Source: Planctomycetota bacterium
Lineage (GTDB): Bacteria > Planctomycetota > UBA1135 > UBA2386
Reading direction: 5' to 3'
Assembly: GCA_965662465.1 (NCBI GenBank)
Contig: CBFIIO010000007.1
Coordinates: forward strand, 97-64,096
DNA: 64,000 nucleotides
Shown here piece after piece: positions 1 to 64,000 of the stretch. Made by a program: the position numbers and the translations under genes. The notes beneath the pieces were generated by a model that worked only from the letters and a program-made list of their open reading frames with translations, was not told where the DNA came from and did no database searches. Position 1 is the stretch's first letter. Each line of letters opens with the position of its first letter.

Positions 1-1038
1 GTCGACGAATTGTACATGGGGCAAGCGAGACAGCTTGGATCAGGTCCAAACCCTGCTAGGCAGGTCGCGATCAAATCCGGGTGCGGTGAACGCTCTGTCG
101 CGACGACGATCAACAAAGCCTGCGGCAGCAGCCTGAAGGCGATCGATCTTGCTCGTGCGGCAATCCTGCTCGATGGCCAAAAAGTCGTTGTTGCCGGGGG
201 AATGGAGAGCATGACCAACATTCCATTTTTGCTGCCTGACTTTCGGCAGGGATATCGCCTTGGCCACCGCGAGGTGCAGGACGGCAATTATAAGGATGGC
301 TTCACCTGTGGCATCCTCAATGAGCCCATGGGGATGACTGCGGAGTATTTGGTAGACGACTATAAGCTGACGCGGGAAGCCCAAGATGAGTATGCGCTCG
401 AGTCGCATCGTCGTGGCGAAGAGGCGCAGAAGGCGGGCCGGTTTGCGGATGAAATTGCGGTGCTGACCGTCAAAAACCGTAGGAAGGAGACCGTTGTCGA
501 TACCGACGAGCACGTCCGCCCTGGAGTCTCTTTAGCGGACTTGCAGAAGCTGCGTCCGGTTTTTCGGTCCGAAAACGGCACCGTGCATGCAGGCAATAGT
601 TCGGGGATCACTGACGGTGGCGCTGCAGTTGTGTTGATGCCCGAAAGCGAAGTTACGCGACGTGGTTTGACGCCGCTAGCTTGGCTTGGTGCCTCGGCGA
701 CTGCCGGCGTTTCGCCTCGCATCATGGGGATTGGCCCGGTGCCAGCGATCAAGAAGCTGTGCGAGCGAGCAGGACGCAATTTGGAAGACTTTGACCTGTT
801 CGAACTCAACGAGGCGTTTGCCGCGCAAATGCTAGCCTGTCTCCATGATCTGCCAATCAGCCGGGACAAACTCAACGTCAATGGTGGGGCGATTGCACTT
901 GGCCATCCAATTGGTGCCACTGGCGCGCGAATCGTTGTGACTTTGGTGCATGAACTTGCTCGCCGTGATGCCAAGCGTGGTCTTGCGTCACTTTGCATGA
1001 GTGGCGGTATGGGCATGGCGATGGAGTTTGAGCGTTAG
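1..1038 (+). CDS. Acetyl-CoA C-acetyltransferase (thiolase II), 5'-truncated by window edge
   Basis: Frame 1 is open from base 1. Thiolase motifs are present: active-site Cys region 'TINKACGSSLKAI', 'NEAFAAQ', 'NVNGGAIALGHPIGATGARI' and C-terminal 'CMSGGMGMAMEFE'. Confidence 0.9.
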   Translation, partial: VDELYMGQARQLGSGPNPARQVAIKSGCGERSVATTINKACGSSLKAIDLARAAILLDGQKVVVAGGMESMTNIPFLLPDFRQGYRLGHREVQDGNYKDGFTCGILNEPMGMTAEYLVDDYKLTREAQDEYALESHRRGEEAQKAGRFADEIAVLTVKNRRKETVVDTDEHVRPGVSLADLQKLRPVFRSENGTVHAGNSSGITDGGAAVVLMPESEVTRRGLTPLAWLGASATAGVSPRIMGIGPVPAIKKLCERAGRNLEDFDLFELNEAFAAQMLACLHDLPISRDKLNVNGGAIALGHPIGATGARIVVTLVHELARRDAKRGLASLCMSGGMGMAMEFER

Positions 1039-1064
1039 CAGGAAGGCTGATTTTTGGCCAAGTT

Positions 1065-1095
1065 TCCGATCTCGATGCCGGCGATCGGATTTTTT
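1065..1095 (+). terminator. Rho-independent terminator after the thiolase gene
   Basis: 7-bp perfect stem TCCGATC/GATCGGA (1065-1071 / 1083-1089), an 11-nt loop, then a T6 run (1090-1095). It lies 27 nt after the stop codon. Confidence 0.7.
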
Positions 1096-1263
1096 GCACA
1101 GTGGGCATCGCTGTCGCAGTCGCTGGCAATTTAGCTTTGTCCGTGCGGCTTGAGCTTCAGGCGGCCTCGTGCAGGAGCTTTCGTGGGCTTCTGCGACACG
1201 CAAGTATAGGAAGTTTGTGCCAGTGCATTACGTTCCTGATCTCTCGAACTAGTTGTTCCTAGC

Positions 1264-2208
1264 ATGAAGAATCTGCTCGTTGTCGTATTTGTTGCCTGCC
1301 TGTCAGTGTTGGTCTCTGCCCAGGAGATCCCCGGCATGCGTCTCTCATTGTCTGCGCCATCTATCGTTGCTGCGCAGTCGAACCTATCGTTGCGATTGCT
1401 GATTGAGCTTTCCGAAGACTGTGAGGTGCCTTCACAGTTGCTGAATGGGGCCAATTTGACGGTGCGCACCAACGGGCAGCCTAACAAGCCAATCATTCAG
1501 GAGGGGCAGGGTGCCGCGGTGGCGATGCGTAAGGGAACGCGGATCGAGCGGCTGCTGACCTACCCAGCGTCGACTTTTATGATGGATCCTGACGCTGGCG
1601 AAATTGTCACCGTAGCGGTTTCCTGGCGAGGATGGCTCGGAGTCGACTGCACTTTCAAAGTCGCTCCTGACACCAAGAACATCAAGATTGAAGAACTCGA
1701 TTTCAATCGCACTCAGGTGATGCTGGTTACCAACTATGGCGACATCCACCTAGAGTTCCGGCACGACAAGGCTCCCACGCACGTAGAGAACTTTATCAAG
1801 CTATGCCTGTCTGGATTTTATGACGGCACCAAGTTCCACCGGGTCATCAAGAACTTCATGATCCAAGGCGGTTGCCCGTTCACCAAAGATGACAGCCTGA
1901 AGCAGAAATGGGGTCAGGGCGGAGCGGGTTATAATCTAAAACTTGAAGCCAGCGACCTGCGTCACCTGCGCGGCACCCTGTCCATGGCTCGCGGCGATGG
2001 TAACGACACGGCGAGTTCTGGATTCTTTATCGTGCACAAGGATTCAGCTCACTTAGACGGCCTCTATTCGGCATTTGGCAACGTTGTGAAGGGTATGGAC
2101 ACGCTCGATCGTATTGCCTTCGTTCGCCTCGCTGGGCCGACAATGTCGGCTCCAGTCATGCCAGTTGTGCTCCAAGCTGCGGTTGTCTTGCCGAAGAAGA
2201 AGCAGTAG
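1264..2208 (+). CDS. Secreted cyclophilin-type peptidyl-prolyl isomerase with ~150-aa N-terminal extra domain
   Basis: Signal peptide 'MKNLLVVVFVACLSVLVSAQE'. The C-terminal half carries cyclophilin motifs 'FHRVIKNFMIQGGCP', 'GTLSMAR' and 'SGFFIV'. Confidence 0.85.
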   Translation: MKNLLVVVFVACLSVLVSAQEIPGMRLSLSAPSIVAAQSNLSLRLLIELSEDCEVPSQLLNGANLTVRTNGQPNKPIIQEGQGAAVAMRKGTRIERLLTYPASTFMMDPDAGEIVTVAVSWRGWLGVDCTFKVAPDTKNIKIEELDFNRTQVMLVTNYGDIHLEFRHDKAPTHVENFIKLCLSGFYDGTKFHRVIKNFMIQGGCPFTKDDSLKQKWGQGGAGYNLKLEASDLRHLRGTLSMARGDGNDTASSGFFIVHKDSAHLDGLYSAFGNVVKGMDTLDRIAFVRLAGPTMSAPVMPVVLQAAVVLPKKKQ

Positions 2209-2248
2209 CACTCGCGCCGGCGGGGTAGACAAGGCAGGATAGGCGCTC

Positions 2249-2812
2249 ATGGACCTCGAATCGACCGATCACGCGACCATCGAGGCAGCCCTCGTCACAG
2301 ACAAGGGCACGATGGTCATCACGTTTTTTCCTGAACAGGCGCCGAAACATGTTGCGAGCTTTTTGAAGCTTGCGCAGGAAGGCTTCTACTGCGGCATCTC
2401 GTTCCACCGGATTGTGAGAAACTTCATGATCCAAACGGGTTGTCCGAACAGCAAAGAGGGAGCGACTGGCCAGCCAGGCACTGGCGGCCCCGGCTTTCAT
2501 TTGCCAGCGGAGTTCAGCGACATCCACCACGAACGTGGCATCCTATCGATGGCCCGTGCCCAGGATCCAAACTCGGCTGGGTCGCAGTTCTTCGTCGTTC
2601 ACGGTGAAGCATCGTTCCTGGATCGTAGTTACACAGTTTTTGGCAAGGTCGAAGAAGGCCTCGATGTGCTCGACGCAATCGCCAGCATCGAGTGTGACTT
2701 TGGACCTGGCGGCGAGAAGAGCGCGCCGCAAGAGCGGGTAGAGATCAAGTCGGTCGAGTTACGACCGCGCCAAGAGCGTACCCCTCAGGAGGAAACGGCA
2801 GATGGCAGCTGA
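2249..2812 (+). CDS. ppiB: Cytoplasmic cyclophilin-type peptidyl-prolyl isomerase
   Basis: Motifs 'FHRIVRNFMIQTGCP', 'GILSMARAQDPNSAGSQFFVV' and 'YTVFGKVEEGLDVLDAI'. There is no signal peptide. Confidence 0.88.
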   Translation: MDLESTDHATIEAALVTDKGTMVITFFPEQAPKHVASFLKLAQEGFYCGISFHRIVRNFMIQTGCPNSKEGATGQPGTGGPGFHLPAEFSDIHHERGILSMARAQDPNSAGSQFFVVHGEASFLDRSYTVFGKVEEGLDVLDAIASIECDFGPGGEKSAPQERVEIKSVELRPRQERTPQEETADGS

Positions 2813-3584
2813 GAACGTATTGCTAGAGCGCGATGGCTATCTAGCGATTGTCACCGTCAATCGTCCCAGCAAGCTCAATGCGCTCGATGATCAGACCATC
2901 GCTGAACTCGATGCGACATTTGCTTCGATCGATGCAGATGATTCGATCGGTGCGGTCATTGTGACTGGTGCTGGCGAGAAGGCGTTTGTCGCTGGGGCTG
3001 ACATTTCTGTGCTCGCCAAGCAAGGGGTGCTCGATGGCAAAGAAAACGCACGTCGTGGCCAAGCCTTGACGATGCGGATCGAAAGCTGTTCGAAGCCTGT
3101 GCTTGCGGCGATCAATGGCTTTGCCCTAGGCGGCGGCCTAGAGTTGGCGTTGGCATGCGACATGCGGTTTGCCTCAGCGAATGCCAAAGTAGGCCTGCCA
3201 GAAGTCTCGCTTGGCATCATTCCGGGATATGGAGGCACCCAACGCCTTCCGCGCCTTGTCGGCACTGGGGTCGCATTGCAGATGATTTTGCAGGGCGATC
3301 CGGTTGATGCGCAGGAAGCATTGCGTGTCGGGCTTGTTAACGGTGTCTTCGAACCGACAGATCTGTTGGCTAAGTGCAAGCAGATCGCGAATCGCATGGT
3401 CTCCCGTGGCCCGACGGCATTGTCACTTGCCAAGCAAGCCGTGCATCGCGGCGCCCAGATGTCGATGGCTGATGCTTTGACGCTGGAGGCCGATCTGTTT
3501 GGAATCATCAGTAGCACAGATGAGATGAAGGAAGGCATGGCTGCTTTCTTAGAGAAGCGCAAGCCAAGTTGGCTTCGTAAGTGA
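2802..3584 (+). CDS. Enoyl-CoA hydratase/isomerase (crotonase family)
   Basis: Motifs 'IVTVNRPSKLNAL', 'VITGAGEKAFVAGADI' and 'AAINGFALGGGLELALACDMRFAS'. AGGAGG at 2787-2792 precedes the ATG. The gene overlaps the upstream stop by 11 nt. Confidence 0.9.
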   Translation: MAAENVLLERDGYLAIVTVNRPSKLNALDDQTIAELDATFASIDADDSIGAVIVTGAGEKAFVAGADISVLAKQGVLDGKENARRGQALTMRIESCSKPVLAAINGFALGGGLELALACDMRFASANAKVGLPEVSLGIIPGYGGTQRLPRLVGTGVALQMILQGDPVDAQEALRVGLVNGVFEPTDLLAKCKQIANRMVSRGPTALSLAKQAVHRGAQMSMADALTLEADLFGIISSTDEMKEGMAAFLEKRKPSWLRK

Positions 3585-4780
3585 GCGAAGCGTTCCAAGC
3601 GCTGCTCGGTTCGCCCGTCGGCGAGCCAATTGCGCTGCTGCATAGCGGTGGCGCCGGCCCGACATGGCTCTGTCGTGAGCCGGTCGCGTCGTTGACCGTT
3701 GACGCTGCAGATTGGCGCGGTGCGCTCGAACAGCTCTCTGCGTTCCTCGCGGAGCACCGTGACCGTCGCGTCGTCGGGTGGTTGGGCTACGACTTGGCTC
3801 TCGATATTGAGGAATGGCGACAGTCAGCCACCGATGAGTTTGAGGTGCCGGTGCTGCATGTTACTGCCTATGGCCATGTGCGTGAGTTCTGTGACGCCGA
3901 TTCAAGAGGCGCACCAGCTGTGCCAAGAGCGACAGAGCTGCGAGCAATGGTTGGCCAAGCTGACTATGAGGCACGCGTGGCGGCTGTCATTGAGCACATC
4001 TGCAGCGGTGACATCTTCCAGGCGAACCTGACGCAGCCGTTTACGGCGCTGTTCGATGGTGATCCTCGCGCATTGTTCTGGCGGCTTTGTGAGCAGAGTC
4101 CGGCGCCCTTCGCTGCCTATATTGAGGATGGTTGCGGGACTTCCGTATTGTCGAGTTCGCCAGAAGAGTTCTTGCAGCGTGATGGCAATCTGTTGCGTAC
4201 GCGACCAATCAAAGGAACTCGCCCCCGTAGCAGTGACCCAAAAGAAGATTCGCGCCTGTTGGCAGAGTTGCTTGCTAGCGAGAAAGATCAGGCCGAGTTG
4301 GCGATGATCGTCGATTTACTCCGCAATGATATGGGGAAGGTTGCGGAGGTCGGTTCGGTAGAAGTTGGACCTTTTCCTGAGCATGCATCTTTTGCGCAGG
4401 TCCATCATCTGTTCGCAACTGTGACCGCCAAGCTTCGGGCGGATGTCTCAAGTGTCGATTTGCTGCGCGCGACATTCCCAGGTGGTTCGATCACCGGTTG
4501 CCCAAAACTCCGTTGTCTTGAGATCATTGAATCACTCGAGGTGACGCGTCGCGGCGTGTATACGGGCGCTATTGGTTGGTTTGGACCTGGAGATTCCATG
4601 CATCTGAATATCGCAATTCGGACTCTCGTACACAAAGATGGGCGTGTTCGCGGCAACGCCGGTGGTGGCATAACGGCACTGAGTGATCCGCATCTTGAGT
4701 GGCGTGAATCGTTAGACAAGATGGCTGGCATAGAGCGTGCGTTGCAGGCAAATATCCAAATGCCTTTAGATCCTAGCTAG
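3581..4780 (+). CDS. pabB: Aminodeoxychorismate synthase component I (chorismate-binding enzyme family)
   Basis: Motifs 'GDIFQANLTQPF', 'SSSPEEFL', 'TRPIKGTRPR', 'EKDQAELAMIVDLLRNDMGKV' and 'FPGGSITGCPKLRCLEIIESLE..RGVYTGAIGW'. GTG start overlaps the upstream TGA (GTGA). The following gene is pabC-like. Confidence 0.85.
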   Translation: MSEAFQALLGSPVGEPIALLHSGGAGPTWLCREPVASLTVDAADWRGALEQLSAFLAEHRDRRVVGWLGYDLALDIEEWRQSATDEFEVPVLHVTAYGHVREFCDADSRGAPAVPRATELRAMVGQADYEARVAAVIEHICSGDIFQANLTQPFTALFDGDPRALFWRLCEQSPAPFAAYIEDGCGTSVLSSSPEEFLQRDGNLLRTRPIKGTRPRSSDPKEDSRLLAELLASEKDQAELAMIVDLLRNDMGKVAEVGSVEVGPFPEHASFAQVHHLFATVTAKLRADVSSVDLLRATFPGGSITGCPKLRCLEIIESLEVTRRGVYTGAIGWFGPGDSMHLNIAIRTLVHKDGRVRGNAGGGITALSDPHLEWRESLDKMAGIERALQANIQMPLDPS

Positions 4781-4812
4781 CATCTCTGCTGCACTTTAAT
4801 GGAGCGTATAGA

Positions 4813-5586
4813 ATGACGATTTGGGTCGATGGTAAAGTCTTTGGTGGTAACGATGTGCCGCGCAGCAAAGCGATAGCACCATTCGAAACCATGGGCGCAG
4901 TGGGTGGCCAAGTGCCGCTCTGGTCACACCATTTGGCCAGGCTCAGCAGTACCGCATCAGAGTTGGGCCTGTCATTCGTTGCTACTCCAGAGTTGCGTGC
5001 AGCAGCAACAGAGATCCTGCTCAAGAACGGGCACAGTGGCGACGTGCTGCGTCTGTCTTTGGTGCCTGCGAATGACTCCCTAGCGCAGATGCGCGTTGTC
5101 TTGGCTTCACGAAAGCGATCTCCAATCAAGACGGTCAAGTTGTTGCCAACGATCGTGGAATACCATGACGACTTTCCGCGTAGGGATATCAAGGCAGAGC
5201 CTCGTCGCTTTTATGACAGGGTGTTGCAGCAGGCTCAGGATGGCGATGCTGATGACGGGATCGTCGTCGATCGCGATGGTTCTCTGCTGGAGGCTGCCCT
5301 GGGTAACCTTTGGTTGCGAATCGATTCGACGTGGGTCACTCCGCCATTAGATGGTCGATTTCTACCGGGCATTGGCCGTGCTCTGTTGCTTGATTGCGCA
5401 AGGTCTCAAGGAGTCGCGGTCGATCAACGACCGCTGTCTTTGACTGATCTTCATCAAGCAGAGGCCATCGCTCACAGTAATGCCGTCTACGGCCCGCGTC
5501 CGGCTTGCCTTGTTGGCGATCAAGCAGCAGTTGCATTGGTCGAAAGCGAACTCGGTGCGTTGTGGCGTGAACTGACAAGCGGCTGA
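4813..5586 (+). CDS. pabC: Aminodeoxychorismate lyase / class IV aminotransferase-fold protein
   Basis: Size, position directly after pabB, and N-terminus 'IWVDGK...FETMG..GG.VPLWSHHLARL' are typical of the PabC/IlvE fold. The sequence is divergent. Confidence 0.65.
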   Translation: MTIWVDGKVFGGNDVPRSKAIAPFETMGAVGGQVPLWSHHLARLSSTASELGLSFVATPELRAAATEILLKNGHSGDVLRLSLVPANDSLAQMRVVLASRKRSPIKTVKLLPTIVEYHDDFPRRDIKAEPRRFYDRVLQQAQDGDADDGIVVDRDGSLLEAALGNLWLRIDSTWVTPPLDGRFLPGIGRALLLDCARSQGVAVDQRPLSLTDLHQAEAIAHSNAVYGPRPACLVGDQAAVALVESELGALWRELTSG

Positions 5587-5924
5587 GGTTGTGCGCCGTC
5601 TATTGTGATTTGCATTCTCATGGCGAAGTCATGCGGGTCAAGCTGCTGTGACAGACCGGCGAGAAGGCCACGTCTGGATCCACTCCGATTTAGCTCAGAA
5701 TCTGTGGCTGGGCATGCGAGCCATGCTGGGCTTTGGCGCCAACTTGGACATCCACCTCGCCGCCGTATTGCAGCATGTCGAAGCCCTAGAACCACTACCA
5801 ATAAGTGCTAGGAAATTTGGGGTTATGAGCGTTCGGTGCCGTTCTTGCGATTGGTCGGATCCTTCTCGAAAAATGCGCAGCTGAGCGGCAGCGCAAAGCC
5901 CGGGGCAGGTTAAGGTTGGTTGCA

Positions 5925-7832
5925 ATGAGCCGCCAATCTCTTGCCTTTCAGCTCCTTTTGTTCTTCGGACTGATCGTTTCCGCCTGTGGCGGTGGTAGCA
6001 GTGATGGCGGCGGCGGCGGTGCTTCGAACCCTTCGAATGAACCTAATGCTGCGCCGAGTTTACAGGTTCCGGCGCAGTTGATTGGTGGCCCGGTTCAGTT
6101 TTCCTACACGCTGCCAATTGCTGGGTCTCAGCTGTTGACGTTCAATGCAACAGATCCCGATGGCGATGCGTTGCTCTGGCAAGTCGCGGTCTCCGCAAGT
6201 GGCGCTACTGCTGCAGGGTTGTCCTTTGACTCACCCGCGATTGGCTCGACGTTTACGATCAACCTCAACCCTACTGCATCACCTAGTTCATCTAATCTGA
6301 GTGTCTTGGTTGAAGATGCTAGGGGGGCTGCTTCTGCAATTGATATCTTGTTGGTTCGCAGCGGTGCACCAACTGTCAGTGGCATTTCGCGCAGCAGCGC
6401 CTTCGCCAATGCTGCGCAAGTCGTGACCATCACTGGCTCTGCTTTGGCCCTCGGTGCGACGTCGAACACTGTCGCAAGTTTCTCGGGAATCGTTGCTGGC
6501 AACATTGAGGTTGTCAACGAGTCGACGCTGACTTGCACAACGCCACTGTCGGCGCCATTAGGCGCAAATACTGTTGGCGTCTCGAACCAGTTTGGTAGCG
6601 CCACTGCGCCACCAGGTTCGTTTACGATGTATTCGTATCCTGTCGATTTGTTCGACAACGATAGCGCCTTCGACAGTGGTGGTGGCAGCCAGTTGATCGC
6701 GGTCAATGTTGGTGCACGCATCCATGCAGCTTGGATCGAGGGTGGGGCTGTGCTGCTTAGCACCTCCTTGGATGGTGGTGCTGCGTGGTCACCTGCGACC
6801 ACACTTAGTGGCGCAGAGGTGCCTAGTTCGCTGCAGCTTGTCGTCGATGGTCAGACGGTGTTGGCTGCATGGGTTGGCAACGCTTCTGGTTTGGGTGGTA
6901 GCCTTCATTGCACGACTTCTGTAGATGCCGGCGTGACCTTCGGACCGGTCGTCGAATTGGCTACAGATGCTGCCTTCACGCCTGACATTTGCGTCAGTGG
7001 TCCATACATGCACTGTGTCTGGATGAGGTCCGTTGCGGCTTCTCAAAAGGTCTGGGTGGCATCTTCGACAACCACAGGCGCTAGCTGGAATACTGGCAAG
7101 CCGGCCTACACTACGAGTGACAATCAGTCGCTGCCCTCAATTGGTTGCTACCAAGGCGACGCGTGGATTGCCTTGCGTCAAGGTTTGGACCAACGGGTTT
7201 TCACGACCCATTCCAGTAATGCTGGCTTCTTCTTTAGCTCGGGAGTTGCGCGAAGCAGTCTCGCCGGAATCGCAGGGACATCAAAAGCACTGTTTTGCAA
7301 TTTTGGCGAGCGTGTCTTTCTGGTGTGGGCCGACGACGGTGCTTTGCACTACATGGTTTCTGAAAACTCTGGGCTCGGATGGCCAACGCTTCAGGTTCTG
7401 TTACGTGGTGCCGACCTTGGATCCTTATCGACCGCCGATGCGGCAGTAGACTGCGAAGAAGACCGTCTGGTCGCAGCCTACGTTGCCGGTGGTAATAACG
7501 TGGCCTTCACCCGAGTTGGCGCGACTGGCGCTTCGCCAGAGCACGTAACGCTTAGCACTGTAGTCGAGGCCGCTCGTCAGCCTTGTGTCGCACTGCGCGG
7601 CAACTATGTGTTTGCAGCTTGGAGTGGCGGTGATGTTGGCGCCGGCACGGCGCGGATTAAGCTAAATACTTCTACGAATCGCGGCTCAACCTTTGGCGGC
7701 GTTAGCGAGTTTGGTGATGGTTCAGCAGCTCAAGATACACCGCGTATGGTGGTGGATGAGGCGCGATTGTGGATGGGTTGGCTGGACTATCGCGGCGCTC
7801 CGGCCTTATACAGCAATCGTAGTGAGCAGTAG
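5925..7832 (+). CDS. Lipoprotein with Ig-like/IPT-TIG domains and a BNR (Asp-box) beta-propeller
   Basis: Lipobox 'LIVSAC' followed by a Gly/Ser linker. IPT/TIG-like segment 'PTVSGISRSS...VVTITGSAL...LTCTTP'. Repeated Asp-boxes 'SLDGGAAWS', 'SVDAGVTFG', 'STTTGASWN', 'SENSGLGWP' and 'STNRGSTFG', with recurring xAAW/VW strands. The ATG at 5925 is preferred over the TTG at 5916. Confidence 0.75.
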   Translation: MSRQSLAFQLLLFFGLIVSACGGGSSDGGGGGASNPSNEPNAAPSLQVPAQLIGGPVQFSYTLPIAGSQLLTFNATDPDGDALLWQVAVSASGATAAGLSFDSPAIGSTFTINLNPTASPSSSNLSVLVEDARGAASAIDILLVRSGAPTVSGISRSSAFANAAQVVTITGSALALGATSNTVASFSGIVAGNIEVVNESTLTCTTPLSAPLGANTVGVSNQFGSATAPPGSFTMYSYPVDLFDNDSAFDSGGGSQLIAVNVGARIHAAWIEGGAVLLSTSLDGGAAWSPATTLSGAEVPSSLQLVVDGQTVLAAWVGNASGLGGSLHCTTSVDAGVTFGPVVELATDAAFTPDICVSGPYMHCVWMRSVAASQKVWVASSTTTGASWNTGKPAYTTSDNQSLPSIGCYQGDAWIALRQGLDQRVFTTHSSNAGFFFSSGVARSSLAGIAGTSKALFCNFGERVFLVWADDGALHYMVSENSGLGWPTLQVLLRGADLGSLSTADAAVDCEEDRLVAAYVAGGNNVAFTRVGATGASPEHVTLSTVVEAARQPCVALRGNYVFAAWSGGDVGAGTARIKLNTSTNRGSTFGGVSEFGDGSAAQDTPRMVVDEARLWMGWLDYRGAPALYSNRSEQ

Positions 7833-8025
7833 AGCTGTGCCGTCTGGTTGCTGTCTCGAGGTCTGTGTTCTGTCGGCAAAAGTCTAGATATCCGCTCCCG
7901 GCACTGGTTTAGGTGACCAGCAAAGACTGCCGGTCGGACGTTGGTTCGAGATTCTTTGTTCTGCAATGCTGCAGTCCGGTCTTGCTGAGGTTGCCGTAAG
8001 GGCACAAGAACGCGACGATAGTCGC

Positions 8026-9159
8026 ATGTGTCGCCGCCTTGACTCGTTGTATTGGATGTCGCTCCTCAGCATGGCTGTGAGTTGCAGCGCAGGGAAGGAA
8101 GAGCAGTCTCAGCCAGCTGCGGCTGTAACTTTGCCGAACTCTGTTACTCCGCGGGGCGCGGCGGTTGACCATTCTCCAAAGCCCCAAGTCGAGCAGGTGG
8201 TGCAGGTCCCAGCCTCAGTCGATGTGACCCGTGGGATGGTTTGGGTGCCTGCCGGTGAGGCTCGTCTAGGGAGTCAAGAGAGTGCGCCTGACGCCCCAAT
8301 GCGCACGGTTCGTCTCACAGGCTTTTATATCGATGCGGCGGAGGTCACGAACCGTGACTTTGAGGCATTTACCAAAGCGACTGGCTATGTGACAGATGCT
8401 GAGCGTCGGCCAACGACAGAAGAAATCCCAGGTGTACCTGAGGAGCTGTTGGTGGCGGGTTCTTTGGTATTCACCCCACCTCCAAACGCCGTTGATTTGC
8501 GAGAGTTCTGGAATTGGTGGAGCTATGTTGCCGGTGCGAACTGGAGACAACCTGCTGGCCCAGGCTCTTCGACGTTTGGTCGCGAAGACCATCCCGTCAT
8601 TCATGTCAGTTGGCGCGATGCTACGGCTTACGCGAAGTGGGCAAGAAAGCGTTTGCCGACCGAGGCTGAGTGGGAGTTTGCGGCGCGCGGTGGCCTTGCC
8701 GAGCAGCGCTACGTTTGGGGGAGCGAGCAGAAGGTTAAGGGGCGATGGCCGACGAACATTTGGCAGGGGGAGTTCCCCTCTGGCAATACACAAGAAGATG
8801 GATTCTTGACGACGTCACCTGTCCGTGCGTTTGATCCAAATCGACTCGGCATCTACGGAATGTCCGGCAATGTCTGGGAATGGTGTCAGGATTGGTACCA
8901 TCCCAATGGCTATGGCGATACGAGTGTCGTAGCAGTCGATCCTGTCGGTCCCGAGACCAGCTACGACCCTGACGAGCCAGGGGCTCAGAAGCGCGTGATG
9001 AGAGGCGGATCCTATTTGTGCAGTGATGTTTATTGTCTCGGCTACCTGCCAGGAACGCGGATGAAGTCGACGCCTGACACTTCGCTGTGCCACACTGGGT
9101 TTCGCTGTGTTGTCAGTGCAGAGTCACCGCAGCCGATACCTGCCGAAGCCGGCAAGTGA
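8026..9159 (+). CDS. Formylglycine-generating enzyme (FGE/SUMF1 family), probably lipoprotein or secreted
   Basis: Motifs 'MVWVPAGEARLGS', 'HPVIHVSWRDATAYAKWARKRLPTEAEWEFAARGG' and 'GNVWEWCQDWY'. The catalytic Cys pair is present in 'RGGSYLCSDVYCLGY', followed by 'GFRCV'. The start is uncertain (7966, 8026 or 8056). Confidence 0.85.
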   Translation: MCRRLDSLYWMSLLSMAVSCSAGKEEQSQPAAAVTLPNSVTPRGAAVDHSPKPQVEQVVQVPASVDVTRGMVWVPAGEARLGSQESAPDAPMRTVRLTGFYIDAAEVTNRDFEAFTKATGYVTDAERRPTTEEIPGVPEELLVAGSLVFTPPPNAVDLREFWNWWSYVAGANWRQPAGPGSSTFGREDHPVIHVSWRDATAYAKWARKRLPTEAEWEFAARGGLAEQRYVWGSEQKVKGRWPTNIWQGEFPSGNTQEDGFLTTSPVRAFDPNRLGIYGMSGNVWEWCQDWYHPNGYGDTSVVAVDPVGPETSYDPDEPGAQKRVMRGGSYLCSDVYCLGYLPGTRMKSTPDTSLCHTGFRCVVSAESPQPIPAEAGK

Positions 9160-9169
9160 TGGATCGTTG

Positions 9170-10000
9170 TTAGTCAGATCGCAATCGATCGGCGCCGCAG
9201 TAGACCTGATGACGCTCACCGCGCACAAAGCCAAGCAGGGTTGCTCCCGCTGCATGACATAAGTCGAACGCAAGCGCGCTGGGTGCAGATACGGAAGCCA
9301 TTACCGAGATTCGCACGCGCAGGCATTTGACGGCGAGGTCAAACCCCATTCGTCCGGATAGCACCGCGATCGTGGAGGAGAGGTCTACCCCTTTATTGGC
9401 TGCCTCGCCGATTGCCTTGTCCAGTGCGTTATGTCGACCGACATCTTCGGCTGAAGCTAAGACGTTACCGCTACTGTCTGCCAACATTGCTGCATGGCAA
9501 CCGCCGGTCAGCGAGAAGAGTTGCTGGCGATCGCTCAGTTGTGCAACCAGTTTGGTGAGGATCGACGGCTTTACTCGTGGCACACCGGGTAAGAGTCCGG
9601 GGGAGTCGTCGATTAGCGCCTGTGGATCTGCGATGCCGCAAGCACCGCAGGAACTGCGGATCTCATGGGTGCGCGCGAGGCGAGCTTTTGCTAGGCCCCG
9701 GGGTTCTTGTGAGAGTTTGATATAGGCACTGTCAGCAATGGACTTTGCCGGATTGCCATCTTTGCAGGTGATAGAGATGATGTCGGCGGCGCTCGCGATG
9801 ATGCCTTCGCCAAGCATGAAGCCTGCGGCTAATTCGGCATCGCGACCGGGAGTGCGCATTGTCATGAGTTGCTGCCCATGCACATCAATCAGCAGTGGCG
9901 CCTCGTCGATCAGTAGATCTTCACGGCCGTCGGCGAGTTGGCGATGTGAAGTCCCTACTGGATTAAGACCCTTGCGTGAGTTCGCTTGTGAATCTGTCAA
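9170..10000 (-). CDS. fdhD: Formate dehydrogenase accessory sulfurtransferase FdhD
   Basis: Motifs 'EAPLLIDVHGQQLMTMRTPGRDAELAAGFMLGEGII', the Cys loop 'SSCGACG', 'EDVGRHNALDKAIG' and 'SGRMGFDLAVKC'. Confidence 0.88.
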   Translation of the reverse strand: MTDSQANSRKGLNPVGTSHRQLADGREDLLIDEAPLLIDVHGQQLMTMRTPGRDAELAAGFMLGEGIIASAADIISITCKDGNPAKSIADSAYIKLSQEPRGLAKARLARTHEIRSSCGACGIADPQALIDDSPGLLPGVPRVKPSILTKLVAQLSDRQQLFSLTGGCHAAMLADSSGNVLASAEDVGRHNALDKAIGEAANKGVDLSSTIAVLSGRMGFDLAVKCLRVRISVMASVSAPSALAFDLCHAAGATLLGFVRGERHQVYCGADRLRSD

Positions 10001-10419
10001 TGGCTTGCCTGTCTAGCGGCGTAGTTAGATTCCATGCTTTTATACCCCATCACTAGCTGATCACGTTCTGCGAGCGGCTGGTTGGTTTGATCGTGGATTG
10101 GCAGTGAAGCAAGCATTGAGATGGGCCGATAGTACAGCCTACTACAAGCCGCCGGAGTCAGCATGACTCGAAGTGCGGCAATGGTTTAGGGGTTTCGATT
10201 CGTTTTGATTACGTAGCACCGGGCCTGGGGATCAATTGGCGACGTCGTTGCTAGCTCTGATCGTCGCGGGGTTGCTTATGCAGCACAAGCGGCGTGGCCA
10301 TTTGTGACCCAGTTCCGCCGGCTGCCGCGGGGATTTTTGTCATTCGTGGATGTGTTCAATACGCAATTCTGTAACGGCAACAGAGAACCTTGGGCGCTGG
10401 GAGAATAGCATCGCAGCCA

Positions 10420-11682
10420 ATGCTGCAGTTCGTCTCTCTATGTGGAATCGTCGTGATGCTGGCGATCTGCTTTGTCTTCTCTCGTAATCGCCGTGCTATC
10501 AAGTGGCGCCTGGTCGGTACGGGGCTCGTGATCCAGGCAACGCTGGGGTTGATCTTCCTCTATTGGGATGCCGGCAACGCCGCGCTGCGTAGCGTTGGGA
10601 CCGGTGTCGATAAGTTCCTGAGCTTGTCGGCGGAGGGTAGTTCGTTCGTCTTCGGTGCACTGACCGATGGCGGCACCGTGGACGCCGCGATGCCAGGTGA
10701 CAACAACGGCTTCCTGTTTGCCTTCATGGTGTTGCCGACGCTGATCTTCTTCAGCAGCTTTATGGCGGTGCTCTATCACCTGGGCATCATGCAGTGGGTC
10801 GTTCGCCGCATGGCGAGCGTGATGGTGCGCCTGCTCGGGACGTCGGGCAGCGAGTCATTGTCCGCCTGCGGCAACGTCTTCGTTGGCCAGACCGAGGCGC
10901 CGCTGTTGGTGAAGCCATTCCTTGAGAAGATGACCATGAGCGAACTGCACGCGGTCATGGTTGGCGGCTTTGCGACCATCGCTGGCGGTGTGTTTGCCTT
11001 ATACGTGGGCTTTGGCGTCGACCCCGGACACCTAATGGTTGGCTCTGTCATGGCAGTGCCTGCTGGTTTGATCTGCACGAAGATGCTGTGGCCGGAAACC
11101 GAGGAGAGTGAGACAATGGGCACCGTTGGCAAAATCGATAACACGTCGTATGGCAACGTTGTGGAAGCCGCCGCTGGTGGTGCTGGTGACGGCATGAAGT
11201 TGGCTCTGAACGTCGCCGCGATGCTCATTGCATTCTTAGGTTTGGTTGCGGTGCTCAATGCTGGGCTGGGATTGGTCAGTGATCAATGGTCCGTCGGCGG
11301 CGGGCTCGCAATCATCTTCTGGCCGATTGCTGCCGTCATGGGCGTGCCATGGGATGAGATTCCGATACTTGCGGAGTTGCTCGGCACGAAGATCGCCCTC
11401 ACAGAATTGGTTGCTTACCAGCAACTCGGTGAGCTGATGAATCCGCCTGGTGATCTACCTAGCCAGATCTCACCTCGCACTGCATTGATCGCGAGCTTCG
11501 CCCTTTGTGGCTTTGCCAACATTGGCAGTGTCGCGATCCAGGTTGGCGGGCTCGGTGCGATGGCTCCAAGCCGGCGTGCAGACCTCGCGAAGCTCGGCTT
11601 GCGGGCGATGTTTGCTGGTGCCCTCGCGACTTGCATGACGGCTTGCGTGGCTGGCGTACTTTCCTCGGCAGTGGCGCTATGA
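10420..11682 (+). CDS. nupC: NupC/CNT-family concentrative nucleoside transporter
   Basis: Polytopic membrane protein with 'GSESLSACGNVFVGQTEAPLLVKPFL', 'MTMSELHAVMVGGFATIAGGV' and 'CGFANIGS'. The ATG at 10420 is preferred over the TTG at 10390. Confidence 0.88.
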   Translation: MLQFVSLCGIVVMLAICFVFSRNRRAIKWRLVGTGLVIQATLGLIFLYWDAGNAALRSVGTGVDKFLSLSAEGSSFVFGALTDGGTVDAAMPGDNNGFLFAFMVLPTLIFFSSFMAVLYHLGIMQWVVRRMASVMVRLLGTSGSESLSACGNVFVGQTEAPLLVKPFLEKMTMSELHAVMVGGFATIAGGVFALYVGFGVDPGHLMVGSVMAVPAGLICTKMLWPETEESETMGTVGKIDNTSYGNVVEAAAGGAGDGMKLALNVAAMLIAFLGLVAVLNAGLGLVSDQWSVGGGLAIIFWPIAAVMGVPWDEIPILAELLGTKIALTELVAYQQLGELMNPPGDLPSQISPRTALIASFALCGFANIGSVAIQVGGLGAMAPSRRADLAKLGLRAMFAGALATCMTACVAGVLSSAVAL

Positions 11683-12509
11683 GTGTCTCTGACGAACTGC
11701 AGCGTGTCGAAAGCGCCGCGAAGTGGCTGCATCATAAGCTTGGCAAAGAATACGTCGCCTCGATTCGGCTTGGTCTCGTTCTCGGTAGTGGCCTTAAATC
11801 GTTCGCTGGTGCGTTGACGAATGCGGTCGAGATCCCCTTTGGCGACGTTCCTGAGTGGCCGAAACCGAAGGTCGAAGGCCATGGTGGTTCGATCGTCTTT
11901 GGCGAGGTCGGCCCTGTAAGGGTGGCCTGTTTAACCGGTCGCGTCCATCTCTACGAGGGCTGGACTCCTAGCGAGGTGGTCCGGTGCGTTCGAACGCTGC
12001 GTCGCATGGGCATTGCCAAGTTCTTACTGACCAATGCTGCTGGCGGTATCGGCGATGTTATGGCTGCTGGTGATCTGATGGTCCTCAGTGATCATCTTAA
12101 CATGACTGGCCAAACCCCGCTCTTGGGAGACCATGAGCCTGCTTTTGGGCCGCGCTTCCCAGATCAGTCAAAGATCTACTCGGAGTCCCTGCGAGGGGCG
12201 CTGCTAGCTTGCGCTCCAAGCCTCAAGACTGGCGTTTACGCGGGCCTACTCGGCCCATCCTACGAGACCCCTGCAGAAGTGCGCATGTTGCGGACCCTGG
12301 GCGCCGATGCCGTTGGCATGAGCACCGTGCACGAAGCGATGGCGTTGAACGCAATGGGGGGAGAGGTCTGCGGCATGTCCTTGATCACCAACCTTGCCGC
12401 TGGAATCTCTTCGCAGCCGTTGTCACATGATGAAGTCATTGAGACTGGGCGGGTGGCGGCCTCGATGATGACTGAGGTTGTGGGAGATTTTTGCCGGAGG
12501 CTCGCGTGA
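11679..12509 (+). CDS. punA: Purine nucleoside phosphorylase (trimeric PNP/MTAP family)
   Basis: Motifs 'LGLVLGSGL', 'GHGGSIVFGE', 'GRVHLYEGW', 'LTNAAGGI', 'GPRFPDQS', 'GPSYETPAE' and 'GADAVGMSTVHEA'. The ATG overlaps the nupC stop (ATGA). The 5' part of the longer listed ORF (11505) lies inside nupC. Confidence 0.9.
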   Translation: MSVSDELQRVESAAKWLHHKLGKEYVASIRLGLVLGSGLKSFAGALTNAVEIPFGDVPEWPKPKVEGHGGSIVFGEVGPVRVACLTGRVHLYEGWTPSEVVRCVRTLRRMGIAKFLLTNAAGGIGDVMAAGDLMVLSDHLNMTGQTPLLGDHEPAFGPRFPDQSKIYSESLRGALLACAPSLKTGVYAGLLGPSYETPAEVRMLRTLGADAVGMSTVHEAMALNAMGGEVCGMSLITNLAAGISSQPLSHDEVIETGRVAASMMTEVVGDFCRRLA

Positions 12510-13519
12510 GTGGCGATGTGACGATTCGGCCGTATCAGCACGGCGACGAGCAGAAGATTCTCGAGACGTTCAACTTGGTCTTCCGCGAAGTGTGCGGACC
12601 CGACTACGTCGACCGGACGATGCAGCAGTGGCGTTGGGCTTATCCTGACAACCCCGCCGGTTCGCGAATCTCATTAGCAGTAGCGGATGACGGTACGATT
12701 GCTTCGCAGTATGCCGGGATGCCAATGCTCTATGACACAGAGTGGGGAGAGCATCGCCTGATTCATTGTGTTGACTCGATGACACACCCAGGCTGGCGAC
12801 AGGGTTTGAAGGCCAAAAGCCTGTTTGTCGAAACTTGCATGCCGTTTTGGGATCACTGCAAGGAGATCGGCGATGCCTTGTTTTACGGTTTCCCTGTCGA
12901 TGCGGCCTATCGCATTGGTAAGCGCTATCTCAAATACGAGATGATGCGTGTGATCGACTACTTGATTCGTGATCAATCGCTACCACTGCTACCGACAGTC
13001 GCGGGTGTAGAGGTTGAGATGGCAGAGGTTGTGCCTGCTGACCTTGGCGAATTGTATGCGGAAGTCCGAAGTGATAAGCGGTTCTTGATGCGTCGCGATG
13101 CGGCTTACATTGGTTGGCGATACTACGACAATCCTGCCAGCGCGGACTACGAAGTATGGACTGCGCGTCGATCTGGACAGTTGTGCGGTTTGATGGTGCT
13201 CAAGCCCGGCTCAGGTCTTGCTCCTGAATCTGCAACCATCGCCGACTGGGCAGTGCCCGAGGGGGATGTTGGTGCTAGCGATGCGTTGTTAGCCAAGGCA
13301 GTGCAGCGTCAGCATGACGAAGGCAAACTACGCTTGCTGACGGTCTTCCCACCTTGGTCAAAGGAATACCAGCACCTGCTGACTCGAGGGTTTGTGGATA
13401 CGCCTTCGGCCAATTGGATGCAGCGTCGCCTGATCCACAACATCTGCATCCCGGAGGTTACCGCGGAGTTCTTAGCTGAGAACTGGTGGTACACCCTTGG
13501 AGACAGTGACCTAGCCTAA
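12491..13519 (+). CDS. GNAT-family N-acetyltransferase-like protein (two-domain, ~340 aa)
   Basis: The N-terminus 'VTIRPYQHGDEQKILETFNLVF' and the size are typical of extended GNAT proteins. An alternative GTG start at 12506 overlaps the PNP stop (GTGA). The assignment is weak. Confidence 0.5.
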   Translation: MPEARVSGDVTIRPYQHGDEQKILETFNLVFREVCGPDYVDRTMQQWRWAYPDNPAGSRISLAVADDGTIASQYAGMPMLYDTEWGEHRLIHCVDSMTHPGWRQGLKAKSLFVETCMPFWDHCKEIGDALFYGFPVDAAYRIGKRYLKYEMMRVIDYLIRDQSLPLLPTVAGVEVEMAEVVPADLGELYAEVRSDKRFLMRRDAAYIGWRYYDNPASADYEVWTARRSGQLCGLMVLKPGSGLAPESATIADWAVPEGDVGASDALLAKAVQRQHDEGKLRLLTVFPPWSKEYQHLLTRGFVDTPSANWMQRRLIHNICIPEVTAEFLAENWWYTLGDSDLA

Positions 13520-13594
13520 TTCTGGTCCCGCCTGCAGCTAGTGTAGATCGGGCAAAGGTTATCGATCTGATGCCCAACTGGTCGCACCGGGTCA

Positions 13595-15133
13595 TCACTC
13601 AGCTTGCTCTTTTTGGCGAGCTTTGTGCTCACGCAGCATTTCTTTTGCTTCGTCGTAGAACAAGTCGCGAGGGTCAATGCCTAGTGCGAGCAGTTGCTTG
13701 GCTTGTTTTGGGGTGCAGAGGCCAACTGCCTTGCGTTCGAGCAGTGATTCTCGGAGTTGTTCGGCTTGCTGACTGGACAGTTGGTCAACGCGATCCGATG
13801 GCAGGCCTGCTTTCTTGAAATACTGCAATTGGGAACTGGTTGCGCGCGCACCGCCGCGTGATCGACGGATGTAGAAGTCCAGGTCGATGCCAACCGCCTG
13901 GAACGGGTCACGCTTCTTTAATTGGTACTCCACCGTAGCTTCCTGAGCCTCTTGCTCTTGCTGGGCGAGTTCTAGGGCTCGCTCAAGAGCAATGGCCTGG
14001 CCTTCGCTGCTGACTTCCTGGGCGATGCGGCGCGCGCGTTCTTGTACTTCTGGATTAGCCGATGCAAAAATATCGACTGCCTGCGCTAGCGAATGACGAC
14101 AGTTGCCTGGCACAAAGTCGAGCACTAGCAGATCTTGCTTGCCGTTAGAGATACGCGTGCCGCGGCCAACCATCTGCGCGTAGAAGGAGCGAGACAGCAC
14201 CGGACGGGCGATGGCAACCAGCGCGATTTGAGGAACATCAAAGCCTTCGGTGAATAGGGAACAGTTCACCAGCACTTTGATTTCACCCCGGCGGAACCTG
14301 GCCAGCACTGGGGCGCGAACTTCGAAGGAACTGCTGCCGTCGAGTGCCGCGGCAAATTCTGGGTCATCAGCCTGCTCGTTCATTACGCGGCATAAGGCGT
14401 GGGCGTGAGCCACCGATGCCGCAAAGACGATTGCAGGTCGATCACCGCGTTCGCGCAGGATTGGCAGCACGATCTCTGCTAGGTGCAGTTCTTGGGTTAA
14501 AATGTCTTCGACATCACGGATTGCTAGCTCTCCCGCGACTTTACGAATGTTGGAAAAGTCAGCTTGCGTCTGCACCAGGAAAGATCGAATCGGGCACAAC
14601 CACCCATCTCGGATGGCGCGGCGCATGTCGTATTCGAATGCGACCGTGGAGAAAATCTCGCCTAGTGGAACGCGATCGCTGCGATCGGGGGTGGCAGTGA
14701 CGCCGAGTAAGTAGGCATCGAAGTGCTCAAGCACCGCGCGATAGGAATCAGATGTCGCATGATGGGCTTCGTCGACCACGATGATCTTGAATGCATCGTG
14801 GGGCACTTGCTTCAGTCGCTTAGAAAGCGACTGGATGCTGGCCACAGCGATCTTTGGTCGGGTGCCATCTGGCTTGGTGAAGCCGCGCTGGTGGGCCATC
14901 TCGACTGCAACCACGTCGTTGCACCATGCTGCGATCTTTTCGCGGGCTTGCTCGACCAGTTCTTGTCGGTGAGCAAGGACGAGCACTGGGCCCTTTGCAA
15001 GCCGTGATATTTCTGCGAACAGCACAGTTTTGCCGGTGCCGGTCGGCATCACTACGAGCGCCGCTTTATGCTTCTCGCGATAGGCATTGCGAACGGCTTC
15101 GAGGGCCGCCTCTTGGTAGGGGCGCAGCTTCAT
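13595..15133 (-). CDS. Superfamily-2 DEAH helicase (ResIII/XPB-Ssl2-like core) with C-terminal extension
   Basis: Motif I 'MPTGTGKT', motif II 'VVDEAHH', motif III 'GVTATP' and motif VI 'QMVGRGTR'. A ~130-aa C-terminal tail follows, with helix-rich 'QLQYFKKAGLP...PKQAKQLLALGIDP'. Confidence 0.85.
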   Translation of the reverse strand: MKLRPYQEAALEAVRNAYREKHKAALVVMPTGTGKTVLFAEISRLAKGPVLVLAHRQELVEQAREKIAAWCNDVVAVEMAHQRGFTKPDGTRPKIAVASIQSLSKRLKQVPHDAFKIIVVDEAHHATSDSYRAVLEHFDAYLLGVTATPDRSDRVPLGEIFSTVAFEYDMRRAIRDGWLCPIRSFLVQTQADFSNIRKVAGELAIRDVEDILTQELHLAEIVLPILRERGDRPAIVFAASVAHAHALCRVMNEQADDPEFAAALDGSSSFEVRAPVLARFRRGEIKVLVNCSLFTEGFDVPQIALVAIARPVLSRSFYAQMVGRGTRISNGKQDLLVLDFVPGNCRHSLAQAVDIFASANPEVQERARRIAQEVSSEGQAIALERALELAQQEQEAQEATVEYQLKKRDPFQAVGIDLDFYIRRSRGGARATSSQLQYFKKAGLPSDRVDQLSSQQAEQLRESLLERKAVGLCTPKQAKQLLALGIDPRDLFYDEAKEMLREHKARQKEQAE

Positions 15134-15331
15134 CGAGTAGGCAGGCTAGCGCGAGACGACGCTGAAGGCTCGCTTTGCTAACAAATCGCACCACTAGATT
15201 TTTTGTCGCCTAGGATTCTCGAAGAAGCCATCTAGTGGCGAAATCTAGGGCTTTTCGGGCATCTTTGCTCTGCCTGATCGCCATATTTGGCAAGACCACT
15301 TTGCGGTTTGCTGCCGTAGGGCTTTCTTCTG

Positions 15332-16297
15332 GTGCGGGGCTCGGATAACTCCAATGCAGTCATGTTGTCCTCTGCGATTGTGCTCGGCCCGCAGCGCCGC
15401 CACCCTATTGTCCGTACAGCGATCGATGATTTGGTCAGCGATCGCAGTTTGCCGGTTGCCGTCGTGACGGCTGGTTGGGAAGAGCGCGAAGATGAGGACG
15501 AGGAATTGCGTCAGCACGTGGGCCGACCCGTGACGAATTTGCAGGTCTGGTCTCGTGTTGAAAGCATCTTCAAGAAGGATCCAGAGCTCCGAGAAGCTGT
15601 GCGTGAACGTCACGATACTTGGCGAAGGGTTCAGGAACTCTACCGTTTGCGGCTGAACGGATTAATGGACAGCACGCGCGAGTTATTACGTCGAGGCCAC
15701 GCTGATCCATTGGTCGCTGTCGAAGAGTTGGACTCATGGGAACTGGTATGCGGGCTCGACGCGCAACACATGGCGCGCGTCTCGACAATTCACGCTGAAT
15801 TCATCGAGCGGGTGAAGCCAGCGGAACGAGATACCGTGCAGGACCAGTGTCGGCAGATCGAGAAACAGCTAGGTGATGCTTCGTGCTTGCTTGTGGCCGG
15901 CGGCCATGTCGGGGTTCTGCTGCACCGACTGCAGCTATTCGATGTGCCTGGGCTGTGGGGCGATCGTCCCACCATTGCATGGTCTGCTGGCGCGATGGCG
16001 CTGAGTGAGCGCGTGGTGTTGTTCCATGATGATCCTCCGCAGGGCAGTTCGTTCGCCGAGGTGATGGAGGCTGGCTTTGGCTTGCTGCCTGAGTTTGTGG
16101 CCTTGCCGCATGCCCGTCATCGTCTACGCACGGATGACAGTGTTCGAATCCGCATGTTGTCTCGCCGCTTCTACCCTGCAATGTGCGGGCTCCTTGATTA
16201 CGGGTCTCGATTCGATTGGCTGGATGGCAAGTGGTCTGCCCATGCCGGTGCTCGTCACCTGCATGCTGATGGCCTAGTGAAGGAGGCCTCACGATGA
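15332..16297 (+). CDS. Peptidase S51 (cyanophycinase/peptidase E fold)-like protein with ~130-aa helical insertion
   Basis: Strand 'PVAVVTAGWE', then a charged helical insert. The core motifs follow: 'CLLVAGGHVGVLLHRL' (GGN-type motif), nucleophile-elbow 'TIAWSAGAMALSE' (Ser218), and His260 in 'ALPHARH' about 42 residues later. The start is uncertain (GTG 15332 or ATG 15362). Confidence 0.6.
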   Translation: MRGSDNSNAVMLSSAIVLGPQRRHPIVRTAIDDLVSDRSLPVAVVTAGWEEREDEDEELRQHVGRPVTNLQVWSRVESIFKKDPELREAVRERHDTWRRVQELYRLRLNGLMDSTRELLRRGHADPLVAVEELDSWELVCGLDAQHMARVSTIHAEFIERVKPAERDTVQDQCRQIEKQLGDASCLLVAGGHVGVLLHRLQLFDVPGLWGDRPTIAWSAGAMALSERVVLFHDDPPQGSSFAEVMEAGFGLLPEFVALPHARHRLRTDDSVRIRMLSRRFYPAMCGLLDYGSRFDWLDGKWSAHAGARHLHADGLVKEASR

Positions 16298-17442
16298 GCA
16301 TGATGGAGCGAATCGAAGCGGCAATACGTGCGGGCGATGCGATTCATGGCCAGAGTGCAATTGACGACTTGATCCAGGATGTCGAGTTTCCCCATGTAGA
16401 GGGGCGCAACGTGACCTTCTTGTATCGAGGTGAGGCTGAAGAGGTGATGTTGCACCACTGGATTCACGGCTTGCCCGGGGAACTCCAGTTCCAGCGCCTG
16501 CAGCCCAGTAATTTGTGGGTGCTGCAGATCGACTTGCCGCGCCGTTCGCGGATGGAATACAAGATTGGTGTGATGATGCGTGGTCGCGGCCAGTTGGTTC
16601 GTGATCCGCTCAATTCCCATCTGGCACGTGACCCATTTGGCGCCAATTCGGTGGTCTACGGCGAAGGCTATGAGCCGCCGGAGTGGACCGTCGAAGATCC
16701 GGAAGCTCGCAAAGGCACGATCGAAAATCGTCACCTCGACAGTTCCGTATTTGGTGATTGGCGCCCTATTCAGATCTATCGACCGGCGCGCTTTCGCGAA
16801 ACGCGGCGATACCCGTTGCTGGTGGTGCACGATGGCCTCGACTATCTCAAGTTTGCGAACCTGCAGGAGATTCTAGACAACCTAATCCATCGCCTAGAGA
16901 TCCCACCGATGATTGCTGTGTTGACGCAGTCGCCAGATCGGATGACGGAGTATGCGGCGGATGTGCGCCATGCAGATTTTATCGTCAAAGACCTTGTGCC
17001 GCAGATGGAAGAGTTATTGCCGCTGGTCCGTGAACCATCGGCGCGCGCTCTGATGGGGGCGTCTTTTGGCGCCGTTGCGTCGCTTTCGACTGCGTGGCGC
17101 TATCCAGGCTTCTTCGCGAAACTGTTATTGCAGTCGGGTTCGTTTGTATTCACCGAGATTGGTGATCACGACCGGCCGCCGATATTTGATCCGGTTGTGA
17201 AGTTCGTCAATGACTTCCGTAAGAAGCCAGATCGTCCCGCTGAGTCGGTTTTCGTTAGCTGCGGTGTCTATGAGTCCCTGATCTACTACAATCGGGGACT
17301 GGTGCCTCTTCTGCAGGAAACTGGGATGCAGATTCGTTTTAGAGAGGCTAATGATGGCCACAACTGGGAGAACTGGAGAGATCGGCTGCGCGAAGGTCTT
17401 TCCTGGCTGTTCCCTGGTCCCTTATGGCACGTCTACGAGTAG
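16294..17442 (+). CDS. Esterase (esterase D/Fes-type alpha/beta hydrolase) with N-terminal E-set/Ig-like domain
   Basis: N-terminal beta-sandwich-like 'VTFLYRGEAEEVMLHH...LQFQRL...LWVLQIDLPRRSRMEYKI'. Hydrolase part 'YPLLVVHDGLDYL' with GxSxG 'MGASFGAVAS', then 'DGHNWENW'. AGGAGG at 16281-16286. The ATG overlaps the upstream stop (ATGA). Confidence 0.75.
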   Translation: MSMMERIEAAIRAGDAIHGQSAIDDLIQDVEFPHVEGRNVTFLYRGEAEEVMLHHWIHGLPGELQFQRLQPSNLWVLQIDLPRRSRMEYKIGVMMRGRGQLVRDPLNSHLARDPFGANSVVYGEGYEPPEWTVEDPEARKGTIENRHLDSSVFGDWRPIQIYRPARFRETRRYPLLVVHDGLDYLKFANLQEILDNLIHRLEIPPMIAVLTQSPDRMTEYAADVRHADFIVKDLVPQMEELLPLVREPSARALMGASFGAVASLSTAWRYPGFFAKLLLQSGSFVFTEIGDHDRPPIFDPVVKFVNDFRKKPDRPAESVFVSCGVYESLIYYNRGLVPLLQETGMQIRFREANDGHNWENWRDRLREGLSWLFPGPLWHVYE

Positions 17443-17507
17443 TGTTTCGTAGCGAAAGTCTGTTGGCCTGTCGATTGTCCCAAATGTCGTCCTGCTGATT
17501 GCAAAGA

Positions 17508-18752
17508 ATGCCTTCTGTTACCCGTAATATTGGTCTCTCTCTCGGTGCCGACATTTGTTGGCCGATCGCCTTCGAAGAAATCCTTGCCGACAGCAAGCTC
17601 AGCTTGAAGGTTGGTAAGGACGTCGTCGACTTCGCCTGCGAACGTGTTGGCCTCAAGCCGTTTGCGCTGGACAAGGGCTGCAAATACGACTTGGTAGTCG
17701 ATCGCTTAACGCACTGGTTCACGCTGCAGCGTGAGTGGATCAAGAAGGGCGTCTTGATGGACGACCTTTACGTCTACAACAATCCGTGGTCGATCCAGAG
17801 TTACGAGAAGCATTCGAGCTACTGCGCGATGACGGCTCTGGGCATGCCTATCCCCAAGACAGTCATGTTGCCGCAGAAGAACTACGGCGAGTCGAGTGAT
17901 CTCGACTACACGCTGGAGAAGTATGCCAGCATGTTTGACCTCACTGAAATCGGCGATGGCCTTGGCTACCCGTCATTCCTCAAGCCATTTGACGGTGGTG
18001 GTTGGCGAGGTGTTTCGAAGGTCGACAACGCGGCGGAACTTGCCACCGCTTACGATGAGAGCGGCAAAGATCTGATGCACTTGCAGGCAGCAGTTCATGA
18101 CTTTGACGTGTTCGTGCGCGCGGTGGGTATTGGCCCACAGGTTCGTGTCATGAAATACGATCCGAGCCAACCTCTGCATGGCCGTTATCGCGTCGACCGC
18201 GATTTCGTTTCGAAGGCTGATGAGCAGCTCATCATAGATACCACGTTGACCATCAACGCGTTCTTTGGCTGGGACTTCAACAGCTGTGAGATGTTGAGCA
18301 AGGACGGTGTTTACTATCCGATCGACTTCGCGAACCCCTGTCCCGATAGCCAAGTCAACTCGATCCATTACCACTGGCCGTGGTATGTGTTGAGCAATTT
18401 GAAGTGGGCGGTATTCAACGCGGCGACCAATCGAAAGATGCGCAAGACGGTCGACTTCGAGCCCTTCTACAGCATTGCTAAGAAAGATCTCAGTTACGCA
18501 GACAAGCTCAAGGGATACGCCAAGATTGCTCGGGAGCGCTTGGCAACGAGTGAGTTTGATGCCTTCAGCAAGGCTCATTTATCGCCGTTGGAAGATGCTG
18601 CTTTTGCTTGGTTTAGGAGTGACCGCTGTCTGGATGCGATCCGTCAGAAGGTCAGCCATGTATTTCCAGCCCATGAGGTTGACGAGTTCACCGGCAAGTT
18701 CCACGCCTTGGTGATGCAGTCTGTCGACGAGCTAGCTAGCGCAAGCGCGTAA
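17508..18752 (+). CDS. Divergent ATP-grasp superfamily ligase, substrate unknown
   Basis: ATP-grasp hallmarks 'YPSFLKPFDGGGWRGVSKV' (phosphate-binding Lys/Gly-rich loop), 'MHLQAAV.DFDVFVRAVGIG' and a C-terminal metal-ligand region 'FNSCEMLSKDGVYYPIDFANPCPD'. I do not recognise it as RimK, GshB, Ddl or CphA. A TTG at 17499 is an alternative start. Confidence 0.7.
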   Translation: MPSVTRNIGLSLGADICWPIAFEEILADSKLSLKVGKDVVDFACERVGLKPFALDKGCKYDLVVDRLTHWFTLQREWIKKGVLMDDLYVYNNPWSIQSYEKHSSYCAMTALGMPIPKTVMLPQKNYGESSDLDYTLEKYASMFDLTEIGDGLGYPSFLKPFDGGGWRGVSKVDNAAELATAYDESGKDLMHLQAAVHDFDVFVRAVGIGPQVRVMKYDPSQPLHGRYRVDRDFVSKADEQLIIDTTLTINAFFGWDFNSCEMLSKDGVYYPIDFANPCPDSQVNSIHYHWPWYVLSNLKWAVFNAATNRKMRKTVDFEPFYSIAKKDLSYADKLKGYAKIARERLATSEFDAFSKAHLSPLEDAAFAWFRSDRCLDAIRQKVSHVFPAHEVDEFTGKFHALVMQSVDELASASA

Positions 18753-18809
18753 GCTGAGCTGATACCTAGCTTCGTCCTCTCCCCAAACCCGTTTGAAGGC
18801 AGTCGAGTT

Positions 18810-19604
18810 TTGAGTAAGCACAAGATCACTTGGAAATCCCCAGCTCTTGGTGGCAAGGAAATTACTTTCTGTCGCTACGGGGTGTCTGGGACGCCCTTGC
18901 TCCTGTTTCCGACTGCCGGCGGTGATGCAGAAGAGCCCGAGCGTTTTCATTTGATCTCGGCAATTGGCGATTTCCTCGCTGATCTGCGACTGAAGGTCTA
19001 CACCGTCGATTCTGTCGCTGGCCAGGCATGGCTAAAGGACTGTCGGACGCTCGGTGAGGGGGCCAAAGCACAGAATCGTTTTGATGAGTGCTTGGTGCGC
19101 GAAGTTGTGCCTGCCATCCATCGTGATTGCGGTGGCGACGCTGGCTTGATTTGGACTGCTGGCGCGTCGATCGGGGCATTCAATGCATTGTCTTTGTTGT
19201 GCCGCCACCCCGGCTTGTTCCATACCGCGATCTGCATGAGCGGCACCTACAACATGGACAAGTTCTTAGATGGGGCGATGACGCGTGAATACTACAACTC
19301 GTCACCGCTCGACTTCGTGCCAGACTTGCAAGGCAAGCATCTTGAACTGCTTCGAAAGCGCTTCATTTTATTGGCTCATGGTGAAGGTGATCATGAAGAG
19401 CCAGCGCAGAGCTGGAACGTAGAGAAGGTCTTAGGCGCAAAGGGCATCCCGAACCGTGTCGATGGTTGGGGGAGCGAATGGCAGCATGATTGGGTGACCT
19501 GGCGCAAAATGCTGCCGCAGTTCTTGGGCGAGTTCTTGCCCCCTAAGCAAGAAGTCGAGGCTTCAAGCGATGCCGGCGATAGCGACAGCTTGATCGATTC
19601 GTAG
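18810..19604 (+). CDS. Second esterase-family alpha/beta hydrolase (no E-set domain)
   Basis: Motifs 'PLLLFPTAGGD' and GxSxG 'AGASIGAFNALS', with C-terminal 'HDW' His. Apparent TTG start. The acidic tail is 'EVEASSDAGDSDSLIDS'. Confidence 0.65.
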   Translation: MSKHKITWKSPALGGKEITFCRYGVSGTPLLLFPTAGGDAEEPERFHLISAIGDFLADLRLKVYTVDSVAGQAWLKDCRTLGEGAKAQNRFDECLVREVVPAIHRDCGGDAGLIWTAGASIGAFNALSLLCRHPGLFHTAICMSGTYNMDKFLDGAMTREYYNSSPLDFVPDLQGKHLELLRKRFILLAHGEGDHEEPAQSWNVEKVLGAKGIPNRVDGWGSEWQHDWVTWRKMLPQFLGEFLPPKQEVEASSDAGDSDSLIDS

Positions 19605-19750
19605 CGTCGCGAAGCGCTGTTGCTTCGGAGTGATCGAGTCGGCGATCGCGGCGTCGCCGTGCTGACTCATGTTGTCGCCAATCCTATGAGCTGATCTGGG
19701 ATTGGCAGCTTGGCACTATGCCAGCGTCAGGCTGATTGAGGTTGGCTGGG

Positions 19751-21037
19751 TCATTCCCACTGGTGGTTTGCGCCGATGATCACAATCCCCGTGTCGGAAA
19801 CCGTGAAACGTCGCTCGTCTTCTTCGCGATCGAAGCCGATGACCGTGCCTTCGGGCACCTCATTCCACTTGTCGACGATGCAGCGCTTCAGTCGGCAGTT
19901 TTTGCCAATCCGCGCGCCCCGCATGATGATGCACTCATCAAGTTCGGCACGTTCGTCGACGTAGACGAGGTTGCTAAGAACCGAGCGGTTGACGCTGCCG
20001 CCGCTGACGACGACTCCCGGTGCCAGCAATGAGTCGGCGACTTTGGCGCGGCGTCCAGGTTCGTCGCCTTCATCAGGCTCGTTGAACACAGTCTTGGCTG
20101 GTGGGTCGTTGTGCCAGAGTGTGTAGGTCGGCCAGTCCTTTCGATACAGGTTGAGTTGCGGCTTAACGTTGCAGAGGTCCATGTGCGCGTCGAAGTAGGC
20201 TTCGATCGTGCCGACATCACGCCAATACGGCTCCTCTTCACTGCCAAGGCCAGCGAATGAGTGAGCATAGATCGGGACGTCACCGAGCATGCGTGGAATG
20301 ACATGATGGCCGAAGTCGCCACCTTCGCCTTCAGGTAGCTTGCCGTCTTCCTTTAGGCGGCGAACCAGCTCCTCGGACTCGAAAACATAGATCCCCATTG
20401 AGGCAAGGCAGAAGCCTGGTTCGCCTGGGATCTCGGGAGCGTTTTCTTGCGGCTTTTCGACGAAGCCAGTGATCCGCTTGTTTTCGTCGACTTCTAGGAT
20501 TCCAAAGCTTGAAGCTTCTGTGACCGGAATCTTGACGGCCCCGATGGTCAACGCGGCTTTGTGCTCGACATGCTCTCGCAGCATGTCTCGGTAGTCCATC
20601 TGGTAGATGTGGTCACCCGACAAGATGATGACGTTTTTCGGCTTCCAGTCGATGATGCTATCGATGTTGTGATAGATCGCATCTGCTGTGCCGCGATACC
20701 ACTTGCCAACCGATACGTGGTGGGGTGGGCTACAAGTGATCCATTGCTCAAGCCGTCTTGGCAAAAAGCTCCAGCCGAAGCGAATATGTTCTTCTAGGCT
20801 TCGCGCTTGGTATTGGGTCAGCAGATGAATCCGGCGTAGACCCGAATGAATGCAATTGCTGAGCGTGAAGTCGATGATGCGATAGCTGCCCCCAAACGGA
20901 ACGGCCGGTTTGGCACGTTGCTGCGTGAGGGGCGCCAAGCGGCTGCCAGCGCCGCCCGCAAGAATGAAGACGAGGGTGTTCCTGAGGTCTAACGGGACCA
21001 TGCGTGAGGCAGCGGTTGAAGTATCGGCGAGTGACAA
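19751..21037 (-). CDS. glgC: Glucose-1-phosphate adenylyltransferase
   Basis: Motifs 'ILAGGAGSRLAPLTQQRAKPAVPFGGSYRIIDFTLSNCIHSG', 'YRGTADAI' and 'ILSGDHIYQMDY', plus a C-terminal left-handed beta-helix. The start is TTG 21037 or ATG 21001. Confidence 0.92.
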   Translation of the reverse strand: MSLADTSTAASRMVPLDLRNTLVFILAGGAGSRLAPLTQQRAKPAVPFGGSYRIIDFTLSNCIHSGLRRIHLLTQYQARSLEEHIRFGWSFLPRRLEQWITCSPPHHVSVGKWYRGTADAIYHNIDSIIDWKPKNVIILSGDHIYQMDYRDMLREHVEHKAALTIGAVKIPVTEASSFGILEVDENKRITGFVEKPQENAPEIPGEPGFCLASMGIYVFESEELVRRLKEDGKLPEGEGGDFGHHVIPRMLGDVPIYAHSFAGLGSEEEPYWRDVGTIEAYFDAHMDLCNVKPQLNLYRKDWPTYTLWHNDPPAKTVFNEPDEGDEPGRRAKVADSLLAPGVVVSGGSVNRSVLSNLVYVDERAELDECIIMRGARIGKNCRLKRCIVDKWNEVPEGTVIGFDREEDERRFTVSDTGIVIIGANHQWE

Positions 21038-21160
21038 AATAGAAAATACAGGCTGATTGCCCGCGATTATTAGGTTGGTTGCTGATTCCTTGTCTTGAAG
21101 GAGCGTTGATACCAGATCCGTGCCGTTTAGGCTCGGATCTATTCCGCCTCTATCAGCCTC

Positions 21161-23236
21161 ATGTCAGCAGCTTGTTCTTCTGAGTCGTCAGATTCCCAGC
21201 CGGGACCTCGGGGTGTCCCTTCTGATTTGGTCTCGTCTGTCCAGTCGCTCGCTGTTGATTCAGCCGTAGCCCTCGAGCGGGAATGGTTATTGACCGATGG
21301 CCGGGGCGGCTATGGCTGCGGCACCGCAGGCGGTGTTGCGACCCGTCGCTACCACGGTTTGTGGGTTACGCGGACCGATGGCCTCGCCCAGCGACATATG
21401 GTGGTGGCAGGGCTCGACGAGCGTCTGGGGCCGGCGCGGCGTGTTGGTGAGCAAGATCCTCGCTTTGCACATGTTATGTCTGCTCATTGGCTTGAGCAGG
21501 CCCAGCCGACGGCCGGGGACGGCCAGGTTTCTTTTGCCCGGAGGCCCCTGCCGACGTGGACCTTTGAGACAGAATTTGGCGTGATCGAGCGGACCATCAC
21601 GCTGCGTCGTGAGGTTCCCGGGGTCGCCCCAGCATTGCTGGTGCGTTGGCGTAATTGCTCGGACCACCCTGTGCGGCTGGAGGTTCGTCCTTTGCTTGGC
21701 TGGTGCAATGTCGACCATTTGCTCACAGCCGACGACTCATTCGATGAGACCATTCATGCCAGTGGGGCTAGCTGGGGATTTCGGCCGACAGACGAATTAC
21801 CGCACTTGTGGCTGTCGGTGGACGGTGTGTCTGCCTTTCGGAGTGAACCAGTCTGGTACAATGATTTTCTTTACGCCGCCGATCGTTTGCGTGGCTACGA
21901 CCACGTTGGCGACCGCTGGAGTCCTGGCGTCTTGGAGCTAGACTTGCCTGCTGGCAGTGAAGCAACCGCATCATTTGCGCTAGAGGAACCGCTCACGGCT
22001 GCGGCCCAGACATTTGAGCATCTCGAGAGTCAGGCTGACGCCGAATGGCGTGAGGCCTCGCAGCAAGAGCATTTGCTTACCGCGCAGCTTTCGCTCGGGG
22101 CTCGAGATTTCTTCTATCGCTCGGTTGATGGGCGTCTCGGGGTGATCGCTGGCTTTCCATGGTTTGGAGAGTGGGGACGCGATGTGTTCTTGGCGTTGCC
22201 TGGTTTGACTTTGGCGCGTGGTGATATTGCGGTGTGCGCTGAGGTGATGGTTGGTTGCCTGCCGTTTTTGCGGCAAGGGTTACTGCCCAATATCTACAAC
22301 TCAGATGTCTCAAGTAGTGATTATGGCAGTTGCGATGCAGCGCTGTGGTTTGCGCTGTGCGTCATGAGATTTGCCGATGCTGGCCATGATCCCGAATTAG
22401 TGCAGCAAAAGTTTTTGCCGGCGTTGCGCAGCATTGTTGAGGCATATGAAGGCGGCACTGATCTCGGTTTGAAGGTTGCGGAAGATGGCTTGCTGCAAGC
22501 TGGTAGTGAACATCTAAACGCAACGTGGATGGATGCTCGTACTTCGGACGGTCCAGTCACACCGCGCGAGGGATTGCCGGTTGAGATTCAGGCCCTTTGG
22601 TATGCGCTACTAACGTATCTGGCGGAGCAATTCCCCGAGTCCAGCTACCAAGCAATGCGCGCTCGTTGCGGCAAAGCATTCGTCAAGCAGTTCTGGCTTG
22701 TTGAATCGAAGTCATTGGCAGATCGAGTTCATGCCGGGGTGGCAGATACCTCAGTGCGGCCAAATATGCTGGTTGCTGCGGCGCTGTCGCGCTCGCCGCT
22801 GACTGCGGCGCAACGCCAAGCAGTCGTCAAGGTTGTGAAGGCACATCTGGTCACGCCATGCGGGCTACGAACTCTTAGTCCCGAAGCAGGCGACTACATT
22901 GGCGTTTACGGCGGCGGTATCGATGGTCGAGACAAGGCTTATCATCAAGGAACAGTTTGGCCGTGGCCGGCGGGTTTCTATGTCGAGGCGGCGCTTCGTG
23001 CGGCGCCCAAAAGGTCCCGTAAACGAGAAGCAAAAGCCCTGCTGCAATGGCTTGATGAGTTGCTGCAATCTGAATTGCCGAGAGCCGGTCTTGACCACGT
23101 CAGCGAAGTGTTTGACGGCGACTTACCGCATCGCCCAGGCGGAACGTTTGCACAGGCTTGGAATACTGGCGAGTTGCTACGCGCCCATGCGCTATGCCAA
23201 CAGGTAATCGATGGCACAAATATGGAGCTCCAGTGA
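21161..23236 (+). CDS. Glycogen debranching enzyme (archaeal-type GDE / amylo-alpha-1,6-glucosidase family)
   Basis: N-terminal 'REWLLTDGRGGYGCGTAGGVATRRYHGL' and (alpha/alpha)6 barrel motifs 'GFPWFGEWGRDVF', 'NATWMD' and 'VEIQALWY'. C-terminal 'AYHQGTVWPWPAGFY' and 'SEVFDGD.P..P.G..AQAWNTGELLR'. Confidence 0.88.
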   Translation: MSAACSSESSDSQPGPRGVPSDLVSSVQSLAVDSAVALEREWLLTDGRGGYGCGTAGGVATRRYHGLWVTRTDGLAQRHMVVAGLDERLGPARRVGEQDPRFAHVMSAHWLEQAQPTAGDGQVSFARRPLPTWTFETEFGVIERTITLRREVPGVAPALLVRWRNCSDHPVRLEVRPLLGWCNVDHLLTADDSFDETIHASGASWGFRPTDELPHLWLSVDGVSAFRSEPVWYNDFLYAADRLRGYDHVGDRWSPGVLELDLPAGSEATASFALEEPLTAAAQTFEHLESQADAEWREASQQEHLLTAQLSLGARDFFYRSVDGRLGVIAGFPWFGEWGRDVFLALPGLTLARGDIAVCAEVMVGCLPFLRQGLLPNIYNSDVSSSDYGSCDAALWFALCVMRFADAGHDPELVQQKFLPALRSIVEAYEGGTDLGLKVAEDGLLQAGSEHLNATWMDARTSDGPVTPREGLPVEIQALWYALLTYLAEQFPESSYQAMRARCGKAFVKQFWLVESKSLADRVHAGVADTSVRPNMLVAAALSRSPLTAAQRQAVVKVVKAHLVTPCGLRTLSPEAGDYIGVYGGGIDGRDKAYHQGTVWPWPAGFYVEAALRAAPKRSRKREAKALLQWLDELLQSELPRAGLDHVSEVFDGDLPHRPGGTFAQAWNTGELLRAHALCQQVIDGTNMELQ

Positions 23237-24573
23237 TTGACGTCGTCTTTTATTTCCAGGTGCACCAGCCCTACCGGCTAAAGAAGTTGCAGCCTCAGGA
23301 CCCGGTGCGTCGTTTGGATTATTGGGACACCCCGCTCAATAGAATGGTTGCGGAGCGCGTTGCCGAGCGATGCTACATTCCAATGAATAAGTTGCTGCTT
23401 GATGCTATCGAGCGCACAGATGGCCAGTTTCGTTGCTCATTCTCGCTGTCGGGCACGGTCATCAGGCAGCTCCGGGATTGGGTTCCTGAAGCCCTCGATA
23501 CGTTTGTAGCACTTGCAGAAACCGGCAATGTCGAGTTCTTGTGCGAAACGAGTCAGCATGGGCTTGCTGCGATCGGCAACTTCGAGGAGTTTGCAGATCA
23601 GGTAGCGATCCAAAAAAAGACTGTCACCGATCTATTTGGTAAGCCGACGTCGTTTCGTAACACCGAGCTGATCATGGACAATGGCATCTGCCAGAAAGTC
23701 GAAGAGCTTGGTTTCGATTGCATGCTTGGTGAAGGGGCCGATCGCTTGCTGGAATGGCGTAGCCCCCAGGTGCCATATCGTCCAAAAGGTTGTGAGCGTC
23801 TGAAGCTACTGCTTCGCAGCTTCTCATTGTCTGACGACATTGCGTTTCGATTCTCGAATCCTGATTGGCCTAGCTACCCGTTGTTTGCGGATACTTTTGC
23901 TGATTGGCTCCACAGCGTGCCTTCACCGGCCCAGTTTGTTGGGCTGTTCATGGACTATGAGACCTTCGGTGAGCATCAGAATGCGCAGACTGGCATCTTT
24001 GATTTCATGGAGCACTTGCCAGAGCGTGTGCTCGAAGACAGTAGCTTCAGGTTTCGCACCCCAGCGCAGGTTTGTTCTGAGCGTGAAGCGGTGCACGACC
24101 TCGACATAAGCTCACCTATCTCATGGGCTGATGAGGCTCGCGATCTCTCGGCTTGGTTGGGAAATCCGATGCAGAGATCTGTTCACCAACAGCTCTATGC
24201 GATGCGTGAAGACGTGTTTCGTGCTAGCAAGGCCCGCCCTGAGTTGCTGGCTACGTGGCGTGAATTGACGACTTCCGATCACGTCTACTACATTGCTACT
24301 GCGAACCACAGCGATGGCGAGGTCCACGATTACTTCAGTCCCTACGATCATCCTCATGCAGCGTTTGTCACGGTCATGACGGCAATCGAAGGGTTGCGTG
24401 CTGAGATCCAAAAGTGTCTCGCAAGTTCTGAGTCTAAGGTCGTCGAGGTTGTGCCGGCTGCTCGTCAGGCGGCCGCCGATGCGGTGGACTCGCCCCGTGC
24501 CAAATCAACCAAGCGGAAGCCATCCCCGAAGGTCGCGCCGAAGACGAAGTCTCCAGGTCGGCGCAAGAAGTAA
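23233..24573 (+). CDS. Glycoside hydrolase family 57 alpha-glucan enzyme with Lys/Pro-rich basic C-terminal tail
   Basis: Begins 'VIDVVFYFQVHQPYRL' (GH57 HQP motif), followed by 'MDYETFGEH'. GTG start overlaps the upstream stop (GTGA). The tail is 'SPRAKSTKRKPSPKVAPKTKSPGRRKK'. Confidence 0.85.
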   Translation: MIDVVFYFQVHQPYRLKKLQPQDPVRRLDYWDTPLNRMVAERVAERCYIPMNKLLLDAIERTDGQFRCSFSLSGTVIRQLRDWVPEALDTFVALAETGNVEFLCETSQHGLAAIGNFEEFADQVAIQKKTVTDLFGKPTSFRNTELIMDNGICQKVEELGFDCMLGEGADRLLEWRSPQVPYRPKGCERLKLLLRSFSLSDDIAFRFSNPDWPSYPLFADTFADWLHSVPSPAQFVGLFMDYETFGEHQNAQTGIFDFMEHLPERVLEDSSFRFRTPAQVCSEREAVHDLDISSPISWADEARDLSAWLGNPMQRSVHQQLYAMREDVFRASKARPELLATWRELTTSDHVYYIATANHSDGEVHDYFSPYDHPHAAFVTVMTAIEGLRAEIQKCLASSESKVVEVVPAARQAAADAVDSPRAKSTKRKPSPKVAPKTKSPGRRKK

Positions 24574-24770
24574 TGAGGACGGGACGTTCGTCCCAGCTGT
24601 TCAGAATCAGTTGGTAAGTGTGCAGCGCGGTCGCCGCGCATCGGTCTTGGACGAACCTCCGCATATCGCGATGTCGTTACGCGGTGCACCCTAGTGCTCT
24701 GGGCCTAGCCAGTCAGGTGCTTCAGAGGTCAAGATGACTAGCATCATAGGGCTGCATTTGACGGCGAATG

Positions 24771-25379
24771 CTAATTGATGCGCAGGTCTAGCGTTTGCAG
24801 TGCGCGCATTGGTTCGGTTGCCTTGTTACTTGATAGCACCTGGACAATCATTCGATCATGTTGGGTGTCTTCGATGTAACCCTTCTTGTCTAGTTGGGTC
24901 ATAGAGCCGCCAAGTTCCTTGACCATTTGTGGCACCGTATTCGAGTGCCCGACGACAACAACAACCTCGCCATTTTTCAGTTCTTTGAGAGTGGCGGCAA
25001 ACTCTTTGGACCTACCGGCTGCGTATTGCTCGACATCGAGTTCTAACAACTTGGCTAAGGGGGCTGCGGTTTGTTGGGTGCGCTTCAGTTCCGTGGCAAA
25101 TATTCGTGTGACGCCGGCTGCTCGCAGAGTTCTGGCTTCTAATGCTGCGCGAGCTTGGCCAGTTTTTGCAAGAACCGGGTTTTGGTTCGCTCGTGTCCGA
25201 GGCAATGCTTCTGCGTGTCGAAGAAAGATCACTGTGGCTGTTCTGGTGGTCTGAGTTTCTGCTGCGCCTTGATGGACGTGGGGCGATTTCGCTGTATCAA
25301 CAGCCAAATCCGAAGTCATGGCCACCAGGCCAGCGGCGATTGGCATCCATCCAGTGAGAACAAGTGCTATTAGCTTCAT
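24771..25379 (-). CDS. Secreted histidine phosphatase superfamily protein (SixA/PGAM branch)
   Basis: Signal peptide 'MKLIALVLTGWMPIAAGLVA'. Motifs 'VIFLRHAEA' (RHx catalytic motif) and 'VVVVGHSNTV'. The longer ORF from 25445 would overlap the divergent SDR gene. Confidence 0.75.
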   Translation of the reverse strand: MKLIALVLTGWMPIAAGLVAMTSDLAVDTAKSPHVHQGAAETQTTRTATVIFLRHAEALPRTRANQNPVLAKTGQARAALEARTLRAAGVTRIFATELKRTQQTAAPLAKLLELDVEQYAAGRSKEFAATLKELKNGEVVVVVGHSNTVPQMVKELGGSMTQLDKKGYIEDTQHDRMIVQVLSSNKATEPMRALQTLDLRIN

Positions 25380-25439
25380 GTCTAGGAAGCTAACCGAAAC
25401 GGAGGCGCTGGCGGTGGGTGTTGGTAGTAGCTTGCTCAT

Positions 25440-26183
25440 ATGCAACGAAAGACATTGATCCTGGGTGCTACCTCAGCAATTGCTGCCGAAGTTGCCCAGA
25501 TCTGCGCTGCCCGCGGTGATCGACTGTTTCTGGTTGGTCGCGATCCTCAAAAATTGCAGCAGTTGGTGGCTGTTCTCGGGGATGCAGTCGTTGGGTATGA
25601 GAGTTGTGATTTGAATGATTTCGAGCAGGCGGAGAAGCGTGTGGCGCACTGGCTGGGTCTCCTAGGGGGTGTTGATCGTGCTTTGATCGCGCACGGTTAC
25701 CTGGGGGATCAGCAACGTAGCGAGCGTGACTTTGCGTATGCGCAAAAGGTCATCGGCACGAACTTTGTGAGTGCGGTGTCGCTGTTGATGCCGCTGGCGA
25801 GCTTCTTCGAAGCGCAGGGCCACGGGCATCTGGCCGCAATCACTTCAGTTGCTGGCGAGCGCGGTCGCCCGCGCAACTACACGTATGGGGCGTCGAAGAG
25901 CGGCCTTACTTGCTATCTCGAAGGGTTACGTAGCCGCCTACACCGAGCTGGTGTGAGGGTGCACAATTTGAAATTGGGGCCGGTTGCGACGCCGATGTCT
26001 GCTGGTCATCCCCAAAACTTTCTTTGGGGCAAGAAGCGTCCGGTCGCCCGCGGGATTGTTCGTGCGATGGAGCGTCGTTGGCATACCAGCTACTTGCCGC
26101 GCTCTTGGACCGTAGTCATGAGCATTGTGCGCTTGCTGCCGGAGTTCGTTTTCCAGCGCTTTGGTTTTCTGGCTGGACGCTAA
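25440..26183 (+). CDS. Short-chain dehydrogenase/reductase (SDR)
   Basis: Rossmann motif 'LILGATSAIAAEVA' and catalytic 'YGASKSGL' (YxxxK). Confidence 0.85.
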   Translation: MQRKTLILGATSAIAAEVAQICAARGDRLFLVGRDPQKLQQLVAVLGDAVVGYESCDLNDFEQAEKRVAHWLGLLGGVDRALIAHGYLGDQQRSERDFAYAQKVIGTNFVSAVSLLMPLASFFEAQGHGHLAAITSVAGERGRPRNYTYGASKSGLTCYLEGLRSRLHRAGVRVHNLKLGPVATPMSAGHPQNFLWGKKRPVARGIVRAMERRWHTSYLPRSWTVVMSIVRLLPEFVFQRFGFLAGR

Positions 26184-26270
26184 TGATCGCGAACCATTGC
26201 AGCTTGCGTCGCAGCAAGCGCATCATGGTCGCCAATTGCTAGGTGGCTGGTGACGCGGCTGAGGGGGCAC

Positions 26271-27089
26271 TCACCGCCCGAGTGGATAGTCCGATGCGAC
26301 TGTTAGGGTCTTGCTGACCCGGTAGCTTTTGTTGTGCGGAAACAGTTCATAGATTCGGAAGGACTCGCCGCGCTTGGCGCGCATCCAGAACTTTAGCTCG
26401 CCAGTCAGGCTTTGGGTCGCGACCTGCTCTTTGCCACCAGCATCGATTTTGGTCATCAGGTAGATCTTAGTTGCCTTGCTTACGTCAGCCGAACTGTCGG
26501 TCTTTGGCGTAAATGTGAACTTGTGAGGCTTGTCGTATGCCTCGAACATGGTCTTTGGCGTGAACTGTTGCGGCTTGGTGATGACGAGGTTCGCATCCTT
26601 GCGAGGTTTCCATGCTTTGCCTGGAAACTCACGTTGCGGGTACTGGACAAAGTCTTCCAGAAGTTTGAGGTAGCTCTGCGCTTTTGTTCGGCATACGTAG
26701 ACGACGAAGCGGTCACCGATCTTACGCGCAGGTAGCTCGATGGCTTTGCCCAAGCTTTGGCCTAGCACCTTCCCATCCAAATCCGTGATAACGGTTGCAT
26801 CAAAATCTTTCGGCCTGGTCAGCCGTAGCTTTGCGACGCCCTTCTCTGAAAGTTTCGTTGTCAGCTGGTAGTTGAGCTTGGCCCGCTGCTTGGGCTTTAA
26901 GGCAATGGCTTTCCAGCTTTCGCCTGGGAAGGCTGTCGCTGGTTTGTCTTGGCCGACGATCGCCGGTGTCATTGCGCAAAGCATCAGGGCTTGGATAAGC
27001 CGGTTCGAGATTCGGTGTTGCATGGCTTTGCGGATGGCTAGTAAGCGCACTCTCATCATAGGCCAAATGTAGTTGGGGGACGCTTGCAT
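26271..27089 (-). CDS. Hypothetical secreted protein
   Basis: Long ORF with coding-like composition and N-terminal hydrophobic segment 'LIQALMLCAMTPAIVGQ'. No recognisable motif. The start is uncertain (27089, 27059 or 27023). Confidence 0.5.
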   Translation of the reverse strand: MQASPNYIWPMMRVRLLAIRKAMQHRISNRLIQALMLCAMTPAIVGQDKPATAFPGESWKAIALKPKQRAKLNYQLTTKLSEKGVAKLRLTRPKDFDATVITDLDGKVLGQSLGKAIELPARKIGDRFVVYVCRTKAQSYLKLLEDFVQYPQREFPGKAWKPRKDANLVITKPQQFTPKTMFEAYDKPHKFTFTPKTDSSADVSKATKIYLMTKIDAGGKEQVATQSLTGELKFWMRAKRGESFRIYELFPHNKSYRVSKTLTVASDYPLGR

Positions 27090-27164
27090 CGTAGATAAGC
27101 CTTTAGCGCATGCATCCTATCGCTGGTTGCAAGGATCGTGTGGTTCAGCTCCTTAGAGCACCTT

Positions 27165-27884
27165 TTACTCAGCTTCGCGATCCGGCAACTCCGGCTGCGC
27201 TGTCAATATTGCGTTGATTGCGGTTTGCAGTGGACAGTTGCGGAGATCGCTGGCCCGTCCAGCACGATATTCATCCAGTAGCTCTCTCGAACGCTCTGCC
27301 AGCATTCGTCGAGTCTCCCGGCGCCGCCCCTTTACGCGTGCGATGTGCATGTTGTCGTAGGCGGTTGTGTGGTGTCTGAGCCAAGCGATCACAGCGGATT
27401 CCGCGCGACGCGCTACGGGAATACGCTCTGTTCGGGCTACGGTGCCGCTGCCGACAGGAGTTGCGTGCTCGGTGACCAGGCGTGCGAACTGCGTAGCAAG
27501 TTCGTGATACTGCAGAGGAAAGTCGAGGAACTTGCGTACAGCGTCGCCAAACTCGTCAACGTATTGCGACTGCGCTTTGTCACGCCGTGTCGCGGCTGCC
27601 GCTTGTTTTTTGGCGTAGGCCGGGGCCGAACGTTCTTTTTCGAGGTCGGCGCGGATTCGCTCTACTCTGGCTTCGTCAGCCCAGATGCCGCGAGAAAACA
27701 CGCGGCGGCCACGCTTCTCTTGCACGACATAGCATGCGCCACCAGTCTTGATGCGGCGTGTGAGTCCTGGGTCGCCAGGCGGAACTAAAATCCAGCCTTT
27801 TGGGATCTCCTGGCGGCCAATGCCCGGAATGCGAACGGTGTAATCGTTGAGACCAGGGGCGACGATAATGGGCGATTCAGGCAT
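27165..27884 (-). CDS. Hypothetical basic protein, possibly DUF2293-like
   Basis: The C-terminal half 'AVIAWLRHHTTAYDNMHIARVKGRRRETRRML' resembles my recollection of the DUF2293 signature (RH.xT.YD). This was not verified by a search. Confidence 0.45.
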   Translation of the reverse strand: MPESPIIVAPGLNDYTVRIPGIGRQEIPKGWILVPPGDPGLTRRIKTGGACYVVQEKRGRRVFSRGIWADEARVERIRADLEKERSAPAYAKKQAAAATRRDKAQSQYVDEFGDAVRKFLDFPLQYHELATQFARLVTEHATPVGSGTVARTERIPVARRAESAVIAWLRHHTTAYDNMHIARVKGRRRETRRMLAERSRELLDEYRAGRASDLRNCPLQTAINAILTAQPELPDREAE

Positions 27885-27938
27885 GCGTCACCTGACAACA
27901 CTACGCGAGCAAAGCTTCGGAATCGAACCCTGCTGCGA

Positions 27939-29354
27939 CTACTTGCCACCGCCAGCACGGCCGCCGCCGCCGCCGCCGCCGCCGCCACCTCGACCACCGC
28001 CCATTCCTCCGCCCATTCCGCGTCCCATACCGTTGCGGTTGAGACCACGGGTTTCTTTCAGGACTTTGGTGCGGAAGTTTTCGAACTCACGGAGGTCTTT
28101 CTTACTCATCAATGTATCCATTGCGAGCTCCATCCAGTGCTTCGCCTCGGCGTCACCTTCGTCCTTGATGGTTGGCTCCAGGGAGGCTGCTAGCTCCACG
28201 TCGCGACGCAATGCCATTGCGTAGGCGGCCGCCGATCGAACTTCAGGGTCTGAGTCAGCCAGAGCTTTGCGGAGCAATCGATGGGAGGCGTCTTTGTCTT
28301 CGAGTGCACCTGCAGCGACGCTCGCGTGCATTCGCACGATGGTCGACTTCTCGCTCTTCAGGACCTTTTCGAGTTTCGAAATGATGTCTTTCGCTGCGGG
28401 GGCAGTTGCTACCGCTGCACGAAGCATCCAGGCCTTAGCGGTTGGGTCCTTCTCATTCTTCAAGGCCTTCTTAATCGCCTTGTTCGTTTTGGCCTCGGCC
28501 ATATTTGTCAGGCCGCGAGCAGCTTGCTCACGGTTCTCTTTCTTGCGGTCTTCAAGGAAATCGGTCAGGACCGATGACCAGGAGGCAGGTGATATTTGGC
28601 TGATTGCTGACAGGGTGATGCCAGCCATCATGCTTCGGCCACCTTGCAGCTGCTTGCTGACATATTTGATCGCACTCGACTCTGAGCTGCGTAGCAGAAC
28701 TTGGTAGTGCTCGATTGACCCCATCCATCCAGCGCCGCCTTTCTTAAGCGCGTCAATGGCGTCTTTGACTTCGGCCTTAGTCGGTGGCGGCTTGACTTCC
28801 TCTTCGGTCGTCTGCACGTCATCGCCGTATCGCAGGCTTTCTGGTGCTCGGGCGCGTTCCCCTAGCGACCATTCAAACGATGGATCGAACTTCTTGATGC
28901 CATCGACCATGAACCACTCGAGTTGGCCGGCAGTAATCTGGTAAGCGGCGGAGCTGAGGATCGTTTTTCCATCGGGGTGCACGATGACATGGTGGGGCAC
29001 GACGATCGGATCACGGGGAGCCGCGCCTAGATAGCGTTGCAGCACGTCCTGTTCGTCTGTTGATGGCCGGCTGGTGCCGACATCGATACGCAGGCAAACG
29101 CAATGGCTAGAAAGTTTGCGAACACCAGCATCTTTGTAGTGAGCGATGATGCCATCGCTGCCGCGCTCTCCTGGCATGACCACGGCTACGAGCATCACGC
29201 GTTGCTTTTCCTTGGCGAAATTAAGAGCGGAATCTAGCGACGGGTGCCAAGCTAATTCTTGCGCTGAAAGGCAGTTGACTAGCAGTAGTGGAGCGAGCCA
29301 CAGCGCTGCGGCGCAGCGTGTTAGGGCTGAATTTAGGCGTTTGGATGCGTGCAT
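27939..29354 (-). CDS. Secreted thioredoxin-fold + HEAT/ARM-repeat protein with C-terminal RGG/poly-Gly tail
   Basis: Signal peptide 'AAALWLAPLLLVNCLSAQE' from the ATG at 29354. Thioredoxin-like segment lacking CxxC: 'FAKEKQRVMLVAVVMPGERGSDG'. Helical repeats carry 'DPEVRSAAAYAL'-type HEAT signatures. The tail is 'NGMGRGMGGGMGGGRGGGGGGGGGGRAGGGK'. Confidence 0.6.
   Translation of the reverse strand: MHASKRLNSALTRCAAALWLAPLLLVNCLSAQELAWHPSLDSALNFAKEKQRVMLVAVVMPGERGSDGIIAHYKDAGVRKLSSHCVCLRIDVGTSRPSTDEQDVLQRYLGAAPRDPIVVPHHVIVHPDGKTILSSAAYQITAGQLEWFMVDGIKKFDPSFEWSLGERARAPESLRYGDDVQTTEEEVKPPPTKAEVKDAIDALKKGGAGWMGSIEHYQVLLRSSESSAIKYVSKQLQGGRSMMAGITLSAISQISPASWSSVLTDFLEDRKKENREQAARGLTNMAEAKTNKAIKKALKNEKDPTAKAWMLRAAVATAPAAKDIISKLEKVLKSEKSTIVRMHASVAAGALEDKDASHRLLRKALADSDPEVRSAAAYAMALRRDVELAASLEPTIKDEGDAEAKHWMELAMDTLMSKKDLREFENFRTKVLKETRGLNRNGMGRGMGGGMGGGRGGGGGGGGGGRAGGGK
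27960..27986. repeat. (GCC)9 trinucleotide tract encoding poly-Gly on the minus strand
   Basis: Nine uninterrupted GCC units read directly from 27960-27986, inside the C-terminal tail of the 27939-29354 CDS. Confidence 0.95.
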
Positions 29355-29644
29355 GTTGGTAGGGGGTCGTCGAGGTTTTGCGATAGTAGCCGGTCGCCGT
29401 CTGTGACAGTTGCAACAACTGCGTTTCGTCATCTTTCGCTCATGGACCAGGCCATGATACCGCTCGTTGCGAGTCGTTAAGTCATTCTAGAGGCGCATTT
29501 TGCCATAGATTCATGCTGTGGAAGGCCGGTTTCGCAGCGGCCCGCCAATGCAGGCTGTGAATACGCCAATGCCTAGGCTGTTTTGGGGTCAGGTGGTGCT
29601 CCCAGGGAGATGCCGCTAGACCTCATTTGCCTGCATTTTGTTGG

Positions 29645-30472
29645 TTACGAATGCTTGACCATGTGTGCGTGGTTCACTGCATGAAGCCAAGTTTGCGCCA
29701 TCAACGCTGCGCCAGCGCTCGATGGGTGGACTCCGTCCTTAGCCCAGTGCTCTGGGGGGGCAAAGTTGATTGCCGTGTCGAACATGCTTTGGAATGCCAC
29801 GAAGGTCGCATTGTGCTTGTCAGCGACCCGGCGTGCCGCTGCTCGATATTCATCAAACTCAGGAAACCATGATTCCTTGACGGCACCGCATCGCAAAACG
29901 AACGGCTCGCACACAACGAGCTTGACCTGGGGCATTGCGGCAAGCGTGCGTTGGAGCAGCGCGTCGTAGTCTCGTTCGTATATCGCGACCGTGCCGTCGT
30001 AGTTGCCTCCCTTAGAGTGCCAGATGTCATTGACGCCGATCAATATGCTGACGAGATCTGGCTGGAGGTCCAAGCAGTCTTTCTGCCAGCGGTTGGCAAG
30101 CTGGAACACTTTGTGGCCGCTAATGCCGCGGTTGAATACACGCAGACCATGGTCAGGGCTGGCTTCTTCGGCTGGCGCTTTGCTTTTTTGCTCGTGTTGG
30201 ACCAGTAGACCAGCTGCTGCGAGCCAGGCATAGCCATTGCCTAGTGCGCGTTGGTTGTTGGCATCGCCGGCATGTTTCCGGCTGCGTCCGGCATCGGTGA
30301 TCGAGTCACCCTGAAACAGCACCGTAGTACGTTTATTCGGTTGGATGAGTGGCGTATTCGTTGTGCTCGGGCCCGTTGTTGCGGTGCTGCAGCTAGCCAG
30401 ACCTAGGCCGCCAAGAGCAGCAACGGAAGCTCCAAGGAAATCGCGCCGTGCTGGCTGTTGATCATTGCTCAT
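29645..30472 (-). CDS. Tat-exported SGNH/GDSL hydrolase
   Basis: Twin-arginine signal 'QQPARRDFLGASVAALGGLGLASC' from the ATG at 30472. SGNH blocks 'VLFQGDSITDAGR', 'FNRGISG', 'LIGVNDIWH' and 'DGVHPS'. Confidence 0.85.
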   Translation of the reverse strand: MSNDQQPARRDFLGASVAALGGLGLASCSTATTGPSTTNTPLIQPNKRTTVLFQGDSITDAGRSRKHAGDANNQRALGNGYAWLAAAGLLVQHEQKSKAPAEEASPDHGLRVFNRGISGHKVFQLANRWQKDCLDLQPDLVSILIGVNDIWHSKGGNYDGTVAIYERDYDALLQRTLAAMPQVKLVVCEPFVLRCGAVKESWFPEFDEYRAAARRVADKHNATFVAFQSMFDTAINFAPPEHWAKDGVHPSSAGAALMAQTWLHAVNHAHMVKHS

Positions 30473-30538
30473 GGCACTACCATAGCCGTTGTTGAGGTTT
30501 GTTCGAGGTCTTGGCGATCTCACCATAAGATCTTGTCT

Positions 30539-32245
30539 ATGCAACGAGTCCACAAAGCTTGGTTGATGATGCTTGGTCTGATCGCGACCTGTGCTGTCTG
30601 TGCCAGTCAGGACCGCATCACTGGGATGCGCCGCGCTACGAGGTCCATTGTCTATGGCAAGAGCGGAGCTGCGGCTACAAGTCATCCACTGGCGACCCAG
30701 GTGGCTCTGGATGTTCTAAAGCGCGGCGGGACAGCTGTTGATGCAGCGATTGCAGCGAACGCGATGCTTTGTGTGTGCGAGCCAACTGGCTGTGGGCTTG
30801 GTGGCGATTTATTTGCCATTGTATGGGACGCAAAGTCCCAGCGCCTTCATGGACTGAATGCGAGTGGTCGGTCACCACAAACCTTGACTCGCGAGTGGTT
30901 CGTAGAAAATGGCCACGCAACGATACCTAAATACGGGCCGTTACCGCTGTCGGTGCCCGGCTGTGTCGACGGCTGGTTCCAGTTGCATGACCGCTTCGGC
31001 AAATCTCCGATGCGTTCGCTGTTGCGGCCCGCGATCCGGGCTGCTCAGGAAGGTGTCGTCGTCCCTCAGATCATTGCTGAGTATTGGCGGCTTGGCATTG
31101 ATGCCCGTAAGGACCAGCCAGGATTTCGGGAGGTCTTCATGCCATGGGGGCGCGGCCCCAATGAGGGCGAAGTCTATTCGAACACTGCCCTCGCGAGCAC
31201 GTTGCGCGTCATTGCAGCGGGAGGCGTCGATTCGTTCTACCGAGGCGCGATTGCAGATACGTGCACCAGCTTTGTGCAGAAGCACGGTGGGTTTTTGACT
31301 GCGAAGGACTTTGCAGCACATCGCAGCGAATGGATCGAGCCAGTGTCGACGAACTACCGTGGCTACGATGTTTGGGAATTGCCGCCAAACGGTCAAGGCA
31401 TCGCGGCGTTACAGATCTTGAACCTGATCGAACCCTACGACGTGGCTTCGATGGGTTTCGGCAGTGCCGAGTGGGTCCATTTATTTGTCGAGGCTAAGAA
31501 GCTCGCCTATGAGGACCGCGCCAAATACTACGCAGATATGGCCTTTGCGAAGGTGCCGGTCGCAGACCTCATTTCGAAGCAGTATGCCGCCACCCGGCGG
31601 TCTTTGATTGATCTGGACAAGGCGAGTCTCAGCTTGCCTGCTGGCGACGCCAAGCTTGAGGACGGCGACACTGTGTATTTGACCGTTGCCGATCAATATG
31701 GATCGATGATCAGTTTGATCCAGAGCAATTTCCGTGGCCTCGGTTCGGGAATCTGTCCGCCGAGTCTAGGCTTTGGCCTTCAGAATCGCGGCGAACTGTT
31801 TGATCTACGCAAGGGCCAAAACAACAGCTATGCCCCAAGCAAGCGTCCATTCCACACCATCATTCCAGCCTTCGTCACCAAAGATGGTGAGCCGTTTTTA
31901 AGCTTTGGCGTGATGGGTGGCGCGATGCAGCCCCAGGGGCACGTGCAGATCCTTGTCAACATGATCGACTTCGGCATGAATCTTCAGGAGGCGGGCGATG
32001 CTGGCCGCATTCGTCACGAAGGATCCTCGCAGCCAACTGGTGTGCGGATGCAGGATGGAGGGCAGGTATTTTTGGAGTCAGACTACTCGCCAGCGGTCGT
32101 TGCCGAACTTCGCAGCATCGGGCATCAGGTGGCCGTCAAGGCGGGGGCGTTTGGTGGCTACCAGGCCATCATGCGACTGGTGAAGCGTGGCATCTATGGG
32201 GCTGCGTCCGAATCGCGCAAAGATGGCAATGCCGCCGGTTACTGA
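30539..32245 (+). CDS. ggt: Gamma-glutamyltransferase
   Basis: Signal peptide 'AWLMMLGLIATCAVCASQ'. Motifs 'GGTAVDAAIAAN', 'GLGGDLFAIVWD', autoprocessing-site region 'DGDTVYLTVADQYG', 'PFHTIIPAF' and 'GVMGGAMQPQGHVQ'. Confidence 0.9.
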   Translation: MQRVHKAWLMMLGLIATCAVCASQDRITGMRRATRSIVYGKSGAAATSHPLATQVALDVLKRGGTAVDAAIAANAMLCVCEPTGCGLGGDLFAIVWDAKSQRLHGLNASGRSPQTLTREWFVENGHATIPKYGPLPLSVPGCVDGWFQLHDRFGKSPMRSLLRPAIRAAQEGVVVPQIIAEYWRLGIDARKDQPGFREVFMPWGRGPNEGEVYSNTALASTLRVIAAGGVDSFYRGAIADTCTSFVQKHGGFLTAKDFAAHRSEWIEPVSTNYRGYDVWELPPNGQGIAALQILNLIEPYDVASMGFGSAEWVHLFVEAKKLAYEDRAKYYADMAFAKVPVADLISKQYAATRRSLIDLDKASLSLPAGDAKLEDGDTVYLTVADQYGSMISLIQSNFRGLGSGICPPSLGFGLQNRGELFDLRKGQNNSYAPSKRPFHTIIPAFVTKDGEPFLSFGVMGGAMQPQGHVQILVNMIDFGMNLQEAGDAGRIRHEGSSQPTGVRMQDGGQVFLESDYSPAVVAELRSIGHQVAVKAGAFGGYQAIMRLVKRGIYGAASESRKDGNAAGY

Positions 32246-33090
32246 GCGGATGACGATGGGGCTAACCCTACCTTGATTGGATAGTGATCAGACCATCGAC
32301 CAACTGTGGCGTCGTTCGTGATGACTGTGGCAGAACGTGTGTGCTTGGCGGTTTTTGAATCCGCAAACACATAGTCAATGCGGCGGCGTGTTGACCGAAC
32401 ATCGGTCATATTTTCGCGCCAACGCGGAATCAGTGCGGGGGAGCCAAACGTGTAGTTGGCATCCGGGTCGTGCTGGTGCGTCAGGTCAATGAAGCCCTGA
32501 TTCAAGAATGCATCTGTGATGCGGTAGTCAAAGCGGCGGTCTCCGTCGACTAATTGCCCGAGCTGCCCATGTTTTTGTAAGTAGACTTCATCGTGTCGAA
32601 TCTCTGCGTTGAAGTCGCCCACGACAACTACTGGTCGGCCTTCGTCCGCCAGTTTCCGGGCCAGCACGGCAACATGCTCTGCCTCGTGCACCTTGTCTGG
32701 CCAAAAGTGCACGACCAATACGTCAAATCCATGCGTGCGGGCATGGAGGTAGCCGTGGTGGAAACCTTTGCTGCGGCGTTCGACAACCTCGATGGGGTTA
32801 TTGCTCGTCAGTGCTACTGGATATCCGGATTGCTTATGCATCACGGCGTGGTTGTGTCCCCAAGCTGCAGCCAGCTGTAGGAGTGTGTCCTCGCTAGAGT
32901 GAAGCACTTCCTGCAAAGCTACAATCGCAGGCGTCTGTTCTGAGAGCCACTGTGAAGCATCCGCAGTGTGCTTCTCGTGATCGAACAGGTGGTATGTGTT
33001 CCAGTTGACCAGTTCGACCGTATGGCTGCTTTGACACGCAGCGTAGATCAGCAGGAGGGGTAGCAACATCCAGGTAGACTTCGGGGGCAT
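32239..33090 (-). CDS. Endonuclease/exonuclease/phosphatase (EEP) family lipoprotein
   Basis: Lipobox 'LLIYAAC' from the ATG at 33090. EEP motifs 'IVALQEV', 'VVVGDFNAE' and 'RIDYVF...WSDHYPI'. Confidence 0.8.
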   Translation of the reverse strand: MPPKSTWMLLPLLLIYAACQSSHTVELVNWNTYHLFDHEKHTADASQWLSEQTPAIVALQEVLHSSEDTLLQLAAAWGHNHAVMHKQSGYPVALTSNNPIEVVERRSKGFHHGYLHARTHGFDVLVVHFWPDKVHEAEHVAVLARKLADEGRPVVVVGDFNAEIRHDEVYLQKHGQLGQLVDGDRRFDYRITDAFLNQGFIDLTHQHDPDANYTFGSPALIPRWRENMTDVRSTRRRIDYVFADSKTAKHTRSATVITNDATVGRWSDHYPIKVGLAPSSSAQ

Positions 33091-33131
33091 GAGTTGTCTC
33101 TGTAAGGATCTAATGCGTAGAGTTATGGCTA

Positions 33132-33836
33132 ATGGCACACGATACGCGATTCCATGTTGGCACCAGCGGCTTTAGCTACGACGAGTGGAAGCCTTCCTTC
33201 TATCCAAAAGGAATGAAGAAGGCCGAGATGTTGTCTTTCTATGGTCAGCAATTGCCGAGCGTGGAGCTGAACAACACGTTCTATCGCATGCCCACTGAGA
33301 AAAATGTGGCAGCTTGGAGCGAGCAAGTGCCTGATTCCTTCCGGTTCGCGATCAAGGCAACCCGAGGCCTTACTTGGTCGAAGAAGTTGGTTGATTGCGG
33401 AGAGTTCCTTGAGAGTTTCCTCAGTCAGTTAAAGCCGCTGCACAGAAAGCTTGGTTGCGTTTTCTTTCAGGTGCCTAAGTTTGTGCAGTGCGATGTGGAA
33501 GTGCTGCGCGCCTTTCTTGAGTTGCAGCCGCCCGGTCTAAAGACTGCATTCGAGTTTGTACACGAGACTTGGCACGTCCCAGCCGTCTTTGAGATACTGT
33601 ATGCATATGGAGCAACGGTGGTGGTTTCTGATGTTGATGAAATCAGCGATACTGAATTGGATGACGCTGCAGCGTGGCAATACCTGCGCTTACGTCGGTC
33701 CTCATACGGTGATGACGAATTGATGGAGTGGCGTAAACGCATCGTCGCATCGGGAGCGAGCGACGCCTTCGTTTTCTTCAGGCACGAAGACACTGGTGCA
33801 GGTCCTGTCATGGCGCGTCGTTTCCTTGCTCTTTAA
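33132..33836 (+). CDS. DUF72 (UPF0759) family protein
   Basis: Begins 'FHVGTSGFSYDEWKPSFYP....ML.FYGQQLPSVELNNTFYRMP', which is the characteristic DUF72 N-terminus. Confidence 0.8.
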   Translation: MAHDTRFHVGTSGFSYDEWKPSFYPKGMKKAEMLSFYGQQLPSVELNNTFYRMPTEKNVAAWSEQVPDSFRFAIKATRGLTWSKKLVDCGEFLESFLSQLKPLHRKLGCVFFQVPKFVQCDVEVLRAFLELQPPGLKTAFEFVHETWHVPAVFEILYAYGATVVVSDVDEISDTELDDAAAWQYLRLRRSSYGDDELMEWRKRIVASGASDAFVFFRHEDTGAGPVMARRFLAL

Positions 33837-34048
33837 CTGCGACACAAGCAATTGTCGTTGCTACTCTGCCAGGGCTTTCTACAAATGAGCAAAAGGCTGC
33901 CGGCACTCGAATGTTGTGTTTCTCGCTGAATAGGCATTCGAGGCGAATCCAGTTATCTGAGTCGCCGACTTTCCATTGACCATCAAACCGACAGCTAAGT
34001 GACGATGCAGAATCAACTGATTGGGCTGAAGCGGAATGGCGGTGACTC

Positions 34049-34906
34049 GTGATTAACGAGAGAGTTCGCGAAACCATTTTCACGGTTGATGAACTCGCCC
34101 AATTGTGTGGTTTGCCTGTCAACGTGATCAGTCGTTGGGTCGATCACCAGCTGCTGCTACCGATGCGCGGTTCGGCACGTCGTTTTACATTTCGTTCGGT
34201 TGGGACTGTGCGCACGCTTGCTGAATTATGGCGCGCCGGTTGGACAGCTCCTCGGATTGTGCGAGCATGGCGTTTGGCGTGCTCGGTTGTCGACGATTCG
34301 GATGCCGCGTTGACTGGTTTGCTCGCCAGTATAGGTGATAAGCGTGTGACTGTGCGGGCGCCCGATGGTCGCTTGATCGAGTCAACCGGTCAGTTGGTCT
34401 TCGACTTTGATGCAGCGGCCGATTTGTCGTGTGAACCCTTGCGGCAAATGCGCAGCCCTCAGGACTGGTTCGCGATTGGTGTCGAGGCAGAAGCTGCGGG
34501 CCGCCTGCAGGATGCCGTTCGGGCTTACGAGCACTCGTTGCCATCTGGCAGTGCTGAGGCCCACTTCAATCTAGGAAATTGTTATTACGAACTGCGCCGT
34601 CGTCAAGATGCGGTTGAGCAGTTTGAGGCGGCGATTGCGCGCGCCCCGGACTATGCAGAAGCTTGGAACAATCTTGGTATAGCACGTGGCGAAATAGGTC
34701 GCCGCGATGGTGCCGTGGAGGCGCTAGGACACGCGCTGCGGATCGTTCCGCATTACGCGGATGCTCATTACAATCTAGCGGAAGCGCTGGCGGTGGTTGG
34801 TGATCTCGATCGTGCCCGGCAACACTGGCGTGCCTACCTGACGTTTGATCCGAACTCGCGTTGGGCCGAGCAAGTTCGTCAAAGATTGCGCCGCAATGGC
34901 GGCTAA
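34049..34906 (+). CDS. MerR-type HTH N-terminal domain fused to TPR repeats
   Basis: HTH 'FTVDELAQLCGLPVNVISRWVDHQLL'. Three or four TPR units: 'AEAHFNLGNCYYELRRRQDAVEQFEAAIARAPDYAEAWNNLGIA...ADAHYNLAEAL'. GTG start. Confidence 0.7.
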   Translation: MINERVRETIFTVDELAQLCGLPVNVISRWVDHQLLLPMRGSARRFTFRSVGTVRTLAELWRAGWTAPRIVRAWRLACSVVDDSDAALTGLLASIGDKRVTVRAPDGRLIESTGQLVFDFDAAADLSCEPLRQMRSPQDWFAIGVEAEAAGRLQDAVRAYEHSLPSGSAEAHFNLGNCYYELRRRQDAVEQFEAAIARAPDYAEAWNNLGIARGEIGRRDGAVEALGHALRIVPHYADAHYNLAEALAVVGDLDRARQHWRAYLTFDPNSRWAEQVRQRLRRNGG

Positions 34907-35077
34907 TTAGCAAGCTATTCGAGAGCCGCTCATGAATGGCCCGTTCCGCGTCTTGTGCTACGTCAGTAGCGCCGATGTTGCGCTGGTTATCAGGTGCGCC
35001 GTTGTGCGCGATTCAGGCATCCGCAGCTGCTTTTAGGCCGCGTTGCGACCAGCTGGCGAGCCTCGTATGTCGGGCGA

Positions 35078-37321
35078 CTAGCGCCGCTTTAGCAGCTTCT
35101 GCACATGGGGTTGCAGTGCTTGCAGCCAAGCTACCTGGCCACTTGCTGTGATGTGGATGCGGTCTCCCCGCATGTTGGCATTGCATGTGCCGTCTTCGTT
35201 GAGGAATTGGCTGTGCATGTCTAGGTAGCGGACGGTTTGGAGTTGTCGGCCATCCTCCCCGTCACTGAGGCTGTATAGGGCAAGGCATTTGTCGCGGATG
35301 GCGGCAATGGTCTTTCTTGTTTGGCTACCAGCTTTACCGGCCGGGAACGGTCCGCAAACTAGCAAGCAGCTGTCGCGCTTGTTGGCGCGCAGCCAGTCGA
35401 TGATCTCGACGATGCCAGCGACCACCTCGTTGGCGGTGTGCTTACCGGTGACAACGTTGTTGACACCAATTTGTAGCACGATCACTTGCGGGGACAGTTC
35501 CTGCATTGCTCCATGCTGCAGGCGATACAGTAGGTGCTCCGTGCGGTCTCCGCTCAGGCCGAGCGAGATTGCGCCGATGTCGCCAAATACCTGATCTATT
35601 GGCCGTTCACCGTCGGCTTGCGCTAGTCGGTTGGTTGCGCCGGTTAATCCCTGCGTGATGGAGTCGCCGAGAAAGGCGATCGGAAGTGCCGGGTTCTGCT
35701 TCGCCAAGTCACGCATCTTTGTGACTTGTGTTTGCCAAGTGTCACCGCCCCAGCCGGCACCGCTTCGGAATTCCACTGACGGAGATGCAGTGGTGGTTAG
35801 GGCCTGAGGGAAGTTGTTGGCGCGTAAGATTGCGCGCAGCAGTGGCGCTACTGGTCGGAGCCCATGTGGGTGGTGGCCATTGCCGGGCTTCTCCCATATT
35901 TGGACCGGTCCACCGACACTTGCATAGCGTGCCGCAAGCAGGCTGCCGTTTTCAGCGATTGGCACGACTTTGTCCTCGGTGCCGAGCACTAGCAGTAGCG
36001 GGACTTTGGCGGCGGCTAAACCCTCGAGGCGCTCTGCTGGGAATAGTTCGAACTTTTTGCCCTGTTCTTCTGTTAGCTGGAAGGCCCGTAGTGCTCGTTG
36101 CCATTCAAGAGTTGACCGTTTGCCAGTGTTGCCGCCAGGCCACGAACGGATGTCTACAACTGGGTTGTCCCCATAGATTGCGGAGACGCGATCTGGGTGT
36201 GCAATCGCCCAGTTTAAGGCCGCTAGGCCGCCGCGGCTCATGCCCTCCATGGTGGCGCGTTGGTTGAAGCCGGCGCTCGCTAATAACTCGTAGCATTCCT
36301 CGTATCGCTTGATGGCAAACGCTGCGCCGAAGAGGTAGCTGACGTCGCAGTAGACTAAGTGGAAGCCGCGTTCGAGTAGGGCGATATCCAGCTCTGGCTT
36401 GTGGCCGAAGAACCGCGCACGCCAAATCCATGGATTGCCGTTTGCGCTCCCGTGTGGAAAGAAGATTCGGCACGCTCCTTTGGTCACTGGAAGTTCGAAC
36501 GTAATACCTTGGAAGCCTTGGAATGAGTCAGGCTGCTCGGGGATCTTGCGGGCTGCAAGTTGCGAGCTTAGCTTGCTGCGCAGTGGGCTTGATGGGTCTA
36601 GCCTTTCCCCGAGGGCTTCGGCTATTCGTCGTGCTAAGCGTTCGGCGCCGAATGGCGTTGGGTGCACGCCATCGCTTACATCTGCCGGGCGAAGCGTATT
36701 GCGTAGCTCTAAGTATTCGACTCGCTCAGTGCGGCGGGCAACTTCTTGTGCTGCTAGGGCGCAGGTCGCAAGTCGTTTACTGCGGGTTTCCAGGTCTGCT
36801 TTTCGTTCCGATTTGAGGCCCTGCTTTGTCGGAAACATGGGGGGCGGCGAGCACAAGATAATGCGCATGTCTGGCCGTTTTGCATGCAGTGTCGCGATCA
36901 GGTTGATCGCGTCGGTCGCTAGGGACTTGGCGTGTTGCCAGTTTTTCCTGCGCGCGTTTTGGCAAGTGTCGTTGGTGCCAAGAATGACCACCGCAATGTC
37001 TGGTTGCCACGCCACTGCATCGCGGAACGCTTTGGTTTGCAGGTAGGGCCGGTCGGCCTGCGACAGCAGGGTGGAGCCACCAACGCCGAAGTTGCGCACA
37101 ATGAAGCGTTGGCCGAGAAACTCATTTAGCCATCCGGGGTAAGAGCTGTGCTCGCGGTCAGCTATTTGGTCGCCAAAAGTAATGGAGTCGCCCAGGCAAG
37201 CGATGCGGACTTGTGCCTCACCGCTGTCTTGGCCGGTTGCCGTTGACGGAGCCTGTGCGGCTGCCAGGAATACGGCTAGGAGTTGGCTGCTGAGCCAGTG
37301 TCTGGGTCGAGTGGCAGGCAT
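35078..37321 (-). CDS. Secreted triple-hydrolase fusion: SGNH - alpha/beta hydrolase - SGNH
   Basis: Signal peptide 'LLAVFLAAAQAPS'. SGNH-1 has 'IACLGDSITFGD', 'ILGTNDT' and 'DGVHPT'. The central alpha/beta hydrolase has nucleophile elbow 'EGMSRGG' and 'LLVLGTEDKVV'. SGNH-2 has 'IAFLGDSITQG', 'LQIGVNNV' and 'GDRIHIT'. Confidence 0.8.
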   Translation of the reverse strand: MPATRPRHWLSSQLLAVFLAAAQAPSTATGQDSGEAQVRIACLGDSITFGDQIADREHSSYPGWLNEFLGQRFIVRNFGVGGSTLLSQADRPYLQTKAFRDAVAWQPDIAVVILGTNDTCQNARRKNWQHAKSLATDAINLIATLHAKRPDMRIILCSPPPMFPTKQGLKSERKADLETRSKRLATCALAAQEVARRTERVEYLELRNTLRPADVSDGVHPTPFGAERLARRIAEALGERLDPSSPLRSKLSSQLAARKIPEQPDSFQGFQGITFELPVTKGACRIFFPHGSANGNPWIWRARFFGHKPELDIALLERGFHLVYCDVSYLFGAAFAIKRYEECYELLASAGFNQRATMEGMSRGGLAALNWAIAHPDRVSAIYGDNPVVDIRSWPGGNTGKRSTLEWQRALRAFQLTEEQGKKFELFPAERLEGLAAAKVPLLLVLGTEDKVVPIAENGSLLAARYASVGGPVQIWEKPGNGHHPHGLRPVAPLLRAILRANNFPQALTTTASPSVEFRSGAGWGGDTWQTQVTKMRDLAKQNPALPIAFLGDSITQGLTGATNRLAQADGERPIDQVFGDIGAISLGLSGDRTEHLLYRLQHGAMQELSPQVIVLQIGVNNVVTGKHTANEVVAGIVEIIDWLRANKRDSCLLVCGPFPAGKAGSQTRKTIAAIRDKCLALYSLSDGEDGRQLQTVRYLDMHSQFLNEDGTCNANMRGDRIHITASGQVAWLQALQPHVQKLLKRR

Positions 37322-37813
37322 ATGCTTTGGGAGCCTAGACGGATCGCATTCTTGAACCCACACGCGGAGTAAATCTCGCCGTCAGGATTTACGACTCTTG
37401 TTGTGGTGCAGGCTCGCGTCAATTGCGTGACAGGATTTTTGTGTGTCAGCAAGGAACTAGTGTCCGGTTTTGCCGGATGATGTGCTTGGGGGTGAGCGTT
37501 CGCGCACGATGTGCGGAATCAAACATGGCTGGCTACTCATCTCTAGTGTTCTTCATAAGTCTATTTTTAATAGTGGTTAATATCGTTTGCGGCGGGGAAT
37601 CTTTGGCTCTGGTCGGGGCGGTTGGTGGCGATTGGGGTGGCTGAGTTTGTCTGGCATCCTGTTTGCTCTTAGGTGCACCGTCGGCAGCAAGCCCAGCGTG
37701 GCCAGCGGAGTTCGCTTGCATGGAACTTTAAGCGAAGTAACGTTCACGGCTTCTGGCTCGACTCGTCCCGGAGTAGACCCTTAGTGCCCTCGTCCAGGGG
37801 CATACCCCATCCA

Positions 37814-40800
37814 ATGACAGCCAACTTTACGCATCGGTCGCGCTCGGCTTCTTCCGCTGTTTGCACCCTCTCTAAGTTCGCGGTTGCCGGCCTTATCGCT
37901 TTTGCGATGGGCGCTAGCGGTTGTAGCGGCGGCGCCAAAGGCGACCCTGACAACCGCGGTGACTTCCTCGTAACCAGCATTAGCACTGGTTCCGGCAGCG
38001 TCTATCCCTACCGCATCCGCACGACAGACTCCTTCGGCAATCCTACGTCGACGGTGGTCAATATTGAGAGTGAGTCAACCCTCAAGCAGTTCGTGAATGG
38101 CAACAATGGCATCTTGCCTGTTGCGACTTTGCCGGTGGATGCTGTTTTGCCAGACGGTGATCCAGGCAACCATTTCTTGCACTTCTCCTTTAGCCACAAG
38201 CTCGATGTCGACTCGATCCTGAGCAACCTGCTCGCGGACCAATCGAACTCTGGCTTGAGTGGGTCGTTGAACGTGCTGGCTTACGATCCGTCGACCGAGA
38301 CTACGGTTTCATTGACTGGTCGCGGCTTTGTTAACGGGTTCACCTACTTCAATGAAGGTGGCAACCTGGTCAAGGTCAGGGCCGTCGAGGCTGATGGCAA
38401 CACGGTCAAGATCCTTGATTCGCGTGCAAGCGGTTTCCCCGCCTACGCAGGTTCGGCTGACCTTGTCAGCAAGAAGTCCTTTACCTTCGTTGCGGACACC
38501 AACGGCGACCTTACGGCGCCCTACGAGACGTTCCCGAGCGACCGCTTGTTGCGTTTGGTTGTTACGAATGCTGTCCGCGACTCGGACGGCGCCATCCTGG
38601 AACAAGAGGTTGGCGTTGCGACTACTGTTGGTCCGGATTCCGAGCCGCCACAGGTGCTTGGCTACACGAAGCCAGCCCCGGAGATCTCCCCCGGAAACGG
38701 TCAAACAGGCATCGATCCTACCGGTTCGATTCTCGTCAAGTTCAACAAGCCTGTTCAGCCAGGTGAGGTTGGGTCGTTCTTCGATCCGACTGTGTTCACG
38801 CCACCAACCGGCGGTGTTTCGCTGCAGGTTACTTCGTCTGCCGCGACGTTCCCTGTCATCTACTACGCCGATCCAGTCAGCTTCGGCGACTTGATGAACT
38901 ACATCATCAGGCCTGCTTACAACTTGCCTGGTCAGTCGCAGGTCGACATCACGGTCCAGACTACTTCCATCAACAGCCTTAATGGCGACTTGATCGGTCA
39001 GTCGGTTTCTACGTCTTACACGACCGGAACTGGTCCGGGCTTGGTGAACGCACCTGTTGCTCCTGAAGTTGTTTACTTCGGCATTGGCGGGTCAGAGCCG
39101 GGTGTCAGCGTCTTCGACCTGAATGGTTACGGGCAGGGCACTGGCGACGTCAACAACACTCGTTGGCCATTGAGCCCGAACATTGGTGTTCCTGGCATCG
39201 TGCCTTCGATGGCGCCGGGCACTTCGAACCTCGATGCTGGTGGTGCTGGTGTCCTTACTCTGACACAGGACACCAATGGCAACACTCGCCTATTGCGTGA
39301 TCCGATCGTCAGCGAGATCACCGATATCCACATCGGTGCACCTCTCGACCTGATCTACAACAACGAGAACATCAACCGGAACGCCAGCCGTTCCAACCAG
39401 GTCAACGAAGCCCTCGGCCTCGTCCAGTCCGGCAATACGATTGGCCAGCCGCCGATCCCGAATCCGCCGCGATTGATCTTCCCGCCGCCAAATCCTAACC
39501 GCGCCATCTTCGGCGAAGAGCCGGCTGTTAAGTCGTCGCTTGGTCCGCAGGGAGCGCTCGTGACGGGTGGTCCTGCTGCCACGTGTCTAGCGGTCGGTTT
39601 GAACCTGCTGGGTGTCGGTAATCCATTCTCCTCGGTTCAAAACGAACTTGGAGTTTACGGCACCTCATTCATGGGTGTGTTTGTTGGCCCTCAGCCGCCG
39701 CCGGCTTCGCCACCGCCGCCACCGCCGTTCTGTCCCTTTACGTCGCGTCAACAGGTCGGACACTTCCTGTATGTGCTCGATCCAGACAACCGTCGGGTAG
39801 TGGTCGTAAACAGCAACCGTTTCACGGTGCTGGATACGATTCAGCTGTCCGATCCTGTCAGCATGGCCATGTCTCCGAACATGACGCGCTTGGCAGTTTC
39901 CAACTTTGCCAGTTCGACGGTCTCGTTCATCGATATCGATCCAACAAGTAACAACTTCCACCAGATCGTGGCGGAGACCCGTATTGAGTCTGGTCCTGGT
40001 GCGATTGCATGGCAGCCTGACGGCGAAGACATCGTCACTGTCTCGGAGGTCGGCAACCAGTTGACCATCATCAGCGCGTTGGACTTCACCGTTCGTCGCA
40101 CGCTGGGTGGCTTCCTGAATGGTCCAATAGACGTCGTCTGCACCGAGCGTTACGCCGCTACTGGTAACACTTCAGGTGTTTACTTCGCATATGTCCTCAA
40201 CTCGAACGGCACCGTCGCTGTTTATGAGTCGGGTCCTGACGGTGTTAACGGCATCGGCTTTAACGACATCATCGGTGTTGTCACGAACGTCTCCTTCCCA
40301 CGTGCGAAGAAGATGCTGTTCGATTTCAACGCAGGCCAAGGTGGCGTGTTGATTGGTCACACCGACGCCAATGGCCTCGGTCAGGTGTCTCGCCTGTCAC
40401 TGACGAGTTCGCCAGCAGGCCCTCTGCCGCTGAACCCGTCTTCGGGTGGCTTCATCCTGCCGCCGACCTACCGCCAGAAGGAGTGGACGGTCGTGCAGCG
40501 CATCGGTGGATCCGCGGCTCCTGGCTCGTTTGTTGACCAGATGTCGGGTGATTCGATCATTGACCTGGCCTACGACGACTTGCTCAACGTCGGCGCGGTC
40601 GCTGGTCAAACCACGATCTACGCCCCGAACTTCTCGCAGACGCCCTACTTCCACTCTGGTAAGCACGTTGTGAAGAACAATCAGGGTGCGATTCAGTTTG
40701 CTAGCGCGCCGCGGCTGTTGTTCGTGGCTCTCTCGGACGTGGGCAATGTCGATGTCTTTGAGATCTCGACTGGCACACGCATTGCCACGGTCTCCGTTCC

Positions 40801-40837
40801 TGGCGTGCGAGTGGTTGCTAACTACTGGCGCCAGTAG
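37814..40837 (+). CDS. ~1,000-aa lipoprotein: Ig-like (SbsA-type) domains, Pro-rich linkers, YVTN-type beta-propeller
   Basis: Lipobox 'AMGASGCSGG' from the ATG at 37814. Ig-like 'ISPGNGQTGIDPTGSILVKFNKPVQPGEV'. Pro tracts 'PPIPNPPRLIFPPPNPN' and 'PQPPPASPPPPPPF'. Propeller-type repeats 'LYVLDPDNRRVVVVNSNRFTVLDTIQL.DPVSMAMSPNMTRLAVSNFASSTVSFIDI'. Confidence 0.7.
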   Translation: MTANFTHRSRSASSAVCTLSKFAVAGLIAFAMGASGCSGGAKGDPDNRGDFLVTSISTGSGSVYPYRIRTTDSFGNPTSTVVNIESESTLKQFVNGNNGILPVATLPVDAVLPDGDPGNHFLHFSFSHKLDVDSILSNLLADQSNSGLSGSLNVLAYDPSTETTVSLTGRGFVNGFTYFNEGGNLVKVRAVEADGNTVKILDSRASGFPAYAGSADLVSKKSFTFVADTNGDLTAPYETFPSDRLLRLVVTNAVRDSDGAILEQEVGVATTVGPDSEPPQVLGYTKPAPEISPGNGQTGIDPTGSILVKFNKPVQPGEVGSFFDPTVFTPPTGGVSLQVTSSAATFPVIYYADPVSFGDLMNYIIRPAYNLPGQSQVDITVQTTSINSLNGDLIGQSVSTSYTTGTGPGLVNAPVAPEVVYFGIGGSEPGVSVFDLNGYGQGTGDVNNTRWPLSPNIGVPGIVPSMAPGTSNLDAGGAGVLTLTQDTNGNTRLLRDPIVSEITDIHIGAPLDLIYNNENINRNASRSNQVNEALGLVQSGNTIGQPPIPNPPRLIFPPPNPNRAIFGEEPAVKSSLGPQGALVTGGPAATCLAVGLNLLGVGNPFSSVQNELGVYGTSFMGVFVGPQPPPASPPPPPPFCPFTSRQQVGHFLYVLDPDNRRVVVVNSNRFTVLDTIQLSDPVSMAMSPNMTRLAVSNFASSTVSFIDIDPTSNNFHQIVAETRIESGPGAIAWQPDGEDIVTVSEVGNQLTIISALDFTVRRTLGGFLNGPIDVVCTERYAATGNTSGVYFAYVLNSNGTVAVYESGPDGVNGIGFNDIIGVVTNVSFPRAKKMLFDFNAGQGGVLIGHTDANGLGQVSRLSLTSSPAGPLPLNPSSGGFILPPTYRQKEWTVVQRIGGSAAPGSFVDQMSGDSIIDLAYDDLLNVGAVAGQTTIYAPNFSQTPYFHSGKHVVKNNQGAIQFASAPRLLFVALSDVGNVDVFEISTGTRIATVSVPGVRVVANYWRQ

Positions 40838-40884
40838 AGCTTGGCAGCAGTTGCTGTGGCCCAGGTGGCCATGGCTACTTCACT

Positions 40885-40917
40885 CGCCCGTAGCCAGTTG
40901 CTGGCGACGGGCGTTTT
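40885..40917 (+). terminator. Rho-independent terminator after the large lipoprotein gene
   Basis: Stem CGCCCGT-A-GCCAG / CTGGC-G-ACGGGCG gives 12 bp with one mismatch and a TTG loop. TTTT follows at 40914-40917. It lies 48 nt after the stop codon. Confidence 0.7.
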
Positions 40918-41048
40918 GAATTCAGGGTGCAGTTCTGTCGTTTTTGCGGCGTTATGCCCTGGCGCTTCGCAGTTTTTTCGATCTGTCCCGTCCTGGAATA
41001 GACGATTCGTTGAGCTTGGTCGCGTGTTGGCGCAATATCCGCATCAAG

Positions 41049-41750
41049 ATGCCTGACGCAGTAACCATTCAGCAGATGTTCGCCGAAGTGGCCCCTGGCT
41101 ACGATCGTGCGAATCGTGCGCTGTCGATGGGAATCGACATTCGTTGGCGAAAGCGGACTGTGAAGACGGTTGGCTTGCAGCAAGGCGAGCGTGGCTTAGA
41201 CGTTTGCTCAGGTACTGGCGATCTCTGCTTTGCCCTAGCGCAAGCCGGTGCTGCGATGATTGGCGCTGACTTCTGTGCTCCGATGCTGGCGCATACTCAT
41301 CATAAGCAGCCACCAAAGGGTGCGCGCTCGGGCTTTCTCGCCGCAGATGCAATGAACCTGCCGTTTGGCGATGCTCAGTTCGACTTCACGACGGTTGCGT
41401 TTGGTATTCGCAACGTTGCAGATCCAGTTGTGGCGTTGCGAGAGATGGCACGTGTTGTCCGTCCGGGTGGTCGGGTTGTGGTCTTGGAGTTCTGCAAGCC
41501 ACGCGTCCCTGTGTTTGCGTCCTTATATGGTTTCTATTTCCGCAAAGTTCTGCCGCGCCTTGGTAAGTGGATCAGCGGTGCCAAGAATGATGCATATCGA
41601 TACCTTCATGATTCTGTGCAAGCCTTTCCTGAGCGTAAGGCGTTTCTCGAGTTGATGCAGGAGGCGGGGTTGCAGTCGCCTCGTCAGCAACTGCTCACCG
41701 GTGGTATTGCTGCTATTTACCGTGGCGAAGTCCCCAAAGTCTCAAGCTAA
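41049..41750 (+). CDS. ubiE: Demethylmenaquinone/ubiquinone C-methyltransferase
   Basis: Motifs 'IQQMFAEVAPGYDRANRALSMGIDIRWR', SAM motif 'LDVCSGTGDL', 'FGIRNV' and 'RVVRPGGRVVVLEF'. The ATG at 41049 is preferred over the longer ORF. Confidence 0.9.
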   Translation: MPDAVTIQQMFAEVAPGYDRANRALSMGIDIRWRKRTVKTVGLQQGERGLDVCSGTGDLCFALAQAGAAMIGADFCAPMLAHTHHKQPPKGARSGFLAADAMNLPFGDAQFDFTTVAFGIRNVADPVVALREMARVVRPGGRVVVLEFCKPRVPVFASLYGFYFRKVLPRLGKWISGAKNDAYRYLHDSVQAFPERKAFLELMQEAGLQSPRQQLLTGGIAAIYRGEVPKVSS

Positions 41751-41805
41751 AGAGGTCGAGGCCGAAAGGCCCTCGGGCTACTTCTACTGGTCACGCGAAG
41801 CCTCG

Positions 41806-42468
41806 ATGGGGCTGTTCGCGGTGATGCCTTTGTGGCTGTGTTATACGGTCATGCGTTGGCAGCTAGCCCCAGATGAACAGAATGGGGCTGAGGTGCTACT
41901 GCTTCAGCAGATTGATCGCTTAGGAAGCAACGCACATCTATACGTCAGTGCTGGCTTTGTTTTGGCTACGGCAGTTGCTGCTCGTTCGCTAATCAAGAAC
42001 AGGGTTCCGTGGTCGCGAGTTGCTGCGGTCATCGTATTGGAGGGGGTCGTTTATGGCGTGATGCTTGGCCCGCTCGCCTCAATGATGACTTCGTCGGCCA
42101 ACCGCCTGCTTTCCATGTCGCCAGAGGGTTCAACCATTGCCGCCAATCTTGTCGGTTCGATTGGCGCTGGTATCTATGAAGAGCTGGTGTTTCGGCTTGG
42201 CTTGATGTCGGCACTGGTGTGGATCGGAATGCGTGCGGTGCGCGGTTGGGGCCTACCAAAATGGGTTGCTGGGGCATTTGCCATCATCGTAAGCGCCCTG
42301 GTGTTCTCTTGGTTTCATCACCTGTGCGGTGAGCCATTTGATCGAGGTCGCTTTGTCTTCCGGGCTATGGCGGGTGTCTTGCTGGGCCTATTGATGTGGG
42401 CGCGGGGCTATGGGATCTGTGTCTATACCCACACTGTTTACAACTTGTACTTTTACCTCCGCCCTTGA
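41806..42468 (+). CDS. CPBP-family intramembrane glutamic protease (CAAX protease-like)
   Basis: Multi-TM protein with 'YEELVFRLGL' (EExxxR) and 'SWFHH' motifs. The start is uncertain: the ORF opens at 41701 and overlaps ubiE by 50 nt. Confidence 0.7.
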   Translation: MGLFAVMPLWLCYTVMRWQLAPDEQNGAEVLLLQQIDRLGSNAHLYVSAGFVLATAVAARSLIKNRVPWSRVAAVIVLEGVVYGVMLGPLASMMTSSANRLLSMSPEGSTIAANLVGSIGAGIYEELVFRLGLMSALVWIGMRAVRGWGLPKWVAGAFAIIVSALVFSWFHHLCGEPFDRGRFVFRAMAGVLLGLLMWARGYGICVYTHTVYNLYFYLRP

Positions 42469-42487
42469 GGGCCGTTGGTGACCTCTG

Positions 42488-43144
42488 ATGGCAACTCCAA
42501 AGCAAGAAACTGAACTTCGTAGCTACGCCATTTGTTGGTCGGGTGGAAGTGGCAGCCGCTATGGACGTCGCCTTGTAGAAGTTCTGTTGACCCTCGGCCA
42601 CACAGTGCACTTGTGTGCCACAGGAGCTGCGCTGCGTGTCCTCAAGCATGAGGAAGGTGAAGAGCTCGACTTTGCTGCGCCTGACCTAGCTGCACTGTTT
42701 GCACCTCAGTTGCGTGCCAATCTTCACGTTCATGCTTTGGATGCTGTTGAAGCAACCCCGGCGTCAGGTAGCGCAGGGCTTGCTGCTACGGTTGTGGTGC
42801 CTTGCAGCATGGGATCCCTGGCGCGTATCGCTCATGGCTTTTCGAGCAATCTTGTTGAGCGTGCGGCGGACGTTGCTCTCAAGGAAGGTAGGACGTTGGT
42901 GGTTGTGCCGCGGGAAACCCCGCTGTCAGAATTACATCTTGAGAACATGCTCAAGCTGTCACGCATGGGCGTGGTTGTCTTGCCTGCGATGCCTGGTTTT
43001 TACCAGAGGCCCAAGACCATTGCAGAATTGGTCGACTTCATGGTCGGCAAGATTCTCGACCGCCTTGATGTCGAGCATGACCTTGTTGCGCGTTGGCAAA
43101 CCCCCAAAGCAAGTTCTCCCTGGGATGAAGGAGAGATGACGTGA
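42488..43144 (+). CDS. ubiX: Flavin prenyltransferase UbiX
   Basis: Motifs 'WSGGSGSRYGRRLVEVLL', 'VVPCSMGSLARIAHGFSSNLVERAADVALKEGRTLVVVPRETPLS' and 'VVLPAMPGFY'. Confidence 0.9.
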   Translation: MATPKQETELRSYAICWSGGSGSRYGRRLVEVLLTLGHTVHLCATGAALRVLKHEEGEELDFAAPDLAALFAPQLRANLHVHALDAVEATPASGSAGLAATVVVPCSMGSLARIAHGFSSNLVERAADVALKEGRTLVVVPRETPLSELHLENMLKLSRMGVVVLPAMPGFYQRPKTIAELVDFMVGKILDRLDVEHDLVARWQTPKASSPWDEGEMT

Positions 43145-44013
43145 GCAATGTCGTCGTCGAGCGTGCACAGGCATTTGCCGGACTTGTGAAGTTGTCCCAC
43201 TCGGTGTTCGCGATGCCTTTTGCGTTGCTGTCGCTGTTAGTGGCAACCGATGGATCGCCCTCCTTGCGACTTGTAGGGCTTGTCGTTGCTGCTGTGGTCA
43301 CTGCTCGTACGGCCGCCATGGCATTCAATCGTTATGCTGATCGTGATCTCGATGCCGCAAATCCGCGCACGCAGACTCGTGAGATCCCCAGCGGTGTTGT
43401 TTCCGCACGTAGCGCCCTAGTTCTGACGATGGTTTCGAGTGCAGCATTCCTCGCAATCTGCTGGATGCTGTCGGTCCCATGTTTTTGGCTCGGCTTGCCA
43501 ACGTTGATTTGGTTGCTCGGCTATAGCTACGCGAAGCGATTTTCTTCCCTTTGTCATCTTTGGCTTGGCATCGCTCTTGGTGTGTCACCAATTGCCGCGT
43601 GGTTTGCTGTCGATGGAGAGTTCGGCCAGCGTTTATATGCGCCACTCGTGCTGGGTGTCTCTGTAGCCCTATGGGTGGCAGGATTTGACGTTCTCTATGC
43701 TTGTCAAGACGATGAGTTTGATCGCGAGCGGGGACTGCGTTCTTTGCCCGTTTTGCTCGGTCGACGCAGCGCCATGTGGGTGAGCCGTTTCCTGCACCTT
43801 TTGGCCCCAGTTGGCTTTGCTGCGTTTGGCTGGATGGTGGGCCTACAGAGGGCTTATCTCGGGGGCGTGGTGCTCGCCGCTGGACTGCTGATTTGGCAGC
43901 ACAGCCTTTTGCGGCCCAACGACTTGTCCCGTATCCAGGCAGCCTTCTTTACCGCCAATGGCACGTTAGCAGTAGTGATGTTCGCAGCCGGCTGCATCGA
44001 CCTGTATTTATAG
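43141..44013 (+). CDS. UbiA-superfamily aromatic prenyltransferase (4-hydroxybenzoate polyprenyltransferase-like / MqnP-like)
   Basis: Polytopic protein with Asp-rich motifs 'NRYADRDLDAANPRT..REIPSG' and 'CQDDEFDRERGLRSLPV'. GTG start overlaps the ubiX stop (GTGA). Confidence 0.85.
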   Translation: MSNVVVERAQAFAGLVKLSHSVFAMPFALLSLLVATDGSPSLRLVGLVVAAVVTARTAAMAFNRYADRDLDAANPRTQTREIPSGVVSARSALVLTMVSSAAFLAICWMLSVPCFWLGLPTLIWLLGYSYAKRFSSLCHLWLGIALGVSPIAAWFAVDGEFGQRLYAPLVLGVSVALWVAGFDVLYACQDDEFDRERGLRSLPVLLGRRSAMWVSRFLHLLAPVGFAAFGWMVGLQRAYLGGVVLAAGLLIWQHSLLRPNDLSRIQAAFFTANGTLAVVMFAAGCIDLYL

Positions 44014-44017
44014 ACCG

Positions 44018-45184
44018 GTGGCCGCTCCCAACCCGAGTATCGAGTTTGTCCGTCTTGAGAAGCTTGTTCGAGCAGGCTTGCCGTCCATTGTCATGATCAC
44101 TGGCGATAGCGACTTCTTTCGTGGTAAAGCGATGGAGCGGCTGTTGAAGGCAGTGCCAGCGGATGCTGAATTGCGCAACGTGGATGGTGCCGATCAAAAA
44201 GTTGTAGCTGACGATAGTGACAGCACCGTCGGAACTGCAGGTGCTGTGCTCGCGCCAGAGTTGCAAGACTTGCGCGGAGGTGGTTTGTTTGCGCGGGCGT
44301 CTTTTGTGGCCGTGCGTAGAGGTGCAAATTGGTGGAAGAAGCATTCTGCATCGATTGCCGAGCTGGCGCCGAAGATCTCTCCAGGATCTGGGCTTTTGCT
44401 CGAATCCGCCAAAATTGATAAGCGCAAAAAGGTCGCCGCCACTCTCGTCAAAGAGCTGGTGGCTAACGGCGCTGTGTTCGAATTTCGCGATCTCTATGAG
44501 CTTCCTTATGATCGTGATCGTGGGCCGATGGAAGGAGAACTGTGCAAGTGGGTGATGCAGTACAGCAAGAAACTCGGCGTGCCGCTCGAGGCAGAGAGTG
44601 CTTTGTTGATGATTGCTCAGGTTGGCAAAACACCTAGCGAGCTATCAGCTGAATTGGAGCGCTTACGCGACCAATTTGGCGTCGACCCCGTTCGCGCTCC
44701 GTTGGCTCCTAAAGATCTTGTCGGCAAGCTAACGGTCAGCTTCTCGTCAACGCCCTTTGAGTTTGTTGAAGCTTTGTTGTGCGGTAAGCGCCAAGCGGCG
44801 CAGCGCTCGTTGTCAGCAATGTTCGCGCGGGGCGTGCGGCAGCAAGATGGCAAAACAATGGATTCGGGCGGTTTGCTACCGTTCACGAGCAGTTGGTTAT
44901 TTCGCGAGATCGGCAAGGTCTACGAAGGCCGATTGTTACTGGATAGCGGTGTGTCGATGCGTGATTTGCCAGCTAAGGCTGGGGTCCGTCAGTTTGCTGA
45001 TCGATTCTTAGAGCAGGTTCGTTGCAATACGATCCCTAAGTTGAATCGTGGCATTACCGCACTTCACGCATGCCAGCGTAAAAGCCGCATGGTTGGCGAG
45101 GATGCCGAGGTATTGCTCGAGCGTTTCTTGTCGCAGTGGTTTGATGGAACGCCGATCGAGACAGCAGAGGAGTTTGAACTGTGA
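44018..45184 (+). CDS. holA: DNA polymerase III delta subunit-like protein
   Basis: Size and the N-terminus 'LPSIVMITGDSDFFRGKAMERLLKAV' are typical of HolA, with a helical C-terminal domain. The sequence is divergent and has a GTG start. Confidence 0.55.
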   Translation: MAAPNPSIEFVRLEKLVRAGLPSIVMITGDSDFFRGKAMERLLKAVPADAELRNVDGADQKVVADDSDSTVGTAGAVLAPELQDLRGGGLFARASFVAVRRGANWWKKHSASIAELAPKISPGSGLLLESAKIDKRKKVAATLVKELVANGAVFEFRDLYELPYDRDRGPMEGELCKWVMQYSKKLGVPLEAESALLMIAQVGKTPSELSAELERLRDQFGVDPVRAPLAPKDLVGKLTVSFSSTPFEFVEALLCGKRQAAQRSLSAMFARGVRQQDGKTMDSGGLLPFTSSWLFREIGKVYEGRLLLDSGVSMRDLPAKAGVRQFADRFLEQVRCNTIPKLNRGITALHACQRKSRMVGEDAEVLLERFLSQWFDGTPIETAEEFEL

Positions 45185-46983
45185 TCAAGAAACTACCCAT
45201 TGCCGTGGTCAATCAGATCGCGGCCGGCGAAGTCGTCGAGCGTCCTGTGTCTGTAGCTAAGGAGTTGATCGAAAACTCGCTCGACGCTGGGTCTACTCGG
45301 ATACGGATAGAGATCCGCGGCGGTGGTGCTGAGGAATTGACCATCATTGATGATGGCGATGGATTCTTACCCGAAGATCTGCCGCTTGCCTTTGCAAGTC
45401 ATGCGACGTCAAAGCTCTCGACCGTGCATGATCTAGAGCACATTGGCAGTCTAGGTTTTCGCGGTGAAGCCCTAGCTTCGATTGGGGCGATCGCGCGAGC
45501 GCGCATTCAGAGTCGGCGAGTTGATAGTAAAGAAGGCTGGGAGATTCGTTGTGATGGCGGCGTCGAAACAACGCCGCAGCCATGTGGCTGTCCGCCGGGC
45601 ACCCGCATCGAAATTCGCGATTTGTTCTTCAATGTCCCTGCGCGTCGCCGCTTCTTAAAAGCTGCGCATGCGGAGCGTGCGCGGATTCAGCAACTAGTTG
45701 CTGAGTTGGCTTTGGCCCGGTTGGATGTCGACTTCACCCTCATCAGTGATGACAAAGAATTGTTGCGTTTACCCCGTGGTCTGGGCTTGGCGGAACGAGT
45801 GCAGCAGTGCTTTGGTCGCGACCTTGGGCGCGGACTATTGTCAGTCTCACGCGAATTCGACGGTATCAAGGTTGAGGGCGTTGTTGGAGAACCGGACCTA
45901 GCACGTCGTGATGGCAAGCTCGAGTTGACTTACGTCAACGGTCGCTTAGCCAGTGAGAAGAGCGCAATCCACGCTGTTCGGCAGGCGTATCGAGAGTTCT
46001 TGATGGGTGGTCGCTTTCCTGTTTACGTGCTCCAGATTGTGCTGCCGCCAGATCAGGTGGACGTGAATATCCATCCGCGCAAAGCCGAAGTTCGTTTTGT
46101 TGAGTCGCGAAAGGTCGCTGGTTGTTTGCACTCGACTGTCAAAACAGCGCTAGATGCTCGCACGATGACGTTTGGTGCGGCGTCAGCGACTAGCGAAGGT
46201 GGTGTGCAAATTCGGCCTGAGATGCCGCGTGCTCGGTCGGGGTTTCCGATGGCGTCTCCATCGCTGTTTGAATCGAATCCATCGGTAGGGATTCGTCGAG
46301 ACAGCTCTGCAGAGCTCTCTGCAGCGCCTTCTGGTCAGCAAGCCATTGTGCGGGAGCCGGCCCCGGGTGCTGCTGCCACTGGTCCGGCGCGACCTAACCC
46401 GTTCCGTCGAGTTTCGGGCAAGTTCCTTCAGGTGATGGACCTCTATTTGCTGCTGGAAGGTGACGATGGCTTGTTGGTGGTGGACCAGCATGCGCTGCAT
46501 GAGCGCGTCACTTATGAGCAGTTGAAAAAGCAGCACGCAGCCCGGGAGGTCCAGATCCAGCGATTGTTGGTGCCGGCAGTAGTTGAGGTTACTCCGGGTG
46601 AGCTAGCTTGGCTGGAATCGGTGCAAGAGCAGCTTGCAGAAGGTGGCTTGCTGATTGAGACCTTCGGTCCAAACGCTATCGCAGTTCAGGGGATGCCCAC
46701 TGTCCTAGCGAAGACTGACCCGAAGCAATTAGTGCGAACGTTGGCGATGGGCGAGGCCGATGACGGTAAGAGTTCGCTCGGCGAACATATCGCCGAACGC
46801 TTTCACTCGATGGCATGTCGCGGGTCGGTTATGTCGGGTGATCGCTTGACCGACGAGGAGATTGAGGAATTGCTTCGTGTTGCGGCAACTTTGGAGCACC
46901 CACACAATTGCCCACATGGTCGACCTACGGTGCTGACCTTTACTTCGGCCGAACTCGAGCGCTACTTCCGTCGCCGCTGCTAG
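45181..46983 (+). CDS. mutL: DNA mismatch repair endonuclease MutL
   Basis: GHKL ATPase 'VNQIAAGEVVERPVSVAKELIENSLDAGST', 'DDGDG' and 'GFRGEAL'. C-terminal endonuclease motifs 'DQHALHERVTYE', 'ACRGSV' and 'CPHGRPT'. GTG start overlaps the holA stop. Confidence 0.93.
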   Translation: MIKKLPIAVVNQIAAGEVVERPVSVAKELIENSLDAGSTRIRIEIRGGGAEELTIIDDGDGFLPEDLPLAFASHATSKLSTVHDLEHIGSLGFRGEALASIGAIARARIQSRRVDSKEGWEIRCDGGVETTPQPCGCPPGTRIEIRDLFFNVPARRRFLKAAHAERARIQQLVAELALARLDVDFTLISDDKELLRLPRGLGLAERVQQCFGRDLGRGLLSVSREFDGIKVEGVVGEPDLARRDGKLELTYVNGRLASEKSAIHAVRQAYREFLMGGRFPVYVLQIVLPPDQVDVNIHPRKAEVRFVESRKVAGCLHSTVKTALDARTMTFGAASATSEGGVQIRPEMPRARSGFPMASPSLFESNPSVGIRRDSSAELSAAPSGQQAIVREPAPGAAATGPARPNPFRRVSGKFLQVMDLYLLLEGDDGLLVVDQHALHERVTYEQLKKQHAAREVQIQRLLVPAVVEVTPGELAWLESVQEQLAEGGLLIETFGPNAIAVQGMPTVLAKTDPKQLVRTLAMGEADDGKSSLGEHIAERFHSMACRGSVMSGDRLTDEEIEELLRVAATLEHPHNCPHGRPTVLTFTSAELERYFRRRC

Positions 46984-47000
46984 TCATTGCGAGCGCGCCG

Positions 47001-47873
47001 CTAGCTTCGGTCGAAGTCAGAAGGCCGCAGGCGGGGCTGCAGGTTTAGCTTGAAGATGTTGACTGTCGAATGGCTGCGTAGTCTTCCTTTGGCGTCGCGC
47101 CATAGATACTGCAGCCGAGTCGGAACGATCATGCCGCTGCGTTGCTCGAGTCTTTCAAGCTTGATGCGCTCGCCCTTGCCAGGTTGCACTTTGCCGTCCT
47201 TGAGCGGCGTGACATCAATCGCGACAAGGCGGTCTGTCTTCTTGTCTACGTAGATCGTCAGCCGTGCTGGCGCTTCCTCACCAGCGTTTTGCATCATCGG
47301 AAACTTGGCAACGTCGCCATCTATGGCCAGAGTGTCCAGGAAGGTGTCGCGCGTTAGTTGCAGCCTCTGCTCGCGAACTTCACTGCAGTTGCTTAGCGAG
47401 CGGATGACATCGCCTGGCAGTAGAAAGCGAATGAGTTGCTTGGCTAGGTTTTTGTGCTCAAGAAAGCTTTTAAGGTCTTCTTCCTGCTGCGCTCCGGTCA
47501 AGTCTTGTGGCTTTCCGCCGCTACGGTGCCATGGTCCCAGCTTGTCTTGGCCGCGAACAACCGGCTTATCTGAGGATCGACTTTCATACCTCAATAGGGT
47601 GGTCGGTCGCTTGCGCTTTGGTTCTTGGAACTCAAGAAAGGCGACGTCGAGCGCTACATGTCCACCCTTGTCCTTGGTGGCGTCCTTCATCTCCAAATCA
47701 ATGGTCGTGACGAAGGAGGTGACTTTTTGGCTTTGTTCCCCGTGCTGATGAGCTTTCGCAACGCGCAATGCGAATGCCGCTTGGTTGGGTATGCCATTCT
47801 GAGCCGTCAGCGCAGTGCTGGCGGTTGCGAATAGGATGAGGGTGAGTCTGGCAGGCAGTTGGAAAGGGGTCAT
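47001..47873 (-). CDS. Hypothetical secreted protein
   Basis: Signal peptide 'LTLILFATASTALTAQ'. No motif recognised. The composition is consistent with coding. Confidence 0.5.
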   Translation of the reverse strand: MTPFQLPARLTLILFATASTALTAQNGIPNQAAFALRVAKAHQHGEQSQKVTSFVTTIDLEMKDATKDKGGHVALDVAFLEFQEPKRKRPTTLLRYESRSSDKPVVRGQDKLGPWHRSGGKPQDLTGAQQEEDLKSFLEHKNLAKQLIRFLLPGDVIRSLSNCSEVREQRLQLTRDTFLDTLAIDGDVAKFPMMQNAGEEAPARLTIYVDKKTDRLVAIDVTPLKDGKVQPGKGERIKLERLEQRSGMIVPTRLQYLWRDAKGRLRSHSTVNIFKLNLQPRLRPSDFDRS

Positions 47874-48042
47874 CGTTTAGCTCCATGAGAGAAGCGAAGT
47901 TCGTGGCCGAACGTTCTGTTCGGCTGTGAAATGGTAGGTCTTCGATGGGCGCATCGCCACTAGCCGGTGCCATCGGCGTGTGCCCCATGATGGGATTTCT
48001 AGACTCAAGGTGTCCGGTCGTGCGGCCGATCTGTCAGGCAAT

Positions 48043-48945
48043 ATGGAGCGTCTTTCTGCATGGTGTGGGCTTCTTTTTGTGCTCTTTGCGCCGTTGCTCG
48101 CGCAGCAGCGTATGGCTGCTGTGCAGCTTGAAGATGGCCAGCGTTTGGAGGGGCGCGTTCTATCTTTGAGTCTGACGCTGCTTGAGATCGAGGTCAGTGG
48201 CGATGTTTTAAAAGTTCCAGCTACCCGAATTCGTAGCTGTCGATTTACGGAACCTGAGGCGGCTGATCCGTTGCCTGCATCAAAACAGGTGCTAGAGAAC
48301 CCTGATCGGTCACTGAGCACGGCCCCAGATGTGGTTGTAGGCGAGCAGCCTATTGCGGAATCAAAGGTGGCAACCGGTGAGCTTGCTGACGATATCGAAG
48401 ACAGCAAGGTTCAGGAACGAAAGCTGGTAAGCGGCAACTTTGAGACTTGGGTTCGGTCGCGACAACATCCTTTGGATGTTGGTAGTGTCGAATCTGTGCC
48501 CGTCGACCTGCGTCATTCTCATTGGCAGCATCGGATCGGCCTGCTCGACGCCGCGTATCCGTGGTTGGTCCCTTTGGCGCCTTCGCAATGGCTGAGTCTT
48601 GGCTTGCTGCTGTTGGTGGGGGCGGGTCTTGTCATCCACCTGTCTGTGTATGTAACCGGTATCGAGAAGGCTCCCGCCGGACGCAGCATGATTCTGGGCG
48701 GGTGCTACGTCGTTACGGGTCTTTTTCAGGTCGCGTCCGTACCGGTCAATGATCTGTCTGTGGTGTTGATGTTGTCGCTCAACAGCGGCTTGTGTTTGTA
48801 TGGGTTAGTTTCCTTGTTCGGATTGCCACGTGTTGGCGCTGTCGTTGCTCTGATGGTGCAGCTTGGGTTTAGCTTGCTTGTGTTTGGCATACTGGAGCTG
48901 GTTACTGCCTTGCTGGGCGCGGTCGGGGTCGGGGTCGCGACGTAG
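48043..48945 (+). CDS. Hypothetical membrane protein (N-terminal signal/anchor, soluble acidic middle, ~4 C-terminal TM helices)
   Basis: N-terminus 'MERLSAWCGLLFVLFAPLLAQQ'. C-terminal hydrophobic helices 'WLSLGLLLLVGAGLVIHL', 'ILGGCYVVTGLFQV', 'VVLMLSLNSGLCLYGLV' and 'ALMVQLGFSLLVFGILELV'. Confidence 0.5.
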   Translation: MERLSAWCGLLFVLFAPLLAQQRMAAVQLEDGQRLEGRVLSLSLTLLEIEVSGDVLKVPATRIRSCRFTEPEAADPLPASKQVLENPDRSLSTAPDVVVGEQPIAESKVATGELADDIEDSKVQERKLVSGNFETWVRSRQHPLDVGSVESVPVDLRHSHWQHRIGLLDAAYPWLVPLAPSQWLSLGLLLLVGAGLVIHLSVYVTGIEKAPAGRSMILGGCYVVTGLFQVASVPVNDLSVVLMLSLNSGLCLYGLVSLFGLPRVGAVVALMVQLGFSLLVFGILELVTALLGAVGVGVAT

Positions 48946-49208
48946 AAAGTGAATCTGTCCGGGGAGGATAGATTCCGACCCGAGGCACTGGTCACCTCTC
49001 TCGCTAACACCATCCTGGTAGTGAGTCGCCCCGGGTCGGAGCCTCTGAGTTAGCAAGTTACGTGCCGTGGCGCAGAGGGCCTGGAGGGGCATTTGCTTAC
49101 CTCTTGGGCACTTGTTTAAGCTGTTTTGCGTTTCGGCGGCGTAACGACAAATCACGCCAATGCGGTTCCTGTATTGACGTGGCGGCCTCCGCCATCTACA
49201 GACTCGCC

Positions 49209-49982
49209 ATGGCTGGACCTAACGTGCAAGACATTACCGTCGCCTCCTTTCAGCAGGATGTCGTCGACCGCTCGATGCAAACCCCTGTCCTGCTGGACTT
49301 TTGGGCTGGTTGGTGCGAACCGTGCAAGACCCTGGGACCGACCTTGGAGAAGCTGGCCGGGGAATATGGCGGCGGTTTCCTTCTTGGAAAGGTGGATTCA
49401 GAGAAGGAGCAGGAACTCGCCGAAGCATTCGGGGTCCAGGGAGTCCCGTTTTGCGTGTTGATCCAGCAAGGCCGTCCAGCTGACGGCTTTCAAGGGGTCT
49501 TACCAGAGGCGGAAGTGGTCGAGTTTTTAGCGCGCAACGGCATCCAGCCCGAAGCCAACGCTGCGGTTGAAGCAGAGGAACCTGAGATAGATCCGGACAG
49601 CCCAGAAGCTCGGTTTGAAGCGGGGCGGGTTGCTGCCGCAGCCGGCGATGTTGACGCGGTTGCCGAGGCTCTTTCGGGAGTGCCAGAAGAGGACCCGCAC
49701 TACTCGGTTGGACAGCGCCTATCGGCGGGCATGGCTTGGTTTGCAGCAGGTCTTGGGGAAAGTGGCGGCGAGGCCGCGGCTACCTTGGCGCAAGCTAGGC
49801 AGCAGTTCCTTGCGCGCGACTACGAATCTGCCATGAGTTCGATCTTGTCATCAGTAGAAGTTGACCGTGACTATGAGGAGGGTCTAGCTCGTCGAGCTAT
49901 GCTCTTGTGCTTCGTAGTCATCGGTGAAGAGGACGAGCGGCTAGACGCTTTCCGACGCCGCCTTGCGACGCTGCTTTACTAA
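49209..49982 (+). CDS. Thioredoxin domain fused to TPR-like helical domain (YbbN/CnoX-type)
   Basis: Motif 'PVLLDFWAGWCEPCKTLGP' (WCxxC) and 'QGVPFCVL', followed by a ~150-aa helical C-terminal domain. The ATG at 49209 is preferred over the longer ORF. Confidence 0.85.
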   Translation: MAGPNVQDITVASFQQDVVDRSMQTPVLLDFWAGWCEPCKTLGPTLEKLAGEYGGGFLLGKVDSEKEQELAEAFGVQGVPFCVLIQQGRPADGFQGVLPEAEVVEFLARNGIQPEANAAVEAEEPEIDPDSPEARFEAGRVAAAAGDVDAVAEALSGVPEEDPHYSVGQRLSAGMAWFAAGLGESGGEAAATLAQARQQFLARDYESAMSSILSSVEVDRDYEEGLARRAMLLCFVVIGEEDERLDAFRRRLATLLY

Positions 49983-49989
49983 CATCTGG

Positions 49990-50012
49990 ATCGCTCATGA
50001 TACGTGAGCGAT
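49990..50012. terminator. Hairpin between convergent genes (possible bidirectional terminator)
   Basis: 8-bp perfect stem ATCGCTCA/TGAGCGAT with a 7-nt loop. It lies 8 nt after the thioredoxin-gene stop and 24 nt from the response-regulator stop. There is no strong U-tract. Confidence 0.4.
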
Positions 50013-50035
50013 TGGATTGCAGTGGGTGTCTGGGC

Positions 50036-50701
50036 TTACTGCTGATCTAGTGAGGCGTGTGCAGCTACGTGAAGGCGCACTAGTTCTGCAAGCGAGCCTG
50101 CTTGGCTTTTGCGCATGACATTGGCCCGGTGGACCTCGACTGTCTTGTGGCTTAGTCCGAGGCTGGCAGCAACATCCTTGTTTGCCGCACCGCGCACAAT
50201 TTGCTCCATGACCTGATTTTCGCGACGGGTCAGTGATTCGAAGCGTTTGCGAAGATCGAGTTGCTCGCAATCGTCTTGGCGACGTTTCTTATCGATGTCT
50301 ACCGCTCGGCGAAGGATCTCGGCGATTTGCTGGACATCAAACGGCTTCTCTAAGAAATCAATGCTGCCGAGCTTCAGGGCTTGCACTGCTTCAGAAACCC
50401 GCGCCATTCCGCTCATGAAGACTACTGGCAGTTCGCAGCCTAGTTCGGTGATCTCTTGCAGTACTTCCATTCCGGAGCGGTCGGGAAGCATCAGGTCAAT
50501 GACTAGGCAACCCGGGCGTTCGTCGCTGTAAGAACTCAGAAAAGACTCTGCGGTACCATGGCATTCGACTTCAAACCCGCACAGCTTGCCAATCCGCTTG
50601 AATAGGTGCTGGATTGCCGCTTCGTCATCGATAACCCGAACCAGCGGGGACTCAGATTTGATGGGGCCCGAAGGTGCAGATTGGTTGTTCTGGGCAAGCA
50701 T
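50036..50701 (-). CDS. Orphan response regulator, REC + LuxR/FixJ-type HTH
   Basis: REC domain 'VRVIDDEAAI...CLVIDLMLPDRSG...VVFMSG'. HTH 'LTRRENQVMEQIVRGAANKDVAASLGLSHKTVEVHRANVMRK'. No adjacent histidine kinase. Confidence 0.88.
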   Translation of the reverse strand: MLAQNNQSAPSGPIKSESPLVRVIDDEAAIQHLFKRIGKLCGFEVECHGTAESFLSSYSDERPGCLVIDLMLPDRSGMEVLQEITELGCELPVVFMSGMARVSEAVQALKLGSIDFLEKPFDVQQIAEILRRAVDIDKKRRQDDCEQLDLRKRFESLTRRENQVMEQIVRGAANKDVAASLGLSHKTVEVHRANVMRKSQAGSLAELVRLHVAAHASLDQQ

Positions 50702-50872
50702 ATATTTTCGTCCTACTGCGGATGGCGCCGTAGTTCTCGACTCGGTGTCATCGGAACTCTGGGCTACTGCCTTTAATCAAATTGCAGTGTTATTGGCGTT
50801 TTGGCATCTATGTGCATGGCCGGGAACGGTTTCCCACAGTTGCTTTCTCGGTCCTCGACGACAGAGAGTGGT

Positions 50873-52267
50873 ATGCATCTGGAGTCTCTGGGTGGTTCTC
50901 CGTATGGTGCTCGCCCCTTAGTGAGACTTCCACGCGTAGCAATTGTTGGTCGACCCAATGTCGGCAAGTCCAGTTTGATGAACCGGCTGGTGGGCCGACG
51001 TGTGTCCATTGTGGAGCCTACAGCTGGCGTTACGCGCGACCGGGTCTCGGTGGTGGTCCGCAATGATGACTATGCATATGAACTCGTCGACACTGGTGGC
51101 CTCGGGCTGGTTGATGAGGCTTTGCTTAAGGAGCACATCGACTCTCAGATTGCGGTTGCCATCGATACCGCTGACTTGATCCTGTTCCTGGTCGACGGCA
51201 AGGAAGGGCGAGTGCCGGGTGACGATTTGGTTTCGCGCCGTCTGCGACCGTTGCAGAGTCGAGTGCTGTTGGTTGCCAACAAAATGGAGTCGTATTACGA
51301 CGAAATCGCTGCCAGTCAGTGGCTGCGACTCGGCTTCGGTGAGCCGGCTGTAATCAGCGCCAAGGAAGGGTTCGGCGTACACGACATGATGGAGCGCATC
51401 GGTCAACTGCTGCCGAGCGTGCTAGCTACCTCGGAGGCAGATGAGGATGAGAATACGTTGCGATTTGCAATCATTGGCAAGCGCAACTCAGGCAAGTCAA
51501 CGATGCTGAATCGTTTGGCCCAGGAAGACCGAGTCATTGTTAGCGACGTGCCGGGAACCACGCGTGATGCTGTCGATGTGGAACTCCAGCACGAGGGGCG
51601 CAAGTTGCTTGCGATTGACACTGCTGGTGTTCGCAAAAAGAAAAGCCTAGAGCATGCCATCGAACTGTTTGCGCATTCGCGCAGCAACGAGAGCATCCGC
51701 CGTGCGCATATCTGTGTGCACATGTTTGATGTGCGCGACAAGATCAGCCAAGTAGATAAAACTTTGTCTGCCTACTGCGTTGAGCAGAGCAAGCCGTTGA
51801 TCTTGGTCGGCAACAAAATCGATCTCGCTGAAAAGGAAAACGACGGCACCTTTGATATCGAAAAGTGGGACAAATACATCAAGCAGCAGCTGCCCGGGGT
51901 AGACCATGCGCCGGTAGTGTTCTTGTCAGCGCTCGAAGGTACTAACGTCGTTGAGATGTTAAGCCTGCTGTTCGACCTTCGTGAACAGACCTCGCGCGAC
52001 ATCCCTACGCCGCTGCTCAACGACGAACTACAGAAAGCCAAAGAGAAGTTGATGCCATCTGGCGGCAACATTCCCAAGCTGTTCTACGGGACCCAGGTCG
52101 GCAAGGAGCCGCTCTCAGTCGTCGTGTTTGTGAATGACCCAAAGCTGTTTAAGGGGCCATACACGCGTTATCTCGAGCAGCGCTTGCGCGATCGTTTCGA
52201 CTGCCAAGAAGTCCCGGTGCGGATCATCTTTAAGCGTCGAGAGAAGGTCATCCTCAAGAATCGCTAG
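50873..52267 (+). CDS. der: Ribosome-associated GTPase Der (EngA)
   Basis: Two tandem G domains: 'GRPNVGKSS/DTGG/NKME' and 'GKRNSGKST/DTAG/NKID', plus a KH-like C-terminus. An alternative ATG lies at 50801. Confidence 0.92.
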   Translation: MHLESLGGSPYGARPLVRLPRVAIVGRPNVGKSSLMNRLVGRRVSIVEPTAGVTRDRVSVVVRNDDYAYELVDTGGLGLVDEALLKEHIDSQIAVAIDTADLILFLVDGKEGRVPGDDLVSRRLRPLQSRVLLVANKMESYYDEIAASQWLRLGFGEPAVISAKEGFGVHDMMERIGQLLPSVLATSEADEDENTLRFAIIGKRNSGKSTMLNRLAQEDRVIVSDVPGTTRDAVDVELQHEGRKLLAIDTAGVRKKKSLEHAIELFAHSRSNESIRRAHICVHMFDVRDKISQVDKTLSAYCVEQSKPLILVGNKIDLAEKENDGTFDIEKWDKYIKQQLPGVDHAPVVFLSALEGTNVVEMLSLLFDLREQTSRDIPTPLLNDELQKAKEKLMPSGGNIPKLFYGTQVGKEPLSVVVFVNDPKLFKGPYTRYLEQRLRDRFDCQEVPVRIIFKRREKVILKNR

Positions 52268-52317
52268 TGCGCTTGCGTTGGCTGGCCCGCTTGCATGCGG
52301 TTGCCGGTCAAGCGCTG

Positions 52318-53811
52318 CTACCGTCGCCAGAAGTTCGGGGAGAAGAGAGCAAGGACGGTAAGGAGCTCTAGTCGACCGAAGACCATTTGCACTGACAGAA
52401 CCATCTTCGTCCATCCTTCGAGGTCACCGTAGCTGCCGAATGGTCCAATATTTGTCATGCCCGGGCTTGCGAGAGCTGGTCCGCATGAACCAACCATGCT
52501 GGCGCTCGCCGCAAGCGATGACATGAAGTCGAGGTGGGGGTCAAAGCTGACTACCAGTGCGCCAACCATGATTGTGACGATCCAGAGCAGGACAATTGCG
52601 ATGATCGATGAGATCACCGCAGCTGGGAGCACCTCGTTGTCGAGCTTGATCCGTTCGATGCTCTTGGGTCGAACGAAGTGCCGCAACGTGTAGCCGAGTA
52701 ATCGCAGGATGATTAGCAAGCGCACTTGCTTGAAGCCACCGGCAGTGGATCCCGAACAGGCTCCAACAAACATGGCCATGAATAAAGCCAGTGTTGCAGT
52801 GGTCGGCCACAGCTGGAAATCCGCCGTTGCGTAGCCTGTTGAGGTTAGGACACTGACGCCGTTGAATGCTGCCAGTCTCAGGGCTTCGCCAAAAGACTTG
52901 TCTGCGCGCATCAGGCTGATGGTCAGGATGCTAACCAGCAACAGCGTAGAGGCGGTGTAGACGCGAAACTCAGCGGAACGAAAGAGTTTGCCAAAGCACT
53001 TGTAGCCAGTGCGAAAGTGCGTCGCGATGACTGCGAGGCTTGCACCTGCTGCGAACATGAACGCGATCAGGATGATTTCGCCTGGCAGGCTGTCGAATGA
53101 TTGGATCGATGATCGAGTCGAGTAGCCGCCAGTCGCCATCGCGGTGAATGCATGGCAAATGGCATCAAACCAGCCAAATCCGCCGACTAAGGCCAGCAGC
53201 AGGGTGCATAGCGCGGTCATGCCAATGTAGATGATTGCTACATGGCGCGCCTTCTCGATGGCACGAGGTTGATAAGATTCCGTTGGTACGCCGACGGACT
53301 CCGATGACAGCAAGTTCTTGGCAGTGACTCCCATCGCTGGCAGCAGTGCAACGAATACGAGCACGATCCCGATGCCGCCAATCCATTGCAGCATTGAGCG
53401 CCAAAGTAGCAGGCTTGAGTCGACATCTTCGACTCTCATGTTTGGCTCGCCAAGAACCGTTGCACCGCACGTCGTCAACCCACTCATGGCTTCGAAGAAG
53501 GCGTCGATCGGGTTGCCTAGTAATCCAGTCATGTAGAAAGGAATTGCTCCGAGCGCTCCAGCAAGGAACCACGACAAGCCAGCGACTGCGATCGTTTCCT
53601 TGCGGAAGACCTTTGAGTTGTCGCGCTTGCCGATGAACCAAAGCAGCAGGGCGACAGCAAGGCCTACGGCAATGCTCACGACGAACCCCGTAAATGAGGC
53701 TTTCGCGCTTTGCGTGTCTCTAGCGAATGCCAGGACGAGCGGTGGTAATTGCGCCAGCGTAAAGAAGCCGGCGAATCCCGCCATTAAGCGGGCTACCTGG
53801 TTGAGGTTCAT
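52318..53811 (-). CDS. trkH: TrkH/KtrB-family potassium uptake protein
   Basis: ~10-12 TM helices with repeated pore-loop Gly motifs 'MSGLTTCGATV', 'AMATGGYST', 'VLTSTGYAT' and 'SMVGSCGP'. Confidence 0.88.
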   Translation of the reverse strand: MNLNQVARLMAGFAGFFTLAQLPPLVLAFARDTQSAKASFTGFVVSIAVGLAVALLLWFIGKRDNSKVFRKETIAVAGLSWFLAGALGAIPFYMTGLLGNPIDAFFEAMSGLTTCGATVLGEPNMRVEDVDSSLLLWRSMLQWIGGIGIVLVFVALLPAMGVTAKNLLSSESVGVPTESYQPRAIEKARHVAIIYIGMTALCTLLLALVGGFGWFDAICHAFTAMATGGYSTRSSIQSFDSLPGEIILIAFMFAAGASLAVIATHFRTGYKCFGKLFRSAEFRVYTASTLLLVSILTISLMRADKSFGEALRLAAFNGVSVLTSTGYATADFQLWPTTATLALFMAMFVGACSGSTAGGFKQVRLLIILRLLGYTLRHFVRPKSIERIKLDNEVLPAAVISSIIAIVLLWIVTIMVGALVVSFDPHLDFMSSLAASASMVGSCGPALASPGMTNIGPFGSYGDLEGWTKMVLSVQMVFGRLELLTVLALFSPNFWRR

Positions 53812-54397
53812 ACGTGATGATGCGCGTTCATTTGTAACTGCTGGGGCCTCTCAAATCTTGCTCTTGATACCTTCGTCTTTGGGATCTTGGGCTTGCTTGA
53901 TGAGTTAGCTGACTCCGGTGGCAATCTCATCCGGATCTCGATGGCGCGAGTATTACCTCGCGCACGGCTGGAAGTAGCTAAATCCGATCGGCTTTGTGAG
54001 GGGAGCGTCAGTGAAATTCAGAGGTTTCTTGCGTAGTCGTAAGGAGAGAATTTATGGCTGGCCTTGTTACGAGACCCAGTCTTTACGTGTTGACTGAAGA
54101 TACTTTCCATTCTGCGCTGTGCCGAAACCTAGTTTGTCTCTCCTACGCTAAGTATAGCGGCAAACAGTCATCCGCGCGGTAGCTCCCTTGGTATGGGTGT
54201 TCAGAATCACGAACGTCGCATGTGATTAGGTGTAGCCCAGATATCGGCCCGTATTGAGACGGGGACACGAACCGGCCAAAGCTGCATCCTCTCAATTTCC
54301 GAGAACTATTATGGCTGCAATGTGGCAGCCTCAGCCCTGTTTGGGTTCTTAGTGCTATGCTGTTAAGCAGATCAATTCAGGCAACCTCGCTCTAAAG

Positions 54398-55972
54398 ATG
54401 AAGGTCACTCTTCTCCATCCGCCGGTCTACATCAATAAGAACGGCCTTACTGCTTTGCGGCCTAGCTTGCCGCTTGGCCTTGCTTACATCGCTGCAGTTT
54501 TGCGTGATGATAAGCATGATGTGTCAATCATCGATGCCTTGGGAGAGGCTCCAGAGCAGATGGTTCCTGATGGTGACATCTGGCGCCTCGGATTGACTCC
54601 GGAAGAGATCATTGACCGGATCCCTGCGGACACCGAAGCAATTGGTCTCACCAGCATGTGGAGCTACAGCTGGCCAATCGTGCGTGAGCTGATCCACAAA
54701 TTGAGAGAGGCGTTCCCCGACAAGCCGATTGTTTGTGGCGGTGAACACTTCACGGCTGTTCCAGAGTTGTCGATGGAGGAGGCGCCAATCGATTACCTAG
54801 TGATTGGCGAAGGCGAAGAAACTGCGGTTGCCTTGTTCCGTGCTCTTGAGTTGGGTCTCGACCACACGGTCATCCCCGGTATCGCTTACCGCAACAAAAG
54901 TGGTGGCTACGAAAGCAACACCCGTCGCGACCGCATCAAAAACGTTGATGAGATTCCCTGGCCTGCATGGGAGTACTTCGACATTGAGGCATATTCAACG
55001 AACCGTCTCGTCAGCGGTATCTACTACGGCAAGACTGTGCCAATTCTGGCTACCCGTGGTTGTCCGTATCAGTGCACCTATTGCAGTTCCCCGAATATGT
55101 GGACAACGCGTTGGTATGCGCGCGAACCTAAGGACGTTATCGACGAGATCGAGAGCTACTACAAAGAGTTCGGAGCGACCAACTTCCCGTTCCAGGACCT
55201 CACGGCGATTCTTAAGCGCGACTGGGTTGTGGAGTTCTGCAGGCAGGTCGAGGAGCGAGGGCTCAAGATTACCTGGCAGTTACCTGCCGGGACGCGCAGC
55301 GAGATCATTGATGAGGAAGTCGCTGCACTGTTGGTTCGCAGTGGTTGCCGTTCGCTCAACTTCGCGCCTGAGTCGGGTAGTGAGCGGACTCGCAAGAACA
55401 TGAAGAAGATGCTGACCGATAAAAAGTTGTTCCGCGCGGTGCGGGCCTCGGTCAAAGCTGGCTTAAATGTCGGAGCCTTCTTTGTGCTGGCCTATCCCAC
55501 CGATGAAGCGGTTGACATGAAGGCGTCAGTCAAGCTCGCTGGGCGCCTAGGCCGTGCGGGTGTCGATGACGTTTCTGCAGGGTTCTTCTTCCCGCTGCCG
55601 AACACCGAGATCACGCGACAGCTTGAAGGCGAGGGTAAGATCCAATACTCCGATGCCTTCCTGAAGTTGCCTATCTATGTGCACAACAAGTTCCTGAGCG
55701 AAGATCGTAAGTTCTGCGATGCGTTGACCGCCAAGCAGTTGACGCGGTGGAAGTACCGGGTCGTGTTTGCCTTCTACTTCAACAGCTTTCTTTTCCATCC
55801 GACGCGGATACTGCGCATCATGTGGAACTTCGTCCGTGGCAAGGAGACCTCGAAGATGGAGTCGTTCTTGCAAGAGACCATGCGCAAGCTCCGCTTGCGT
55901 AAGAAACCGAAAAGCGACGCGCGTAAGGCTGTCGCAACCACGACAACTCCTGGTCCCGTAGCCAAAATCTGA
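54398..55972 (+). CDS. B12-binding-domain radical SAM enzyme (class B) with hydrophobic/basic C-terminal region
   Basis: N-terminal flavodoxin-like 'KVTLLHPP....LGLAYIAAVL...IGLTSMW'. Radical SAM cluster 'ATRGCPYQCTYCSSP'. C-terminal 'VVFAFYFNSFLFHPTRILRIMWNFV' followed by 'KLRLRKKPKSDARK'. Confidence 0.85.
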   Translation: MKVTLLHPPVYINKNGLTALRPSLPLGLAYIAAVLRDDKHDVSIIDALGEAPEQMVPDGDIWRLGLTPEEIIDRIPADTEAIGLTSMWSYSWPIVRELIHKLREAFPDKPIVCGGEHFTAVPELSMEEAPIDYLVIGEGEETAVALFRALELGLDHTVIPGIAYRNKSGGYESNTRRDRIKNVDEIPWPAWEYFDIEAYSTNRLVSGIYYGKTVPILATRGCPYQCTYCSSPNMWTTRWYAREPKDVIDEIESYYKEFGATNFPFQDLTAILKRDWVVEFCRQVEERGLKITWQLPAGTRSEIIDEEVAALLVRSGCRSLNFAPESGSERTRKNMKKMLTDKKLFRAVRASVKAGLNVGAFFVLAYPTDEAVDMKASVKLAGRLGRAGVDDVSAGFFFPLPNTEITRQLEGEGKIQYSDAFLKLPIYVHNKFLSEDRKFCDALTAKQLTRWKYRVVFAFYFNSFLFHPTRILRIMWNFVRGKETSKMESFLQETMRKLRLRKKPKSDARKAVATTTTPGPVAKI

Positions 55973-56022
55973 GCCGTTTGGTTGGATGGCCGCGCTTGGT
56001 GGCCGGTTTGCGACTGGTGCTG

Positions 56023-57177
56023 CTAGTGGAGCAGTTTTTCGGCGCGGTCTAATTGCAGTCGGGCAACTGCTGCAGGTGCGTAGTTTGCGCACGCCCATTC
56101 GCGCGCAAGTTTTCCGGCTGCGCTGGCAAACTCCGCCGACTCAAGATGTCGCAATGCGGCGTTGGCTAGGTCTTGCACGTTCTCTGCAATGATGCATGCG
56201 GGATCAGGTGCACGGCAGCCACGGCTGCCAAGTTCGTTTGTTACGACGGGAACGCCAAAGGAAAGTGCTGTTGCGTTCTTGACTCGGAATCCGCGGCCAG
56301 ACCAAAGCGGTGCGAGCACGAGTCGCACGCGTCCGAGTAGTTCCATTAGGTCTGGAACAAATCCCAAGATCTTAACTCCGGGCAATCTGTCGAGTTCCCC
56401 GATCAGGTGTTCGTTCGGTCCGGCTAATAGCAGTTCGGCATCGGGGCAAACTGCGCGCACGAGTGGCCAGACTTCTGTCGCTAGGATCTTTGCTGCGTGT
56501 GGATTCGGGCCATGCCGGTAATCGCCGAGGAATAACGCGCCCGGCGGTGCCTTGCCGGGTGCGCAAGCTGTCGGCGGAATTGTTAGAGTCGGCGGTCGTA
56601 CCAGCACCTCGCGATCTACAATCTCTGATAAGGCCGCTGCGTCTTCTCGTGTTAGAGCCTGAATCAGGTTGGCCTGCCGGTAGTACTTTCTGATGTATCG
56701 ATGCCATAACCGATTGTCGCGGCGGTCGGCTTGTCTTCCCATGCCGGTGCTAGCGTTGGCCGGTTGGCCGGCTTCGTGGTCGGTGAAGACCGTCGGTATT
56801 CCAGATAGTAAAGGCAGATACTGCGCCATTTGCGCGAGTTCAACGAGTGCTACATCCGGTTGGAAATCTTGTATCGCGTGCAGCAAATGCTGGTGCAGAT
56901 CTGGTTGCCAATATTTTGCAGCAAGCAGTGGTCGGTTGCGCCAACGCCACAACATGCGCAGTTGATGGCTCGGTCCGTTTGGGGCGCCTCGGTAATTGGC
57001 GCTCCTTTGCCATGAGAACGTTGCGTTTGGGTCCAGGCTCTCGCCGGGATGCCGAATGTGCACTAGGCCGAGATTTGCTTGCTCCTTCATGCCATCTGCA
57101 AGAGCGCTGAGGTAGCTGCCACCACCGTGGCTGGCCGCTGGCTCTGGTAGAAAAGGCGTTAAATAGAGTATTCGCAC
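56023..57177 (-). CDS. GT4-family (GT-B fold) glycosyltransferase
   Basis: N-terminus 'MRILYLTPFLPEPAASHGG' and a C-terminal GT1/GT4 core, 'LLLAGP...', 'G.GFRVKNATALSFGVPVVTNELGSRG'. GTG start. Confidence 0.78.
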   Translation of the reverse strand: MRILYLTPFLPEPAASHGGGSYLSALADGMKEQANLGLVHIRHPGESLDPNATFSWQRSANYRGAPNGPSHQLRMLWRWRNRPLLAAKYWQPDLHQHLLHAIQDFQPDVALVELAQMAQYLPLLSGIPTVFTDHEAGQPANASTGMGRQADRRDNRLWHRYIRKYYRQANLIQALTREDAAALSEIVDREVLVRPPTLTIPPTACAPGKAPPGALFLGDYRHGPNPHAAKILATEVWPLVRAVCPDAELLLAGPNEHLIGELDRLPGVKILGFVPDLMELLGRVRLVLAPLWSGRGFRVKNATALSFGVPVVTNELGSRGCRAPDPACIIAENVQDLANAALRHLESAEFASAAGKLAREWACANYAPAAVARLQLDRAEKLLH

Positions 57178-57387
57178 AACCGTTAGATTACCGGTAATCC
57201 ACTTTCACTGAATAGTTTGTGTTGCCGTCGCCTGCATAAGGTCGTGCGAGACTGCGGCATATTTGGGTGGCGGTGGCAGGATCGCCAATACTTTGACATA
57301 ATCTTCCCAAAGTATGAAGGCCGTGGGAGCTATGCCCATCGAAGGGTCGCTCCCGTGGATTCAGGTGCGAGATCTAAGTCCACCGGC

Positions 57388-58977
57388 ATGAATGACACGA
57401 TAAAACTCATCATAGGTCTCCTCAGAGAAGGTAAGCCCGAGTTGCAAGTCGCTGCGGCGCAAATTCTCGGTGAGTTACGACCTCAGGATTTAGAAACGGT
57501 CGATGCGCTGAGTAACGGCGTGGATCGTTCGCCTTTGCTCGGCCGTTTTTGTCTCGATGCTTTAGCTAAGATCGCGACGAAGGACGCCGTTGCTAAGCTT
57601 GCAGAGGCTGTTGTTGAGCATGAGGTGATGTCCGATCATGCGGCGCAGCTGCTAGGGGAGTTGGGCTCATCAACGCATGCGGTTCTCGCGGATATTTACC
57701 CGCAAGCAATCGGCGAGCAACGTGGCCGCATTTTGTCCGTGCTTGGTCGTCAGTTAAGCAATGATTCGATCCCAGTTGTTGTGGATGCACTGCTGACCAA
57801 TGACCTCAACGATACGGCTGCCTCGATGCTCGAGGCCGGTCGCAAGCAGATCACCCCTGAGATGGCCGGCTTGCTGCGGCAGAGTCTCGAGAAGCGACTC
57901 GATGCATCAATGCCACCGCTGCTGGTCGCTCGTGTGTTGACGCTTCTTTCCGCCGTCGACTCTGTGGGGTCGAAGGCTTTGTTCCTTCAGCACATTGAGT
58001 CTGAGGTCCCTCAGCAGATCCGCTCGGCAGCCTTCCGGGCATTGCGCGGAGCAGAGTTATCAGCAGCGCAGACGAAGGCGATGATGGCGTCGCTTGAAGA
58101 CCCAACGCAAAAGGGCGTGCATGAGGCAATACGTGAGTTGTTGATCAATTTGCCGGAGTTCCCCAGCGGTTTGGCGCCGGGCATGAAGCGGTTGATGGCC
58201 TCACGACAGCCTGATCAGCGCTTGTTTGCGCTGCGTATGCTGCGCACTTCTGGCGGCGCTGAGTTGGCTAAGAGCTTCATCAAGATGCTCGACCACGATG
58301 ACGAGCGTTTCCGTGAGGCGGCGATTGCAGGGCTGTCGAACAATAAGCAGGCAGTAGAGCCTGTGCTCAAGTTGATGCAGTCGACTAAGAACTTGGACCT
58401 AGCCCAGGCTTGCTCCAGCATTCTGATGCGACTGGCGGCTCATATCCCGGCAAAGCTGCAAACTGCTGCTGCTGATAAGGCTGTCAAGCTGTTGCCAGCA
58501 AATGCCCGCTTGGGCGACATGCTCCTTGATATGGCTTTGGCCGCGGGTGGCTCGAAGCTGGCTCCCTTCGTGATTGAGAAGGCGATTCGCTTACGTCGAG
58601 TTCATCGCCATGCAGAAGCCTTGCACATTCTTGCCAAGGTTGGCGCCGGCGAGCACTGCACTGAAGAGGTGCACTACCAAATCGCTCTGATCAAATTGTT
58701 GGTCGCGGCAGACGAAGTAGAAGGTGCAGGTGTCCCCGGCAACTCGACGATGGGCTTCTTCACTGTCTTGATTCGAGGGGGCTTCCCGCTTCTTGATCGC
58801 CTGAAGCGCGAGTCGGCGATCAAGCCGGAGATGCTGTTGCGGGTGGCGAACTACTTCACGACTGCAGTTGGTGTCGAGAAGCGTTTTGGCATCGATTTGA
58901 TGCAGTTCTTAGCTGCACGCACCAAGGGTCGAGCTGGCGAAGAGGCTAGGTTGGCGCTGCGAGTCGCCGGCAACTAA
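57388..58977 (+). CDS. HEAT/ARM-repeat protein
   Basis: All-helical protein with repeated '...VR.AA..AL..L' units, such as 'QVAAAQILGELRP', 'QIRSAAFRALRG', 'QRLFALRMLR' and 'ERFREAAIAGLS'. The ATG at 57388 is preferred over the longer ORF. Confidence 0.5.
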   Translation: MNDTIKLIIGLLREGKPELQVAAAQILGELRPQDLETVDALSNGVDRSPLLGRFCLDALAKIATKDAVAKLAEAVVEHEVMSDHAAQLLGELGSSTHAVLADIYPQAIGEQRGRILSVLGRQLSNDSIPVVVDALLTNDLNDTAASMLEAGRKQITPEMAGLLRQSLEKRLDASMPPLLVARVLTLLSAVDSVGSKALFLQHIESEVPQQIRSAAFRALRGAELSAAQTKAMMASLEDPTQKGVHEAIRELLINLPEFPSGLAPGMKRLMASRQPDQRLFALRMLRTSGGAELAKSFIKMLDHDDERFREAAIAGLSNNKQAVEPVLKLMQSTKNLDLAQACSSILMRLAAHIPAKLQTAAADKAVKLLPANARLGDMLLDMALAAGGSKLAPFVIEKAIRLRRVHRHAEALHILAKVGAGEHCTEEVHYQIALIKLLVAADEVEGAGVPGNSTMGFFTVLIRGGFPLLDRLKRESAIKPEMLLRVANYFTTAVGVEKRFGIDLMQFLAARTKGRAGEEARLALRVAGN

Positions 58978-58999
58978 TTGTCGGGCCTGTTTGGTGTGT

Positions 59000-59032
59000 G
59001 ATCCACCAAGTCATGCATCGTGCTGGTGGATC
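59000..59032. terminator. Hairpin between convergent genes (possible bidirectional terminator)
   Basis: 9-bp perfect stem GATCCACCA/TGGTGGATC with a 15-nt loop, filling the 57-nt gap between the HEAT-gene stop (58977) and the psd stop (59035). Confidence 0.45.
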
Positions 59033-59034
59033 AG

Positions 59035-59820
59035 TTAGATGGTCGGCGCACTGGCAGCCATGCCCATGATGACCCGCTGCTCTGGCTCTACTGGCAGCAG
59101 GCTGCCGCCGCCTTTGCCAATGACCAGGACGACCGTTGAGCCAAATCCGAATTGGCCAACCTCTTGGCCGCAGGCAATGTCACCGCTTGGTGCCGTTACG
59201 AAGGTGCCACCAACGTTGTAGGCGCCGACCATTACGATTGCTGCCGGTGTGCCGTTGGCCATCTTGCAGCGGAACACATGGCGACTGTTGCGGGCAAACA
59301 GGTTGTCGATGCAGCGCACTGCGGGTGGGTTGACGGGGAACAGGGTGCCTTTTATGGCTTGGACGTCGAGCACCGTGCCAGCGAATGCTGAGTGGACACG
59401 GTGGTAGTCGCCAGGTGCTAGATAGATTGTGGCTTGGTATCCGCCGGCTAATTCGCGCGCAAACTCATTGCTGCCGAGAAGGTCAGCTAGTGAGTAGTCG
59501 TTGCCTTTCACTTGCGGGATGCGTCCTTCGTCAAATCGCCCTGCTGTCACGATTCTCCCATCGCACGGCCAGACCAATTGGCTGTCAGCGATGGGGCGCG
59601 CGGTCGGCTTTAGTCCACGCCGAAAGAACGCCTGGAGGCTGCGGAAGTCGGCTAGATCACTTGCGATATCGTCAAGGGACGCGCCGTAGCGGCGGGCAAA
59701 CCAGCGAAAAAATCCCGGCCTTATGGCGCGGGGCAGGGGGATTGCCGTGAGTATGCCGCAGAGCCTTGAGAGAGGCACCTTGGGCAGTGCTGTGAGTGTT
59801 AAGCGGCGTAATTTGGACAT
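59035..59820 (-). CDS. psd: Phosphatidylserine decarboxylase proenzyme
   Basis: Motif 'YLAPGDYHRVHSA' and the self-cleavage site 'FGFGSTVVLV' (GS(T) motif). The ATG at 59820 is preferred. Confidence 0.9.
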   Translation of the reverse strand: MSKLRRLTLTALPKVPLSRLCGILTAIPLPRAIRPGFFRWFARRYGASLDDIASDLADFRSLQAFFRRGLKPTARPIADSQLVWPCDGRIVTAGRFDEGRIPQVKGNDYSLADLLGSNEFARELAGGYQATIYLAPGDYHRVHSAFAGTVLDVQAIKGTLFPVNPPAVRCIDNLFARNSRHVFRCKMANGTPAAIVMVGAYNVGGTFVTAPSGDIACGQEVGQFGFGSTVVLVIGKGGGSLLPVEPEQRVIMGMAASAPTI

Positions 59821-59904
59821 GCTGTCAGGGTCAACACAGTTGCGGTTCTGTCTCCTTTGCGCAAGAGAATGGTGACACAGGCTGAGATCTGGCAAGATCC
59901 ATGC

Positions 59905-60429
59905 ATGCGTCAAGGTTGGCTATGGGTAATGAGTCTCGCGGCAGTGGTGTCGGGTGCGGCGTGTGATGATGCATCCGCCCGTGGTGCGGATCAGCCCGAT
60001 ATGATGGTGCTAGAAGTCGGTGGCTCGCAGCCATCGCTTCGAGAGGCACTTGTCGCACAGGGAATCTCCGTTAGGCCTGGCCACCAGTTGTCGGCCCCAA
60101 GCGAGAGTGGCTTTGTAGATCTAGAGGGAGCTGGTAGTGAACAGCAGGGCAATGTTGGCGGCCCCAGCGGAGATGGTGACGACGTTCGTTCGACGGGGGA
60201 GTTGTCGCAGGAACCTGAAGTCAGTCCTGATCGAGTTTTGCCGCAAGAGTCGGAGTGGGTGATTGTTACTCTTCGTGAACAGGAGACGCTGACTCACGTC
60301 GCGCGGCGTTGTCTAGGTGATGGCGGTCGTTTCTATGAGATCATGAAGTGGAATGGTTTCAGCGAGCGTGATACGCGCCGGATGGCCGTTGGAGCTGCGA
60401 TCAAGATCAAGCGCTCTGAGATGCGTTGA
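59905..60429 (+). CDS. Lipoprotein with C-terminal LysM domain
   Basis: Lipobox 'VVSGAAC' from the ATG at 59905. LysM-like 'VIVTLREQETLTHVARRCLGDGGRFYEIMKWNGFSERDTRRMAVGAAIKI'. Confidence 0.6.
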   Translation: MRQGWLWVMSLAAVVSGAACDDASARGADQPDMMVLEVGGSQPSLREALVAQGISVRPGHQLSAPSESGFVDLEGAGSEQQGNVGGPSGDGDDVRSTGELSQEPEVSPDRVLPQESEWVIVTLREQETLTHVARRCLGDGGRFYEIMKWNGFSERDTRRMAVGAAIKIKRSEMR

Positions 60430-60433
60430 GACG

Positions 60434-61048
60434 GTGACGGAGCCTTTTCAGACGCCGCCATTGTCGGCGATCGGAGTCGTTCGCTCTGCGCAGCGATTGC
60501 ATCACGAGGCACCTCGGCAGAGTGGTCTAGGCCGAGGTGGAGTTGGCGAGATTCAGTTGCACCAAGGCATGCAGAATGGTCTCAAAGATCTAGCAGGCTT
60601 TAGCCATTTGTGGGTTCTGTTCTGGTGTCATCATGCGCGTGGAACTCCTATGCAGGTGCAGCCGCCGCGCGACACCGAAAAGCGCGGAGTCTTTGCTACG
60701 CGTGCGCCTCAGCGACCGAATGCGATTGGTATGTCGTGTGTTCGCCTGTTGCGAATTGAGAAGCGGGTCTTGCACATAGCTGATCACGATTTGCTTGACG
60801 GTAGTCCGGTGCTCGACATCAAGCCTTATCTGCCATACTGCGATAGCGTGCCTGAGGCTCAGATTGGTTACGTCGAGAGTCTCCCAGCGGAGGCGGGCGA
60901 CCATCGGTTATGGTGGCAGGATAAGTCCGTGTCGCCGCCAAAAAGCTACTCGGACTATTTGGGCGAGGCGGACTGTGCCGAGTTTCCCGAGGGCCCGAGT
61001 TGTGATCGGCTGCTAGACGAGCAAGATCCAGATAGAATCGACAACTGA
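60434..61048 (+). CDS. trmO: tRNA (t6A37) methyltransferase TrmO (TsaA/YaeB family)
   Basis: Motifs 'IGVVRS...EAPRQ', 'GFSHLWVLFWCH', 'RGVFATRAPQRPNAIGMSCVRL' and 'DLLDGSPVLDIKPYLPY'. The probable GTG start at 60434 lies just after the LysM gene stop. The listed ORF start at 60353 overlaps that gene. Confidence 0.85.
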   Translation: MTEPFQTPPLSAIGVVRSAQRLHHEAPRQSGLGRGGVGEIQLHQGMQNGLKDLAGFSHLWVLFWCHHARGTPMQVQPPRDTEKRGVFATRAPQRPNAIGMSCVRLLRIEKRVLHIADHDLLDGSPVLDIKPYLPYCDSVPEAQIGYVESLPAEAGDHRLWWQDKSVSPPKSYSDYLGEADCAEFPEGPSCDRLLDEQDPDRIDN

Positions 61049-61287
61049 CGGACCTGGTTCTGCTTGGTGGCAGTAGGGCCTAACGAGGTCGTGCACTGCG
61101 ATGTCTGTCTGGCAGGCCTAGATGCTCGCTGCGCGCTTGGCGCCAGCTGCCACTATGATCGATTGGCGGGATATGTGATTGTCGCCAGTCAGCCGCCGCG
61201 GTGGTGTGTCTGTGCACGCGCTCTCCGTACATGCAAGCGGCTCCCGGAGGAGCCGCTGCCGTCACTCAGTTGCGCTTCGCTTCGTGA

Positions 61288-64000
61288 TTAGAAGCGGAAC
61301 GGCAGGCGCAGGAAGTCCAGCTGTGGACGCGGTGTTGATGGGTTGAGTGCCGGTGGCACGGCCGCACCTGGCTTGTATGCCATATCGAACACGACGTCCC
61401 ATTGCACATAACGAGGGGGGCCGTTGGTCGCAATCCATGCTTGCAGGCCCGGGTCGTTCAGGTCGCGAACAAACTCCTGTTGACTGGTCTCAGGATAGCG
61501 CCCGATGAGGATGTTTGCTGGATCCGGGTCTTGGTGGAAGGCAAAGCCAATGCGCACATTGGAGATTGGAGTCGGCATGCCGCCAACTGGCGAGTAGGTT
61601 GACCCGAGGCCTTCTGAACCGTTTGTAACGACCTTGAAGAACTTGGCTCGAACTTGCAGTTGGGTTGCCTGGATTGGAACAACACCGGCGGTGGCCTCAA
61701 CAAGCAGCTCGTCGCCGCTGTGGCTGAGGATGCGATAGCCAGTCAGGATCGAACCTGCTGAGTTCAGCAACTCGGCTTGGTATTGCGCGTAGCGGTTGGC
61801 TTCACCAAGGACCGAGCTTTCTAGCTTCACTCTGTATGCTGGATTGCCGAGGTAGCTGGCATCGGTGTCGATCGTCGCGATGTTCGTAGCCGAGACCGGC
61901 GTCGGATATTTGATGCGGACCGATTGGCCGATGACTTCGTAGTCGACGTAGCCAGGGGTGATACTTGTGAGGTCCACGCCAGCAAACTCGAACTTCGGTC
62001 CGACTTCGGCACCGTTAGAGGTCACGAGTCCACGCGGCAATCCGTCCGCTGCAGCGAGTCCACGTCGTTGACTAGAGCCAGTGTCGATCCACTTCGAACG
62101 CACGCGTGATTTCGAGTTGAATGGAACCGGCATCAAGGTCGGGGTCGGACGGATGTCGCCTTCGTCGCTGCCAATGTTCGTCGGATTGCCAGCGTCGTCC
62201 ACATACACGCCGAGCGCATCTGGGAAGCCGCGCCAACCGATCAGTTGACGTTTTTGCTCACCAACCAAGTTCACGCCAGTGCTAGGCAGTTGGAACTGGA
62301 TGTTGTCGTCAAGGCGGGTGTTCGTGCCATCGAACAGATTCTCGCCAGGTGGCACCATTAGCTGGACGATGCCCATGCCGCCTAGTCCGCCTAGAGGCTC
62401 CGTATCGTAACTCGTGCCGGCGAGCAGTGCTTGGCCAGAGGCGCGATACTTCCTTTGCACGTTGACCGCACCGAAACCGCCGGTCGTGCAGACGCCGCCG
62501 TCAGCGGATATCGCGAAGCTGTAATCGTTACCAAGGAAAGGGTGGGTTGGGGTCGCGGTGGTAGACGGCGAGCCGTAGACGTAGCGGCCATTGGGGCCAA
62601 TGTTCGGGTTGCCGTGGGCTTCGATGATGATGCCCTTGGCCGACATGAGGATGACCATGCCGCCGGCGCCGCCGCCGCCGCCGCCTGCTTCACCGCAGGC
62701 GCCGACTTGCTCGCCGCCGCCGCCGTTGCCGCCGTCAGCACTGATCTTGCCGGTTTGGGTGATCGTGATCTCTTGTAGAGCCTTAACGATCAGCACGCCG
62801 CCGCCGCCGCCGGCGCCACCACCGCTGTAGTCGTTCTTCGGGTCGTTGCCCGTGAGGGTGCAGTTTTGGCTTGGAGAGGTGTCGCCACCGCCGCCACCGC
62901 CGCCACCGCCGACTGGGATGCTAAGTTCACCGAGGATCCGCAGATTGCGGTTCACATCGATGGCGCTACCCCAGAAGTTGTTGTCTTGACGCGTGTCCGT
63001 GAACAATAGGTCGCCAGGCTCACCGCCAGCTAGGTAGTTGGTGCGAGTGGGGCTGCTGCCACTGCAGCCTGCGCCGCCGTAGCCCATCACTTGTTGGAAG
63101 GAAGTTTGGCCAACGGTGTTGGGGGAGGTTCCGGTCGGGATCGTGCCTCGATAGTTGAGGTCACCCTGGGTGGCCATCGTGCCGCCGCCGCCGCCCGAAC
63201 CGCCACCACTACTGTTGTAGCCAGTTCCGGTGTAGCAACCGCTGGTGCATGCTAGGTAGCCACCGCGTCCACCTTTGCCGGCAGACTGGCCTGGGCCGCG
63301 CCCGGTGCCGCCGCGCAGGTCGCGCAGGGTCGCACTTGGGGTGCCGTCGCCGCCGTTGCCGCCGCCGCAAACACCAACTCCGCCAGCCTTGGCAAAGTTC
63401 GCTGAGTTGAGCGTGTCAACGCGTGCCCCGGCACCGCCACTTACTGTGAGCGTGCCAGCAACGTTGAACGTGCCACTGCAGAGCCAAACCATTGGGTTCG
63501 GGCCAGTGCCGCGCACGGTCACGCCTTGCGGGATCGTGACGTTTTTGAAGTTGAAGACGCCACCAGCCACCGTGAAGGGCAAGCCTGCCTTTGGCACGAT
63601 TTGGGTGAACGAGGTGTTCAATACAACTTCGTTGGCCTGCGGCTCATACTCAAGCGTGGTGGAGTTGCCTTCGAAGGCGAAACCAGCGCGTACAAATCCT
63701 TGGCCTACTTCTGCCTGTGACTCCGGGAACGACGCCGCGGCGTCGACATTGGAGGTTGCGCTGAAGTTTTCCGCAATGCCGTTCCACTGCTGGGAGTAGC
63801 TGTCATTGGTCTTGAACGAGCCGAACACTCGGTCAAACGAAGGGTTTGCTAGGTTGTTCTCGCCTGAGATGTCCTCAAGAGTGTTTTCCACGATGATTCG
63901 AACCGTCGCGTTATTTGGCAATACGCCGACCGGTTGCAGCAAGATCGTGGCGCCGCTTAGGTTGTTGCGCTCGATGTCAACTGAGGCTGGGATCCACGTG
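61288..64000 (-). CDS. Very large glycine-tract-rich secreted/surface protein, N-terminus beyond window edge
   Basis: The reading frame stays open from 63942 to the window end (...TWIPASVDIERNNLSGATILLQPVG...), so the gene is 5'-truncated. It contains multiple tracts: 'GGGNGGDG', 'SSGGGSGGGGGT', 'VGGGGGGGGGDT', 'SGGGAGGGGGV' and 'GGNGGGGEQVGACGEAGGGGGGAGG'. The protein ends in 'LDFLRLPFRF'. Confidence 0.75.
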   Translation of the reverse strand, partial: TWIPASVDIERNNLSGATILLQPVGVLPNNATVRIIVENTLEDISGENNLANPSFDRVFGSFKTNDSYSQQWNGIAENFSATSNVDAAASFPESQAEVGQGFVRAGFAFEGNSTTLEYEPQANEVVLNTSFTQIVPKAGLPFTVAGGVFNFKNVTIPQGVTVRGTGPNPMVWLCSGTFNVAGTLTVSGGAGARVDTLNSANFAKAGGVGVCGGGNGGDGTPSATLRDLRGGTGRGPGQSAGKGGRGGYLACTSGCYTGTGYNSSGGGSGGGGGTMATQGDLNYRGTIPTGTSPNTVGQTSFQQVMGYGGAGCSGSSPTRTNYLAGGEPGDLLFTDTRQDNNFWGSAIDVNRNLRILGELSIPVGGGGGGGGGDTSPSQNCTLTGNDPKNDYSGGGAGGGGGVLIVKALQEITITQTGKISADGGNGGGGEQVGACGEAGGGGGGAGGMVILMSAKGIIIEAHGNPNIGPNGRYVYGSPSTTATPTHPFLGNDYSFAISADGGVCTTGGFGAVNVQRKYRASGQALLAGTSYDTEPLGGLGGMGIVQLMVPPGENLFDGTNTRLDDNIQFQLPSTGVNLVGEQKRQLIGWRGFPDALGVYVDDAGNPTNIGSDEGDIRPTPTLMPVPFNSKSRVRSKWIDTGSSQRRGLAAADGLPRGLVTSNGAEVGPKFEFAGVDLTSITPGYVDYEVIGQSVRIKYPTPVSATNIATIDTDASYLGNPAYRVKLESSVLGEANRYAQYQAELLNSAGSILTGYRILSHSGDELLVEATAGVVPIQATQLQVRAKFFKVVTNGSEGLGSTYSPVGGMPTPISNVRIGFAFHQDPDPANILIGRYPETSQQEFVRDLNDPGLQAWIATNGPPRYVQWDVVFDMAYKPGAAVPPALNPSTPRPQLDFLRLPFRF
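62668..62685. repeat. (GCC)6 tract (poly-Gly codons on the minus strand)
   Basis: Six uninterrupted GCC units. Similar tracts lie at 62713-62724, 62797-62811 and 63181-63192. Confidence 0.9.
62884..62910. repeat. (GCCACCGCC)3 9-bp tandem repeat (Gly9 on the minus strand)
   Basis: Three exact 9-bp units read directly from the sequence. Confidence 0.9.

Follow-up and report, generated by a model that had tools for sequence, protein, structure and literature searches.

Which compound, if any, is built and taken apart by an operon that pairs a ligase of the ATP-grasp fold with an S51-like protein and two esterases? The question is raised by four tightly packed genes lying on the plus strand, between positions 15362 and 19604, of a 64,000-nucleotide stretch of Planctomycetota DNA referred to hereafter as the window (Table 1). 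The four-gene layout described in an initial annotation of the window was re-found, with its plus-strand reading frames, ATGA overlap, AGGAGG motif and gaps of 57-65 nt. All of the motifs cited there (LLVAGGH, AWSAGA, GASFGA, FLKPFDGGGWRGVSKV and GASIGA) are found in the translations, and its four domain assignments stand: an ATP-grasp enzyme, an S51-like protein with an insertion, a Fes/CE1-type esterase and a second esterase.

Table 1. Features of the four-gene locus and of the adjoining glycogen genes (positions in the window).
Feature	Position	Strand	Basis
Upstream intergenic region, presumed operon promoter and 5' UTR	15134..15361	+	Sequence read
Gene 1, 311-aa S51-like putative Ser hydrolase	15362..16297	+	AF2, Foldseek, conservation
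AGGAGG, ribosome-binding site of gene 2	16281..16286	+	Sequence
ATGA, overlap of gene 1 stop codon and gene 2 start codon	16294..16297	+	Sequence
Gene 2, 382-aa enterochelin-esterase-like protein, E-set domain and PF00756 serine esterase	16294..17442	+	Pfam
Gene 3, 414-aa ATP-grasp ligase, unclassified family	17508..18752	+	AF2, Foldseek, conservation
Gene 4, 264-aa PF00756-type serine esterase	18810..19604	+	Pfam
glgC, glucose-1-phosphate adenylyltransferase, convergent with gene 4	19751..21037	-	TIGR02091
Glycogen debranching enzyme (GDE_N/GDE_C) and GH57 enzyme	21161..24573	+	Precomputed Pfam, identical public contig L001

One ligase and three putative hydrolases

The ATGA overlap may couple the translation of genes 1 and 2. 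Gene 2 is separated from gene 3 by 65 nt when counted to the ATG at 17508 and by 56 nt when counted to a TTG at 17499, and 57 nt lie between genes 3 and 4. Gene 3 starts at this ATG; the resulting protein of 414 residues has the length of nearly all of its homologues. Translation of gene 1 almost certainly begins at the ATG at 15362 and not at a GTG at 15332, as 27 of 27 aligned homologues open with MLS.AI.LGPQR and the public gene call is likewise 311 residues long. The upstream intergenic region revealed no promoter-like site in a scan for the sigma-70 consensus and no RNA family in Rfam. A helicase gene, transcribed divergently, occupies the other side of this region; related genomes lack a helicase at that position, in agreement with its earlier description as an unrelated flank. 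None of the four proteins matches a PADLOC model of anti-phage defence.

The AF2 model of the gene 3 product (pLDDT 84.5, pTM 0.87) is predicted to adopt a three-domain ATP-grasp fold, its C-terminal 100 or so residues forming a helical domain. Foldseek matched the model to 440 PDB chains at E<=0.001, the best 50 of which are all ATP-grasp proteins; Ddl, VanA, LysX/ArgX and synapsin are among the matches, at 11-17% identity, as is a graspetide ligase. The similarity is generic (TM 0.4-0.7). Judged by target-normalised TM-scores, which are highest for LysX/ArgX (0.62-0.69) and reach 0.66 for some Ddl chains, the nearest folds would be those of the LysX/ArgX and D-Ala-D-Ala ligase groups, and an acidic amino acid may be guessed as the substrate by analogy with these neighbours. 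K159, the G163/G164 loop, Q193, E261, D273 and N276 are invariant or almost so, including in subfamilies of about 30% identity. The ATP and Mg residues are thus intact, and gene 3 is predicted to encode a catalytically intact ATP-grasp enzyme.

The initial annotation had placed this enzyme outside the characterised families, and Pfam, NCBIfam and PDB profile searches concur in that no curated cut-off was reached in Pfam or NCBIfam, those for RimK, LysX, Ddl/Van, biotin carboxylase and cyanophycin synthetase included. The best NCBIfam score was 19.3 bits against cut-offs of at least 218, and the best Pfam score 16.5 bits against 24. The RimK N-domain profile was matched weakly, and the RimK family model TIGR00768 is absent from the best 25 NCBIfam matches, all of them far under their cut-offs. 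Sequence matches to the PDB are weak, with profile searches aligning the ATP-binding segment only (approximately residues 137-190); E-values were 0.009-0.027 for BL00235 and 0.35 for the best cyanophycin synthase.

The AF2 model of gene 1 (pLDDT 88.4, pTM 0.87) has a predicted S51, or type 1 glutamine-amidotransferase-like, fold. Its best ten Foldseek matches in the PDB are S51 proteins or putative peptidase E (E=1.3e-5 to 9e-3), including peptidase E, dipeptidase E, cyanophycinase and the acI peptidase 6nqc; the next match follows at E=0.2, and the significant matches are S51 proteins only. The Pfam model PF03575 was scored at 19.4 bits, under its gathering cut-off of 23.9, and a precomputed match to it is present in many homologues. 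The helical insertion previously noted in this protein is present, although it spans about 110 residues (62-171 in the model of the 311-aa protein) rather than about 130 and follows the third beta-strand rather than the first. Conservation of the Ser and His residues among 59 homologues, proposed earlier as a check on a peptidase role, gave a mixed outcome. Ser208 of the W-S-A-G-A motif is retained in 54 of them (Cys in three, Thr in two), whereas the expected catalytic His, H250, located 42 residues past the Ser, is kept in only 40 and elsewhere replaced by N, Q, D, E, S or A. H222, which is invariant, or H182, found in 57 of the 59, could stand in for it; E233 (55/59) and E/D236 (51/59) are candidate acidic residues of the triad, and R189, R254 and R269 are invariant or almost so. 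Gene 1 thus encodes, by its model, an S51-like hydrolase whose peptidase activity is not assured, given that the expected His is replaced in 19 of 59 homologues.

Both of the remaining proteins reach the gathering score of PF00756, a family of esterases, thioesterases or acyltransferases, and conserve the Ser of the G-x-S-x-G elbow together with a C-terminal His. In gene 2 (60.6 bits against a cut-off of 22, E=2.6e-16), which has a GASFG elbow and lacks an evident signal peptide, the esterase is preceded by an N-terminal E-set domain that matches Enterochelin_N under its cut-off (E=0.0067) and no CBM48 model in Pfam. Its best PDB sequence matches are Fes (2b20, E=1.6e-10) and CE1 ferulic acid esterases, and it scores 89.6 bits on the NCBIfam enterochelin esterase model NF007758, whose equivalog cut-off of 222 is not reached. 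Gene 4, with a GASIG elbow and devoid of an N-terminal domain, scores 26.8 bits against the Pfam Esterase cut-off of 22. In both proteins, conservation of the catalytic Ser, His and Glu is 95% or more, among 70 homologues of gene 2 and 63 of gene 4.

Distribution and genomic neighbourhood

Conservation of the arrangement was assessed at 83 related genome loci, and wider neighbourhoods were counted over 84 loci, from Planctomycetota, Myxococcota, Gammaproteobacteria, Alphaproteobacteria, Acidobacteriota, Gemmatimonadota, Actinomycetota and Eisenbacteria. Gene 3 is immediately preceded by gene 2 at 60 of 77 evaluable loci and immediately followed by gene 4 at 60 of 76; gene 1 adjoins gene 2 at 58 of 75, and the complete four-gene set is found at 46 of 70. 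A scan of 185,579 species-representative genomes found the operon in at least 589 of them. Order and orientation are retained in at least eight phyla at protein identities of 35-63%, with different flanking genes, and the ligase itself remains 52-59% identical between phyla, which points to a function under constraint, and probably an important one, in groups abundant in soil and sea. The pairing extends to distant relatives: one subfamily ligase of 35% identity begins 6 nt past a 486-aa S51 protein that can be aligned to gene 1 through the insertion region, and another distant ligase is preceded by a gene 2 + gene 4 reading frame. Co-localisation in other genomes, on which the initial annotation had let its proposal stand or fall, is therefore strong, and the four genes travel together across phyla in an arrangement far beyond chance. 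Their accidental adjacency, with no common function, has nothing in its favour beyond the absence of a known pathway; this conservation refutes it, and we give it virtually no credence.

Two features of the wider neighbourhood are new relative to the initial annotation. One is the presence, at 50 of the 84 loci, of further ligases of the L-amino-acid-ligase (Lal) ATP-grasp type (one to three genes) and/or the YbdK type. A Lal-type gene with the same orientation immediately precedes gene 1 at 22 of 52 loci, and a GCS2-CBS gene immediately follows gene 4 at 11 of 50. The best PDB match of the Lal-type proteins is the L-amino acid ligase 4wd3 (E=9e-19), and an AstE/AspA-like (aspartoacylase-like) deacylase also belongs to the extended neighbourhood. 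These neighbours are consistent with the amide-ligation chemistry originally proposed for the locus. The 64 kb of the window hold none of the extra ligases.

The other is glycogen metabolism. The window's glgC scores 435.2 bits on TIGR02091 against a cut-off of 424.9, and the genes behind it form the remainder of an adjoining glycogen gene group; the same trio follows the operon at three further loci (L004, L012 and L060). True glycogen genes occur within 7 kb of the ligase at 31 of the 84 loci, in arrangements that differ among phyla, and several loci carry a glgA above the TIGR02095 cut-off between the extra ligase genes. The glgC flank had been called unrelated, which is doubtful: given the 31 loci, it is probably not unrelated, and glgC, outside the operon as it is, may possibly be functionally linked to it. 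The repeated linkage to glgA and glgC suggests that the compound belongs to reserve or starvation metabolism, although it could instead reflect co-regulation or an inherited gene order rather than shared chemistry.

Possible functions and comparison with known systems

Our leading proposal, given low confidence (roughly 35%), is that the locus both builds and degrades an acidic oligo- or poly-amino-acid, or else an amino-acyl conjugate, and that this turnover is linked to reserve metabolism. The four genes would form a single cytoplasmic ligase-plus-hydrolase cassette in which gene 3 uses ATP to convert a carboxylate into an acyl-phosphate that is then joined to an amine or possibly a hydroxyl. 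The likeliest source of the carboxylate would be an acidic amino acid, or else the growing oligo-/poly-amino-acid or conjugate through its C-terminus. The three hydrolases would disassemble the product, the S51-like enzyme acting as its peptidase and the two esterases cleaving ester, thioester or unusual amide links. A compound that is first built and later mobilised would account for the ratio of one ligase to three hydrolases better than a secreted end product does, and the neighbourhoods give no sign of export or uptake, no family of transporters or receptors recurring in them. Against this reading, an ester-linked product would match the chemistry of the PF00756 family better than a pure peptide does.

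The closest precedent is the cyanophycin system, in which the gene of an ATP-grasp ligase (CphA1) likewise stands beside that of an S51-fold serine hydrolase (CphB); cyanophycinase is one of the significant fold matches of gene 1, and both systems would be synthesis-and-mobilisation pairs for a reserve compound. The likeness drawn earlier between the two holds for this pairing but not for the architecture of the ligase. In CphA1 the ATP-grasp domain is accompanied by a Mur-ligase-like and an N-terminal domain, whereas gene 3 consists of an ATP-grasp core followed by a helical C-terminal domain and matches no further domain in Pfam. As to gene 1, the expected catalytic His is not kept in all homologues, and the solved S51 matches (202-266 residues) are too short to contain the insertion. 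The two esterases have, to our knowledge, no counterpart in the cyanophycin system.

Four alternative functions deserve consideration. The operon might serve a small non-ribosomal peptide or amino-acyl metabolite (osmolyte, low-molecular-weight thiol or antimetabolite) assembled by stand-alone ligases (gene 3, Lal-type and YbdK/GCS2), with the hydrolases providing maturation, salvage or self-protection. The frequency of the additional ligases and their positions next to genes 1 and 4 argue for such a pathway, and the extra ATP-grasp genes of other phyla are most closely related to the stand-alone L-amino acid ligases RizA, BacD and BL00235. The lineage of the window, however, retains the four-gene core without an additional ligase nearby. 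Three hydrolases per ligase would be unusual for biosynthesis, the neighbourhoods hold no recurrent exporter, regulator or tailoring enzyme, and the degree of ligase conservation across phyla is more like that of core metabolism than of a secondary metabolite; we consider this pathway rather unlikely. Less likely again is ester formation by gene 3, in the manner of VanA and the graspetide ligases, with the esterases reversing the bond; the target could be an alpha-glucan hydroxyl, so that glycogen would be covalently modified, or a polyester of hydroxy or amino acids. VanA illustrates that the ATP-grasp fold is capable of ester bonds and, with Ddl, gives gene 3 its best E-values in both fold and sequence profile, albeit over the ATP-binding segment alone in sequence and with 12-19 bits on all Ddl/Van NCBIfam models, whose cut-offs are 243-775. 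That the esterases make up two of the three hydrolases and have their catalytic residues intact, that gene 2 shares its E-set and CE1 architecture with CBM48-bearing carbohydrate esterases, and that glycogen genes recur nearby would suit this chemistry. On the other hand, the N-terminal domain of gene 2 resembles Enterochelin_N, weakly, and not CBM48, about 60% of the loci are without a glycogen gene within 7 kb, the S51-like partner is left unexplained, and we know of no such covalent modification of glycogen.

An equally improbable function for gene 3 is that of a RimK- or LysX-like modifier, which would attach residues to a protein whose gene lies elsewhere, at its C-terminus or on a side chain, with the hydrolases trimming or removing the modification. 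RimK, LysX and ArgX act through acyl-phosphate activation of a Glu-type carboxylate on the C-terminus of a peptide or carrier protein. The top target-normalised TM-scores, the weak match to the RimK N-domain and the public annotation of some homologues as 'RimK family alpha-L-glutamate ligase' all point in this direction. Gene 3 is nonetheless only 13-15% identical to these enzymes, scores 14.9 bits on the LysX model TIGR02144 against a cut-off of 275.6, lacks TIGR00768 among its best matches and has the extra helical domain. The cluster contains no conserved small carrier-protein or S6-type target gene, its intergenic gaps are too short to hide one, and the esterases would have no obvious role. 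Catabolism or salvage of an imported ester-linked compound, such as the backbone of a catecholate siderophore cleaved in the manner of Fes, appears very improbable. Gene 2 has its best named matches in enterochelin esterases and the two-domain layout and Ser-His-acid core of Fes and of CE1 enzymes with an N-terminal E-set/CBM48 domain; its score far under the Fes cut-off, its pairing with an ATP-consuming ligase, which is unexpected in siderophore hydrolysis, and the lack of a plant-cell-wall or siderophore context set it apart. TonB receptors, ABC importers and iron-related genes are likewise not recurrent across the 84 neighbourhoods.

Significance of the cassette

Taken as a whole, the original interpretation is partly supported: the domains, the unclassified ligase and the co-localisation hold, whereas the glycogen link had been missed and the His residue of gene 1 is unevenly conserved. 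Operons of an ATP-grasp ligase and hydrolases are a known theme, as in the cyanophycin and RimK systems. The combination seen here has no characterised member: it joins a ligase whose family is missing from Pfam and NCBIfam to an S51-like protein bearing a large helical insertion and to two Fes/CE1-type esterases. A broader proposal, which we regard as speculative and on balance unlikely, is that the cassette and the Lal- and YbdK-type ligases together make and mobilise an unrecognised intracellular reserve or stress compound in hundreds of species of at least eight phyla, genetically coupled to glgA and glgC; the compound could be a cyanophycin-like poly-amino-acid, a polyester, or a covalent amino-acyl or acyl decoration of glycogen. 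The recurrent linkage to glycogen synthesis genes and dipeptide-type ligases is a concrete starting point from which a new metabolite of storage or stress could be sought and tested for. If it holds, bacterial carbon and nitrogen reserve metabolism would gain a pathway, and biocatalysis new ligase and hydrolase activities.

Layout and conservation of the cassette

The region comprises four ORFs, all on the + strand, that encode an S51-like protein (gene 1), a PF00756 esterase with an E-set domain (gene 2), an ATP-grasp ligase (gene 3) and a second PF00756 esterase (gene 4), with gaps of 65 nt between genes 2 and 3 and of 57 nt between genes 3 and 4 [Table]. The four-gene operon proposed in the initial annotation is confirmed, with small corrections that include shifted starts for genes 1 and 3, placed here by homologue alignment and public gene calls. 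Base composition is even throughout the operon region, an Rfam search of which found no riboswitch, leader RNA or other Rfam family; a scan of the region for promoter and terminator consensus sequences returned nothing above background and did no better than on shuffled sequence. GC skew is positive in every 2-kb interval of the window (1-64000) except 38001-40000, and AT skew is negative in every one except 52001-54000. These near-uniform signs suggest that the entire window belongs to a single replichore whose leading strand is the + strand; the long ORFs of the window are mostly on the + strand.

Table. Features of the cassette and its flanks (window positions)
Feature	Position	Strand	Remarks
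Nucleoside transporter, purine nucleoside phosphorylase and 342-aa GNAT-like protein (Acetyltransf_9, weak)	10390-13519		upstream of cassette; GNAT-like gene at 12491-13519
DEAD/ResIII helicase gene	13595-15133	-	divergent, upstream; between GNAT-like gene and gene 1
Gene 1, S51-like protein	15362-16297	+	ATG at 15362; 311 aa
Perfect AGGAGG	16281-16286	+	
ATGA overlap of genes 1 and 2	16294-16297	+	
Gene 2, PF00756 esterase	16294-17442	+	
Gene 3, ATP-grasp ligase	17508-18752	+	ATG at 17508; 414 aa
Gene 4, PF00756 esterase	18810-19604	+	
Glycogen group: glgC, then GDE-type debranching enzyme, GH57	19751-24573		glgC convergent; downstream of cassette

Relatives of the ligase fall into 4934 clusters when grouped at 90% identity (E<=0.001), are represented by 871 sequences at 50% identity (E<=1e-10), and were found in at least 589 genomes in a scan of one genome per species. 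We fetched 80 loci, all from metagenome-assembled genomes, of Planctomycetota, Myxococcota, Gamma- and Alphaproteobacteria, Acidobacteriota, Gemmatimonadota, Actinomycetota (Acidimicrobiales) and Eisenbacteria. When the proteins of genes 1-4 were used as tblastn queries, gene 2 was located immediately upstream of the ligase in 60 of 77 evaluable loci and gene 4 immediately downstream in 60 of 76; gene 1 adjoined gene 2 in 58 of 75, and the complete four-gene set was present in 46 of 70. The genes flanking the cassette vary from locus to locus. Such synteny across genomes refutes a chance adjacency of the four genes, whose association is meaningful. The nearest named relatives are metagenome-assembled genomes of Planctomycetota, and an identical ligase gene occurs on public contigs, one of them from a TARA marine metagenome, with gene order unchanged; the ligase query found no match in a plasmid collection.

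Departures from this arrangement were also encountered. Gene 1 is absent, and gene 2 more diverged, in a mainly proteobacterial set of loci that includes two from actinobacteria. Even in remote subfamilies, however, the ligase keeps partners from the cassette. At locus L091 (5305-7991), a 486-aa S51 protein, which aligns to gene 1 through the insertion region and displays a clear GISAGA elbow and a helical insertion longer still than that of gene 1, is encoded 6 nt upstream of a ligase that shares 35% identity with gene 3. PF00756 esterases are absent from this locus, and a convergent GDSL lipase gene lies downstream. At L092 (6348-7988), one 546-aa frame directly upstream of a remote ligase spans homologues of gene 2 (its esterase part) and gene 4; it may be a true fusion or, since its middle is low-complexity and Arg/Pro-rich, a frameshift artefact of assembly. 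A divergent glgC-like gene lies upstream of this frame. Near a distant family member, locus L090 carries a second gene 3 paralogue (4955-5995, - strand; 29% identity), indicating local duplication of the ligase family in some lineages.

The ligase, the S51-like protein and the two esterases

No Pfam or NCBIfam match of gene 3 comes close to any cut-off (best scores 16.5 and 19.3 bits), all of the best scores fall on the ATP-binding segment around FLKPFDGGGW, and PDB searches with the single sequence and with profiles yielded generic matches in which the ATP-binding segment alone was aligned. A confident model built from 28 homologues (pLDDT 84.5, pTM 0.87) predicts an ATP-grasp architecture with a ~100-residue C-terminal helical domain. 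Every Foldseek match listed for it is an ATP-grasp enzyme, with identities of 11-17%; by E-value Ddl and VanA rank first, and by target-normalised TM-score (0.60-0.69) LysX/ArgX, some Ddl chains and synapsin do. Gene 3 is a member of the ATP-grasp superfamily that falls within no characterised family. Given that its ATP-binding Lys, glycine loop and acidic/Asn metal ligands are invariant or nearly so, subfamilies at ~30% identity included, the enzyme looks active.

Gene 1 scores 19.4 bits on Pfam S51, below the 23.9-bit cut-off, while many of its homologues do carry that match; PDB sequence and profile searches with gene 1 gave no match. Its predicted structure (pLDDT 88.4) consists of a flavodoxin-like core with four helices inserted at residues 62-171. 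A Foldseek search of the PDB places only S51 or putative peptidase E proteins in its top ten, namely an acI actinobacterial peptidase, peptidase E, dipeptidase E and cyanophycinase, and none of the lower-ranked matches is significant. Among 59 homologues, drawn from many phyla, 54 have Ser at elbow position 208, three have Cys and two Thr, whereas just 40 of the 59 keep the His 42 residues after Ser208. H222, E43, R254 and R269 are invariant, R189 is kept in 58 homologues and H182 in 57. Because the Ser is mostly kept and the downstream His is variable, a hydrolase role of gene 1 is plausible but a classical catalytic triad is not guaranteed; the Ser/His check set out in the initial annotation gave a mixed outcome.

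Gene 2 matches PF00756 with 60.6 bits, and its N-terminal domain weakly resembles Enterochelin_N. Among named proteins it is closest to Fes and to CE1 ferulic acid esterases that carry E-set/CBM48 domains; all of these matches fall far short of equivalog level. The shorter gene 4 scores 26.8 bits on PF00756, and conservation of the Ser, the C-terminal His and the Glu is 95% or higher in both esterases. Poly-aspartate can serve as a substrate for alpha/beta-hydrolases related to PHB depolymerases; this activity bears on gene 4 as a lead only, and no PHB-depolymerase-type structure was among the sequence matches of gene 4.

Extra ligases, glycogen genes and the upstream flank

Neighbourhoods were compared by clustering the ORFs called in the fetched loci, with antisense ORFs in high-GC DNA filtered out by codon-position GC, and tblastn confirmed the outcome. 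Outside the window's own gene set, two associations recur: extra ligases and glycogen genes. Extra ATP-grasp genes (~405 aa, one to three per locus) occur in 50 of 84 loci, and in PDB searches they come closest to the L-amino acid ligase 4wd3 (E=9e-19), with BL00235 and BacD next. Loci with these genes also encode carboxylate-amine ligases of YbdK/GCS2 type, some of which have a fused CBS pair. By tblastn, gene 1 is immediately preceded by a co-oriented extra ATP-grasp gene in 22 of 52 loci, and gene 4 is immediately followed by a GCS2-CBS gene in 11 of 50; three loci have an aspartoacylase-like deacylase near the cassette. CBS pairs usually bind adenosine ligands, and their presence on a GCS2-like protein is a hint that energy state or ionic strength regulates the extended cluster. 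Neither an extra ligase nor glgA was found within the window's 64 kb.

In Myxococcota (L022, L025, L035, L036 and other loci) the product encoded just after gene 4 is a ~650-aa protein with a GCS2-like ligase domain and a C-terminal CBS pair. In the Planctomycetota loci L004, L006, L009, L013 and L014 it is a ~530-aa protein with a faint MtrC/MtrF-domain match, next to which some of these loci encode a ~410-aa SGNH-like protein; neither of the latter two proteins is present in the window.

A glycogen gene is located within 7 kb in 31 of 84 loci. Loci of Myxococcota, Gammaproteobacteria and Gemmatimonadota, and some of those of Planctomycetota and Acidobacteriota, have glgA upstream of the extra ligase genes or between them, and in the window's clade glgC, the debranching enzyme gene and the GH57 gene are all downstream of the cassette. 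The two glgA genes checked both score above the TIGR02095 cut-off, and the window's glgC above that of TIGR02091. As a genome of several megabases has only a few glycogen genes, a 15-kb stretch would be expected to contain one by chance in about 1% of cases, a rough estimate and not a computed value. The linkage is probably real, and the earlier description of the glgC flank as unrelated is therefore likely wrong. At L004, the glycogen group extends further, to a 1409-aa protein in which glycogen synthase and phosphorylase domains are fused.

On the other side, the transporter, phosphorylase and GNAT-like trio also precedes the cassette in the related Planctomycetota loci L004, L008 and L012, probably reflecting inherited gene order rather than a functional link. 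Since gene 1 follows the GNAT-like gene directly or after a small ORF in the Planctomycetota loci L004, L008, L010, L012 and L016, the helicase gene of the window looks like a lineage-specific insertion.

Proposed function and relation to known systems

The four genes are passed on together, and they encode an intact ATP-grasp enzyme, a protein of S51 fold and two serine esterases. The ligase would convert a carboxylate to an acyl-phosphate and join it to an amine or hydroxyl; reversal of this reaction or processing of its product would fall to the three hydrolases. We lean towards an oligomer, polymer or conjugate with an acidic amino acid, as suggested by the LysX/ArgX-like fold of gene 3, the preference for aspartyl peptides seen in characterised S51 peptidases, the arginines of gene 1 that are invariant or nearly so, and the aspartoacylase-like and Lal (L-amino-acid-ligase)/YbdK neighbours. 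That this product is stored and mobilised is a tentative reading, to which we give roughly one chance in three; one ligase against three hydrolases, the lack of a recurrent transporter and the glycogen linkage point to it. The esterases are the weakest fit to a stored amino-acid compound, and keep alive an alternative in which gene 3 makes an ester, as VanA or graspetide ligases do, perhaps in glycogen modification: two esterases would be natural partners of such a ligase. The original interpretation of the operon has partial support.

The closest analogy is the cyanophycin pair, the likeness residing in the combination of an ATP-grasp-containing synthetase with an S51 hydrolase. Membership in the cyanophycin system fails, since gene 3 is devoid of the other domains of cyanophycin synthetase and gene 1 differs from cyanophycinase in its insertion and variable His. 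In Pfam and NCBIfam searches with the four proteins, genes 1 and 3 could be assigned to no specific family, and the curated NCBIfam cut-offs for RimK, LysX, Ddl/Van and Fes were not reached. Three other assignments were rejected: a siderophore esterase system, as no transport or iron genes recur; a graspetide (RiPP) system, as a precursor gene would not fit into the cassette and specific similarity is lacking; and a defence system, as none of the four proteins had a PADLOC match. Full-text literature searches turned up no description of the operon, and its neighbourhood may have been catalogued earlier in an amidoligase survey. The cassette belongs to the known theme of ligase-hydrolase cassettes, of which it is an uncharacterised and widespread representative; it offers concrete leads and amounts to a solid, conserved and testable unknown, not to a proven new mechanism.
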